Under the pieces are notes generated by a model. That model was given only the letters and a program-made list of their open reading frames with translations, had not been told where the DNA came from and made no database searches. Position numbers and translations under genes: made by a program. This document shows positions 1-64,000 of a DNA stretch of 64,000 nucleotides, piece by piece. The first letter of the stretch is position 1; every line of letters begins with the position of its first letter. The DNA comes from Carpediemonas membranifera BICM. Its lineage: Eukaryota; Protista; Fornicata. Where the stretch lies: positions 154,982 to 218,981 of the forward strand of contig JAHDYR010000021.1 in the NCBI GenBank assembly GCA_019828565.1, given 5' to 3'.

Positions 1-974
1 AATCCGGTGCCGACGCTCTTTGTCACAACGAGGTGGCGGACCGAGGCGTTCAGACGATCGGCCTGAAGTCCATCGACCTGGAAATCGGAGAGATACGGCT
101 TAGCGAGGTCTGTAACCGCTGCTGTGGCACGGGAGAGCTCAGTCTTGAGGAGGCCAATATGCTCGGCGGTGACGTACTGCTCGACGGCGGTCTGGATGAG
201 GCAGTTGAGCCAGCTGAGATGCTTAGATGAGTACTGAACAGCGTCACCTTCATCGACGGGAGAATCCGCGGAAACGCTGAGATGGAGAGGTGTGTGCTTC
301 TTCTCGTGGCCGCGAGAGAGCACAGGGAGGAGGTAAAGGAAGAATGCGAAGATTATAACAAGAATTGCCGACGTGAAGCCGAAAAGGAACGAAAGGATCA
401 TCGCTGACTGGACAAATGATCGAATGAGGTCCCCGGAATGTGCAGTCTTCGGCCTGGGTCGCGGCAATGGCTGGCACCACGTCTCGCTATGACCCGCAGT
501 CTCCGAGTCGTTGGGACAACCACCGGCTCAAGTTCGACATTGCCGTTGCTTTTGCCGAGGGCAACTGCTGGGTCTACAATGCCTCTGCTGGCGCGGGTGC
601 CTGCACCTTCTAATTTCCCCGCTCCGGCGACACGGCTGTCGTTCTGGCTTTATTGTGTCTCAGTCTTGATGGCGTTGGGTTCAGTTGGTGTGGTTGGTAT
701 CCTTGCGTGGTAACTGTTGCGATCCGTCAGGAGAGAAGCCCCAGCACGGCGGGCACGGAGGGTGAAAAATGACTTGTTGGATAGCTGTCTTCGGGATCTC
801 ATTGGAAACGTGCCTTCGAGTCGACTCGAGCTTCGGGGTTCGGGTGGTGTGGCAAGAATACCGACTGGTGGATGGTCTAGCAACATTGTCATCGCAGGAT
901 CAAGTTCAGCTGAAGCTGAATTGGACTGACCGTCTGCATCAACTGCTTGGATTCAGACTTGTTCAAGTCGGCAT

Positions 975-3760
975 GACTCACCCCCTCAGCCGATGGCCAC
1001 AGCTGGTAAGCATGCCTGGACGGACTGAGATCGCTGCGCTGAACACACGGCAGCTGTCGAGGTAACCTCTAAACCAGCTCGGGTGGGATCATCCAGACGA
1101 AAAGTGGAGCAACAGCCGCATCACAATCGCACAGAACATGCGCCCAGGCTAATCCGACCAGTGGACGGTTGACATTGAGCAGACCCAGCATATGCGCCCC
1201 TCGCGATAGCATGACTTACTAAACAGCGCTTGACGCGACATTGCAAAATTAACATTTACTCCTCATAGCACATTGCGCCCTGCATCTCGTCGAAGGAAAT
1301 GATGACACGGGCATCGAGAGCGATGACGGCGTCGGTCTTGGCGAGGAGGGGTTGATGTCGAGCTCCTTGACGATCTTGAGATCGGAAATGAGGTAAGAGA
1401 ACTTGACGAGGGTCTCGGCGAGGCCCTGGAGGTCGACGGCGGGCTCGCCACGGAAGCCCTTGAGCGCCTTGTAGATCTTGGTCTTCTCGATCGTCGCCTT
1501 GGCCTCCTCGAGGTTGAGCGGGGGATGGCGAGCGCAGAGTCCTTGAAGATCTCGACGAGGACACCGCCGGCACCGAACACGAGGACGGGGCCGTACTGGG
1601 GTCGCGGTTCATGCCGATGATGACCTCGGAGCCCTTGAGGTCGATCATGGCCTGGACGGTGACGCCGAGGAAGCCGGGGCGGCCGATGCGCTGCTCCATG
1701 TCCTTGTAGACGGCGATGACCTCCTCCTCGGTCTTGAGGTTGACCTTGACACCGCCGACATCGGACTTGTGGGTGATGGTCTCAGAGTGGATCTTGACGA
1801 CCACGGGGAAGCCGATCTCCTTGGCCTTCTGGGCGGCCTCCTCGGGGGTGAAGGCGACCTCGGTGGCGCAGATCTTGATGCCGTAGGCCTCGAGGACCTT
1901 CTTGGACTCATACTCGGTAAGGTAAGAGCGCTTGGCGTCGTAGGCCTCCTTCATGATGGCCATAGCGGCGTCCTTGGCGCCAGCGGGCACGAGGTCCTTG
2001 CTGCTGAGGGTCTCGTTCTTGGTGAGGTCGGCGATGGTGCGGCCGTACTTGACGAGGTAGTTCCACATGCGGACGGCGAGGTCGGGGTACTCGAAGCAGG
2101 GGATGCCAGCCTGGCGGAGGACGTTGCGGCCCTCCTGGACGTCCTTGCCACCGACCCAGGAGGCGATGACGGGCTTGCCAGTGGAGGTGGCGTATTCTGC
2201 GAGGTGCTTGGCGGTGGCAGTCGCGTCGGTCACACCCTGGGGGGTGAGGATGACGAGCATGCCGTCGGCGTTGGGGTCGCGAGCAGCGATGGCGAGGGAG
2301 CCGGCGTAGGTCTGGGGAGGAGCGTCGCCGAGGATGTCAACAGGGTTGTTGCGGGACCAGGCGGCGGGGAGGAAGTCGTTGAGCTCCTTGAAGGTGCCCT
2401 CGGACAACTTGGTCAGCTCGGAGCCGCCGGAGATAAGAGCATCGGTGGAGATGACACCGGGGCCACCAGCGTTGGTGACGATGGTGAGGCGGGGGCCAGC
2501 AGGGAGGGGCTGGGCGGCGACGACGTCGGCGAGGAGGAAGAGGTCCTGGATCTCGTTGACGCGGAGGACACCGCAGCGCTCGAAGAGGGTGTCGAGGACG
2601 TCGTCGGAGCCGGCAAGGGAGCCAGTGTGGGAGGCGACGGCGGAGGCACCAGCGGCGGTACGGCCGGACTTGATGACGATGATGGGCTTCTTGGGGGAAA
2701 CCTTCTTGGCGGCGCGGTAGAAGGACTCGGCATCGCCGAGGCCCTCGATGTAGCAGATGATGGCCTCGGTGTTGTCATCGGAGCCATAGTAGTCGATGAT
2801 ATCTCCCCAGTCGAGGTCGAGCATGGAGCCGATGGAGACGAAGCCAGAGAAGCCGAGGCCGATGGTCAGGGACCAGTCGAGGACGGCACAGCAGAGGGCA
2901 CCGGACTGGGAGATGAAAGCAACCTTGCCGGGCTTGGTCAGGGAGCCGGCGAAGGTGCCGTTGTAGCCGTAGTGGGAGTTCTGGACACCGAGGCAGTTAG
3001 GGCCAACGATGCGGAACTTGCCCTGAGCAATTTCCATGATGTCCTTCTCGAGCTTGATGCCGGGTTCACCCATCTCCTTGAAACCAGCAGAGATGATGAT
3101 GCCACCGGGGATGCCCTTCTGAACGCACTCCTTGACAGCGTTAGCGCAGAAGCGAGCGGGGATGACAAGGATGGCGGTATCGGGGGTCTCGGGGAGGTCA
3201 AGAACAGACTTGTAGCACTTGCGGCCAAGGACAGTCTCTCTGGTGGGGTTCACGGGGTAGAACTCGCCAGAGAAATCAAGAAGGTTCTCAGCCATAGTAC
3301 GGCCAACACCGGGCTTCTCAGAAGCGCCAATGAGCGCAACGGAGCGAGGGGCGAAGATGTTATCAAGAGCGTGCACCATTTTGAGGTTTCTTCGAAAACT
3401 GCTGACGGCTGATCCTGGGGAGATCGCAAATCAAAATGCATCTTACTGCATCTCCAGAGCGGCGTCGAGTCGGCCTTGCCGCATTGCCCAACTGGGCCGA
3501 GTTGCGAACCTGACAGGTCGTTGAACGAGCCGCAAAACTTGCCGGCAGCGTCTGTGTAAGATGACAAAACGGCGCGCTGAAGTGGTCAAGGGCTCCTGGG
3601 GTACCGCCCGGCTTCCTAGGGCGACACAGTGCACAGTTTAAATTTTCAAGCCGGAATCAGTCAATGAAAGTCCTGGCCGTCAACGTTCGAAATTCTGTTA
3701 ATTCCGGCGCGCCTTCCGCGAATCTGGTGCACAGTCGGCGTATCGGCGACATGGGGGGCG
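975..3760. repeat. Left arm of ~2.8-kb inverted duplication (partner 4144-6935)
   Basis: Reverse complement is near-identical to 4144-6935, including the 5' and 3' flanks; 383-bp unique spacer at 3761-4143. Confidence 0.95.
1256..3379 (-). CDS. Acetyl-CoA synthetase (ADP-forming) / acetate-CoA ligase, fused alpha-beta type, copy 1; homopolymer frameshifts near the C-terminus
   Basis: CoA-binding N-terminus (SVALIGAS, YPVNP), GPNCLG, SQSGA, phospho-His motif ASHTGSLAG, NPVDILGDA, ATP-grasp HKSDVGGV; the C-terminal reading frame is restored by comparison with copy 2. Confidence 0.92.
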   Translation of the reverse strand: MVHALDNIFAPRSVALIGASEKPGVGRTMAENLLDFSGEFYPVNPTRETVLGRKCYKSVLDLPETPDTAILVIPARFCANAVKECVQKGIPGGIIISAGFKEMGEPGIKLEKDIMEIAQGKFRIVGPNCLGVQNSHYGYNGTFAGSLTKPGKVAFISQSGALCCAVLDWSLTIGLGFSGFVSIGSMLDLDWGDIIDYYGSDDNTEAIICYIEGLGDAESFYRAAKKVSPKKPIIVIKSGRTAAGASAVASHTGSLAGSDDVLDTLFERCGVLRVNEIQDLFLLADVVAAQPLPAGPRLTIVTNAGGPGVISTDALISGGSELTKLSEGTFKELNDFLPAAWSRNNPVDILGDAPPQTYAGSLAIAARDPNADGMLVILTPQGVTDATATAKHLAEYATSTGKPVIASWVGGKDVQEGRNVLRQAGIPCFEYPDLAVRMWNYLVKYGRTIADLTKNETLSSKDLVPAGAKDAAMAIMKEAYDAKRSYLTEYESKKVLEAYGIKICATEVAFTPEEAAQKAKEIGFPVVVKIHSETITHKSDVGGVKVNLKTEEEVIAVYKDMEQRIGRPGFLGVTVQAMIDLKGSEVIIGMNRDPSTAPSSCSVPAVSSSRSSRTLRSPSPAQPRGGQGDDREDQDLQGAQGLPWRARRRPPGPRRDPRQVLLPHFRSQDRQGARHQPLLAKTDAVIALDARVIISFDEMQGAMCYEE

Positions 3761-4143
3761 TATTGGTGCATTTTTGTTGCCGAGCTAGACAGCTTCAGGT
3801 TATACCGAATTGGATTCTGTTGGATTCGGATCTGCATCAGATTCGTCAAATCTTGTCACAGGATCAACGACAAACAATTTTACAATCGGGTTCACGGGGT
3901 GACCAGTATGTCTCAGATTCAGCTTGGGTGGCTGTCTCAGTCGATTTCGGAAGATTGAAACCGAATCTCCGTCCAAACAAAATTGAAGAAACGAGACCAC
4001 TAGCCCCTTGGGTACGGTCATTGTCTTCCCTGAAATCATCGGGCGGTACGCGAGATTCGGTCAATCTCGAAATTCGCGTGATCTGGTCGGGTCCACCCGG
4101 AATGATGGTAATCGCTTAGTGGCATTGTGATGTTTCTTCTCGG

Positions 4144-6935
4144 CGCCCCCCATGTCGCCGATACGCCGACTGTGCACCAGATTCGCGGAAGGCGCGCCGG
4201 AATTAACAGAATTTCGAACGTTGACGGCCAGGACTTTCATTGACTGATTCCGGCTTGAAAATTTAAACTGTGCACTGTGTCGCCCTAGGAAGCCGGGCGG
4301 TACCCCAGGAGCCCTTGACCACTTCAGCGCGCCGTTTTGTCATCTTACACAGACGCTGCCGGCAAGTTTTGCGGCTCGTTCAACGACCTGTCAGGTTCGC
4401 AACTCGGCCCAGTTGGGCAATGCGGCAAGGCCGACTCGACGCCGCTCTGGAGATGCAGTAAGATGCATTTTTGATTTGCGATCTCCCCAGGATCAGCCGT
4501 CAGCAGTTTTCGAAGAAACCTCAAAATGGTGCACGCTCTTGATAACATCTTCGCCCCTCGCTCCGTTGCGCTCATTGGCGCTTCTGAGAAGCCCGGTGTT
4601 GGCCGTACTATGGCTGAGAACCTTCTTGATTTCTCTGGCGAGTTCTACCCCGTGAACCCCACCAGAGAGACTGTCCTTGGCCGCAAGTGCTACAAGTCTG
4701 TTCTTGACCTCCCCGAGACCCCCGATACCGCCATCCTTGTCATCCCCGCTCGCTTCTGCGCTAACGCTGTCAAGGAGTGCGTTCAGAAGGGCATCCCCGG
4801 TGGCATCATCATCTCTGCTGGTTTCAAGGAGATGGGTGAACCCGGCATCAAGCTCGAGAAGGACATCATGGAAATTGCTCAGGGCAAGTTCCGCATCGTT
4901 GGCCCTAACTGCCTCGGTGTCCAGAACTCCCACTACGGCTACAACGGCACCTTCGCCGGCTCCCTGACCAAGCCCGGCAAGGTTGCTTTCATCTCCCAGT
5001 CCGGTGCCCTCTGCTGTGCCGTCCTCGACTGGTCCCTGACCATCGGCCTCGGCTTCTCTGGCTTCGTCTCCATCGGCTCCATGCTCGACCTCGACTGGGG
5101 AGATATCATCGACTACTATGGCTCCGATGACAACACCGAGGCCATCATCTGCTACATCGAGGGCCTCGGCGATGCCGAGTCCTTCTACCGCGCCGCCAAG
5201 AAGGTTTCCCCCAAGAAGCCCATCATCGTCATCAAGTCCGGCCGTACCGCCGCTGGTGCCTCCGCCGTCGCCTCCCACACTGGCTCCCTTGCCGGCTCCG
5301 ACGACGTCCTCGACACCCTCTTCGAGCGCTGCGGTGTCCTCCGCGTCAACGAGATCCAGGACCTCTTCCTCCTCGCCGACGTCGTCGCCGCCCAGCCCCT
5401 CCCTGCTGGCTCCCCCGCCTCACCATCGTCACCAACGCTGGTGGCCCCGGTGTCATCTCCACCGATGCTCTTATCTCCGGCGGCTCCGAGCTGACCAAGT
5501 TGTCCGAGGGCACCTTCAAGGAGCTCAACGACTTCCTCCCCGCCGCCTGGTCCCGCAACAACCCTGTTGACATCCTCGGCGACGCTCCTCCCCAGACCTA
5601 CGCCGGCTCCCTCGCCATCGCTGCTCGCGACCCCAACGCCGACGGCATGCTCGTCATCCTCACCCCCCAGGGTGTGACCGACGCGACTGCCACCGCCAAG
5701 CACCTCGCAGAATACGCCACCTCCACTGGCAAGCCCGTCATCGCCTCCTGGGTCGGTGGCAAGGACGTCCAGGAGGGCCGCAACGTCCTCCGCCAGGCTG
5801 GCATCCCCTGCTTCGAGTACCCCGACCTCGCCGTCCGCATGTGGAACTACCTCGTCAAGTACGGCCGCACCATCGCCGACCTCACCAAGAACGAGACCCT
5901 CAGCAGCAAGGACCTCGTGCCCGCTGGCGCCAAGGACGCCGCTATGGCCATCATGAAGGAGGCCTACGACGCCAAGCGCTCTTACCTTACCGAGTATGAG
6001 TCCAAGAAGGTCCTCGAGGCCTACGGCATCAAGATCTGCGCCACCGAGGTCGCCTTCACCCCCGAGGAGGCCGCCCAGAAGGCCAAGGAGATCGGCTTCC
6101 CCGTGGTCGTCAAGATCCACTCTGAGACCATCACCCACAAGTCCGATGTCGGCGGTGTCAAGGTCAACCTCAAGACCGAGGAGGAGGTCATCGCCGTCTA
6201 CAAGGACATGGAGCAGCGCATCGGCCGCCCCGGCTTCCTCGGCGTCACCGTCCAGGCCATGATCGACCTCAAGGGCTCCGAGGTCATCATCGGCATGAAC
6301 CGCGACCCCCAGTACGGCCCCGTCCTCGTGTTCGGTGCCGGCGGTGTCCTCGTCGAGATCTTCAAGGACTCTGCGCTCGCCATCCCCCCGCTCAACCTCG
6401 AGGAGGCCAAGGCGACGATCGAGAAGACCAAGATCTACAAGGCGCTCAAGGGCTTCCGTGGCGAGCCCGCCGTCGACCTCCAGGGCCTCGCCGAGACCCT
6501 CGTCAAGTTCTCTTACCTCATTTCCGATCTCAAGATCGTCAAGGAGCTCGACATCAACCCCCTCCTCGCCAAGACCGACGCCGTCATCGCTCTCGATGCC
6601 CGTGTCATCATTTCCTTCGACGAGATGCAGGGCGCAATGTGCTATGAGGAGTAAATGTTAATTTTGCAATGTCGCGTCAAGCGCTGTTTAGTAAGTCATG
6701 CTATCGCGAGGGGCGCATATGCTGGGTCTGCTCAATGTCAACCGTCCACTGGTCGGATTAGCCTGGGCGCATGTTCTGTGCGATTGTGATGCGGCTGTTG
6801 CCCCACTTTTCGTCTGGATGATCCCACCCGAGCTGGTTTAGAGGTTACCTCGACAGCTGCCGTGTGTTCAGCGCAGCGATCTCAGTCCGTCCAGGCATGC
6901 TTACCAGCTGTGGCATCGGCTGAGTGGGATGAGTC
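4144..6935. repeat. Right arm of inverted duplication
   Basis: Reverse complement of 975-3760. Confidence 0.95.
4526..6654 (+). CDS. Acetyl-CoA synthetase (ADP-forming), copy 2; one apparent 2-nt frameshift near 5410
   Basis: ORFs 4526-5494 and 5500-6654 together give the same protein as copy 1, ending ELDINPL...ALDARVI. Confidence 0.92.
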
Positions 6936-7064
6936 GGGCTGCATCATGGAGCCAAACATGACGCCATCATATGATGAGGATATGACTTGTCTCGTTCCCA
7001 GCTGAGTTCATCCAACATGACACACCAGCACGCGATGCGAGTCCATTTATAACACCATACACCC

Positions 7065-8069
7065 TCATTCCGCATCCCGCCGGTCAAAGTGGGTGATCTG
7101 CAGCTTTCCCTCCTTCGACGCGTATGCCAGCATCGTACCGTCTTCCGACCAGGCCGCCACAGGGCCAAAATTCCCATGCCGCTGCCTTACGAAGTGCAGC
7201 TGCATGTCCTCATAAATGGACACGCTCTTCTCAGTTACTACGGCCACGAGCATGGGATAGTAGAGGCCGGCCTCCCGGGTCTGCTCGCTGCGGACAGCGA
7301 TGGAGAGAATAGAGCTCTCCAACTCCACGCTAGCGACGGGCACGAGCACAGGGGCGTTCTTGCTGCTGAACAGGGTCAGCGTACCACTGTTCTGGCCCAT
7401 GAGAACCACCCCGTTGCCCACAGCGAGAGCTGTGAATGGGTCTGCCCTTGGCGCGTGTTGCTCGGCAAGCACGGCCATCTGCGGATCGTTATCACACCGC
7501 ATGATGGTCAGTGCCGAGGGGCTGGCAACTGCCATCAGCGTCGACTGAGATACGGAGAGGAGCGCCGCGTCAAAGGCACCAGGAACCCTACCGATAGACA
7601 CGGCATCACCGGACGCCATGTCCATGTGGCAGGCGAGGTCCAGGCCGCAGAGGGCGAGGTACTGCTCATCATTGCTCTCGGTCAGCCCGCGGATGCTGGT
7701 AATCGGTACGTTGAGCTCTGTGCCAAAGTGGGTGAGGGGCACCTTGTCGAACTCCCCGTTTGATACGTAGGCCTCGAGGTCTGCGATCTGGATGCTTCCG
7801 TCAGTAATCCACATATATTGTATGGCCTCTCCCTCTGCGACAATGTCCGCGATGTATATTGAGTGTATCCGGTTCAAGCTTGTGGAATAGTTGTGAAGCA
7901 GCGTCAGGGCGCGGTCCGTGACCTTCCATAGGAGCACATGGCCGTTGGACAGCCCCGTGGTAAGATGCTGGCCATTTGACGCGAATGTAAGCGATGTAAT
8001 GACCGCATCCTCTTGACGCAGCTCATGCTGGCTCGTAGAGGCGACGCTATAGAACGTTTCCTCCCCCAT
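7065..8069 (-). CDS. WD40/beta-propeller-like protein
   Basis: ITSLTFASNGQHLTTGLSNGHVLLWKV and AAWSEDGTMLAYASKEGKLQI resemble WD blades; start taken at MGEET. Confidence 0.6.
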   Translation of the reverse strand: MGEETFYSVASTSQHELRQEDAVITSLTFASNGQHLTTGLSNGHVLLWKVTDRALTLLHNYSTSLNRIHSIYIADIVAEGEAIQYMWITDGSIQIADLEAYVSNGEFDKVPLTHFGTELNVPITSIRGLTESNDEQYLALCGLDLACHMDMASGDAVSIGRVPGAFDAALLSVSQSTLMAVASPSALTIMRCDNDPQMAVLAEQHAPRADPFTALAVGNGVVLMGQNSGTLTLFSSKNAPVLVPVASVELESSILSIAVRSEQTREAGLYYPMLVAVVTEKSVSIYEDMQLHFVRQRHGNFGPVAAWSEDGTMLAYASKEGKLQITHFDRRDAE

Positions 8070-8137
8070 GTCTGAGATGGAGGGGTAAAACTGCGAGATG
8101 ACTCCCAGGGCATGCCACCGGGCCCTAACCGCTATGT

Positions 8138-8605
8138 TTACTTGGCATACTGCTTGGCGTTGACGCCCTCCTTGTTTCTCGCGATCTCGATGGCGAGATA
8201 CTGGCATCTGGGGACAATGATGGTGTTGTGCTCGTCGCAGTCCTTCTTGCAGTCAACACGGAGCAGCGTCGCCATGTTCCAGTCGGGGATCTTGCCTTCG
8301 AACGGCATCAGGAATGGCCTCCACTTCTTCTTGGCATCCTCGGACTTGAGCTCCTCCTCCTCGACGGCATCGATGTTCAGCTCGGGAAAAGCGAAACGGA
8401 ACGAAGAATAGATAAGATCGTCGATCTTAGTCATTCTGAACGTCGTGAGGTCCTTGACAGACTTGCGCAGACGATCATACGTCTCTGCATACTTCTAGGT
8501 GAGTGCCGAGGGAAAAAAACAAACAGCAGCCTTCATCGCCCAGTTCAGCTCAATCTGAGCATCGTTGCTTACGCCTTCCTCGAAAGGATCGTGCTTTGGG
8601 GCCAT
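8138..8605 (-). CDS. PBDC1: PBDC1 (polysaccharide biosynthesis domain) protein, one short intron near 8497-8523
   Basis: IELNWAMKA (exon 1); DDLIYSSFR, LKSEDAKKKWRPF, NMATLLRVD, PRCQYLAIEIARNKEG. Confidence 0.85.
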
Positions 8606-8816
8606 CCTCGCGTCTCACAGTCACCGGCAGTTTAAGGTTCTTGACTAATGCTCTGAAACGAGCACCCCGACCCACATAGGCCTTGCCTACAGGTATCGGG
8701 CATCGTCAAGTAGAGACACGTTAAACTGCCGCCGCCCTCACATTGTCGTCATCACTGCCTTCGTGACACCAATCAGAAGATGCATGCTATTTAGTAGTAA
8801 CCGAGGACCATATGTT

Positions 8817-9395
8817 TCACACATCGAGCAGCCCGTCCAGCATTGCCTCGTCCTCGTCGTCGAGCACGCTATCATACAGAGACTTATCCGCCCGGGTGTC
8901 GACCAGCCTGATACCCGGACTGGCAGTCTTCTCCACGGCCATGCCGGCAAGGTTTGCCATGCGGTACTTCTCGGGGTCGAAGCCCGGGCTTGCTTGATAG
9001 AGCTTGCTCGCGGACATCAATTTGCTCGTGGGAAGCTCGTATGCCTCGTCCTCTTCGAGAAGGCCCTCGATATCTTCGTCAAGGAACCTGTCGAGCTGAT
9101 CAATGGACGCTTTGGATGCAGTATTCGGGTTGTGCTGCTGTTGTTCGCGCTGAGGCGCTCGTCGTGCACTGGCGGCGGTGTTGGCGTCATATGATGTGCG
9201 AGATGTATGTATAGGCGTGGAAGTTGCACTAGCTCCTGGGGCCCGTGGAGTTGAACGCGCTGATGACTGATGTGGAACATTTGGTGTGCCACGAGCAGAG
9301 GGATGGGCAGATCGCGCTGAATCAAGCGCCATTTCAGGAATATTGTTATGTTTTGGTAGTTCGTCGTTTTTCGGCGCAGATGAACCTGCTCCCAT
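8817..9395 (-). CDS. Hypothetical protein with N-myristoylation-like start (MGAGSS)
   Basis: 192-aa ORF with MGxxxS motif and acidic C-terminus. Confidence 0.6.
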   Translation of the reverse strand: MGAGSSAPKNDELPKHNNIPEMALDSARSAHPSARGTPNVPHQSSARSTPRAPGASATSTPIHTSRTSYDANTAASARRAPQREQQQHNPNTASKASIDQLDRFLDEDIEGLLEEDEAYELPTSKLMSASKLYQASPGFDPEKYRMANLAGMAVEKTASPGIRLVDTRADKSLYDSVLDDEDEAMLDGLLDV

Positions 9396-9616
9396 TCGTC
9401 GTTGTAGTTTTTATCGATTTCGGAGAGCATATTCTGCACCGAGTTGTTATGTTGCACTCTGTCATGCCATGCCAGCTGAGCGACACACAACGAATGGGCC
9501 AAGGTGCGTTTAGCCACATCTCAACGCCACACAGCTCATGATCAGCCGACGCGTGTACCCGGCCCCTTGACAAGCCCCACTCATACGGTATTGAACAAAA
9601 CCTGCCCTGCCTTGGT

Positions 9617-12600
9617 CTACCGTCCCCTGCGTGCCGATCCGATTCGCTGCGACCCCCCGGTCGTCTTCCCCCCAAGGTTCAGGGGCGGCAACTGCCCTGC
9701 GCTCCCGCTGCCCGGCTTCGACCGGCCCAAGGGGTCAATCACTCCAACATTGGGGGTCCGACTGAACGTCTTGTTGTAGCTCTCCTCCCTGTTGACGAGC
9801 TCCCGCTTGTAGTACTCGATCTCCCGTCTTAGTCGGCCCATGACCTGCTGCTGCTCAGCGGCCATCTGCTCAAGCTCGGCGATGGCCTCGAGGTCCTCCT
9901 GGCGTGGCGGGCGACTGTCGAAGTCGCGGCGCTCGGACTCGTATTGCGCCAGGAGCTCCTCGTAGCGGGATTCGAGATCGTATCTGAGATTTTCCATATC
10001 TGTGGTCAATCTGTCGATCTCTGCGTCCTTCTCGCTCCGTGCGACCTCGATCTCCTCCTGCGCTCTCCGAAGCTCGTCGGCCAGCCTCTGCTGGAACAAC
10101 ACGCGCTCCTCCTTGAGCGTCGCGTCCCCGTCCGCGGCCGTTTGGGCTATCCTCTTCTTAGCGTCGTCCAGAGTGACAACGAGTGCGTCGTGCGACTGCA
10201 TGAGACTGTCAAACCTCTCCTGCAGCCCGAGGAGGTCTCGATCCCGGCTCTCGACCGTCGCCTCTGCCTGGGCGATCACCTGCTGAAGCCCACGGACCTT
10301 GGCCGCGGCCTCTTCCTGCTGGGCCCGCATGGTCGCCATCACCTGCTCGACCCCAGCGGCGTGTTCAGCCCCCAACCTGTTCAGCGCGGCCTCCTTATCC
10401 GCAGCCAGGTCAGCTTCGAGCTTGTCCAGGGCCGCCCGGTGGTCCTTCTCGAGCCTGGCGACGGCTGCTTCGTGCTGGTCCATTGTCTCGTTCATAGACA
10501 CCTTAGCAGCTGTAGCGGCTTCCTGTGCGGCCTGGCCCATCATCTTGAGCTTCTCCTCGAGTTCGTCCACGCGGGTCTGCCACTCACCGGCGCTGGCGTC
10601 GTTCGCCTTGAGCGCGGCCTTGAGCTTCTCTTCATGGACCCGGTCCTTCTCGTCCAAGGCATCAGCCATTTCTTCCCGAAGAGCCTCGAGGTCGGATGCC
10701 CGAGCTGCCTTCGCCTCCTCCAGGGCTGCCCTCAACTTGCCGACAGTCGCCTGCTCCTCCGCGATCCGTTCGTCCTGGGCCGCCACGGTGTCTCTGAGCG
10801 ACGCCAGCTCTCTGTCGGCCTTCCCGTTGGCCGCCAGACTCAGCTCCAGCTGACTGTGCTTTGAGTCGAGCTCGGCCAGCAGCGTCTGCACCCGCTCCTC
10901 GAGCCCGGTCACCTGAGAGTCGGTGGAGTCTGCCATGGACGACACACGGTCCTGCAGCTCGGCCATGCGGGCAGTGGTGCTCTCAAGGTCTGTTTTGAGC
11001 GCGGTGTTGTCCTCTGTCAAACCCTCGATGGTCGACTCAGCCTTCTCAGCGGCAGATGCGGCATCCTTGGCCGCCTGGTCCATCTCCTGCCGGATCTGGG
11101 CGATCTCGGCCTCCTTCTCGGCCTCAATCGCGGTTACACGCTCCTCTGCAGCAGCTGTCGCCTCCTGTGCTTCCCTCAGCTCAACTCCGAGCCGGTCGAC
11201 CTGCGCGGCAAGGGCCTCAGCCCGTTTCACGGCATCACTAGCCCTAGCGTCCCCGGTCTGGACTGTCTGGGCGATCCTGGCCCTGAGGGCGTCAGTCTCC
11301 TCCCGCTCGAGGGCGAGCTTCTCCTTGAGGGCAGTGATGTTGTCACCGAGGTCGACCGCCTTCTTGGCCCAGTCGACCGCCTCGGCCTTGGAGTCGGCCA
11401 GCTCGGTGTCGAGTTGCTCGACCTTGGCCTGCAGCTGGGCAACTGTGGCGCGCTCAGTCGCAAGGTCGGTGTCGGTCCGAGTCTGACCCTCCTTAGAATC
11501 CGCCAGCTGCTCTGCGAGCTCGACCGCCTTGGCCTCAAACTTGTCCCTGCTGACCGTGGTCGCCTGTAGTCTCTCGCGTGTCTCGTCGAGCTGGCGTCGG
11601 ACGTTGTCGAGCTCAGCCTTAACCTGCGAGACGAGCTCATCGCTCGCTGACCCCTCGCTGGCCAGGGCCGCGGCCTTCTCCTTCTCCTGCTCGAGCTCTG
11701 CGGCAAGACTGCTCTCCCGCTTCTCTGACTCCTCCAGGCTCAACTTGACCTGCTCGAGCTCATCCTCAAGCTGGGCGATCTCCTTGTTCTTTGAGATCAT
11801 CATTTCAGCACTGTTCCGGAGGTCTCCGGTCATTCTCTTGTTCTGCGCCTCGAACCCAGCAATCTTCACGGCGTACTCATCCCCGCGGTCCCGGATCATC
11901 TTCTCGAGCTCCTCGTTCGCCTGAGTCAGTCTTGCGACCTCATCCCTCAGCCTTGCAGCCTCACCGTCCGCCGCACTGTGTTGGAGTCTGAGCCCGCTGA
12001 GGGCGACCACCTCCTTGTCGTACCGGGCCTGCAGCAGGGCTCGGGACTCGCGCTCGTGGGCCAGTTCCTCTGTGAGCTGAGCATTACGATCATTTGCGGC
12101 CGAAAGCTCAGTCTTGGCGTCGTTCTCGCGGGACTCGGCGGCATTCACCTGGCCGAGAAGCTCGTCTCTCAGCGACTTGAGCTGGCCCTCGGCTTCAGTC
12201 CTCGCGGCCCGCATCTCCTCAGTGAACACGGCGCCCTTTCTCTCGAGCTCGGCCCTGCTTTCGTCCATCACACGCCGCAGCTCGGCCTCGTGGTCAGCGT
12301 CCGACCCTGCCCGGGACTCCTGCAGCCTGGCCAGCTCTCGCTCAAGCTCCTGGGCCTTGTCCTGCTTGGCGATGACTGCGTCCTTTGCTTTCCGCACATC
12401 GTCGCTGATCTTGTCCACCCTGGCTCGTGAGGCCCGTTTGATCTCAGCTAGCCGTGCCTCGCAGTCGGACTTATACTTCTGGAACCGCTCGATGAACTGC
12501 TCGCGCTCTAGCTGGTGCTGGTGGTTGAGTTTCTGCAGTGCGTCCTGTACGAGCTCGCATTCCTGTTGCTCATGAATGCGGTCCTTGAAAAGGTTCATGC

Positions 12601-12803
12601 GATGCGTCGTTTCTTCAAGGAGGGCCGTAATTTCGTCTTCATAGCGGCCAGTGAGGCCCTGCATAGCGAGCTCGCTGTCCTCCGTCTGGATAATCGAGAT
12701 GAGTGGGGAAACGAACCTTGCTGTTGAGATGGTAGATGACCTTTGTCAGCTGTGCAATCTTCTTCGACATTTTGAAGTGGACGTCATCGTAAGGCGGCCT
12801 CAT
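9617..12803 (-). CDS. FAM184-like long coiled-coil protein (short intron near 12690-12717)
   Basis: N-terminal DVHFKMSKKIAQLTKVIYHLNSK and C-terminal ELVNREESYNKTFSRTPNVG match my recollection of FAM184 motifs; 1015-aa heptad-rich exon. Confidence 0.8.
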
Positions 12804-13085
12804 CTGCACCGAATGAGGATTTTCAGTGACGAATTTTCTCTGGCTAAACTGCACAGTGTTCGCAACGACCGGTCGTCTTCGTCGGAGGAGCAGTAGTGGT
12901 TCCTGTACAGCAGGGTGTTAGTTCTGAATTATAACGCGCACGTCTCCATATGCCACGACAGCCGCCCTCATTTCGGATGCCGCTGACGATCGCAGTGCCA
13001 GCCCACTCAGCGGCACGGTTGGCAGTTTAGTTGATGTCGAATCAGTACAAGGGAAAACCGTAAAATTTACACGGGAAACATGGAC

Positions 13086-14749
13086 TTACTCTTTGAGGGA
13101 GCCGCGCTCGCGCATCATGGGCATGACGCGGTTCTCAAGACGCATGTTGGTCTCGATGGGGAGGCCGGCGACGCAGCGGAGGATGTTCTCGAGGCAGGCA
13201 CGCTGGGCGGGGAGGGCGTTGATGATGGGTGTCTGGTCGGGGACGCGGGGGGCCTTGCAGAAGAAGGAGATGGTGTTCATGACGGGGTGGAAGTTCTCCC
13301 ACTCGCCGTTGGGCTCGCGGATCTCGAGACGGCCGAGCATCTCGCCGCAGAGGGCCATGTCCATGATGATGGGGGCCGCCAGGAGGGAGTCCTCGCACGT
13401 GTTGTGGAGGACGATGGTGTTCTTGCCGCGCATGAAGATCTCGGAGGTGTACTCGTCCATGGCGCGCTTGGAGTCGCCGACGTACTTGAGGTACTTGATG
13501 ACGATGCAGTGGTCGGGCTTCTCGATCTCGCCGGGGCGCTTGTAAAGGATGTCGTTGGAGGCAACGATGTCGTCAACGACGTTGGCCTTGGTGATCTCCT
13601 TGCTGCGGAACTGGGCGGGGGAGGAGAGGTTGAGGCCGTCGTTGTTGCCCAGATGGTTGTAGGAGGCGATGCAGGTGGGCTTGATGCCCGAGGAGACGAG
13701 GAAGTCGGTGAGGACAGACTTCATCTTGGTCTGGCCAGACTTGAAGTCGTCGCCGCCGATCATGGAGCGGTTGCGGACGGCGTACTCGATGACGCCGGGG
13801 ACGAGGGTGTTCTGGGGGGAGCCGTTGATGAAGGTGACCTTCTCCTCGATGGCGGCGATGGCGAAGAGGCTGGAGGGGGCGATGTGCTTGCTCTTCTCGG
13901 CGTCCTTGAGGGAGGCGAGGAGCTCGGCCTCGGTGGTGTTGACGCCCTCGATGATGGGGGCAAAACACTCGGTGTTGGCGGTCCAGAGGACGACGATCTT
14001 CTCGAGGTTGTTCTCCTCCTTGAACTTGCGCATCTGGGCCTTGATGACCTCGACGTACCAGCGGCGGCCGGTGGTGTCGACCTCCTCGCCGAGCATCTCC
14101 TTGGCGTACTCAGCGGTGATGACGTTGTTGGCGCGGTCCTCCTGGTTGGCGGCTACGAAGTTGATGTCAAAGACGGAGGGCATGGGGGTGATGTTCTCCA
14201 TGTAGGGGCGGAGCTTGTGCTGCAGGGTCACGTCGAGGACGGCGGCCTTCTGCATAGCGGCGTACATGTTGTCGTTGTTGATGTCCCAGCCACCGAGCAT
14301 GAACTGGTCGGGGTTCTTGGGGTCAACGAAGGGGACGAGGCTGCGGAAGGGAGCATAGACGTCCTCGCCGGCATGGGTGGTGCCGAGACGGACAGTGGAG
14401 CTCTCTATCATGGAGCCGAAGAAGTTGGGGTTGCAGACACCGTCCTTGCGCTCCCAGGAGATGTTGTGCTGGTTGGCAAGAAGGCCGCCGAGAAGAGTGG
14501 AGCCGTTGGAGCCACCGAAGCCGACAAGCATGAGGCCGGTCTTGGGAGCGTGCTGGCTGATGCGGATCTCGAGCTCCTTGTGAGTAGGAGTGACAACGGC
14601 GTGGCCGTCCTTCATCTCAACCTCGGTATTGTTGTAGACGAATCTAGAGTAAGAAAATTCGAGCGCCTGTATCGGCAAAAGACATACTTGGAGGACTTAT
14701 ATTCAGTAGTATCGGCCTTACCGGCAACGGAGAAAGAATCGACGAGCAT
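13086..14749 (-). CDS. INO1: myo-inositol-1-phosphate synthase (short 5' intron)
   Basis: GFGGSNG, GGWDI, LWTANTE, NGSPQNT, GGDDFKSGQTK, SYNHLGNNDG, YVGDSKRAMDEY, HNTCEDSLLA. Confidence 0.97.
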
Positions 14750-15491
14750 TCGTGGGCTTCGTTCGCTGTGACGCAAAGTCGCCAGAGTCACGGTCAGAAA
14801 TCTGAGGACCCGGCAAAATTTTAAGTACTATGGCACCGGCGAATAAAAGGAATGACGCATCGGGCGCTGGGATGATGGAAAGATGATATACAGGCGCACA
14901 GCCTTTGATTGCCGCTCATACGCAGGATGTGCAGGATGAGCCCAAGGCCTCCGTGCCTCCGTGGCTGACCCGTTGTCAGTGTTCAGGCGGGTTGAGCACT
15001 TGGGTCGACCAGGACTGGTGCAGGGACCCGTACATGACCTGGAATGTATCCGCGTAAAGACAATCGTCCCTTGCCAACAATGAACGGGATCCGTTTCCAC
15101 GCTCAACAGCCGCAACAACCTCCATCAGAAGTAAGTATCCACCAATGATTCATTATGTAGTTTGTCCGGAAGGTCAAGCTCGTCCAGCGCAAGTTTGAGA
15201 GCATCGCCCGTCCTGCGGTCCAATACGGAGCCATTCCCCTCATCCTCTACCTTGGTCTTACGGTATGCACCATAATACACCATCACACAGACTGATCCCC
15301 GTCCCAACATGCTCTCTGTGTTCAACCCTCTCTGAGCACCCTTCGCCCTTCATTAAACCGTGTCGCATGCGCTAGTGAGCTCTGTCTCCCACCACTGGAC
15401 GCGAGTGATGTACTGCTGCCTTGCTGGCCTCTGGTTCGGGGCTTGTGAATCGATGCTGCGACCCCTTCGCCTTCATTCCGTATTTACAACG

Positions 15492-16265
15492 TCAACCTCG
15501 CAGCCGCTCGGCCACAGCATGTCCGAACCCCACCCAGCCCTGGCCACCGCTGATCTCATTGTAGACCGGCTCGATCACACGGGACCACAGGAGCCACGCG
15601 GCTGGGGCGAGCACGGAAATGGCCAGGAAAGTCATCAGTGAGAACATGACGAGCAGAAGGACGACCCACAGCTTGGCGTTACGGACCCACATCGTCCGCT
15701 TGACCCGCTGCGTCTCCGTGTGGAACATTCGGGCGTCCACGGCGAGGGAGTTGGCCCGGTCGTCGAGCTCGTCCAGGTTCTCCCCACGACGGATGAGCGT
15801 GTCGATGTTGGAGTGCATGATGCCCTTGATGGCATCGGTCTCGGTCTTCAAGGCCTCGAGGCGGTCGACGTTCTCGATGATGTCGTACTTGGCGGCCATC
15901 GATGAAAGGAGGGGCTTGCACCGGCTAGTCAGGCTGTTGCGCTGAGCATCAGCGACGTTGTTCCCTACCCGGGCGATAAATGAGTCCTTCAGCTCGTGCA
16001 GGAGAGAAAATGCGGTCCGCTGGGGGTATGAGGGGGCGGTGACGACAAAGAAGGCGCAGTTCGCGGTTGTGTCGTAGTGGATGGTACCAATGCCACTGGT
16101 GATCGTGAGACGGCTTCTATCGTTGAACTTAGAAGCTGAAATCACCTTCTCGATCAAGGAGGGGTAGTCGACGCCATCCAGCTTGTATGCGGTGTGAGAG
16201 GCGATGACCTGGTTGTCCTCGCGCTTTCCGATTGCAATATAGCGAATATTACCGGTTGAAACCAT
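15492..16265 (-). CDS. Longin-domain R-SNARE (VAMP7-like)
   Basis: Longin N-terminus (YPQRTAFSLL), R-SNARE core NIDTLIRRGENLDEL, C-terminal TM helix. Confidence 0.9.
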   Translation of the reverse strand: MVSTGNIRYIAIGKREDNQVIASHTAYKLDGVDYPSLIEKVISASKFNDRSRLTITSGIGTIHYDTTANCAFFVVTAPSYPQRTAFSLLHELKDSFIARVGNNVADAQRNSLTSRCKPLLSSMAAKYDIIENVDRLEALKTETDAIKGIMHSNIDTLIRRGENLDELDDRANSLAVDARMFHTETQRVKRTMWVRNAKLWVVLLLVMFSLMTFLAISVLAPAAWLLWSRVIEPVYNEISGGQGWVGFGHAVAERLRG

Positions 16266-16391
16266 TCTGAAGCTTCGAAAGCATGACGACTTCGTATGCA
16301 GACATCCGCAACAGTGAGCATAAACTGCGCTGTCCCAAACTGGGCCAGTACTGCTTTATTCTACTCTATGTGATCGCTACATGTGTCCACA

Positions 16392-16892
16392 CTAGCTATT
16401 CTTCACGGGAGAGGGGCTTACTTTCGGATGGAGGTGAGCTGCCCCGCCGTGCACAACAATGCCCACCGGGGAGGACGGTTCAGACGGCGTGACAGAGCCG
16501 TGCGACAGATCGCTGGATTTAGACGACGAGTGTCTGTGGTGCCGCGGCACAGCGGCTGGCTGGCGCAGCATTGCTTGAGTGACGGCCTTGGTCAACTTTG
16601 CCCTTTGCGACCCAGCGTCAACATGAGACGATATACGCTTCAGGAACTTGTCTAGCTCCATCTTTGAAGGGTCTCTCATGCTTAGGAAGTCTATGAAGCT
16701 CGCTGTGCAGAGAGTCCTCGCAGTCTCCGCCGTCTTCTTTTCTAGAACGCTGCAGACTTCGTCCGCGAGCATTTTGGCCCTTTTCGCAATGAATTCATCG
16801 CGGGAATCGCGTTGGGACGGCGCCATGTCTTTCAACGAAGAATCCATGACTTCTTCTTGAGAACGTTGTGAGAACGTTTCCAAACTGCACAT
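16392..16892 (-). CDS. Hypothetical protein (true start may lie further upstream)
   Basis: 166-aa ORF, no recognised motif. Confidence 0.4.
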   Translation of the reverse strand: MCSLETFSQRSQEEVMDSSLKDMAPSQRDSRDEFIAKRAKMLADEVCSVLEKKTAETARTLCTASFIDFLSMRDPSKMELDKFLKRISSHVDAGSQRAKLTKAVTQAMLRQPAAVPRHHRHSSSKSSDLSHGSVTPSEPSSPVGIVVHGGAAHLHPKVSPSPVKNS

Positions 16893-17461
16893 GCCGTCAT
16901 TTGTCCGGGCTGGCCGATCCCAAGCATCCGCAGTCCAACACTACCGTTATATCCATCGCTGTTCATGTGGCAGGGTCCGTCCTCCTGGTCGGCATCATGT
17001 CCACCCGCTCCACTCGCGTGTCGACTGATGAAGACGTGCTTTGTGGGTCTCACCTCCAGTCAGTGAATGCATGATGCGTTTTTATCCAGTTACTATGAAT
17101 GTTACTGGACCAGCACACCGCTCATTGCTGCCCGTCAGGCTGCCTGGGATGACAAAGCTTGACCTCCGCCGGAGATGTCAGCCCAGTGTTCAAGGGTATC
17201 GACAAAGCTTACAGGTTCCCATGTGGCGGATGATGTTGGCATGCACTCACACAAACAAGTCAACCCGCCTCATAAATGAATGGGACGGCGGACTTGACAT
17301 GCGGGGGGGGGGGGGAATGGCGCTACATTTAGCATCTATGGTCACTTAGCAATGCCTGGGCTGTCCGGTAAGTCATGCAGACCTCTGTGGCGGGCTTCAT
17401 GATCACGTTCTCTCCCGATGACGACCTTTACACTACTCCAAGAAAATAAAGGCATGTTCAA

Positions 17462-17677
17462 TCACTTCTTGCCAGCAGCAGCAGCCGCGCGCTTCTCCTC
17501 AGCGGCCTTCTGCTTGTCACGCATGATCTGCGCCTGGCGCTCGCGATCATTGGCGAAAGAGACGCCAGCTTCTGCCCGAGCGTTCTTGGCCGCCTTAGAC
17601 TTATCCTTCCCAGCATTCTGTGCATTCTGCTTAGCATTGCGTGCGCGAGAAAGCTCTCTCTGGTTTCCACGAGCCAT
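17462..17677 (-). CDS. Small EDRK-rich factor (SERF/4F5 family)
   Basis: MARGNQRELSRARNAK...DRERQAQIMRDKQK. Confidence 0.9.
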   Translation of the reverse strand: MARGNQRELSRARNAKQNAQNAGKDKSKAAKNARAEAGVSFANDRERQAQIMRDKQKAAEEKRAAAAAGKK

Positions 17678-17841
17678 ATCGTTTGGTCGTTTGCGCTTGT
17701 CCTGCGCGATTGCATGTGAATCGTTGACCTCACTAGGGCGACGTCGCGAATGTCCGGCGTCGTTAGTACGGGTTAGACCCTCTTATGTACGCCCCCCGAC
17801 GTATGTGCAGTTTATGCAACATCGCGAGAGCATCTCACCAG

Positions 17842-20830
17842 ATGTTCCAATACAAACGATTCAACTTTTTGGAGAGAACTCCGGCGTCCACATTTTGTAA
17901 TCATCCGCAAGTTCCCCAACATGCGGGCAAAATTACCTGTTTTCACGTCAGCACGGGGCTCTTTGCGGTGGGCGATGACAAAGGGAACGTGTTCGTCGCT
18001 GATGAGCACTTTGAATGGGCGGTGGATGATGTGTTCGACACAATAACGCTCAGCGTGAAGCTGGTGACCCGCAACCGCAACAACCTGCTTGTCTGTATTG
18101 GTGTCAACACAATAGAAGAGCAGGAGCACTTCGTGATCCGCGCCATCCGTGTCAACACGATCCTGAAGAACACAGCCGCCGCCAGAGCGAGCAGACCCAT
18201 CATCATCCCCCGTGAGATCGCCGCGCCTGGCCGCGAGTGCCGAGCCCTTTGCTTCAGCGTGCACCCCGACCACACGCACGTCGCCGTGGGCTTCTCCTCC
18301 GCCACTCTCGTCGTAGTGACAGACGTGACCTCCCCCAACCCGCACATCTCCCACCTTAACATGCACGGCGTCGACGGGGAGGCGCACGCCGTCACCAACG
18401 TCTCCTGGTCTCACACAGCCAAGAACAAGCTGTTCCTGACCACCTGCTCAGCCGCCTCCCCCCACTCGGCAGTGCAGAAGTTCTTTGACGACAACACCCG
18501 CACCTTTGGCCGCGGCGCCGTCCTCGTGGCCTTCCTGTCGGGCGGCAGGATCCAGCTGGGTGACGCAGACTCCCGCCTGACCCACGTCATGGACGAGGGC
18601 AAGAAGGGCGTCCCCATCAGATGCGCGGCCCGAGTCCCACCCCCGCATCGCCGCGGCAGACGGCACAGTCGAGATGTTCGGCATCGAAGGCTACGCTGCA
18701 GCCGAGCCGTCGGCGATCTACACCTACTACCGGCCCGACTTCTTCTACCCGACCCCGACGGACCAAGGCCACTTCATCGTCAGCTCGTTCAAGGGCTGCT
18801 TCGTCCTCGTATCCCCAGACATCGCCAACGTCTCGGAGCTCGGCGAGCGGGAGGATATGGAGCATTTCGAGGAAGTCATGCCCGCAACTCAGATGGTGAC
18901 TTTGACAGTCGTTGACCATACTGAGAAAATCATCACTTTCCAGCATACACACAACTGCGGCATAATCGACGTCGTGGCCGACGGGAACTCGCTCTACACA
19001 CTGACCGCGGACGGCAACGTCCACTGTGTCACCGAGATTGACACGCAGCGGAAGCTCGAGGGCCTCTATGCGAAGAACCAGTATGCCACGGCGATCAAGC
19101 TGGCGTCGAACGAAGGGCGGGACGAGGACTACATCTCGTCGATCCGACGTGACTACGCCGACTACCTCTGGTTGAAGGGCGACCCCGAGAACGCCGTGAA
19201 CTACTACAAGCAGACCATCGGGCACGGCGTCGAGCCCTCGTACGTCATCGACAAGCTTTTGAACTCGTCAAATGTGCAGTGGCTGACTGATTATCTCAAG
19301 GCGCTGCATCGCGTGGGACTTCACACATCGCATCACACCAGACTGCTCCTCAACTGCTTCACTAAGAAGCGCGGCAAGCACGGGGCCGATCCAGCTGACA
19401 GCGGCGTTGACGAGCTCCGCTCCTTCATCTTTGGCTCAGGCCGAGGCAAGGCGCTCGACCTGACAACTCTCGACGTCGAGTCGATCATCGTGTACTGCCA
19501 CAACCGGGGCACGGTCAAGGCCATCGAGACTGCCAGCCGCATCGCCAACATGGCGGGTCGACTCGACTGGGTGACTCGAATCCAAGTCGGAGATCATCAA
19601 CTGACCCAGGCCGTCGAGACGATGACAAAGGTGGTCAGCTGGGAAACCCTATTCGAACTCATCCAGGAGCATGCCGCCGTGCTTCTCGAAGACAAGCAGG
19701 CGTCGAGCGACCTGAACGACCTCATCGTCCGTCACTGCCGTAAGAAGACGGTTAGCCTGACCATCGAGGACAGCGACAACCTCGACTACGCCACGAGCCA
19801 CTCGATCCACAGCGTGTTCCCGCTCTACATCAACCACCCCGCACTACTGACTGACTTGTTGACTGAGATTGTCAAGCTCGACGCGTGTCCAGTCGATGTG
19901 TGGACGACTCTGTTTGAGTTGAAAATGACAACTTGGGCCGAGCTTGACAAGGACCCGGAGGCTGACCCTAAGGCCAAGGCTGCGGTCGAATCAGATCTCC
20001 TTGGATATCTCGACCAACCAGAATCTGGGCCTGACCGTCAGCGTGCTCTCGTGACTTGCCACATCCACCAGTTCCGTCGCGGCATCCTCCATCTTAGCCG
20101 GCATCTCAGCGAGATCGTCCGCTACCACATCGCCTCGGGGAACATCCCAGAGGCCGTGTTAGAGTTCAACAAGTTCTCTGGCGACGAGACGGTCACTCCG
20201 GTTGACCGGCAGACTGTCGCCCGCACTCTCCTACCGCACGTGGCCAAGTACTCCGCAGAGCACGCCGGGGAGAAGGGCCCGAGTCTGTTGGCCCAGTATC
20301 TCGATCAGATGGAGTCTGTGATGACCCCTCTTGAGGTGGTCGACGCCCTAGCCCAGACAGACTGTCTGCTGTGCGACCTGGGCGCTTATCTGATCGAGAA
20401 GATGAAGGCGCAGGAGTCCATCATCGCGGAGAACACAGAGGAGATACGAAAGCTCGAGACGGACATCGACAAGGTCAGCGAGGACGTCCGTCTGTGCAAG
20501 GGTGTCAGAGTCTACCGGTCACAGGAGTGCGACTCGTGCCACAAGCAGCTGACTGGACAGATTGTCCACTTTTCATGCGGCCACTCGTACCACGCCGACT
20601 GTCTGACGGCCGACGACAGGTGCTACAAGTGCTCTGGGGAGATGGCCGCGCTGAACAAGGAGCAGGAGGTGATGAGGAAGAAGATCGTCGACTTTATGGG
20701 GTTCGATAAGAAGCTGCAGAACGACCCCTCGCCGTTTTCGGTTGTTGCCGAGTACTTTGGGAGCTCGATCTTTAGTGAGATGGAGCTGGAGCCTCCGCAG
20801 CCCTATGTGGATGGTGAGGACGATCTTTAA
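17842..20830 (+). CDS. VPS11: Vacuolar protein sorting 11 (HOPS/CORVET); apparent frameshift near 18640-18670
   Basis: MFQYKRFNFLE N-terminus, KLEGLYAKNQYATAIKLA, YADYLWLKGD, EPSYVI, HTRLLLNCF, C-terminal RING (CDSC..HFSCGHSYHADC..C..C), FSVVAEYFG. Confidence 0.92.
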
Positions 20831-20917
20831 TAGTGTTATGTTTAAAAGTTTAGCATGCCGAGGCAATCAATCCATCATCTATGTCCCTACTTCAACCAAC
20901 TATTATTTTTAACCAGC

Positions 20918-22318
20918 TCACTCGTCCTTCTCCTTCGTCTCGTCCAAGAACACAGGCAGTGCTACCTTTGCCCAGTTCCCCCGCCACCGGTCAGCCCCCT
21001 CCATCGTTGTCTGGTCACCATACTTGGCAATCACCCTTGCGCGCAGTTTAGCCAGAGTCGAGTCGGGTTGGCGACCATCAGCGACCATTTTAGCCAAAGT
21101 CTCGCAAAGCTGGTCAGCCACATTGATTCCGGGTTCCAGCACAATGCCAGTGGATTTTGATACAAGCTCAGTGATGGTCTTAAAGTGCACAGAGATGGCT
21201 GGCACGCCGGACCCGAACATGTCCAGGATCTTCATTGGCAGGTCGACACCGGAAGACGACGTGTGCAGGGACACGCCGACGTCCGCAGACCCGATGAGGG
21301 CGGGATAATCCTCAGCGGTGAGCCAGGCGCTGTAAATGCGGGCCGATCTCAGTTTGAGGGATGCGATCTTGGCCATACCGGCCTCACGCATCGGTCCCAT
21401 GCCTGTGATGATGCAGACCACCTTGAGAGTGTCAGTGTCTAGCTGACTGTCCAAAGCTGCCAGTCCATCGATGAGTGCATCAACATCTTCGTCTGGCGTC
21501 CAAGACGTGCCAGAGACCACTAGAAGAGGCCGGTCAGGCAGTCTCTTAACATCTGTACCGCAAGCAGTGAAAAGGGTGGGTCCCTCGAGCGTTTCCTTCG
21601 TCAGAGAGATGTACGGCAGGTCAGGCGGGGGATGGGCGCCGGGAACGAGGTTTAGGCGATGGAACAGGGTATGAGACACTGCTGGTGAGCGGGGGAAGAA
21701 CTGTGGCGCTGGCTTGTCGTGCAGGACGACGGCACCGGGAATGTTGAAGTTGGCGAGCATCCAGTTCGTCATCTGCTGCGAGACGGTGAAACAGCGGTTA
21801 GCACGGCGGCCGAACAGGCGCTCAAGCCAGCCATATACCCTCACAAGCGGGTGCTTTGTTCCAAACCTCAACCCAAGCAACGTGAACCCCAAGTTGTGCC
21901 AGTCGACGATGAACTTTGCCCCATGCCAGCGGGCAGCTAGCCAGGCCACGGGAAGGACAGGGATGGCAGGAGGAGTCTGAACTAGAACGTGGGTGGGCTT
22001 GCTGATGGTCATGAAGAGGGTCATGACGAGAAACATGGCCTGAAGAAGCATCTTGACGGGAAGCATGAAAAGGTAAGACAGGCGGCCAACGGAACGGGAA
22101 TACGGCAGCTTGTAGCGGTACACAGACACTGAATTGGACTCGATATGAGGATTCAGTGCTTGGATAAGCGAGGATCCAGCTAGTCCCACCAAGCTGACGT
22201 GAAAGCCGTGCTCGGCGAGTGAAAGGGCGTGATACTGCATTCTAGGAGACCTACCTACATCACCTAGAACTACAACGGCAACAGAGCCTTTCGCAGAGCT
22301 CTTCAACCGCTCGATCAT
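20918..22318 (-). CDS. ALG1: Chitobiosyldiphosphodolichol beta-1,4-mannosyltransferase
   Basis: VLGDVGRSPRMQYHA, QTPPAIP, VDWHNLGF, SGTSWTPDED, LHTSSSGVDLPMKILDMFG. Confidence 0.96.
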   Translation of the reverse strand: MIERLKSSAKGSVAVVVLGDVGRSPRMQYHALSLAEHGFHVSLVGLAGSSLIQALNPHIESNSVSVYRYKLPYSRSVGRLSYLFMLPVKMLLQAMFLVMTLFMTISKPTHVLVQTPPAIPVLPVAWLAARWHGAKFIVDWHNLGFTLLGLRFGTKHPLVRVYGWLERLFGRRANRCFTVSQQMTNWMLANFNIPGAVVLHDKPAPQFFPRSPAVSHTLFHRLNLVPGAHPPPDLPYISLTKETLEGPTLFTACGTDVKRLPDRPLLVVSGTSWTPDEDVDALIDGLAALDSQLDTDTLKVVCIITGMGPMREAGMAKIASLKLRSARIYSAWLTAEDYPALIGSADVGVSLHTSSSGVDLPMKILDMFGSGVPAISVHFKTITELVSKSTGIVLEPGINVADQLCETLAKMVADGRQPDSTLAKLRARVIAKYGDQTTMEGADRWRGNWAKVALPVFLDETKEKDE

Positions 22319-22402
22319 TATCGCTTGAGCTTAAGCTGCACAATTCCACCAGACGACACTCATCGAAAAGGTAGCACATGCTGTCACTCGCGTGTATACC
22401 AG

Positions 22403-22845
22403 CTACCCGGTGTGCTTTATCTGGATGTTGTGCTTGAGCATGAATTCCGCCAATGTCTGCTCGCGCGCCTTGAGGTCGCCGATCAGCTGGGTCTCAATCT
22501 GCTTCAGCTTGTCCCTGTTGGCCTGCAGGAAGGGGCGGACTGTGCCCACGGTGCCCTTCTGGAGGATGTCTCCACTCTGCCTCATGCAGGTGCGGTCTTC
22601 GGGGAGATCAACAAGCTCGCGGAGTACGTGGCTGTGTAAATGATTCAAAGCGTGTTGTTTGCTGTCTGGAAAGTTCCAGTAGCGGCAGAAACAAACTCGT
22701 GTTCGGAAACTTGGGCGGAGATCTCGGTAGCACGATTCCTAAGGTTCTCTACAATATCATTAAGCTTGTGGTACTCGCCAACAATCTTGTTACGCTCCTC
22801 GTCGCTGCTCATGACCTGTTCTCGATCGCTGCAGATTTCGGCCAT
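22403..22845 (-). CDS. Prefoldin subunit 2-like (one intron near 22637-22685)
   Basis: Coiled-coil EISAQVSEH|..VLRELVDLPEDRTCMRQSGDILQKGTVGTVRPFLQAN, C-terminal HNIQIK. Confidence 0.75.
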
Positions 22846-23026
22846 ACGAAAACTGCGAAATTACGAAACCTCACGCTAAAGTCGCTCTCAGTCCGGCCCC
22901 ATCAGCCATCCAAGCGTCACTACTCCACGTTCCTCGCTGTACTGCACCGGCCCCTGTCGTCTCTTGTCGACCGACCGGAGTCATTGCCAGGAGCTCGAGA
23001 AGCGGCCGGTCAAACTCTCAATCACT

Positions 23027-25405
23027 TTACACAAGAGGCGCATGGTACATCTCATCCAACTCATCCGAGAACTGACTCATGAACTCGGTCCGGACCGTCT
23101 TCATGGAGGGCGTCATCAACTTGTTCTCAGGCGTCCATTCAAACGGCGTAACGTGCACATTTCTGGGGAACTCGAAAGGCTTCAGCTTACCCTCGCCCAA
23201 GGTCCTAAAGTGCTGGATCAGGGCCTTCTTGAACTCGGCGCCCTGGACAGTTGCCTCGTCACCGTCCTCGGGCAGCAGGCCGGACGCCTTGCACTGGCTG
23301 ATGTCAACAGTGCAAATAACCACGACATAGGGCTCAGTGCTCCTTGCCACCGTGATAAGGGAAGGACACTCGCCGCATTCGAACGCCTGGTCGATCGCGT
23401 CGAGTCTAACGAACTCTCCCTGCTGCAGCTTAACAACGTTCTTGAGTCGGCCGACGAGTCGAGCCTTGGGCTGACCGTCAACGTACGTCACCTCAGCCAC
23501 ATCGCCCGTGTGGAACCAACCGTCGTCGTCGATCTGCTCCTCGGTCAGGTCGGGTCGCTTGTAGTACTGCCTGATGACTGCGGCTCCCTTGAGGCACACC
23601 TCGCCCTTGGGGTGTTCCTGGGCTGGGTTGGCGTCGTAGCGGCCGGGGACAGAGGCGAGCTTGAACTCCATGCCGGGCACCTGGTGGCACAGATAGCCCA
23701 GGTTAGATTCGTATCTGATATTAGATACACCGACGCACATGGACTCTGTCAAGCCGTAGCCCTCGAATACTTCGTCCACGCAGAGGGCGACCTTGAGGAA
23801 ACGCAGGGCCTTGCTGTCCATGGGGGCTGACCCGAGCCACAGCTGCCTGACTCTACCGCCGAGCGTCGCCTTGAACTTGGAGAAGACCAGCTTGTTACCG
23901 AGCGGCGACGGCTTGATGTATTTCCTAAACTCGAACTCGGAGTCGACTTGCCCTGAACGCTGGGTGAGGTAGCGGTTGAGGAGGTACTTCTTGACTCCAG
24001 AAGCTTGGGCGATCTTGGCCTGCATGGCGTTGTAGACTCTCATCAGAACTCTGGGCACAGCGATGAGGTAGGTCGGCTTAAGCTTGGCCATATCGCCCAT
24101 CACCATCTTGATGTTGCCAGAGTAGTAGCCGATGGCGTCGCCTCTCCATATGCACATGTGCTCCACTGAACGCTGGAACACGTGAGCGAGGGGAAGGTAC
24201 GACAAGATGACGTCGTGCTGGGGCTCTCCCACAGGAGAACCATGGTTGTTGCCAAGACCTACGTTTCCACTAGCAATGAGGATAGGTGGGACGAGGGCAC
24301 CGCAGCGGCAGGGCACACCCTTGGGCCGATCAGTGGTGCCTGAAGAGAAGATGATAGTGAAATCGTCATCTGGCTTCATGTCGAAGTCGCCGGACGACGA
24401 GGCGGCCTTGCCACGGGTCAGGGCAACATTCCACTCAATTGCCACAGGTCCTTTCGCAGGATAAGGGCACATGGCGTCCTTGACTGTAGAAAATCGAGCC
24501 ATGTTGGGGGGGATGAGGACGCTGCCGTAGTCTAGAGCGCTGATGATGGAGGGCGTAGGTGGGGCAAAGGAGGAGAGCTCGGACTTGCAGTCATCCCAGT
24601 TGTAAATGGAGGAGTCGTCCTTGCGGCGGAGGTCAATGTTGTGGCGTTCGCAGAATAGAGCACCCGTGGAGGCGAGGAGCATGCCGGGGTCAAATGGGTC
24701 CATGGAAATGACGAGTTCAAGGGTAGGGACGACGTCTACGAGGGAGAGGATCAGGGGGGCGTGGCGCTTGTCCACAAAGGCGGCCTTGACGTCGGTGAGC
24801 TCGCAAATGTACATGAGATTGTCAACACCGAGGGCATCGTACAAAGGCACCGTGACGAGGCCCGCGGCCATGCAGGCGAGGTCTGCGATGAGCCACTCGA
24901 TACGGTTCCTGCCGTAAATGACGACGCGGTCGCCGGGTTCGAGGGACGTGGAGCGGAGGAAGTCACGCATCTCGTCAACATATGTGGCCACCTCGGCATA
25001 TGTGAGCCACTTGTAATCGCCGTAGCGGTTGACATCCGTCTGGACGCGGGCGCCGAGCATGCAGCGCTCTGCGTAGAGCTCAACAGATTCGCGGAAGGAG
25101 CGGAGCGGCGTGTATTGTGCCCACCGGTTCTCCTTATTCCATTGGATGGTGCGGGGAGTGAGCTCAAACTCAGATTTCTTGCCCGCAAGACCGAGAGGAT
25201 GGAAATCGAAGACAAAGTCGGATGGCTCCTTCTTATCTGTCGTTTCAACTGCATCCACAGTGGTCTTTTCGGGGATTTCTACACTGATCATACCGTTCTG
25301 AGCGCTCTGAACGTTCTCGTCACTCATTCGTTGCGTCTCGATTTGGTTCGAAGTCTCAAACTCACCAGCAGAAAACAAAAGATTTGATGCACCAGATCTG
25401 GACAT
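23027..25405 (-). CDS. Long-chain fatty acyl-CoA synthetase
   Basis: IIFSSGTTDRPKG, SYLPLAHVFQR, EGYGLTE, GWFHTGDVA, GRLKNVVKLQQGEFV, MTPSMK. Confidence 0.93.
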   Translation of the reverse strand: MSRSGASNLLFSAGEFETSNQIETQRMSDENVQSAQNGMISVEIPEKTTVDAVETTDKKEPSDFVFDFHPLGLAGKKSEFELTPRTIQWNKENRWAQYTPLRSFRESVELYAERCMLGARVQTDVNRYGDYKWLTYAEVATYVDEMRDFLRSTSLEPGDRVVIYGRNRIEWLIADLACMAAGLVTVPLYDALGVDNLMYICELTDVKAAFVDKRHAPLILSLVDVVPTLELVISMDPFDPGMLLASTGALFCERHNIDLRRKDDSSIYNWDDCKSELSSFAPPTPSIISALDYGSVLIPPNMARFSTVKDAMCPYPAKGPVAIEWNVALTRGKAASSSGDFDMKPDDDFTIIFSSGTTDRPKGVPCRCGALVPPILIASGNVGLGNNHGSPVGEPQHDVILSYLPLAHVFQRSVEHMCIWRGDAIGYYSGNIKMVMGDMAKLKPTYLIAVPRVLMRVYNAMQAKIAQASGVKKYLLNRYLTQRSGQVDSEFEFRKYIKPSPLGNKLVFSKFKATLGGRVRQLWLGSAPMDSKALRFLKVALCVDEVFEGYGLTESMCVGVSNIRYESNLGYLCHQVPGMEFKLASVPGRYDANPAQEHPKGEVCLKGAAVIRQYYKRPDLTEEQIDDDGWFHTGDVAEVTYVDGQPKARLVGRLKNVVKLQQGEFVRLDAIDQAFECGECPSLITVARSTEPYVVVICTVDISQCKASGLLPEDGDEATVQGAEFKKALIQHFRTLGEGKLKPFEFPRNVHVTPFEWTPENKLMTPSMKTVRTEFMSQFSDELDEMYHAPLV

Positions 25406-25831
25406 CGGCGGGGGTGGTGACCGGCGCCCCTGTCATGCCAAAGTTTGGCCAGTGATATTTCAGAAGCCATCGGTTGGATATCACCCGATTTTTTCAGTGC
25501 CGCCACCATTGACGAAGCTCCTAACGCGTTCTTTATGCGAAAATGAGTCGGTGGTGACCAAGAATTGCTCCAGCACGGTACCAGCCACCCGGTCACCCGC
25601 ACTTCGACATGATAGAGTCCCGCTATGGTCCACAAACGCAGTTGTCAAGTGAGTCAAGTGAACTAATCAGACAATCCCACAACAGCTGCGGGACCAGCTC
25701 AGCAAAGGACAGCAGAGACCCGCCCCGCTCCAGACCCGGCGGTATTGAAGTAGAGGCACAGCTTCGTGTCCTCTAGCTACGTCTTGAACTGTGCTTAAAG
25801 CAGCGACGACATTGCAACATATCCTAGTCGC

Positions 25832-26190
25832 TCAATCAATGTTCAACTCGCTGAGCTTCCAGTCCTCATACGACCGATCGGGCAGGTATCTCCGAATGAT
25901 CATGGGGATCTTCGGGGGCTTGGCAGCGAGCTCCATCTCGGCAACCTCGAGGGGGTCGGTGACACCTGGCTTCACATTGATCATCGCAGGGGCGTTCATG
26001 GAGAGCTGAAGAGCACGTGCACCAAGAATACGAGCGCGTTCGTATTTCGTGAGATAAGGAGTGGTTTGGCGCTCCTCAAGAGGCTATGTAAGAAAGCTGG
26101 TGTTCCCCTTGCTGTAGGAGAGCAAAGAGATGTTAAACAGACAATTTCTACGGACTCAATAGGCTCGATGACGTCAACGTTGTCGTTCAT
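25832..26190 (-). CDS. RPB6: RNA polymerase I/II/III shared subunit RPB6 (intron near the 5' end; not seen as one ORF in the track)
   Basis: Manual translation gives [26 protein letters not shown]...[10 protein letters not shown]...[23 protein letters not shown]. Confidence 0.93.
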
Positions 26191-26558
26191 CGCTTTGGGG
26201 CACTGATGGTGAGCTTTGAAGCCGTTTTCACATTTTTTATTTTATTCAAGCAAAACGCGCGTCCACGCAACGGTAACCAAGGCGGGGAGGGGGGGGTATG
26301 TGCGCTTAGATCGGGGGAGCGGGCTGAGGGGTGGTTTTTAGGAGAGTCTGTTGGACAGCAACTTATCCTGCACCGCCTTTGTCCAGTTTTTCCTGAAATA
26401 ATGAAGCACCGCAATAGAGTCAACCACGCGTGGTAATTCCGTTGGTCATGCCGTCCAGTGGTGCTACCAGCCTCTCCCGTCCCTGCCTGAACCATGCTGG
26501 TTGGGTGCTTTGACCAGCGTTGAAACAGGGCACTCAAATGACGAACGGAACACTACGC

Positions 26559-28209
26559 ATGCCGTTGTTCCTTCTTCTCGCTCTATTCGCTGTGGTAAGC
26601 GCGGAAGTAGTCCCTGGCTCTGTTATCATGCAGAGTGGATCCCTTGTATTCCAGAACAAGGAAGACGCGAAGGCTATTGCTTCCGGTACGTTAATACCAC
26701 TCAGTTTCTCACACAGGCAACTTTGAAGATGTTATGAACAGCACAGGATGGTCCTACCTCCACGTCACTACGAACGGCGATTACAAGGATGGCTACCAAG
26801 CCATCTCTGCAGGCTACCTCGAGGGCTATCTCACCGCTGACCTTCTCGAGGCGCAGTGGCACAACTACCACGACCACTTCGTCTCGTACTTCACTGACAA
26901 CCAGGTTCCCGACGCTGTGATCACATTTTTCACAGACCACTACTCCTACATGGTTCAGCAGACCCAGATGAAGGCGTACAGCGACGACTACTGGTACCAG
27001 GTCATGCTCAGACTCAAGGAGCTGCAGGGTATGACCGACGGCTACAATGCCGCGGGCAAGAAGACGCAGCTTTCCGTCATCGACATGCTCATGATGACTT
27101 CCGAGGGTGACTGCTACGAGATCGTCCCCGCGGTCATGCAGGCCGCTGAGAAGGACACGCGCCTGTCCATCCCCGACTTCCAGGCCTTCGACATCGAGGC
27201 CGAGCGCCACTTCCACTTCCGGACGCACTGCAGCGCCCTGATCAAGCTCTCGGGGAACGAGGTCGCCGCAGGCCACACTACATGGACCCAGATGAGTGAG
27301 ATGGTTCGCGTTTACAAGTCTTTTGAGTACAACTTCTCGACAGGCAAGGCAAAGTACTCGTTCTCCTCCAAGCCCGGCATGCTGTTCAGCAAGGACGACT
27401 ACTACACCGTCGAGACCCCCGCTGGCCACAAGATGGTGGTGATGGAGACCACCAACAGCATCATGAACACGACGCTGTACCAGTTCGTCAAGCCGCAGAC
27501 GCTGCTGACCTGGATGAGAGTGCCGCTCGCCATCAGGATGGCCGCGACGCCCCAGCAGTGGTTCGAGGTGTTCGAGAAGGAGAACAGCGGCACGTACTGC
27601 AACCAGTGGATGGTGTTGGACACGAAGATGATCAACGCCGACGGGACCATGCAACCCGGGTCCTTCTTTGTCGGCGAGCAGATCCCAGGATACGTCCACT
27701 ACGCTGATATGACGGCCGTGCTCAACGAGCAGGGCTACTGGCCGTCCTACAACATCCCGTACTTCAAGGACATCTACACCGTCAGTGGCTACCCCAACGC
27801 CGTCGCAAAGAAGGGCGACGGCTACTCGTACACCAAGTGCCCCCGCGCCCGCCTCTTCGCCGAGCACCAGGCGACTGCCACTGGTGCCCAGGGCGTCTTC
27901 GACCTCCTCCGCTACAACGACCCCACCGACCCCGTCCAGAACGGGTCCCCAGCCGCAGCCATCGCCTCTAGATACGACCTGCTGCCCCCTACTGACCCCC
28001 TGCACGCGGCATTCGGTGCCATTGACGCGAAGACCACGGATTCTTCGCTGCTGAGGACCAAGAGCCTCGAGACGGCCTCGCTGATCCAGTCGGGCCCAAC
28101 CCACAACAACGGCCGGCCGGCCTTCAGCTGGAGCGGGTATGTAGGGCAGACGTTCACACACCTGGGCATGCCCGACGCATGGAGCATGCCTCAGGTGCAG
28201 AGCAAGTAA
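26559..28209 (+). CDS. Phospholipase B-like (Ntn-hydrolase) protein with signal peptide; intron near 26686-26717
   Basis: MPLFLLLALFAVVSA signal, TGWSYL, AGYLEGYLT, HCSALIK, GHTTW, SKDDYY, METTN, NSGTYCNQW, YWPSYNIPYF, LRYND, GAIDAK. Confidence 0.92.
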
Positions 28210-28597
28210 ATATTTTTTCTCAAACAAAGCCAGACATGTGGGTGTGCATAAGGGTGTGAAGGGTGTGTTAATAGCAAATCTATTTAAGCCAAAATCGCCT
28301 CTGATCGTGACGAAGGCCTACCCAATCGCAGGAAAATCCATTGATTTGGGAGTGTTACCCACGACATTCAAAGTTGGCAACAGACAAGACAATCTCCAAC
28401 TCCAGTTTCGTATGAATAGGTAAGGTCGGATTGATCATTTGGGCCAGAACTGGCGGAAGGTCTCGTTGGGCTCACAACTTAGACCAGAAGGTTGGCCAGA
28501 AAATCGAGATATATCGAGATAAAATCGCCATAATTGGCGCCGTTGACCAACTTTGAAAGACTACACCACACAATTGAACCGGAATCGGCACCAAGAC

Positions 28598-29215
28598 ATG
28601 GTTTTTGAACTAGTTCTTTATGTCAATGGATTAGAAGCAGCTGTAAGCCTAATGGTGCGTGCTGGCTTCTTCACTGCCTCCCAAATCCGCGAACAGTTTG
28701 TCGACGTCGCCGACCAGCCCAGCGTCGGTCTAAACAAGGACACCATCGAGGAAGACATCAATAAGATCATCAGGGAGACGCTCTCAAAGCTTAAGGAGGA
28801 GTCTAAGTCGTGGCCTGAGGAGACAGACAACGACCGTCTCTCCCGAGCGTTCAAGAACTTGAATGCTGTCGGCATCAAGGCTGTCGAGTGCTTCGGCTAC
28901 GAGAAATCTGATGGAAATGAACTATATCACAAGATCAAGAACAAGAAGCGTTTCCGAGGATATTGCTTTTACCACCGCCAAGACGTCATCACCGCCGTCA
29001 GAAATGGCGGCGTCGCCATCAGATTCGACACAACCAAGCCAAAGACCATCGCCGAAGAGCAGGCCGAGATCGGCCGGCTGGTCCAGTCTGCCCTGGTGAA
29101 CGTCGGGCTGGAGACGGATTGGAACGGCACAGCTGGAAGAGTTATTTGGGTCAAACCGTTCGAATGGTGTAAGAGAGAGGCGCTGTCGATGGCTGCTGAG
29201 GAGGAGGTCGAATAA
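28598..29215 (+). CDS. DUF6891-like protein (family known to me mainly from bacteria)
   Basis: SWPEETDNDRLSRAFKNLNAVGI..FG...DG, GYCFYHRQD, GLETDWNG. Confidence 0.65.
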   Translation: MVFELVLYVNGLEAAVSLMVRAGFFTASQIREQFVDVADQPSVGLNKDTIEEDINKIIRETLSKLKEESKSWPEETDNDRLSRAFKNLNAVGIKAVECFGYEKSDGNELYHKIKNKKRFRGYCFYHRQDVITAVRNGGVAIRFDTTKPKTIAEEQAEIGRLVQSALVNVGLETDWNGTAGRVIWVKPFEWCKREALSMAAEEEVE

Positions 29216-29346
29216 GTGGAGTGGTTCATAAACATAACAAAAGAGTGAAGACTTAAGATGAAGTATTGGTGAACGACGTGAACGTATCGATGGGCAATGC
29301 TGAGAGGCTGCACGGTTATGACAATGGATGCATGGAGTCCCAAAGC

Positions 29347-30090
29347 TCAGTACTCCTTAGGCTTCTCGAACCCCATCCTGACACAAGCGGCCCACGATAC
29401 GGTCTCATGGCAACCTGGGCACTCGAACTCGGTCGGGACCAGGCCGTCTGGCACATCCTTGAGTGCCCAAGCTGCCAGACACTCTGGGTGAGCTGGTATA
29501 TAACATAGGGGGCATCCTACAGTGTCCCCGGAGACAGCGCAGTCGCATATGGAGCACACAGCTCTGGTGCCGTCCTCAGCGATGTCCAGCGCACACGCGC
29601 TCTTGTCGAGGAAAATGCACTTGTCCAGCGGCCCTGTAGTGACAGGCATGTGTTTCCCTAGGACTAACGGGATGTCCTCGGCCCACGGGTGTGGGTTCAC
29701 CCAGTGCACAGCGAGCGGCATGAGAGACCACGGTGGGGTCTGAAGCATGAGTTTTAGGACATTCATGGAGTAGGTGACGAGGTTGTGGCGGCCGAAGCTC
29801 TTGCCGCTGACGATATCCCGCAGGAGGACGGAGTCGGTGGGGTATGTCCAGTTCCATTCGAACTGGAGGCCGGCGATGTTGTTACTGAAGCCATGTACGA
29901 AGCATATGACTTGCCACGGCTTCTTTTTGCTGGTTCTACGAGCTCCGTTAGCGATTTGGCCGTTGTGCTGTCGAATACGGCGTTGCATGTTGACTGTGTA
30001 GCCGATGTACGCGTGATTGAGATACTTCTCGTTCAAGCAACCAAGGAGGTAGCATCCATGGAAGCCATCGGGCCCAGTGAACACATTCAT
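29347..30090 (-). CDS. SLX1: Structure-specific endonuclease SLX1 (GIY-YIG plus C-terminal RING-like Zn finger)
   Basis: GCYLL..YIGYTVNMQRRIRQHNG..GARRT..PW..HGF..LQFEWNW; Cys-rich C-terminus. Confidence 0.92.
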   Translation of the reverse strand: MNVFTGPDGFHGCYLLGCLNEKYLNHAYIGYTVNMQRRIRQHNGQIANGARRTSKKKPWQVICFVHGFSNNIAGLQFEWNWTYPTDSVLLRDIVSGKSFGRHNLVTYSMNVLKLMLQTPPWSLMPLAVHWVNPHPWAEDIPLVLGKHMPVTTGPLDKCIFLDKSACALDIAEDGTRAVCSICDCAVSGDTVGCPLCYIPAHPECLAAWALKDVPDGLVPTEFECPGCHETVSWAACVRMGFEKPKEY

Positions 30091-30556
30091 CCACGCTCTC
30101 GCGCACGCCAGCGTTATCCTGCGTTTTCGTCAGCTGAAGTCTGCTACAGACGATTGAGAGTTACTTTACTGCTTGCACTGTGCACTCAATGATACTTCAT
30201 CAGCTTCCACTCGACTCCCACGCCCCTGGCGTTGACCGCAGAATCAGTCACACTGTCAGTCTCAACAATCCATCCATCCATCTGCCGGTATCACTTCGGT
30301 TCCAGCACCGCAACATCTTGTGACTCACGAGATTCAGCTCCCAGGGTCAAGACAGAACAACGCTGACACTGATTTAGTATTCACTCCGAGAGGTCTCACA
30401 TTCGGGCATTGGCATCAGATGATGATAGTCGTCGCTGTCAGGCCGCTGCCGTGAAACCCCTCCCAGACAGAACCTGGGTTGACTCAACGACACGATTGAA
30501 ATGGTCACGATGAGCAATGATGTCTATAACATATGCTGTGTCGTCCGTTGCTACCC

Positions 30557-30976
30557 CTACACGCCAACGGGATTGAACGATGGTCGAACAGTAAACAGGG
30601 CGCGTCGCCGCACCACGGCGCTGATGGAGTATGACGTGTGGTGCTGGGCGCTGTTGTCCACCGCACCGACGATGGCCTGGGACTGCATGGTCTTGAGCCG
30701 CTCCTCGTCAGCGGAGATGGCCGCCTCGACGTCCCGCTGGCGCTTCATCACAAGGAACGGCTTTTGAAGCGTCTCCCACTTGCCAATAAGCCTGTGAAAT
30801 CCTGAGATAAGCACGGGTTTGCCGTCCTCTTCAACAAGGTTGCCGATCTCGCGCCCTTGACGTTGTTCTGAGGACACATCGAAGTGCCCCTGGAACTCGA
30901 AAAGCACCCACTCATCGATCGCTCCAGTACGGTTAAATATGGGAATTGGCTTCGTTATGTTCCTCGTGGTTCTCAT
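30557..30976 (-). CDS. CTF8: Ctf8 (Ctf18-RFC cofactor)
   Basis: EWVLFEFQG, IGNL, LISGFHRLIGKWETLQKPFLVM, AVVRRRALFTVRP. Confidence 0.85.
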   Translation of the reverse strand: MRTTRNITKPIPIFNRTGAIDEWVLFEFQGHFDVSSEQRQGREIGNLVEEDGKPVLISGFHRLIGKWETLQKPFLVMKRQRDVEAAISADEERLKTMQSQAIVGAVDNSAQHHTSYSISAVVRRRALFTVRPSFNPVGV

Positions 30977-31014
30977 GGTCGATATTGAAGCAATTTGGCG
31001 GACTGCGTCGCCTC

Positions 31015-31049
31015 TGTTGCGCAGTATAAACACATTGTTCGAACCTCCA
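31015..31049. repeat. Direct repeat, downstream end of Fanzor A
   Basis: tgttgcgcagtataaacacattgttcgaacctcca. Confidence 0.9.
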
Positions 31050-31093
31050 GACAGGGCCTGAAAGGAACGATCAAAGTGCCAAACTGCACAACA

Positions 31094-32374
31094 TCATCCG
31101 TCCGTAGACGAATGTTGGCGGTTAGCCAATTGATGATGCTGGAATGATGTTGGAAGGCGCGGGATCGATGTGCGACTGAACGGAGAGCCACTGAGCTCAT
31201 CTTCCGTGGCAAGAGAACGCCACAGGATGTCTCTGCAGCACTCTTGTCCCGATGATCAACATTCAGAGCATCAGGAACTGTTGCGCGCCACTGAGCACCA
31301 CGGCACTGTGGATTTTCGCAGAGCATCACACGATGTGGGTGAACGTGCTGGTCATCACGCGGACGAACTCGCTTGTAGGGGGCGTGGCAGTGAGGGCAGA
31401 CGACGGTGGTGCGATCCTCGTTAACCATGTTAAGATCGACGACAATGTTATACCCCTTGAGAAGGGAACTATCTCTCTCGCGAACTTTCGATATGGCGCG
31501 CAAGGAATGAACATACCAGCAGGCGTGGTGAATCCCGAGCTCCCGTAGAAGACTTTCAGGCGAATGGGGGTGGCGATGGGATGGTGGCGACCGAACTCCC
31601 GAGCCAACTGTTGGCCGCAGCGGGCGAAGTGCTTCTGGCGAAGGATGTGGTTCGCAAAGCGCACTAGGCGGAAAGACTTACGCATTCCAGCCTCGAAAAT
31701 GTCGTTCGCGTTGTCCAGCACAAACCTCATAGAGTTGTTGATACTCACTAGTCTTGTACTCTTGAACGACGCGGCCGTCATATCAAAGCCGAAACTTGGC
31801 GTCTTAGTGTATCCGCACTTTGGAAGGACGCCGGAGCTGGTGGTGCCATCGGGGTGCCTGATGTAATACCCTCCGATGGACCTCGCGCCCGGGTCGAACC
31901 CCATGAGGTGGGCATCAGGATCCGGCGCGGGCGGAGCATCGGCATTATTGGTCCCGAGTCGGGGGCGCTCTTTCTCCCGCCATTTCGCTCGCTTTCGAAC
32001 AGGCATGCTCGCATCATGTTGTGGCCGATAGTGGCCGAAGCCTCTCTAATCGTCACCGCCACACAGACCCCATCGGTGCTCAGGCTGAGCAGACGGCCCA
32101 TTGACCTGGGGTTGTTCTGGTATGGGTCCTCCTGCTCTTCTGTCAACGGTTTGGTGGCGTGTGGGAGTGTGGGATTAATTCCCACACGATGACAGAAGTT
32201 CTCGTTCAGTTGGCCCATCGTTTCACCGTAGGCCATGAAGCCCGGTCGGACGGGGGCCATGGGCACGATCGGCACGAGGCGAGGCTGGCGGAGCGACATC
32301 GAGTACTCCCCGTTGAAGTGGCTGATGAGGCCACTCAACGTCTCCACTCCGTCTGCAATTGCCCAGACGCACAC
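31094..32374 (-). pseudogene. Fanzor/TnpB-like RuvC nuclease A; at least 3 frameshifts, N-terminal part largely missing relative to locus B
   Basis: STDGVCVAV; RuvC-I GFDPGARS; VFYG; RuvC-II VNEDRTT plus CPHC...CENPQC Zn finger; RuvC-III HRDKSAAE(NILW restored by +1 nt); co-linear with locus B (PMAPVRPGFM, KCGYTxTPSF, FANHxLRxKHFAR, CAPYR). Confidence 0.88.
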
Positions 32375-32579
32375 ATGTAGAGCCGACGATGAACACCATT
32401 ACCAGCATATACAAGTGTAGAAGTGAATTTAATGTGGAATAGAAGACAATGAGACGACGTGTGAGCGATTGTGAAGTTTGCAGCTGTGCTGACGTCCACG
32501 AAGAAGACGCTTTGTGGAAGCCCTGGAGAAGACGATCTCCCTACCGACTTAAGACGTGAGTAGGAGGGAGACAGGGCAG

Positions 32580-32614
32580 TGTTGCGCAGTATAAACACAT
32601 TGTTTGACCCTTCA
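32580..32614. repeat. Direct repeat, upstream end of Fanzor A
   Basis: tgttgcgcagtataaacacattgtttgacccttca (first 25 bp identical to 31015-31039). Confidence 0.9.
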
Positions 32615-32820
32615 ATTGCACAGCCTCGAGTTGCTAAAACTGCGAAATCCTGCTCACTCGCGGCGTGCTCCAAAGCGCAACCTCTGGGAGCTAACCGTCC
32701 ACGTCCAGACAGGCTGATGCCCGAGTCTTGCAGGTCTGACCAGCCCTACTGACAACCGCACCTGAAGCAACTGCAATCCAAAGAGGGCAAGGGCTGAAAC
32801 TTGCATTTACACGAAACAGC

Positions 32821-33571
32821 TTACACCCCTTCCATCTCCTCCGTGCCGACCATGCGGGGCACAGCGTTCTCCCCGCTCACAACCATGACCTCGAGGTCGC
32901 CGACGACAACCTCGTTGCCAATAGCGTCGCGCATGGCAGCAACGGCGAGCTTGATGGCACCGTTCAGTGAGAGGTCGGCGGGCTCAGTGGCATCCTCGCC
33001 GAGGGACTTCTCGAGGAACGCGGTCAGCTCGGTCTCCTTATTCCCGAGGGCGCAGGCCTTGTAGCCCACAGAGGTTCCAGCCGGGTCTGTGCGGTACAGA
33101 GCGGGGCCGCGCTCGATGTCGATGCCGAAGAAGAGGCCGGCACATCCGTGGGGCCGCATCCACGTCTGCTGTGTCTTCGTGGCGGCCTTGTCGGCCATCC
33201 TCTGAGCAACAAGGTCGACGGGCATTTCGTAGCCGTAGTTGTACATGAACTCTGCTGATTCTGACCGCGCATCTGCCGCTATAGCCAGGGAATCGGCGCT
33301 CATACCGACGGCAGCGAGGGCGACATGCTCGGAAATGCGGTGGAAGCAGGTGATGCTCGATGGATCGAACAGTTTGTCTGAGACCTTCTTGTGTACCGCA
33401 ATAACTACGCAATCATCGCCCCTAATTGCCACAGTGGAGGCTCCGACGTTCCTGATAGCCTTAAAGACGTATTCTGCGTGAGAGAAAAGCATGGAACGCA
33501 CCTATCTGGTACAGACGTCCCTCAGGACTGAAGATGGTGATTTGTCTGTCGAAACCGCTGCTCCGGGACAT
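32821..33571 (-). CDS. PSMA6: 20S proteasome subunit alpha-1 (PSMA6/Scl1); intron near 33475-33501
   Basis: GFDRQITIFSPEGRLYQI|EYVFKAI, KKVSDKL, YGYEMPVD, MRPHG, TDPAG..GYKA. Confidence 0.92.
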
Positions 33572-33796
33572 GATCAATGGTTGGATGTCATAAACTGCTG
33601 ATCTGTACAGCTCGCTAGGACGGTGCGCATGGGTGCGTCAAGGGTCAGGGGCATCTCTCTGATGAAGTACCAGCTGGGTTTGGTTTCGGTGCTTAGAGAC
33701 TGCTGGTGTTTGCTGGCTCACAAGCAGTTCACTACTAACAGCTCGTATCCTCCTCCCTGACTGATATGTAGGGCCTGCTAGACATAAAACACACAC

Positions 33797-34600
33797 ATGC
33801 TAGACCAGCACGGGCTCTCCTTTTCTCACGGTTATCCTGCGTCGGCAAACATGGATCCAAGCTTGCTAGACTATCAACTGGCAAAGACCGGGGAAAACAA
33901 GTCCGAGGTCATTGATCCTTTGGCCATACAGCTTGTCCTGGACATATATCATCCCGAGAATAGCCATGGACGCGGCATATTTGACGCAATCGATGTTTTC
34001 GAGCAACGGGCGGAGAAATCGATGACGTTCGACACCACAATGCCGCCAAAGATGGTTAACGCAGACGTGGCCACGTCCACTGACGAGCTCGATGACCTTT
34101 TCGACGTTCCTTTCGCCGGAGAGGACCTCATGTTCGGTGACGCCGCGGGCCTCAGGACTGCTATATCCCTCATGCTCGACGCCGCTGAGACGTATGAGAT
34201 CGTGGAGCCCCTACATCACATCATCCGGGACAGCCAGCACCGTCCGCCCGAGCTGAGCGGCATCACCTCCCACCTGCCTCTTGAGAAGCACGAGCCGAGG
34301 CTTGCCCGCAACAGCAAGCCGAGCCCGACAGACTCGCCCATGGTGAAGACCTCGGCCTACCTCACGGTGCGGGCCGGTGCGACTGGCGGGCCCCCGAAGC
34401 CGCCCCAGCCGATTGACTACATCATCAAAGCCGTACGAGAGCTTGACCCGACCTTCAACGTCACCCCGCCCGGCAGACCCCCAGCCCGGCCCCCTGGGAT
34501 GTCTGTGGAGGACTACGAGGCTGTGTACCGAGAGATTGGACTCAGCATGCCGAAGACTGTGGATAATCGCCCAAGTTTGTACCAGATGGTGGTCAGGTGA
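33797..34600 (+). CDS. Hypothetical protein
   Basis: 267-aa ORF with host-like codon usage; no recognised motif. Confidence 0.6.
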   Translation: MLDQHGLSFSHGYPASANMDPSLLDYQLAKTGENKSEVIDPLAIQLVLDIYHPENSHGRGIFDAIDVFEQRAEKSMTFDTTMPPKMVNADVATSTDELDDLFDVPFAGEDLMFGDAAGLRTAISLMLDAAETYEIVEPLHHIIRDSQHRPPELSGITSHLPLEKHEPRLARNSKPSPTDSPMVKTSAYLTVRAGATGGPPKPPQPIDYIIKAVRELDPTFNVTPPGRPPARPPGMSVEDYEAVYREIGLSMPKTVDNRPSLYQMVVR

Positions 34601-34791
34601 GGTATTTGCTACAATAGTGCTGTTATTATAAACAAGTCATGCCTCTGAAGCGATTGAGTGCAGCGACTCCCTGCGTGATCCGAATGCTCGTCCAGACCTG
34701 GACATATGTTGTTTAAATACCTATGTCGCACTCTAGAGACGGTATAACCAGAAATTTTACGCTTGAAATCATACCATATCAAAAATCCAAG

Positions 34792-36084
34792 TCAACCCTC
34801 GACCACCTCGACCTCGCGCTTCTCGACTACAACTTCCTTGCAAAACTCAATAAACCTTTCCGCATAGTAGTGCGGGTTAACAGCGCTCACCGCGTGTCTG
34901 TCGTGAACAACACCCTTTGCCCTGTTTTCCAACACCTTGGTAACATTCCACTTAGTCAAAAGGTCGATGACTCCCACAAAATAAAGCTCGCTCCCGTCTT
35001 CAGACCACAGTCCGCCGTCCTCCGACTGGAATACAGACACGAGCAGCTTCTTGGTCAGGTGCTGCAGCAGGATGGGGTGTGGCACAGTGAGGTCACTCAG
35101 TTGGAACTGTCCCGCCTGGGAGAGCGGCCGGAAAGGCGCTGTCTCCTCATTGGGCGCTACCGGGATCCGTCGGCGGTGGTTGAGTCTGATAGTAGCGGGG
35201 GCGACCGGGCCTGAGGCTGCGGCATCTCCCTCACCCGACCCCTCGGGCTGAGGGGAAACAGAGTCGATCCCCAGTCGGGTCGGAGTCCGTGTGGCCTTGG
35301 TCACGTCTGGGTCGGCTGGGGTGAGTGGCTTTGGGATCGTCCGCTTGATGTGGATGCCAAGGAGGAGCGAGTAGTCCATTAGGCCCAGACCCGCTAGGAA
35401 CTGGCAGTCTAGTTCTAGCTGGCGGAGGAGGAGCTGCTGCTTGCGGCTGTCGAGTCTGATCTTCCGCTTCCACCGGATCATGTCCAGGTCCTTCAAGGTC
35501 TTGCCCACGTCCCTGTCCGACATTGCTTCAGTCCTCGTTGTCCGGCCAACAGTGCTGCCTTTCAGGTCATACACGATGTCGACGTCAAGCGGTGTGTCGA
35601 AGACGTTGTTCATCACGACGATGTGGACCTTGCTCTGGTGCCTCGGGTTCACACGGTGGAGCCCGAAATAGCGGGTAATGAGCGTGTGCGGGTGCCGGAC
35701 GAAGTGGGCGTAGTACTCTGGCAGGATAGAACGCAGGAACTTGCTCTCAGACTTGCTCATCGTCTTGATCATGTAGGTGTGATCGTGAGAAGAAAAGAAC
35801 GCCGAGCCTGACTTGCCGGGCGACGGGAGGCCAAGGAGAGATGACTCGCCGCAGATGGAGAGCATATAATCGGCGGCGTCAACACCAAAGTGGTTGCGGA
35901 GGGCCCGGAATACTTTGGGGGCATAGTCCTTGAACTGTGTGAGACGAGTGACGGCAACAAACCTTGAAACTGGTGCTCTTGTGTGCTGGCGTGCGTAAGC
36001 CACCTTGTCTAGGCAGCTTGATCTTATTTGCTTGCCGAAAGTCTTCAAGAACGATCTCCCCCGGACGATTTGGCGTGATCGCAC
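34792..36084 (-). CDS. Phosphatidylinositol-4-phosphate 5-kinase (5' exons upstream unresolved)
   Basis: FKDYAPKVFRALR, SPGKSGSAFF, YMIKT, VVMNN, YDLKGS, LKDLD, MDYSLLLGIH, YFVGVIDLL, SAVNP..YAERF. Confidence 0.93.
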   Translation of the reverse strand: MRSRQIVRGRSFLKTFGKQIRSSCLDKVAYARQHTRAPVSRFVAVTRLTQFKDYAPKVFRALRNHFGVDAADYMLSICGESSLLGLPSPGKSGSAFFSSHDHTYMIKTMSKSESKFLRSILPEYYAHFVRHPHTLITRYFGLHRVNPRHQSKVHIVVMNNVFDTPLDVDIVYDLKGSTVGRTTRTEAMSDRDVGKTLKDLDMIRWKRKIRLDSRKQQLLLRQLELDCQFLAGLGLMDYSLLLGIHIKRTIPKPLTPADPDVTKATRTPTRLGIDSVSPQPEGSGEGDAAASGPVAPATIRLNHRRRIPVAPNEETAPFRPLSQAGQFQLSDLTVPHPILLQHLTKKLLVSVFQSEDGGLWSEDGSELYFVGVIDLLTKWNVTKVLENRAKGVVHDRHAVSAVNPHYYAERFIEFCKEVVVEKREVEVVEG

Positions 36085-36390
36085 CGACAGTGAGCCTGAT
36101 TCCTGCGTTATAATGCGAAGAATGATGCATACCCGTTTGAATGTTATGTTTAAGTGCCGCTGGATCGTTGATTTTCATCCGTCCTTCAGCTTGTCGTGGT
36201 GATGATGGGTTAACCTGCCACGGCTTCTCGCCCAAGCCAGCAGGCGAGCAATGTCGTAGCCTTGGTACCACAGGCGCCCAGGACGAATTCACCACTTTTC
36301 TCGCGCTGGCCCCTGCCTAATGCCTCACCAAGTCCTCGCACGCAACCTCAACACGCACACCACACCAACTCAGCCCCCGTAAAAAGCTAT

Positions 36391-37086
36391 TTACTCCGAG
36401 GCCTCACTTTCCGATAGGCTGGCGACACTCCAGCGTCTCTCTGTCCCCATCCTGGCGGGCAAACTCATGCGGCGGAACAACGTCTCTTCAGACCGGGCCC
36501 TCACTGCCATCTGACGGTCCCGGCATGTGCTGGGGTGTCTATCCACGAGCATGAGGTCCGGCTTGGTTGTTGGAAAGATGACGTTCGCGTCGAATGCCGC
36601 GTCATCCTGGAGGACCCGCAGCACGCCCTTCCTGGACCTCCGCTGCTGCTTCATGACCTCTTTGTGCGCCATGCACCCTATGACACTGTACCTCCGACTG
36701 GGGTCGGCCAGGTTGAGCGGGGCCACAAGTTCCAGCTGAGGATGTGGGGTCTCAACCTCGCCAATACCCGCAGCGGGCTCTTCCTCCTGTTCTGGGAGAC
36801 TCGTGTCGATTACAGGGCGCTCTTTGCGTTGGAAGAGGGGCATGAGTGAACTTGTGATCTCAGGACCTTCTTTTTCTTCGGAACTGGATTCACTGCTCTC
36901 CATCTCTGATGAAAAGATATCAGGTTCCTCTAATACGGGACTTTCGTCCGTTTCTGAATCACCCGGAGTCATACTCACTCGCCTTGCGTTAACTTCAAAG
37001 CGTTCATCGCCAATTTCACATGAAGACAGAAGCGACGGCCTGCGCGGTCTATGTAGTGGTACTGTTGCTCCTCGAAACGGGAACAT
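36391..37086 (-). CDS. Hypothetical Ser/Glu-rich protein with repeated RRxS motifs
   Basis: 231-aa ORF with RRPS, RRVS, RRYS, RRMS, RRWS. Confidence 0.55.
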   Translation of the reverse strand: MFPFRGATVPLHRPRRPSLLSSCEIGDERFEVNARRVSMTPGDSETDESPVLEEPDIFSSEMESSESSSEEKEGPEITSSLMPLFQRKERPVIDTSLPEQEEEPAAGIGEVETPHPQLELVAPLNLADPSRRYSVIGCMAHKEVMKQQRRSRKGVLRVLQDDAAFDANVIFPTTKPDLMLVDRHPSTCRDRQMAVRARSEETLFRRMSLPARMGTERRWSVASLSESEASE

Positions 37087-37315
37087 GTTAGATTAACCTC
37101 TGTTTTCAGGAGCTCATCGCGCTTGTTCGCAAGGGACGACTCGGATTGAGTCGCGACCGCAAACCTTGTGACAAAGCGGAATAAGCGAAGCTACAGTCAA
37201 ACTTGGTGCCAGCGGCAAAGCCCGCCTCTGCATGGCAAGTATTTCGTGATTCTTTCGCGACCGAGCCTTCAAGAGCTCACTCTACCCAAAGCTTCATAAA
37301 CCTCTCGTTTATCAA

Positions 37316-38218
37316 TCACAAGCGTCCCGCAATAGGGCTTTGGTACGTTGTCTCCTCCTCGTCTTTGCTGCCGCCAGCCTTGTTTCTATTGATCACCTTC
37401 ATCGAGAGGGTGACGGCCAGCTTAGCAGCAATAAAGAAATAGATAGCCAGACTAGACACCAGCAGCAGGCCGGCAGCTGCCCCGCTGAGCAGTGGCAGGC
37501 CCCAACCAAAGGCCCCCACTACGTCGCCCACTTCCATGAGAATGACCCGCTTCTGGCCACTAAAGGAGTTGACCGGGAAGACGCTATTGAAGGCCAAGGT
37601 GTAGTCGCCCTTGTCCAGGTCACCGACCTTGGCGTACGGCTTGAGTGTCTTGCCGCCAAGGCCGGAGACCCGCATCCAAGACGTCAGCCGGTCCCGGTCT
37701 GGGTCGCCCTTCTCAAAGGCGTCGTCGAACTTGTTGTCACGGTCAGTCTTCCAGCCGACGGTCGGGTTGAGTGTGACTGTGCTTCCGCCGACCTTGGTCA
37801 GGGTGAATGTGTCGTTGAAGTGGGCGCGGTAGACCAGGCCGCACGGGTCACACGTGTCGCTGAGTGTGCGGCAGACGACCTTGGTGTAGGTGCAGGCGTC
37901 CTCGAGGTTGCCCTGGCTGTCGCTCCCGGTGCTGAGCTGCTCCCAAGAGATGGAGTCGGCGAAGCGCTTGTGGTTCTGGTAGAAGTCGTCGAGCTCGTAG
38001 AAGAGGTAGGCGTTCTTCATGTCCTTGGCGAGGGACATCGTGAGGGATGTGTCGCTCAAGTCGTCGTACCGCTTGGAAATAGCAACGCGGTTGTTCTGGC
38101 TGATCGCGAGGAACGCCGTGATGATGGCCAGCACCATAAAGGACAGGCACATGCATGTTCCAGCGATAATTGGCGTCAATACTGGCTGGACATACCGGTC
38201 TCTGGGTAACGACGGCAT
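37316..38218 (-). CDS. CDC50/LEM3 family flippase beta-subunit
   Basis: QPVLTP plus TM, YLFYELDDFYQNHKRFADS, PCGL....FNDTF, WMRVSG, FPVNSFSGQK, second TM. Confidence 0.9.
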   Translation of the reverse strand: MPSLPRDRYVQPVLTPIIAGTCMCLSFMVLAIITAFLAISQNNRVAISKRYDDLSDTSLTMSLAKDMKNAYLFYELDDFYQNHKRFADSISWEQLSTGSDSQGNLEDACTYTKVVCRTLSDTCDPCGLVYRAHFNDTFTLTKVGGSTVTLNPTVGWKTDRDNKFDDAFEKGDPDRDRLTSWMRVSGLGGKTLKPYAKVGDLDKGDYTLAFNSVFPVNSFSGQKRVILMEVGDVVGAFGWGLPLLSGAAAGLLLVSSLAIYFFIAAKLAVTLSMKVINRNKAGGSKDEEETTYQSPIAGRL

Positions 38219-38529
38219 AGCGGTGCTACCGCTCGAACGGTGCAGCCAAAACAACGAACTGTGCTTCTTTGAAGAGTTTGTGTGTGATCCAGCCTGTTAG
38301 CTTTTGTGTTTTCTCAACCAGCTCGCTCATCGATCGTCGAGCCAACGCTTGGGAGATTTCGACCCAGCCGGCGGTAAGTCAGTAAGACAAACGGGCAGCA
38401 GACTCGCAACATGGTCAGGAGAACGGAATGTCGCTTGTTCAGCCCACCAACAAGGTATGGGTGACACATTCTCACTCGCATCGACTCCACCGTCGAGCAA
38501 TCGTTGCGTTCTTTTATTTTTGCGATAAA

Positions 38530-39150
38530 CTAAAGTTCCGGGAAAGCTGTCTCGGGCAGACCCGTGATCTGAACCTCGGTCAGGCCCTCGACCTGCCTCT
38601 CAGCAATGACATCGGCGAGGAGGAAGCCCTGCACGCACTGGAACCAGCGGACCACGTGGGGCTGGGCGGAGATGACCTCGGCCATGTGCTGGCGCATGTA
38701 GTCCTGCAGGAGCACGTACATGAGGACATCTGCCGCGGACGCGAGCTTGGCGAGGAAGGACACTGGCGCAAGCTGCTCGTTCATGAACTCGAGCGCCTCA
38801 ACGACAGCGCTGTCGTCGTGCTCGCAGAAGAGCTTGGGGCAGACGGATGTGACGATGAATGTGATCCACTCGTCGACGTTGGCTTGGATGGCGTTGTCCT
38901 TGATGGCGATCGGGTGGTTCTTGGAGGTAGAGCAGAGCGTACGGAGTGATACTAGCAAGCCAGAGTAGTACTGGCTCCCAATCTTAACCAGAGGAGTGTC
39001 AGTGATGCCCATGACAGTGTTCTCGGTGTTCACGACGTCAGGGCCAACAAGGTTGATATCCGTCTTCGTCAGCTTCGCCATTGTATTGAATATGCGTGGA
39101 ACAAGGACTGAATCATTCGGAGCAACGATCTCTATCACCTTTTTGGGCAT
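38530..39150 (-). CDS. GST-C-like domain protein (AIMP3/Arc1-like)
   Basis: QANVDEWI, LEFMNEQLAPVSFL...SAADVLMY, PHVVRWFQCVQ. Confidence 0.7.
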   Translation of the reverse strand: MPKKVIEIVAPNDSVLVPRIFNTMAKLTKTDINLVGPDVVNTENTVMGITDTPLVKIGSQYYSGLLVSLRTLCSTSKNHPIAIKDNAIQANVDEWITFIVTSVCPKLFCEHDDSAVVEALEFMNEQLAPVSFLAKLASAADVLMYVLLQDYMRQHMAEVISAQPHVVRWFQCVQGFLLADVIAERQVEGLTEVQITGLPETAFPEL

Positions 39151-39295
39151 TTCTTCCTTCTCACGCTGCGCATAAACTGCACTGACCTCAAACTGCCAGT
39201 TTCCGGCACTTTCGCGATGAAGAGTTGCTGAAATATGACCCGTAGATGCCCGATAGGTCTCGCTGAGTCCCATACAATGTTGTTAAGCTTGAGCA

Positions 39296-42200
39296 GGAGT
39301 TGCGAAATGGGGTCGACCCCCAATCTGCGAGCTGGATGCAGCCAGACGACGCGCTCCTGGAATCGGCAGGGCGCATTACACCCTGCGTATTCCGGTAGCG
39401 CGCGGTTCTGCCGCGCCCAGATCGTCCCAGTCGGACCCGCCCAGATGGGGTCGACCTCAGATGTCGACACCAGACTCACGCGTCCAATCGCGGGACGGTC
39501 AGCCATGTTTACTTAGCTCTGTGCAATGAATACGCGCTGCTGCTGGCTCGGTGCAAGCAGCTCGAAGTGGCAGCGCGTAGAGTCGACACCAGTCGCACTT
39601 CTGTTCGCGCCCCTCCCGCGGAGCTGTCGCCAGTCGCGTACACTGTGCAATACATCTCATTAGTGCGTCTGATGACGCCAGTGAATTGGCTGTAGCGACT
39701 CGACTCGACGCGTGGTTGTGCGTGTGTCTCACCCAGGTCTGCCCCCCGCACCATGCCGACACGCAACCGCCACTGCTCTCGCTGTGCAGCCCACAGACAC
39801 TGCCCAGTGTGTGCTGAAGGGGCAGCCAGCGGACCTCGGCTCAGTCCGCCAAGCGGCTGGTCGTGCGGGAGTTGCGAAATGGGGTCGACCCCCAATCTGC
39901 GAGCTGGATGCAGCCAGACGACGCGCTCCTGGAATCGGCAGGGCGCATTACACCCTGCGTATTCCGGTAGCGCGCGGTTCTGCCGCGCCCAGATCGTCCC
40001 AGTCGGACCCGCCCAGATGGGGTCGACCTCAGATGTCGACACCAGACTCACGCGTCCAATCGCGGGACGGTCAGCCATGTTTACTTAGCTCTGTGCAATG
40101 AATACGCGCTGCTGCTGGCTCGGTGCAAGCAGCTCGAAGTGGCAGCGCGTAGAGTCGACACCAGTCGCACTTCTGTTCGCGCCCCTCCCGCGGAGCTGTC
40201 GCCAGTCGCGTACACTGTGCAATACATCTCATTAGTGCATCTGATGACGCCAGTGAATTGGCTGTAGCGACTCGACTCGACGCGTGGTTGTGCGTGTGTC
40301 TCACCCAGGTCTGCCCCCGCACCATGCCGACACGCAACCGCCACTGCTCTCGCTGTGCAGCCCACAGACACTGCCCAGTGTGTGCTGAAGGGGCAGCCAG
40401 CGGACCTCGGCTCAGTCCGCCAAGCGGCTGGTCGTGCGGGAGTTGCGAAATGGGGTCGACCCCCAATCTGCGAGCTGGATGCAGCCAGACGACGCGCTCC
40501 TGGAATCGGCAGGGCGCATTACACCCTGCGTATTCCGGTAGCGCGCGGTTCTGCCGCGCCCAGATCGTCCCAGTCGGACCCGCCCAGATGGGGTCGACCT
40601 CAGATGTCGACACCAGACTCACGCGTCCAATCGCGGGACGGTCAGCCATGTTTACTTAGCTCTGTGCAATGAATACGCGCTGCTGCTGGCTCGGTGCAAG
40701 CAGCTCGAAGTGGCAGCGCGTAGAGTCGACACCAGTCGCACTTCTGTTCGCGCCCCTCCCGCGGAGCTGTCGCCAGTCGCGTACACTGTGCAATACATCT
40801 CGTTAGTGCGTCTGATGACGCCAGTGAATTGGCTGTAGCGACTCGACTCGACGCGTGGTTGTGCGTGTGTCTCACCCAGGTCTGCCCCCCGCACCATGCC
40901 GACACGCAACCGCCACTGCTCTCGCTGTGCAGCCCACAGACACTGCCCAGTGTGTGCTGAAGGGGCAGCCAGCGGACCTCGGCTCAGTCCGCCAAGCGGC
41001 TGGTCGTGCGGGAGTTGCGAAATGGGGTCGACCCCCAATCTGCGAGCTGGATGCAGCCAGACGACGCGCTCCTGGAATCGGCAGGGCGCATTACACCCTG
41101 CGTATTCCGGTAGCGCGCGGTTCTGCCGCGCCCAGATCGTCCCAGTCGGACCCGCCCAGATGGGGTCGACCTCAGATGTCGACACCAGACTCACGCGTCC
41201 AATCGCGGGACGGTCAGCCATGTTTACTTAGCTCTGTGCAATGAATACGCGCTGCTGCTGGCTCGGTGCAAGCAGCTCGAAGTGGTAGCGCGTAGAGTCG
41301 ACACCAGTCGCACTTCTGTTCGCGCCCCTCCCGCGGAGCTGTCGCCAGTCGCGTACACTGTGCAATACATCTCATTAGTGCGTCTGATGACGCCAGTGAA
41401 TTGGCTGTAGCGACTCGACTCGACGCGTGGTTGTGCGTGTGTCTCACCCAGGTCTGCCCCCCGCACCATGCCGACACGCAACCGCCACTGCTCTCGCTGT
41501 GCAGCCCACAGACACTGCCCAGTGTGTGCTGAAGGGGCAGCCAGCGGACCTCGGCTCAGTCCGCCAAGCGGCTGGTCGTGCGGGAGTTGCGAAATGGGGT
41601 CGACCCCCAATCTGCGAGCTGGATGCAGCCAGACGACGCGCTCCTGGAATCGGCAGGGCGCATTACACCCTGCGTATTCCGGTAGCGCGCGGTTCTGCCG
41701 CGCCCAGATCGTCCCAGTCGGACCCGCCCAGATGGGGTCGACCTCAGATGTCGACACCAGACTCACGCGTCCAATCGCGGGACGGTCAGCCATGTTTACT
41801 TAGCTCTGTGCAATGAATACGCGCTGCTGCTGGCTCGGTGCAAGCAGCTCGAAGTGGCAGCGCGTAGAGTCGACACCAGTCGCACTTCTGTTCGCGCCCC
41901 TCCCGCGGAGCTGTCGCCAGTCGCGTACACTGTGCAATACATCTCATTAGTGCATCTGATGACGCCAGTGAATTGGCTGTAGCGACTCGACTCGACGCGT
42001 GGTTGTGCGTGTGTCTCACCCAGGTCTGCCCCCCGCACCATGCCGACACGCAACCGCCACTGCTCTCGCTGTGCAGCCCACAGACACTGCCCAGTGTGTG
42101 CTGAAGGGGCAGCCAGCGGACCTCGGCTCAGTCCGCCAAGCGGCTGGTCGTGCGGGAGTTGCGAAATGGGGTCGACCCCCAATCTGCGAGCTGGATGCAG

Positions 42201-45200
42201 CCAGACGACGCGCTCCTGGAATCGGCAGGGCGCATTACACCCTGCGTATTCCGGTAGCGCGCGGTTCTGCCGCGCCCAGATCGTCCCAGTCGGACCCGCC
42301 CAGATGGGGTCGACCTCAGATGTCGACACCAGACTCACGCGTCCAATCGCGGGACGGTCAGCCATGTTTACTTAGCTCTGTGCAATGAATACGCGCTGCT
42401 GCTGGCTCGGTGCAAGCAGCTCGAAGTGGCAGCGCGTAGAGTCGACACCAGTCGCACTTCTGTTCGCGCCCCTCCCGCGGAGCTGTCGCCAGTCGCGTAC
42501 ACTGTGCAATACATCTCATTAGTGCATCTGATGACGCCAGTGAATTGGCTGTAGCGACTCGACTCGACGCGTGGTTGTGCGTGTGTCTCACCCAGGTCTG
42601 CCCCCCGCACCATGCCGACACGCAACCGCCACTGCTCTCGCTGTGCAGCCCACAGACACTGCCCAGTGTGTGCTGAAGGGGCAGCCAGCGGACCTCGGCT
42701 CAGTCCGCCAAGCGGCTGGTCGTGCGGGAGTTGCGAAATGGGGTCGACCCCCAATCTGCGAGCTGGATGCAGCCAGACGACGCGCTCCTGGAATCGGCAG
42801 GGCGCATTACACCCTGCGTATTCCGGTAGCGCGCGGTTCTGCCGCGCCCAGATCGTCCCAGTCGGACCCGCCCAGATGGGGTCGACCTCAGATGTCGACA
42901 CCAGACTCACGCGTCCAATCGCGGGACGGTCAGCCATGTTTACTTAGCTCTGTGCAATGAATACGCGCTGCTGCTGGCTCGGTGCAAGCAGCTCGAAGTG
43001 GCAGCGCGTAGAGTCGACACCAGTCGCACTTCTGTTCGCGCCCCTCCCGCGGAGCTGTCGCCAGTCGCGTACACTGTGCAATACATCTCATTAGTGCGTC
43101 TGATGACGCCAGTGAATTGGCTGTAGCGACTCGACTCGACGCGTGGTTGTGCGTGTGTCTCACCCAGGTCTGCCCCCCGCACCATGCCGACACGCAACCG
43201 CCACTGCTCTCGCTGTGCAGCCCACAGACACTGCCCAGTGTGTGCTGAAGGGGCAGCCAGCGGACCTCGGCTCAGTCCGCCAAGCGGCTGGTCGTGCGGG
43301 AGTTGCGAAATGGGGTCGACCCCCAATCTGCGAGCTGGATGCAGCCAGACGACGCGCTCCTGGAATCGGCAGGGCGCATTACACCCTGCGTATTCCGGTA
43401 GCGCGCGGTTCTGCCGCGCCCAGATCGTCCCAGTCGGACCCGCCCAGATGGGGTCGACCTCAGATGTCGACACCAGACTCACGCGTCCAATCGCGGGACG
43501 GTCAGCCATGTTTACTTAGCTCTGTGCAATGAATACGCGCTGCTGCTGGCTCGGTGCAAGCAGCTCGAAGTGGCAGCGCGTAGAGTCGACACCAGTCGCA
43601 CTTCTGTTCGCGCCCCTCCCGCGGAGCTGTCGCCAGTCGCGTACACTGTGCAATACATCTCATTAGTGCGTCTGATGACGCCAGTGAATTGGCTGTAGCG
43701 ACTCGACTCGACGCGTGGTTGTGCGTGTGTCTCACCCAGGTCTGCCCCCCGCACCATGCCGACACGCAACCGCCACTGCTCTCGCTGTGCAGCCCACAGA
43801 CACTGCCCAGCGTGTGCTGAAGGGGCAGCCAGCGGACCTCGGCTCAGTCCGCCAAGCGGCTGGTCGTGCGGGAGTTGCGAAATGGGGTCGACCCCCAATC
43901 TGCGAGCTGGATGCAGCCAGACGACGCGCTCCTGGAATCGGCAGGGCGCATTACACCCTGCGTATTCCGGTAGCGCGCGGTTCTGCCGCGCCCAGATCGT
44001 CCCAGTCGGACCCGCCCAGATGGGGTCGACCTCAGATGTCGACACCAGACTCACGCGTCCAATCGCGGGACGGTCAGCCATGTTTACTTAGCTCTGTGCA
44101 ATGAATACGCGCTGCTGCTGGCTCGGTGCAAGCAGCTCGAAGTGGCAGCGCGTAGAGTCGACACCAGTCGCACTTCTGTTCGCGCCCCTCCCGCGGAGCT
44201 GTCGCCAGTCGCGTACACTGTGCAATACATCTCATTAGTGCGTCTGATGACGCCAGTGAATTGGCTGTAGCGACTCGACTCGACGCGTGGTTGTGCGTGT
44301 GTCTCACCCAGGTCTGCCCCCCGCACCATGCCGACACGCAACCGCCACTGCTCTCGCTGTGCAGCCCACAGACACTGCCCAGTGTGTGCTGAAGGGGCAG
44401 CCAGCGGACCTCGGCTCAGTCCGCCAAGCGGCTGGTCGTGCGGGAGTTGCGAAATGGGGTCGACCCCCAATCTGCGAGCTGGATGCAGCCAGACGACGCG
44501 CTCCTGGAATCGGCAGGGCGCATTACACCCTGCGTATTCCGGTAGCGCGCGGTTCTGCCGCGCCCAGATCGTCCCAGTCGGACCCGCCCAGATGGGGTCG
44601 ACCTCAGATGTCGACACCAGACTCACGCGTCCAATCGCGGGACGGTCAGCCATGTTTACTTAGCTCTGTGCAATGAATACGCGCTGCTGCTGGCTCGGTG
44701 CAAGCAGCTCGAAGTGGCAGCGCGTAGAGTCGACACCAGTCGCACTTCTGTTCGCGCCCCTCCCGCGGAGCTGTCGCCAGTCGCGTACACTGTGCAATAC
44801 ATCTCATTAGTGCGTCTGATGACGCCAGTGAATTGGCTGTAGCGACTCGACTCGACGCGTGGTTGTGCGTGTGTCTCACCCAGGTCTGCCCCCCGCACCA
44901 TGCCGACACGCAACCGCCACTGCTCTCGCTGTGCAGCCCACAGACACTGCCCAGCGTGTGCTGAAGGGGCAGCCAGCGGACCTCGGCTCAGTCCGCCAAG
45001 CGGCTGGTCGTGCGGGAGTTGCGAAATGGGGTCGACCCCCAATCTGCGAGCTGGATGCAGCCAGACGACGCGCTCCTGGAATCGGCAGGGCGCATTACAC
45101 CCTGCGTATTCCGGTAGCGCGCGGTTCTGCCGCGCCCAGATCGTCCCAGTCGGACCCGCCCAGATGGGGTCGACCTCAGATGTCGACACCAGACTCACGC

Positions 45201-46367
45201 GTCCAATCGCGGGACGGTCAGCCATGTTTACTTAGCTCTGTGCAATGAATACGCGCTGCTGCTGGCTCGGTGCAAGCAGCTCGAAGTGGCAGCGCGTAGA
45301 GTCGACACCAGTCGCACTTCTGTTCGCGCCCCTCCCGCGGAGCTGTCGCCAGTCGCGTACACTGTGCAATACATCTCATTAGTGCGTCTGATGACGCCAG
45401 TGAATTGGCTGTAGCGACTCGACTCGACGCGTGGTTGTGCGTGTGTCTCACCCAGGTCTGCCCCCCGCACCATGCCGACACGCAACCGCCACTGCTCTCG
45501 CTGTGCAGCCCACAGACACTGCCCAGTGTGTGCTGAAGGGGCAGCCAGCGGACCTCGGCTCAGTCCGCCAAGCGGCTGGTCGTGCGGGAGTTGCGAAATG
45601 GGGTCGACCCCCAATCTGCGAGCTGGATGCAGCCAGACGACGCGCTCCTGGAATCGGCAGGGCGCATTACACCCTGCGTATTCCGGTAGCGCGCGGTTCT
45701 GCCGCGCCCAGATCGTCCCAGTCGGACCCGCCCAGATGGGGTCGACCTCAGATGTCGACACCAGACTCACGCGTCCAATCGCGGGACGGTCAGCCATGTT
45801 TACTTAGCTCTGTGCAATGAATACGCGCTGCTGCTGGCTCGGTGCAAGCAGCTCGAAGTGGCAGCGCGTAGAGTCGACACCAGTCGCACTTCTGTTCGCG
45901 CCCCTCCCGCGGAGCTGTCGCCAGTCGCGTACACTGTGCAATACATCTCATTAGTGCGTCTGATGACGCCAGTGAATTGGCTGTAGCGACTCGACTCGAC
46001 GCGTGGTTGTGCGTGTGTCTCACCCAGGTCTGCCCCCCGCACCATGCCGACACGCAACCGCCACTGCTCTCGCTGTGCAGCCCACAGACACTGCCCAGTG
46101 TGTGCTGAAGGGGCAGCCAGCGGACCTCGGCTCAGTCCGCCAAGCGGCTGGTCGTGCGGGAGTTGCGAAATGGGGTCGACCCCCAATCTGCGAGCTGGAT
46201 GCAGCCAGACGACGCGCTCCTGGAATCGGCAGGGCGCATTACACCCTGCGTATTCCGGTAGCGCGCGGTTCTGCCGCGCCCAGATCGTCCCAGTCGGACC
46301 CGCCCAGATGGGGTCGACCTCAGATGTCGACACCAGACTCACGCGTCCAATCGCGGGACGGTCAGCC
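39296..46367. repeat. Tandem array 1 of 572-bp unit (~12.4 copies)
   Basis: Identical ORF patterns recur every 572 bp (one 571-bp unit); only a few SNPs. Confidence 0.98.
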
Positions 46368-46436
46368 TACACCCCACGCAATACACGGCGAAATCAAGCA
46401 AGAATCCCAAGAGTTCACACAAATAACCGCAATAAT

Positions 46437-48785
46437 TTAGTGCTTCCGGGCCCGCTTGCCACCGCCTGCCTTCCGGTTGGCCTCGTGGAACTTCCTGCGT
46501 TCCTCCTCCCACGCGAGCTTCTTCTCCTTCGCGATTTCTTCCTTCGCGATTGTCCGAGACGACTTCATCTGCCTTGCCGCACCCTTGCCGGCCACGATCT
46601 TAACGCCCTTAGCCTTCGGGGCCTTGAGCTGGCCCTGCCTCATTCTGGGGGCGACGTACGCGGCCCTGCTGTCTTCTGCCGTGCCAGTCTGGGGCATGGA
46701 CATTGCACTGTTCTTCTTCCAGCTCTGGTACTGGTTGGACTTCTTATCGCCGGTAACCCGCACTTTAACGCCAGCATTGTTAGTGATGATGCGGGTGCGG
46801 CTCTTGAGGTCGCCCTGCTGGTCCTTGTTGACGTTGACGTACTGCTTGGACTTCTTGTCCCATCGGGTGACCATGCCCTTCGCCCTGAACGCGCTCATGT
46901 CATCCCCGACCATCTCGCTCACCTGTTCGTCGAGGTGCTTCTGTCTCGTGTCACCCATGTTCGCTCCGATGGCCAGGAACTGCTCGTCCAGCACCCGCTG
47001 CCGCTCATACGTCAGGAAACCGGCCTCCACGTACTTATCTGCTCTGGCTGCGAGCGAGTCCTTGCCCCCATCCATGGAGACAGCCACACGGCCCTTCCTC
47101 TGCTTCTTGCCGGCACTCCGGAACTTGGCGATCTTGGCGTCGTCCTGCATTCTCTTGTCGACCCACATGTCCGCAATCTCTCGCCCGGTGTCGCTCTTGT
47201 TGTTGCTCGCACTCAGCTCCATCGCACTCGCTCGGCTCCGGTATTTCGACACAGCCTGAAGTAATTCGTGCCGCTTCACGTCGCCGTCGCTGGATACGAG
47301 CAGCGGGTGGACCTGCGTGACATCCACCTCGGATGCTCCCTCCTTGCCGGGCCGAGAGGCGCCGTCTCTTTTGCGGCAGTAGGCCAAGAAGGCCTTCCCG
47401 GCATCCTCCATAAGCTTGGCGAGCTCCGCATCCTCCATCGCAATCTTGACCTGAGATCCGACCGTATCTATCAGATATTGTGGTATCACGCCAAGCGGTC
47501 CGATCTGACCAGATCTAGTGGGTCCAGGGATCGGGATCCCGAGGAAACGGTGGACGTCGACGAGATAGGGCAGGTCAGCGTGCTCTACAAGTGACCAGGC
47601 GACACCGGGTCGACCAGCCCTGGCGACACGGCCCGTGCGGTGCACGAAGAGCTTGCTGCTGTAGGGGAAGTCGTAGTTGATGACCATGTTCAAATGGGGG
47701 ATGTCGAGGCCTCGGGCCGCGGCGTCTGTGGCGACGAGGATGTCGTGTACACCACTGCGGAAGCCGGCCATGATGTCCCGGCGGGCAGAGACGTCGAGGG
47801 CGTTATAAATGGCCTTCGCCTTGTGCCCCATGCGGTTGAGCAGGCCCATGATGAACTCGCAGTGGTGCCGCGAGCAGCAGAAGATGAGCAGCTTGCCGCC
47901 CTTCCACTGCGACGCCAGCAACTGGCACAGGGCCGCGGGCTTGTCGTCGGATCGCGTGTAGACGTTCTCGATGGTCAGCGTGCTGCTCAGCTTCTCCTCA
48001 TCAGCCAGACGGACGTGCTCTGCGTCCCTCAACTTGGCAGCCCTAAACTGCACCAAGGACTCAGGCAGCGTGGCAGAGACGAGGACCCGCTGGGCCGACT
48101 CGGGCACCTGGTCGATGGTGGTGGTCACCGCCTCGAGGTGCTGGGGCGAGAGAAGCTCGTCTGCCTCATCTAGCACCAGGAACTGCAGGCGAGAGAGGTT
48201 GAGACTGTCGCCGCCCGCCTTGATCTGCGTGATGATGTCCGCCAGACGCTTGGGGGTAGAAACAAGGATGTCTGGTGCTGGAGAAGAAGCCAGGCGAAAG
48301 AACTGCTCTTCAATTTTCGCATTTCCGTGGATCCCGAAGACGGAGAGGGCCGGCTTGCGGCACTTGGCGAGCTTGAGGGCGACACCGACTGTCTGGGAAA
48401 CGAGGTCGATGGTAGGTACGAGAATGATAGCTCTAGGGCCGAACACCTGGGCGTGGTCGCCTAGCTTGGCTATGATTGGGATGAGGAAGGACGCCGTCTT
48501 GCCAGAACCCGTGCGGGATTTGATCAGCGCGTCGTTCCCGTTCATGATGGTCGGAATGGCCTTGCGCTGAATGGGACTGGGCAGCTGAAAGCCGAGCTTG
48601 TTGATAATGGCCTGGACAAGGTCTTCATCAAGCCCCTCGAAGCAGAAGAAGCCATGAGTGCGGCGCTTCATCTTCTTCTCCTCGGTGCCAGTCTTTTCAG
48701 ACGGTTCCTCAGGGAAACGTACGAGATCACATTCCTCGCCACCTGAAAAGTGCACAAGGTCCTCTAGATCGTCGTATTCTACCAT
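46437..48785 (-). CDS. DBP10: DEAD-box RNA helicase DBP10/DDX54
   Basis: PSPIQRKAIP, RTGSGKT, DEAD, SAT, ARGLDIP, HRTGRVARAG; DBP10CT-like RWDKKSKQYV. Confidence 0.93.
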   Translation of the reverse strand: MVEYDDLEDLVHFSGGEECDLVRFPEEPSEKTGTEEKKMKRRTHGFFCFEGLDEDLVQAIINKLGFQLPSPIQRKAIPTIMNGNDALIKSRTGSGKTASFLIPIIAKLGDHAQVFGPRAIILVPTIDLVSQTVGVALKLAKCRKPALSVFGIHGNAKIEEQFFRLASSPAPDILVSTPKRLADIITQIKAGGDSLNLSRLQFLVLDEADELLSPQHLEAVTTTIDQVPESAQRVLVSATLPESLVQFRAAKLRDAEHVRLADEEKLSSTLTIENVYTRSDDKPAALCQLLASQWKGGKLLIFCCSRHHCEFIMGLLNRMGHKAKAIYNALDVSARRDIMAGFRSGVHDILVATDAAARGLDIPHLNMVINYDFPYSSKLFVHRTGRVARAGRPGVAWSLVEHADLPYLVDVHRFLGIPIPGPTRSGQIGPLGVIPQYLIDTVGSQVKIAMEDAELAKLMEDAGKAFLAYCRKRDGASRPGKEGASEVDVTQVHPLLVSSDGDVKRHELLQAVSKYRSRASAMELSASNNKSDTGREIADMWVDKRMQDDAKIAKFRSAGKKQRKGRVAVSMDGGKDSLAARADKYVEAGFLTYERQRVLDEQFLAIGANMGDTRQKHLDEQVSEMVGDDMSAFRAKGMVTRWDKKSKQYVNVNKDQQGDLKSRTRIITNNAGVKVRVTGDKKSNQYQSWKKNSAMSMPQTGTAEDSRAAYVAPRMRQGQLKAPKAKGVKIVAGKGAARQMKSSRTIAKEEIAKEKKLAWEEERRKFHEANRKAGGGKRARKH

Positions 48786-48804
48786 GTGACTTCCGGACGT
48801 GATT

Positions 48805-48836
48805 TGTGCTGCGCAGGATTAGAATTGTTGAGTCCA
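48805..48836. repeat. Direct repeat, downstream end of Fanzor B
   Basis: tgtgctgcgcaggattagaattgttgagtcca. Confidence 0.9.
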
Positions 48837-48948
48837 AAACACACAGTGATCCAAGCAGCATCAGGATCGCAGTGTGGTTCATCATACTCTATCAATCGTG
48901 CGGTGCATATCACGCGCGCTGCAGCGCGTGCTTGCTCAACTTAGCAAG
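48805..48948 (-). ncRNA. Putative Fanzor omegaRNA scaffold
   Basis: Directly after the stop, on the minus strand: CTTGCT-AAGTTG-AGCAAG hairpin, CACGCGC-TGCA-GCGCGCGTG hairpin, CACAC..GATCC..GGATC..GTGTG hairpin; this is the expected position for a TnpB/Fanzor omegaRNA. Confidence 0.55.
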
Positions 48949-50880
48949 TTAATGGTAGCGAGGAAGAGCACCTCTCTGGGAGTCGTAGTGGAAAGGAGAT
49001 TGCTCTATCTGATCTGAAGTTGCATCGTAGGTGCACCAAAGGATGTTCTCGCTGGCGCTCTTATTTCGGTGAGAGAGATTGAGAAGTATGTCTCTCTGCT
49101 CGGGATGCCGACGTAGCCGTTCAACGCGCCATGGAGCTCCCTCGCACGCGGGATTCTGGCAGAGCATGGTGCGGTGTGTGTGCACCACACGTCTGAAGTG
49201 TGCTTTGCAGTATGGGCACACGATGGAAGTGCGGAATTCCGAGACCATCGTGACACTCACGACGACGTTGTGCCGGAACATGATGCCAGGGAGAGCTCGA
49301 GCATAGTGGCGGTACGGAGCACAGGAGGGAGTGCCGGCGGAACCGAACAGTGCAGCCCCATACGCGACTTCGAGGTGAATGGGCTCCGGGGGGCGCCCGC
49401 CGAGATCATCCAGGAGTTGACGTCCAGCCCGGGCGAAGTGCTTCAGGCGCAGACAGTGATTGGCAAAAGTCTCACGGTGGAAACACTTTCTCGTCCCCTC
49501 GTTGATGATCTGAACGATGTTCTCATGGACAAACCTAATCGACTGTTTGAGAGCCTCTAGACTTGTCGTTTTGAACGATGCTGCGCTCATATTCACGCGG
49601 AAAGAGGGGGTGGCAGTGTAGCCACACTTAGCGAGTACGCCAGATACACTCTGCCCGTCTGGGCGGCGGATCGTGTAGCCGCCCAGCGACCGAGCACCAG
49701 GGTCGAAGCCCATGCGAGCTTGAATGTCCGGGGCAGGAGTAGCCTCGGCGTCATCCTGACCGAGCCGAGCCCGCTTGTTGCTGCTACCCTTTTTGTACGT
49801 GGGCCGGTCAGCCACCCGACCGCCACGGTATTTCTCGCGACCCACCCAAACCGTCACAGCAACAGAGACCCCGTCTGTCTTTACAGAGAGCACTCTGCGG
49901 AGCTTGGTGATGTCACCGTGATCACGCTCGTATCTATCAACCTGCTCAGTGGTCTAGTTCTTAGTTGCTGACCAATTCACGTGCACACGGAGGCGCCTCT
50001 TCATCGCTGGGGTGAGCGCTGTTACTCCGCGCTCGATGGTCATGAACCCAGGCCTGACCGGTGCCATCGGCACGAACGGGACGAGCTTCGGCTCTGGCAG
50101 GGCCTGACTGAGCTCGAGGTTCACGGCACGAGTGAGTGTGACCAAGCTGGTCACTGCAGCACTCATGCGCGTGACGCACGACAGCACGCCGACGAGGGCC
50201 TCGGCCACGGTACCAGTGCGACCCACCCGCTGCTCCTCGGGCAATGCATGCATTTGACGATGATGCATGCCATGATCGGCGGCTATGGCGGCAACCTCAG
50301 TGTCGAGCTCGCCTAGGGTGTCGAGAAAATCCTGTCGAACACCTGGCTGATCATGGAGGAGCGGACGCACCCGTTCTAATCCAGCACGAAGACGGGTCAG
50401 GTACCCGGGTGACGCGCGCGAGAGCCAGACCCGGGTGGCTGTGGAGTACTCATCCAACCAGCTCTGAAATGGAAATGCAATTCCAACGTAGGCTTCCCTG
50501 AAGTCCCGGACGAGCGGGGTTATGTCAGGGTCCCTCCACATCGCCAGGTCGCCAATCCACCTGCACCGATCCGCTGCCTTTGCCTTCGACACCTTTTGCT
50601 GAGCAATGACGATCTGCTTGAGGACCTCCTCGTCGAACAGGTTGACCGTCCTCGGTGGGGTCAACGCGTGCGCAGATGCAGAGACGCACGCAAGCAGGCA
50701 AGTGAATGTGTACTTAGCCTGCGTGAAAAGAACGTGAAAAGAACGCATGCCGGGTTCAAGATTTCCTCGCCGCGGCGCGTTGTTATCGCCTCCACCGTTA
50801 ATCTCGCCAATGGCCTTGTTAACGGAAGCCTTCACCGTGTATATCTTGGAAGGCATCGGAGTATATTGAGCTGCCTGCAT
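48949..50880 (-). pseudogene. Fanzor (Fanzor1-like) RNA-guided RuvC nuclease B, ~643 codons, interrupted by one in-frame TAG at 49954-49956
   Basis: ORFs 49954-50880 and 48949-49893 are in one frame, joined by ATKN*TTEQVDRYERDHGDITKLRRV; KTDGVSVAV, RuvC-I GFDPG, Gly at the canonical RuvC-II position (VAYG) with Glu 40 aa later (VSEFRTS), CPYC..CQNPAC, RuvC-III HRNKSASENI. Confidence 0.9.
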
Positions 50881-51213
50881 CGGTCATTTCTTTTCAGGGT
50901 TCATCAGCTAGCAGCATCCCTCAAAACACAAGAAACCAGCATCATGCAGCACAAAGCGTCTTTACTACTAGTTACAACCGCTTTCCACCACTAGTGTCTC
51001 TCACAACAGACGAAGATGACGAAGACGACGACATGAGCTTCAGACGCCGGCAATGGACGACAGATGAGCGCGTAACAGACGAGCACAGATGCGAAAGAAG
51101 ACAGCAGCGTTCGACACAGACGATGGACGACGCATCTTTTCGTGCAGACCGACGACTGAAAGCACGAAAGCCCGATTGTATAGTCGAGGGCTGAAGTGGG
51201 TGAGTGGAGGTAC

Positions 51214-51245
51214 TGTGCCGCGCATGATTAGAATTGTTTAGTCCA
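51214..51245. repeat. Direct repeat, upstream end of Fanzor B
   Basis: tgtgccgcgcatgattagaattgtttagtcca. Confidence 0.9.
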
Positions 51246-51469
51246 GTTAGTTAGCTACACCGACTGTACGCTAACCTGCGTTTTGAGGATTTTGGTAAAA
51301 TATGGCCAGCACCTCGAAAGGCATGGATCCAGAGGTTAAGAACCACGTAATTGACGACATCAACTGCACGATCACGTTTGGCTGCTTCCTCGACCCGTCA
51401 AGTCTCCTCACTTCCCTATACAGCTGCCAAGCAGAGCCATATGCCGGGATTTATAATTATTAAAACAAT

Positions 51470-52249
51470 CTAAGGGTGCGAGAGGCAGTCCGGACTAATA
51501 AAGTCCTTGCCGTTGGTGACGAACACCATCAGAGCGTACGTCGAGGCGTAGGTCCCGATGACGGGGATGCACTTGACCAGGGGGTTGACTAAGCGAAGCC
51601 AGACGAGGAACAGGATGATCACTAGCTGGACAACGAAGCAGCAGCACTGGCATGACCGGATGTACCGCTCCCGACGACTCATCTCTTTCACCATCTTCAC
51701 CCCCCGCTTGCGTTTGCTGTTGATGCCCGAGACCTTGTTGTTCGTGTCGGTCATCACGTCGTTCTGGCGCCGGACCTCGGCAAGGATGCCTGTGCCGACC
51801 TGCTTGGCGTCCTGGGCCATGCGGAGCGTGTTGTCCAGTGATTCGTCGGCTGCTTCAAGGTCGTTCTGGTTCTTGAGGAGCTGGTTGCGCTGCTTCTTGG
51901 ACTTATCCTGAAGCTCAGCCATCTTCTTGCCGTGCTTCATCTCGTATTGCATATCACGGAAGCGCCTCTTCAGTTGGCGGAGGAGGTTTCGCTTCTCACG
52001 AGTCTCGGCGATGCGCTTGGAGCGCTCTAGGGCTGGTAGCTGTCTATTCTCAGCGTCTATTACATTGATTACACGTTCTGTGTCTTCAAAGAGTTGGTTA
52101 ATGGTCTTAGACTTCTTCCTGTGTCAAGAGAACGTCCTGGGATGAACAAACCGTGCTTTTGAAGCCGACGACTGGCCAAAGTCGTCAAGAGCGCGTGTTA
52201 GCTGTCCAAGTAAAGATATAAGTCGCTTTTCGGTGTTGTTATCAGACAT
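51470..52249 (-). CDS. Q-SNARE (Qb; NPSN/Vti1-like) with C-terminal TM; intron near 52119-52155
   Basis: SLDNTLRMAQDAKQVGTGILAEVRRQND SNARE motif, Cys-rich TM; helical upstream exon starting MSDNNTEKRL. Confidence 0.8.
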
Positions 52250-52654
52250 GCACGGCCGAAATCCGATGGAAGATCCTCGTGCGTCAATGTTCGCTCGCGA
52301 ATTACGCGTACGAATTATATGCCATGTAAATCATTGGTTTTAGCCAACAGAGTGGCCTGAGAGGACTTCCAGTTCTAGTGATTCAAAAGCCATATTTTGA
52401 ACTGCAACACGCGCCGGAAAAGCGACTGCGGCTATCGCTCGGATCGGTTGCGCGCACTCGATTTTGGCGCCACGGCTTCTGACTAGGCCCCTGCTGTGTC
52501 TGGCTTGCCGCGTGGTCCAAGGATGTGGGAGCCGTAGCCGTGATAAACCTCTGTATGAGCTTGGGGTGTGTGCCGTGTCCCAGGCCGAGCAGGTGTAACC
52601 ACCGCCCCTCTTCTTGCCCAAGCCCGCGCCACTCGACTCCCTCCGCTAAAATAT

Positions 52655-54263
52655 TTACTGGGCCTGCACGTAGGCCAGCCACCCTTCAATACTCGACGCC
52701 AAGCCACCTTCAATCACCCGCCGAGCCCCCCGCATCAACTCAACCACCCCAGACTGCTGCCGGGCCTCAGCAGCAACAGGCTCGGATAGAACTGTGAACG
52801 CCACCTCAACAGCACGCTCAACACACTCAGCATCGGTTGTACGCCGAAGCATGTCAGCACAGACTGGTGCAATGGCGGATAGAGCTGCAGTTATTGCCTC
52901 AACCGTGGCCTGGTCGCGGGGGGAGTCGTTGTACGGATCAATCCATGTGTACAAAAGCTGAGCACTGCACGCGATACCACCGAACCCGAGCTGGACGGTC
53001 TCAGGTGCAGATAAGAGCCTCTGACTCGTCGTCACTAGGCCGAGCAGGCTTTGGACACTGGCCTGTGCTCTATACACAGTCACTGCCTCGCCACCGACAG
53101 CCCTGAGTAGGGTCTGGAGGACCTCACCGATGGCACCGGCCTGGGATCGGTGGAAGTAGTCGTCAGGGGAGGATGCATGGGAAAGCACGGCCTGCTCGAG
53201 CATGCCGCATGTCTGCTGGAGCGGCGGGGTCAGCTCGGCCATTGAACTGTCCGCCACACCCGCGAGGACGGCGGCGAGTGCGGGTGCAAGTGCCACGAGC
53301 TGGCAGTGGAGGGGATAGGCCGCGTGGCCCTCGGGGTCGGGGGCGGTAGTGCCCATGATGCCGACCAGGGACAGTATGCGGGAGACTACGACCGGGTGGG
53401 TGATAAACGGGGTGAACCGGGGGGTCTGGGCGGCCTGGGCGATGAACGAGAGCACGCGGTGGAGCACAGAGTCGAATGACTCGTACTCTAACTCCATGAC
53501 CGCCCATAGAGTGTCAGAAGACCCAAGGTCGATGACAAGGCAGGTCGACTCGACCGAGGGCGAGGCGTGGGCCTCAGCGACAGCCATGATGGCCTGAGCA
53601 ACACGGTCAGTGGGGTTCTCCATCGCGTTGGTGCGGATAGCCTGGGTGAGTTCCTCTGGGACAGGCTGTATCATTGCTGCGGCGGAGCTGAGTGTTCCCA
53701 GGGCGCCCAAGGCTGCGGGGACCGAGGCGGCGACCCTATCAAGGCCGGCGACCATGTCCGGAGTCAGCAGCATTAGAACGGCGTCTGGTGCATGCACAGC
53801 AAGGAGCTCTACCGTCTCTGCAACGATAGCGGCGAGTGCGGTGTCCGCTTCCGGTCCAGTAAGCGAGGACGCGGCGTGCAGGAGCACAGCGGACACGTTG
53901 TTCGCATGAAGCAGCTTGGCGGTGGATTCATTCTCCGCAAGTGTCTGAATAGCGTCGAAGGCGGCGATGGAGACAGGGCCGGTGGAACGGGCAAGGCAGA
54001 AGAGCTGGGGGAGGAGGTTGTGGGAGGAGTCGGGGCACAGAGTTCTTGTGGCAGCGTCGGAGTTGGCAATAGCGGAAATAAGCGCGCATGCCTGTTCCTG
54101 CTGGTTCTCATCGCCAAGCATTGTCTTCAAGCCAGCATTTGAAGTAAAAGTATCCTCTTCTTCGGACACACGGCTAAGTAAGAAACCAGGAAAGAGATCC
54201 AAGGACGTACGCTTGCACTGGAGCATCCCTACGGTTCGTACGGGTGCGGTTGCCCTTTCCCAT
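52655..54263 (-). CDS. ARM/HEAT-repeat helical protein (possibly HEATR3/Syo1-like); short first exon MGKGNRTR
   Basis: Long Ala/Leu-rich helical ORF; basic N-terminal exon followed by a gt..ag intron. Confidence 0.55.
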
Positions 54264-54420
54264 GAGACTTCGTTGTGGCTTTGTGTAATTCGCATACTTT
54301 CGCACCGCCATGATCTCCACAACAGCCGCGAGTTACATCAATCCTACCCTCATACAGCATCTGCCACATATTTACAGTAAATATAACCGCAATATAAACA
54401 ACCCAGACCACCAACCATGG

Positions 54421-55242
54421 CTACTGATCGCCACAGCACATGGCCTGCTCGACGCGGCTCATAAAGTTTTCAGAGGCATTTTCAGCATGGAGTGATGCAA
54501 TTCCCATGCTCATGCGTCTCTCGTGAATAGGGAACACATCACCAGGAGACCCAATAGTGGAGAGAATGTCCGACTCGAGGTAGTCATCGCCACACTCCGA
54601 CAGGGCGCCCCAGCCCGAGATCATGCTCATATTCGATTCAGTCACAGCCATGGCTGAGAACGGGTCCACTGGGGAGAGGGCGAAGTCCATGTCCGGGACC
54701 GAAGCGAGGTGTGCCATGTGGGAGGGGGGGTCTGGCATGGAGCTCGCGAATAGGGTGGGGTGGATGAACGGCTCGGGGACGTTCAAGACCGGCTCATCGG
54801 CAGGGGGCTTGAATTCGACTATCTCGCCGGCGCCTGGGCCGTATAGCATGGCGATACCGCTGTTGCCGTCGTCCGGGATCTCAGTGGGCTTTCCGACAGC
54901 AACTGGGAGGTCGACGTTCTTCGTCATACTAAGTGAACTGCGGCGGCCACGACCACGTGAGATGCTAGCGTATTTCACGCGGTCACTAGCGTTGCTTCCT
55001 CGGCGACCACCTCGACCTCCTCCTCTACCGCGCCCACGGCCCTTCAGCTTGCTGCGCTTGCGTGCAGACTGTGACTTAGGTGTGTATGTGCCATCGAACT
55101 CGTCATCCTCCTCTTCCTCGATCGCGAGCTCATTGATGAAGTCTGCGACGCTCTCCGAAAGAATCTCCTTCGTTCTATGCCTCTTAGGCCTTTGTATAGA
55201 ATCAATGCTTGACTGGGCATCTAATGGAACAGGCTCTGTCAT
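54421..55242 (-). CDS. Hypothetical protein with acidic tract and RG/RGG-rich basic segment
   Basis: 273-aa ORF with EEEEDDE and KGRGRGRGGGRGGRRG. Confidence 0.6.
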   Translation of the reverse strand: MTEPVPLDAQSSIDSIQRPKRHRTKEILSESVADFINELAIEEEEDDEFDGTYTPKSQSARKRSKLKGRGRGRGGGRGGRRGSNASDRVKYASISRGRGRRSSLSMTKNVDLPVAVGKPTEIPDDGNSGIAMLYGPGAGEIVEFKPPADEPVLNVPEPFIHPTLFASSMPDPPSHMAHLASVPDMDFALSPVDPFSAMAVTESNMSMISGWGALSECGDDYLESDILSTIGSPGDVFPIHERRMSMGIASLHAENASENFMSRVEQAMCCGDQ

Positions 55243-55323
55243 GGCTGCCTATGGATATATCGACTTTCCCAATTTGGCCTTAAAAATGCACATTTTTGAA
55301 CCTTTCAAAAATGGAACGTGAAC

Positions 55324-58300
55324 ATCGCGGGACTGTCAGTCAAGCAAATTCAGCTTTGAGCATACGCGCTGCTGGCTCGGTGCAAGCAGCTCGAAGTTGC
55401 AGCGCGTAGAGTCGACACCAGTCGCACTTCTGTTCGCGCCCCTCCCGCGGAGCTGTCGCCAGTCGCGTACACTGTGTAATACATCTCATTAGTGCGTCTG
55501 ATGACGCCAGTGAATTGGCTGTAGCGACTCGACTCGACGCGTGGTTGTGCGTGTGTCTCACCCAGGTCTGCCCCCCGCACCATGCCGACACGCAACCGCC
55601 ACTGCTCTCGCTGTGCAGCCCACAGACACTGCCCAGTGTGTGCTGAAGGGGCAGCCAGCGGACCTCGGCTCAGTCCGCCAAGCGGCTGGTCGTGCGGGAG
55701 TTGCGAAATGGGGTCGACCCCCAATCTGCGAGCTGGATGCAGCCAGACGACGCGCTCCTGGAATCGGCAGGGCGCATTACACCCTGCGTATTCCGGTAGC
55801 GCGCGGTTCTGCCGCGCCCAGATCGTCCCAGTCGGACCCGCCCAGATGGGGTCGACCTCAGATGTCGACACCAGACTCACGCGTCCAATCGCGGGACGGT
55901 CAGCCATGTTTACTTAGCTCTGTGCAATGAATACGCGCTGCTGCTGGCTCGGTGCAAGCAGCTCGAAGTGGCAGCGCGTAGAGTCGACACCAGTCGCACT
56001 TCTGTTCGCGCCCCTCCCGCGGAGCTGTCGCCAGTCGCGTACACTGTGCAATACATCTCATTAGTGCGTCTGATGACGCCAGTGAATTGGCTGTAGCGAC
56101 TCGACTCGACGCGTGGTTGTGCGTGTGTCTCACCCAGGTCTGCCCCCCGCACCATGCCGACACGCAACCGCCACTGCTCTCGCTGTGCAGCCCACAGACA
56201 CTGTCCAGCGTGTGCTGAAGGGGCAGCCAGCGGACCTCGGCTCAGTCCGCCAAGCGGCTGGTCGTGCGGGAGTTGCGAAATGGGGTCGACCCCCAATCTG
56301 CGAGCTGGATGCAGCCAGACGACGCGCTCCTGGAATCGGCAGGGCGCATTACACCCTGCGTATTCCGGTAGCGCGCGGTTCTGCCGCGCCCAGATCGTCC
56401 CAGTCGGACCCGCCCAGATGGGGTCGACCTCAGATGTCGACACCAGACTCACGCGTCCAATCGCGGGACGGTCAGCCATGTTTACTTAGCTCTGTGCAAT
56501 GAATACGCGCTGCTGCTGGCTCGGTGCAAGCAGCTCGAAGTGGCAGCGCGTAGAGTCGACACCAGTCGCACTTCTGTTCGCGCCCCTCCCGCGGAGCTGT
56601 CGCCAGTCGCGTACACTGTGCAATACATCTCATTAGTGCGTCTGATGACGCCAGTGAATTGGCTGTAGCGACTCGACTCGACGCGTGGTTGTGCGTGTGT
56701 CTCACCCAGGTCTGCCCCCCGCACCATGCCGACACGCAACCGCCACTGCTCTCGCTGTGCAGCCCACAGACACTGCCCAGTGTGTGCTGAAGGGGCAGCC
56801 AGCGGACCTCGGCTCAGTCCGCCAAGCGGCTGGTCGTGCGGGAGTTGCGAAATGGGGTCGACCCCCAATCTGCGAGCTGGATGCAGCCAGACGACGCGCT
56901 CCTGGAATCGGCAGGGCGCATTACACCCTGCGTATTCCGGTAGCGCGCGGTTCTGCCGCGCCCAGATCGTCCCAGTCGGACCCGCCCAGATGGGGTCGAC
57001 CTCAGATGTCGACACCAGACTCACGCGTCCAATCGCGGGACGGTCAGCCATGTTTACTTAGCTCTGTGCAATGAATACGCGCTGCTGCTGGCTCGGTGCA
57101 AGCAGCTCGAAGTGGCAGCGCGTAGAGTCGACACCAGTCGCACTTCTGTTCGCGCCCCTCCCGCGGAGCTGTCGCCAGTCGCGTACACTGTGCAATACAT
57201 CTCATTAGTGCGTCTGATGACGCCAGTGAATTGGCTGTAGCGACTCGACTCGACGCGTGGTTGTGCGTGTGTCTCACCCAGGTCTGCCCCCCGCACCATG
57301 CCGACACGCAACCGCCACTGCTCTCGCTGTGCAGCCCACAGACACTGCCCAGTGTGTGCTGAAGGGGCAGCCAGCGGACCTCGGCTCAGTCCGCCAAGCG
57401 GCTGGTCGTGCGGGAGTTGCGAAATGGGGTCGACCCCCAATCTGCGAGCTGGATGCAGCCAGACGACGCGCTCCTGGAATCGGCAGGGCGCATTACACCC
57501 TGCGTATTCCGGTAGCGCGCGGTTCTGCCGCGCCCAGATCGTCCCAGTCGGACCCGCCCAGATGGGGTCGACCTCAGATGTCGACACCAGACTCACGCGT
57601 CCAATCGCGGGACGGTCAGCCATGTTTACTTAGCTCTGTGCAATGAATACGCGCTGCTGCTGGCTCGGTGCAAGCAGCTCGAAGTGGCAGCGCGTAGAGT
57701 CGACACCAGTCGCACTTCTGTTCGCGCCCCTCCCGCGGAGCTGTCGCCAGTCGCGTACACTGTGCAATACATCTCATTAGTGCGTCTGATGACGCCAGTG
57801 AATTGGCTGTAGCGACTCGACTCGACGCGTGGTTGTGCGTGTGTCTCACCCAGGTCTGCCCCCCGCACCATGCCGACACGCAACCGCCACTGCTCTCGCT
57901 GTGCAGCCCACAGACACTGTCCAGCGTGTGCTGAAGGGGCAGCCAGCGGACCTCGGCTCAGTCCGCCAAGCGGCTGGTCGTGCGGGAGTTGCGAAATGGG
58001 GTCGACCCCCAATCTGCGAGCTGGATGCAGCCAGACGACGCGCTCCTGGAATCGGCAGGGCGCATTACACCCTGCGTATTCCGGTAGCGCGCGGTTCTGC
58101 CGCGCCCAGATCGTCCCAGTCGGACCCGCCCAGATGGGGTCGACCTCAGATGTCGACACCAGACTCACGCGTCCAATCGCGGGACGGTCAGCCATGTTTA
58201 CCCAGCTCTGTGCAATGAATACGCGCTGCTGCTGGCTCGGTGCAAGCAGCTCGAAGTGGCAGCGCGTAGAGTCGACACCAGTCGCACTTCTGTTCGCGCC

Positions 58301-61300
58301 CCTCCCGCGGAGCTGTCGCCAGTCGCGTACACTGTGCAATACATCTCATTAGTGCGTCTGATGACGCCAGTGAATTGGCTGTAGCGACTCGACTCGACGC
58401 GTGGTTGTGCGTGTGTCTCACCCAGGTCTGCCCCCCGCACCATGCCGACACGCAACCGCCACTGCTCTCGCTGTGCAGCCCACAGACACTGTCCAGCGTG
58501 TGCTGAAGGGGCAGCCAGCGGACCTCGGCTCAGTCCGCCAAGCGGCTGGTCGTGCGGGAGTTGCGAAATGGGGTCGACCCCCAATCTGCGAGCTGGATGC
58601 AGCCAGACGACGCGCTCCTGGAATCGGCAGGGCGCATTACACCCTGCGTATTCCGGTAGCGCGCGGTTCTGCCGCGCCCAGATCGTCCCAGTCGGACCCG
58701 CCCAGATGGGGTCGACCTCAGATGTCGACACCAGACTCACGCGTCCAATCGCGGGACGGTCAGCCATGTTTACTTAGCTCTGTGCAATGAATACGCGCTG
58801 CTGCTGGCTCGGTGCAAGCAGCTCGAAGTGGCAGCGCGTAGAGTCGACACCAGTCGCACTTCTGTTCGCGCCCCTCCCGCGGAGCTGTCGCCAGTCGCGT
58901 ACACTGTGCAATACATCTCATTAGTGCGTCTGATGACGCCAGTGAATTGGCTGTAGCGACTCGACTCGACGCGTGGTTGTGCGTGTGTCTCACCCAGGTC
59001 TGCCCCCCGCACCATGCCGACACGCAACCGCCACTGCTCTCGCTGTGCAGCCCACAGACACTGCCCAGTGTGTGCTGAAGGGGCAGCCAGCGGACCTCGG
59101 CTCAGTCCGCCAAGCGGCTGGTCGTGCGGGAGTTGCGAAATGGGGTCGACCCCCAATCTGCGAGCTGGATGCAGCCAGACGACGCGCTCCTGGAATCGGC
59201 AGGGCGCATTACACCCTGCGTATTCCGGTAGCGCGCGGTTCTGCCGCGCCCAGATCGTCCCAGTCGGACCCGCCCAGATGGGGTCGACCTCAGATGTCGA
59301 CACCAGACTCACGCGTCCAATCGCGGGACGGTCAGCCATGTTTACTTAGCTCTGTGCAATGAATACGCGCTGCTGCTGGCTCGGTGCAAGCAGCTCGAAG
59401 TGGCAGCGCGTAGAGTCGACACCAGTCGCACTTCTGTTCGCGCCCCTCCCGCGGAGCTGTCGCCAGTCGCGTACACTGTGCAATACATCTCATTAGTGCG
59501 TCTGATGACGCCAGTGAATTGGCTGTAGCGACTCGACTCGACGCGTGGTTGTGCGTGTGTCTCACCCAGGTCTGCCCCCGCACCATGCCGACACACAACC
59601 GCCACTGCTCTCGCTGTGCAGCCCACAGACACTGCCCAGTGTGTGCTGAAGGGGCAGCCAGCGGACCTCGGCTCAGTCCGCCAAGCGGCTGGTCGTGCGG
59701 GAGTTGCGAAATGGGGTCGACCCCCAATCTGCGAGCTGGATGCAGCCAGACGACGCGCTCCTGGAATCGGCAGGGCGCATTACACCCTGCGTATTCCGGT
59801 AGCGCGCGGTTCTGCCGCGCCCAGATCGTCCCAGTCGGACCCGCCCAGATGGGGTCGACCTCAGATGTCGACACCAGACTCACGCGTCCAATCGCGGGAC
59901 GGTCAGCCATGTTTACTTAGCTCTGTGCAATGAATACGCGCTGCTGCTGGCTCGGTGCAAGCAGCTCGAAGTGGCAGCGCGTAGAGTCGACACCAGTCGC
60001 ACTTCTGTTCGCGCCCCTCCCGCGGAGCTGTCGCCAGTCGCGTACACTGTGCAATACATCTCATTAGTGCGTCTGATGACGCCAGTGAATTGGCTGTAGC
60101 GACTCGACTCGACGCGTGGTTGTGCGTGTGTCTCACCCAGGTCTGCCCCCGCACCATGCCGACACGCAACCGCCACTGCTCTCGCTGTGCAGCCCACAGA
60201 CACTGCCCAGTGTGTGCTGGAAGGGGCAGCCAGCGGACCTCGGCTCAGTCCGCCAAGCGGCTGGTCGTGCGGGAGTTGCGAAATGGGGTCGACCCCCAAT
60301 CTGCGAGCTGGATGCAGCCAGACGACGCGCTCCTGGAATCGGCAGGGCGCATTACACCCTGCGTATTCCGGTAGCGCGCGGTTCTGCCGCGCCCAGATCG
60401 TCCCAGTCGGACCCGCCCAGATGGGGTCGACCTCAGATGTCGACACCAGACTCACGCGTCCAATCGCGGGACGGTCAGCCATGTTTACTTAGCTCTGTGC
60501 AATGAATACGCGCTGCTGCTGGCTCGGTGCAAGCAGCTCGAAGTGGCAGCGCGTAGAGTCGACACCAGTCGCACTTCTGTTCGCGCCCCTCCCGCGGAGC
60601 TGTCGCCAGTCGCGTACACTGTGCAATACATCTCATTAGTGCGTCTGATGACGCCAGTGAATTGGCTGTAGCGACTCGACTCGACGCGTGGTTGTGCGTG
60701 TGTCTCACCCAGGTCTGCCCCCCGCACCATGCCGACACGCAACCGCCACTGCTCTCGCTGTGCAGCCCACAGACACTGCCCAGCGTGTGCTGAAGGGGCA
60801 GCCAGCGGACCTCGGCTCAGTCCGCCAAGCGGCTGGTCGTGCGGGAGTTGCGAAATGGGGTCGACCCCCAATCTGCGAGCTGGATGCAGCCAGACGACGC
60901 GCTCCTGGAATCGGCAGGGCGCATTACACCCTGCGTATTCCGGTAGCGCGCGGTTCTGCCGCGCCCAGATCGTCCCAGTCGGACCCGCCCAGATGGGGTC
61001 GACCTCAGATGTCGACACCAGACTCACGCGTCCAATCGCGGGACGGTCAGCCATGTTTACTTAGCTCTGTGCAATGAATACGCGCTGCTGCTGGCTCGGT
61101 GCAAGCAGCTCGAAGTGGCAGCGCGTAGAGTCGACACCAGTCGCACTTCTGTTCGCGCCCCTCCCGCGGAGCTGTCGCCAGTCGCGTACACTGTGCAATA
61201 CATCTCATTAGTGCGTCTGATGACGCCAGTGAATTGGCTGTAGCGACTCGACTCGACGCGTGGTTGTGCGTGTGTCTCACCCAGGTCTGCCCCCGCACCA

Positions 61301-64000
61301 TGCCGACACGCAACCGCCACTGCTCTCGCTGTGCAGCCCACAGACACTGTCCAGCGTGTGCTGAAGGGGCAGCCAGCGGACCTCGGCTCAGTCCGCCAAG
61401 CGGCTGGTCGTGCGGGAGTTGCGAAATGGGGTCGACCCCCAATCTGCGAGCTGGATGCAGCCAGACGACGCGCTCCTGGAATCGGCAGGGCGCATTACAC
61501 CCCTGCGTATTCCGGTAGCGCGCGGTTCTGCCGCGCCCAGATCGTCCCAGTCGGACCCGCCCAGATGGGGTCGACCTCAGATGTCGACACCAGACTCACG
61601 CGTCCAATCGCGGGACGGTCAGCCATGTTTACTTAGCTCTGTGCAATGAATACGCGCTGCTGCTGGCTCGGTGCAAGCAGCTCGAAGTGGCAGCGCGTAG
61701 AGTCGACACCAGTCGCACTTCTGTTCGCGCCCCTCCCGCGGAGCTGTCGCCAGTCGCGTACACTGTGCAATACATCTCATTAGTGCGTCTGATGACGCCA
61801 GTGAATTGGCTGTAGCGACTCGACTCGACGCGTGGTTGTGCGTGTGTCTCACCCAGGTCTGCCCCCCGCACCATGCCGACACGCAACCGCCACTGCTCTC
61901 GCTGTGCAGCCCACAGACACTGCCCAGCGTGTGCTGAAGGGGCAGCCAGCGGACCTCGGCTCAGTCCGCCAAGCGGCTGGTCGTGCGGGAGTTGCGAAAT
62001 GGGGTCGACCCCCAATCTGCGAGCTGGATGCAGCCAGACGACGCGCTCCTGGAATCGGCAGGGCGCATTACACCCTGCGTATTCCGGTAGCGCGCGGTTC
62101 TGCCGCGCCCAGATCGTCCCAGTCGGACCCGCCCAGATGGGGTCGACCTCAGATGTCGACACCAGACTCACGCGTCCAATCGCGGGACGGTCAGCCATGT
62201 TTACTTAGCTCTGTGCAATGAATACGCGCTGCTGCTGGCTCGGTGCAAGCAGCTCGAAGTGGCAGCGCGTAGAGTCGACACCAGTCGCACTTCTGTTCGC
62301 GCCCCTCCCGCGGAGCTGTCGCCAGTCGCGTACACTGTGCAATACATCTCATTAGTGCGTCTGATGACGCCAGTGAATTGGCTGTAGCGACTCGACTCGA
62401 CGCGTGGTTGTGCGTGTGTCTCACCCAGGTCTGCCCCCCGCACCATGCCGACACGCAACCGCCACTGCTCTCGCTGTGCAGCCCACAGACACTGCCCAGC
62501 GTGTGCTGAAGGGGCAGCCAGCGGACCTCGGCTCAGTCCGCCAAGCGGCTGGTCGTGCGGGAGTTGCGAAATGGGGTCGACCCCCAATCTGCGAGCTGGA
62601 TGCAGCCAGACGACGCGCTCCTGGAATCGGCAGGGCGCATTACACCCTGCGTATTCCGGTAGCGCGCGGTTCTGCCGCGCCCAGATCGTCCCAGTCGGAC
62701 CCGCCCAGATGGGGTCGACCTCAGATGTCGACACCAGACTCACGCGTCCAATCGCGGGACGGTCAGCCATGTTTACTTAGCTCTGTGCAATGAATACGCG
62801 CTGCTGCTGGCTCGGTGCAAGCAGCTCGAAGTGGCAGCGCGTAGAGTCGACACCAGTCGCACTTCTGTTCGCGCCCCTCCCGCGGAGCTGTCGCCAGTCG
62901 CGTACACTGTGCAATACATCTCATTAGTGCGTCTGATGACGCCAGTGAATTGGCTGTAGCGACTCGACTCGACGCGTGGTTGTGCGTGTGTCTCACCCAG
63001 GTCTGCCCCCCGCACCATGCCGACACGCAACCGCCACTGCTCTCGCTGTGCAGCCCACAGACACTGCCCAGCGTGTGCTGAAGGGGCAGCCAGCGGACCT
63101 CGGCTCAGTCCGCCAAGCGGCTGGTCGTGCGGGAGTTGCGAAATGGGGTCGACCCCCAATCTGCGAGCTGGATGCAGCCAGACGACGCGCTCCTGGAATC
63201 GGCAGGGCGCATTACACCCTGCGTATTCCGGTAGCGCGCGGTTCTGCCGCGCCCAGATCGTCCCAGTCGGACCCGCCCAGATGGGGTCGACCTCAGATGT
63301 CGACACCAGACTCACGCGTCCAATCGCGGGACGGTCAGCCATGTTTACTTAGCTCTGTGCAATGAATACGCGCTGCTGCTGGCTCGGTGCAAGCAGCTCG
63401 AAGTGGCAGCGCGTAGAGTCGACACCAGTCGCACTTCTGTTCGCGCCCCTCCCGCGGAGCTGTCGCCAGTCGCGTACACTGTGCAATACATCTCATTAGT
63501 GCGTCTGATGACGCCAGTGAATTGGCTGTAGCGACTCGACTCGACGCGTGGTTGTGCGTGTGTCTCACCCAGGTCTGCCCCCCGCACCATGCCGACACGC
63601 AACCGCCACTGCTCTCGCTGTGCAGCCCACAGACACTGCCCAGCGTGTGCTGAAGGGGCAGCCAGCGGACCTCGGCTCAGTCCGCCAAGCGGCTGGTCGT
63701 GCGGGAGTTGCGAAATGGGGTCGACCCCCAATCTGCGAGCTGGATGCAGCCAGACGACGCGCTCCTGGAATCGGCAGGGCGCATTACACCCTGCGTATTC
63801 CGGTAGCGCGCGGTTCTGCCGCGCCCAGATCGTCCCAGTCGGACCCGCCCAGATGGGGTCGACCTCAGATGTCGACACCAGACTCACGCGTCCAATCGCG
63901 GGACGGTCAGCCATGTTTACTTAGCTCTGTGCAATGAATACGCGCTGCTGCTGCTGGCTCAGTGCAAAGCAGCTCCCGAGAAGTAATGGCAGCGCGGCAG
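55324..64000. repeat. Tandem array 2 of the same 572-bp unit (>15 copies, runs off the window)
   Basis: Same unit and orientation as array 1; first ~40 bp diverged; last ~50 bp degraded. Confidence 0.98.

Follow-up and report, generated by a model that had tools for sequence, protein, structure and literature searches.

Fanzor elements of Carpediemonas membranifera with terminal direct repeats are built like miniature LTR retroelements

Fanzor1 nucleases are known from DNA transposons and large DNA viruses (SpuFz, PpFz, GtFz and SfAV-type stand-alone genes), and the Fanzor genes reported here resemble them in size (about 640 aa), in the DPG motif of RuvC-I, in a RuvC-II Glu six residues before the zinc finger, in an RD motif, in a structured 3' RNA (predicted here) whose last stem ends at the element end, and in the non-autonomous nature of their carriers. 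However, these carriers have direct repeats, a purine tract and a variable 5-bp target site duplication (TSD) instead of TIR, Helitron or IS607 ends, and no conserved bases that could act as the usual TAM lie by the insertion point. The carriers listed by Bao and Jurka are all DNA transposons (PMC3627910), Jiang et al. mention Gypsy solely as a neighbouring feature inside a 10-kb range (10.1101/2023.06.13.544871), and a 2026 review knows of no example of such a retrotransposon-type carrier. No literature treating Carpediemonas together with Fanzor was found in our search, nor any description of this mobilisation mode, which a first-pass annotation of the locus had suspected to be undescribed.

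The elements are also reminiscent of TRIMs and other Ty3/gypsy-mobilised elements, with which they share short direct repeats of the TG...CA type, a purine tract before the 3' repeat, a 5-bp TSD, solo copies, a series of internal deletions and the absence of gag-pol, whereas the repeats here measure only 41-56 bp, differ in their 3' parts, are followed by no tRNA primer site and enclose an antisense nuclease gene. Ty3 and Tf1 are LTR elements that target promoters, and a fixed short distance from a promoter-like motif is common to them and the present elements, which differ in a fixed orientation that would drive the cargo gene. Termini of the TGT...ACA type and short TSDs are likewise found in DDE elements (Ginger, IS481/IS481EU and Tn7, the last with a fixed offset from a motif), but the present elements have neither TIRs of useful length nor a transposase gene, and direct repeats and a purine tract are not known as features of those groups (PMC10045372).

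The window, that is, the whole stretch of 64,000 nucleotides of C. membranifera BICM that was analysed (contig JAHDYR010000021.1, positions 154,982 to 218,981), holds two such elements, A and B. The first-pass annotation had described repeat pairs at 31015-31049/32580-32614 (A, 32/35 identical, 91%) and 48805-48836/51214-51245 (B, 29/32 identical, 91%); realignment reproduced both, and the chance expectation for either is below 1e-4 in the 64-kb window. A core common to the A and B repeats, Fanzor-like and clearly diverged proteins, and the absence of a transposase ORF inside A or B among the ORFs of the window were also found as described. In contrast, the elements do not stop at the right-hand repeats as delimited there, as A reaches 32622 and B about 51259, and the supposed two independent loci belong to families with about 200 nearly identical repeat sites each (204 B-type and 230 A-type sites in the genome, none in the controls). 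The claim that terminal inverted repeats are missing holds as far as proper TIRs are concerned, although a minimal inversion (TGT/ACA) is present at the ends, and the leftmost 79 bp of A are bounded by a 14-bp imperfect inverted match.

Element B (48805-51259, about 2.45 kb) is a broken copy of its family with an atypical right end. Its 41-bp left terminal repeat R1 (TGTG...CACA; 48805-48845, plus strand) lies within a candidate omegaRNA scaffold on the minus strand (48805-48948), made up of a hairpin and, up to the element end, a long terminal stem. The adjacent Fanzor1-type gene (48949-50880, minus strand) retains the RuvC-I Asp (49702-49704) and the RuvC-II Glu (49237-49239), but an in-frame stop interrupts it at codon 309 (49954-49956), and RuvC-III carries an Asp to Asn exchange (49063-49065). 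A purine-rich tract (51192-51213, plus strand; 16/22 purines, the weakest of three families) directly precedes R2 (51214-51243, plus strand), the 30-bp core in common with R1. The R2 tail of this copy (51244-51259, plus strand) is atypical, the family norm being TAAA, an optional LINE 3' fragment and then TAAATACCACA. Other copies align to 48805-51243 of the window, and the right end was set by its spacing to the host target motif CTAACCTGCG (51271-51280, plus strand), which starts 11 bp past that end and may be promoter-like, judging by its position. The left 5 bp (TGATT, 48800-48804, plus strand) do not match the right 5 bp (CCGAC, 51260-51264), so the window copy has lost its TSD; right ends in family B are often scarred by small deletions and extended duplications. 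On the other side, the ATG of a host DBP10-type DEAD-box helicase gene (46437-48785, minus strand) is located 19 bp outside the left end. Besides, two arrays of a 572-bp tandem unit (39244-46406 and 55350-64000; 28 copies, nearly 100% identical) enclose a 9-kb island holding element B; the unit contains a 189-aa open frame and gave no Pfam, Rfam or tRNA match.

Element A (31015-32622) is a family-A Fanzor element with an internal deletion; longer copies exceed it by about 670 bp, and the same deleted form recurs in at least 10 copies. Matches of other copies stop at 32622, and the element is framed by GCCTC on both sides (31010-31014 and 32623-32627, plus strand). Its left unit (31015-31093, plus strand) holds R1 (about 35 bp) and a 79-bp unit whose ends are inverted, and the predicted minus-strand fold of this unit corresponds to the omegaRNA terminal stem. 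The Fanzor gene (approximately 31200-32374, minus strand) is frameshifted and N-terminally deleted, with the RuvC D/E/D residues retained in separate frames. A polypurine tract (32558-32579, plus strand; 19/22 purines) precedes R2 (32580-32622, plus strand), a 43-bp TGT...ACA repeat. The first-pass annotation had proposed a search for single-repeat copies, and this 43-bp unit was indeed found alone, with its own TSD, at locus L041. Past the right TSD lies the host target motif CTAAAACTGCG (32634-32644, plus strand), which A separates from a Ctf8-like gene on the minus strand (ATG 30976, 38 bp from A). Sites with tract plus R2 in family A (126 in the genome) outnumber R1 plus solo sites (about 104), and an exact R1 was located upstream in only 21 of 61 tract-plus-R2 sites; left ends of this family may be truncated or diverged. 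Two further features of the window were noted. Near the 5' end of a proteasome alpha-subunit gene (about 33490-33520), a 28-nt intron corresponds to a gap in two contigs, and at 996-3760/4144-6914 two inverted copies of about 2.8 kb, near-perfect and 383 bp apart, cover an acyl-CoA ligase (ATP-grasp) gene, one arm being frameshifted; this duplication is a recent palindrome or an assembly feature.

Genome-wide comparison substantiated the proposal of a transposase-less Fanzor family with element-encoded terminal direct repeats. The C-terminal half of the B protein has 130 protein matches, including a tier at 50-55% identity, and at about 30 B loci the left repeat has the same TGTG start and the right repeat is equally constant, although the surrounding flanks are unrelated. 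The true ends are TGT...ACA, and the unit is framed by a 5-bp TSD outside them, which in family B is exact at 15 of 24 loci by script and at two more by eye (L018 and L033; 17/24 in total), has one mismatch in three and is absent in four. The 5-bp TSD was also seen at L002 and L003 and around element A. The elements insert in one orientation, at a distance of 11-12 bp from a host TAAACTGCAC-like motif: beyond the right TSD, 5-6 free bases are followed by a motif close to C[ATG]TAAACTGCAC, and the arrangement ACA-N11-13-motif occurs 149 times in the genome compared with 8 for the control. This fixed spacing and orientation bears out the site-selective insertion that had been suspected from the window. 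Several element-free copies of the motif in the window lie tens of bases upstream of host ATGs, and we therefore read it as a core-promoter motif. Seen in the Fanzor orientation, the motif points into the element, so that a host promoter would drive the Fanzor gene. The core common to the A and B repeats is itself a similar motif. No conserved bases adjoin the insertion point among B loci, and thus no standard TAM is evident. Ends of the A and B families are stacked at one site in L014:1304-1360, L041:3979-4030 and L045:1463-1500, indicating that the families re-use the same targets. At G000:C8:931003-935577, the right end of a B copy, including the LINE piece and the flank, is present three times at intervals of about 2.08 kb. 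We also considered the repeats as host splice or trans-splice signals, which was rejected, as the local intron has only 28 nt and the repeats move with the element.

An intact copy in L039 (1645-3573, minus strand) encodes a 642-aa frame with all three catalytic residues. The Fanzor1 RuvC signature DPG...E-x6-CxxC...C...RD-x5-N, a search pattern taken from bioRxiv 10.1101/2023.08.09.552727, fits this copy and P0056, while window copy B fails it owing to the Asp to Asn exchange. The protein obtained an Atlas feature score of 0.98 and TM values of 0.59-0.64 to Cas12f1-like/TnpB clusters of large viruses. The AlphaFold model, built on a shallow alignment, is poor (pLDDT 43), with SpuFz, PpFz and GtFz as the best PDB matches (E 5.5e-4, low TM), and sequence searches of Pfam and PDB gave no significant match. 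No alignable outgroup was recovered for placement among Fanzor1 and Fanzor2, and the Fanzor1 assignment is based on size, motif and structural neighbours. Across copies, pN/pS values of 0.4-0.6 show moderate constraint and most copies keep the RuvC-III Asp; deleted or dead copies have also spread, which argues that the Fanzor is dispensable in cis. P0002, a 532-aa member of the same family named 'cytosine deaminase' by NCBI, looks mis-annotated.

The 3' non-coding region is predicted to form a hairpin and then a long stem closing at the element end, in which R1 is the 3' arm. The fold z-scores are -4.05 in A, -3.83 in the metagenomic relative described below and -1.57 in B, where the signal is weak; a 14-bp palindrome at +111 in B coincides with a predicted omegaRNA hairpin. 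An Rfam search of this region yielded no match, and the tRNA scan was likewise blank. This predicted layout is the usual Fanzor one, in which the guide would come from the flank beyond 48805. Two other roles were considered and disfavoured: the repeat itself as guide, targeting R2 or solos of its own kind, as R1 is paired in the predicted terminal stem in all three families, and a CAST-like insertion guided by a dead Fanzor, as most copies keep the RuvC-III Asp and target and element have just a short motif in common.

A JGI metagenome contig (3300027985, locus L051) carries an intact 646-aa Fanzor that is 41% identical to B. It displays the same layout, with repeats of 56 and 49 bp, both TGAAG...CTTCA, that match a third Carpediemonas family seen in L036; no clean TSD is recognisable around this copy, and the motif there has the opposite orientation. 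A DNA scan of metagenomes gave no match. The third family was observed at L036:4010-5445, where a B copy is inserted in its left repeat, which holds the target motif. The sequence comparison covered 50 loci, and statements on families A and C are drawn from coordinates, short pattern matches and copies inside other loci that were examined.

The general layout consists of a left repeat, the cargo, a purine tract and a right repeat, with the Fanzor gene antisense to the repeats. In three families the purine tract abuts R2 and not R1 (19/22 purines in A, 20/22 in L051 and 16/22 in B), against a background frequency of 0.001 for at least 19 purines in 22. The repeat sequences of the three families are unrelated, yet match within each family, so the two ends have evolved together. 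Of the features by which TRIMs are recognised, TG...CA termini with a TSD of 4-6 bp are present, and so is a polypurine tract immediately before the 3' repeat, which is evident in A and L051 but weaker in B. The textbook LTR cycle gives two identical repeats. Here, the last 11 bp of R1 occur in R2 at none of about 28 B loci, and pairing R1 with the R2 of its own copy gives no closer match than pairing across copies (2.45 versus 2.73 mismatches, permutation p 0.21), position 6 being the sole concordant one in the shared 30 bp (p 0.03). No tRNA primer site of the TGG type follows R1, nor does a perfect palindrome directly follow the 41-bp R1. Because the tails differ, no excess likeness exists within copies and no tRNA primer site follows, the elements depart from the textbook LTR cycle; they look and probably work like mini-LTR elements, but should not be classed as TRIMs. 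The genome contains at least 150 rve-integrase matches (716 candidates). A helper with matching ends was not found, and among the top rve matches listed, none adjoined a motif-flanked end by eye. Solo candidates with no listed partner account for 28 of 100 listed B sites and 29 of 100 listed A sites, both being upper bounds. As to other classes, the outer ends share only a 3-5 bp inversion, short of the ends of TIR DNA transposons, and the constant 5-bp TSD and TGT/ACA ends are at odds with Helitrons (no TSD or a T-rich target, and a 3' hairpin with a CTRR end).

The right repeat of family B has a further peculiarity, as a LINE 3' piece of 24-464 bp lies between two TAAA in R2 at about 22 of 28 loci. 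These 22 loci hold about 19 different junctions, which do not track the element tree, and the closest B relatives (about 1% apart) carry different LINE pieces; only L039 and L043 have one junction in common, which fits copying of the whole unit. B copies include mosaics, and in L002 the Fanzor body is joined directly to a LINE piece without R2. About 100 LINE pieces occur in the genome; a single one reaches into a longer frame and has no R2 tail after it, and at least 33 of 53 checked pieces adjoin a listed repeat or Fanzor match. The LINE frame shows a PD-(D/E)xK-like RLE motif by eye and no Pfam match. Like site-specific RLE non-LTR retrotransposons and U6/L1 chimeras, the pieces are 5'-truncated, RLE-like 3' ends stacked at one site; unlike those, they stay below 470 bp and are nearly confined to R2, with the source copy apparently elsewhere. 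The only longer copy of the donor LINE, with a 392-aa frame, was located at G000:C1:1440943-1441397, and a related LINE family (C10:333797, C26:444525 and C3:179090) has frames of 1391-1505 aa. There are hints that full-length LINE copies may have neither the motif nor a 5-bp TSD. The pieces could stem from repeated hits of a site-specific LINE on R2 of elements already inserted, until R2 is saturated, or from the capture of LINE RNA ends during a strand transfer at the birth of each copy. Capture is somewhat favoured by the pieces being short and nearly confined to R2, and this forms part of the case for reverse transcription made below.

A and B are copies of high-copy non-autonomous elements built like miniature LTR retroelements (TRIM-like), and we lean slightly towards the view that a retroviral-type integrase acting in trans inserts such elements, with reverse transcription as the probable preceding step. 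The DDE integrase would most likely be supplied by one of the genome's numerous elements with an rve integrase, which are probably of the Ty3/gypsy type, and would be tethered at the host core-promoter motif, and reverse transcription with plus-strand priming at the purine tract would provide the copy. The route would differ from the textbook one in that the ends share only the outer 25-34 bp, the right-hand tail being joined at a sloppy junction that in family B would usually contain a LINE 3' end. Oriented insertion would place a host promoter before the Fanzor gene, the omegaRNA would run through R1 into the flank, which would serve as guide, and solos may arise via R1 x R2 recombination. 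The Fanzor would be cargo that is dispensable in cis, with homing into the empty allele as a possible benefit. A more specific version, which we put forward as a tentative possibility, holds that Fanzor genes spread as RNA by gypsy reverse transcriptase and integrase via non-standard strand transfer, that LINE mRNA ends are a record of this, and that homing keeps the nuclease.

Transposition at the DNA level by a DDE enzyme that reads the TGT and ACA ends, be it Ginger/IS481EU-like or a gypsy integrase acting on DNA, would agree with the different tails and independent haplotypes of R1 and R2 and with the one copy pair sharing a LINE junction. The purine tract and repeats would then either serve as binding sites or be left over from an LTR ancestor, and R2 would be hit later by a site-specific LINE; RLE-type LINEs are often site-specific for repeats (PMC4640811), and restorative homing by a Fanzor is sensible only for elements that excise (PMC13565253). 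Nevertheless, proper TIRs are missing, the purine tract, kept at the boundary of R2 throughout three diverged families, would have no role, some 80% of B copies would have to be struck by a LINE independently, always with a piece below 470 bp, and the one long LINE copy has no R2 tail after it; we consider this reading rather unlikely. The chimera of LINE and element could also be made in one step, if an RLE LINE nicked beside the motif, started on its own RNA and jumped to the element RNA, a jump for which U6/L1 chimeras are a precedent. Such LINE-driven retroposition would explain the LINE 3' piece of varying length at the right end of most B copies, along with slippage of the tail and additional bases at the junctions, the direct Fanzor-LINE joint in L002, right ends far more scarred than left ones, and the surplus of tract-plus-R2 sites over R1 plus solo sites in family A. 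We regard it as improbable, as TSD length and target are unchanged in family A although LINE tails are missing there, the terminal TAAATACCACA is similar to the tail of R1 and absent after the long LINE copy, most left ends start exactly at TGTG and the TSD length is constant at 5 bp.

The two explanations offered by the first-pass annotation, att-like excision and unusually long TSDs, fared less well. In the former, a Fanzor circle with one repeat would be integrated into, and excised from, a solo repeat by a Tyr/Ser recombinase; in its favour, solos do exist, recombination is apparent in the repeat haplotypes, and the body tree is not reflected in the features of the right end. Ends of the TGT...ACA type with a short TSD are, however, the mark of a DDE integrase rather than a Tyr/Ser recombinase. 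Both solos and full copies have TGT...ACA ends and a locus-specific 5-bp TSD, which disfavours an att-type mechanism, since an integrase-type event would be needed for the TSD regardless. Elements of the YR/SR type make no TSD (PMC3627910), contrary to the 5-bp TSD seen here, no Tyr/Ser recombinase gene is present inside the elements or linked to them, and solos are explained by ordinary homologous recombination. At locus A, no empty allele, solo allele or circle junction was seen, only internal deletions of other copies, although this counts for little as evidence of absence, the comparison having covered assembled contigs alone. Recombinase-mediated movement is very unlikely in our view. Still less probable, to the point of being negligible, is that the repeats are long target-site duplications, an appearance given at single loci only: this option is refuted by the recurrence of one repeat at about 200 sites per family in unrelated surroundings, with the true 5-bp TSD outside it.

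If the favoured spread by reverse transcription is correct, these elements would represent a carrier type for which the 2026 review knows of no example, and the more specific reading, if true, would mean a retrotransposon-borne OMEGA system that acquires new expression and a new guide at every site. If transposition instead proceeds at the DNA level, the elements would still be an undescribed carrier with direct-repeat ends. Retroelement-type ends have been kept across lineages 41-55% identical in protein, with catalytic residues kept, also outside this genome, a persistence that makes the claim of the 2026 review directly testable. The locus further offers a very divergent, compact Fanzor with no usual TAM by its insertion site, and a promoter-targeting integration system in a metamonad.
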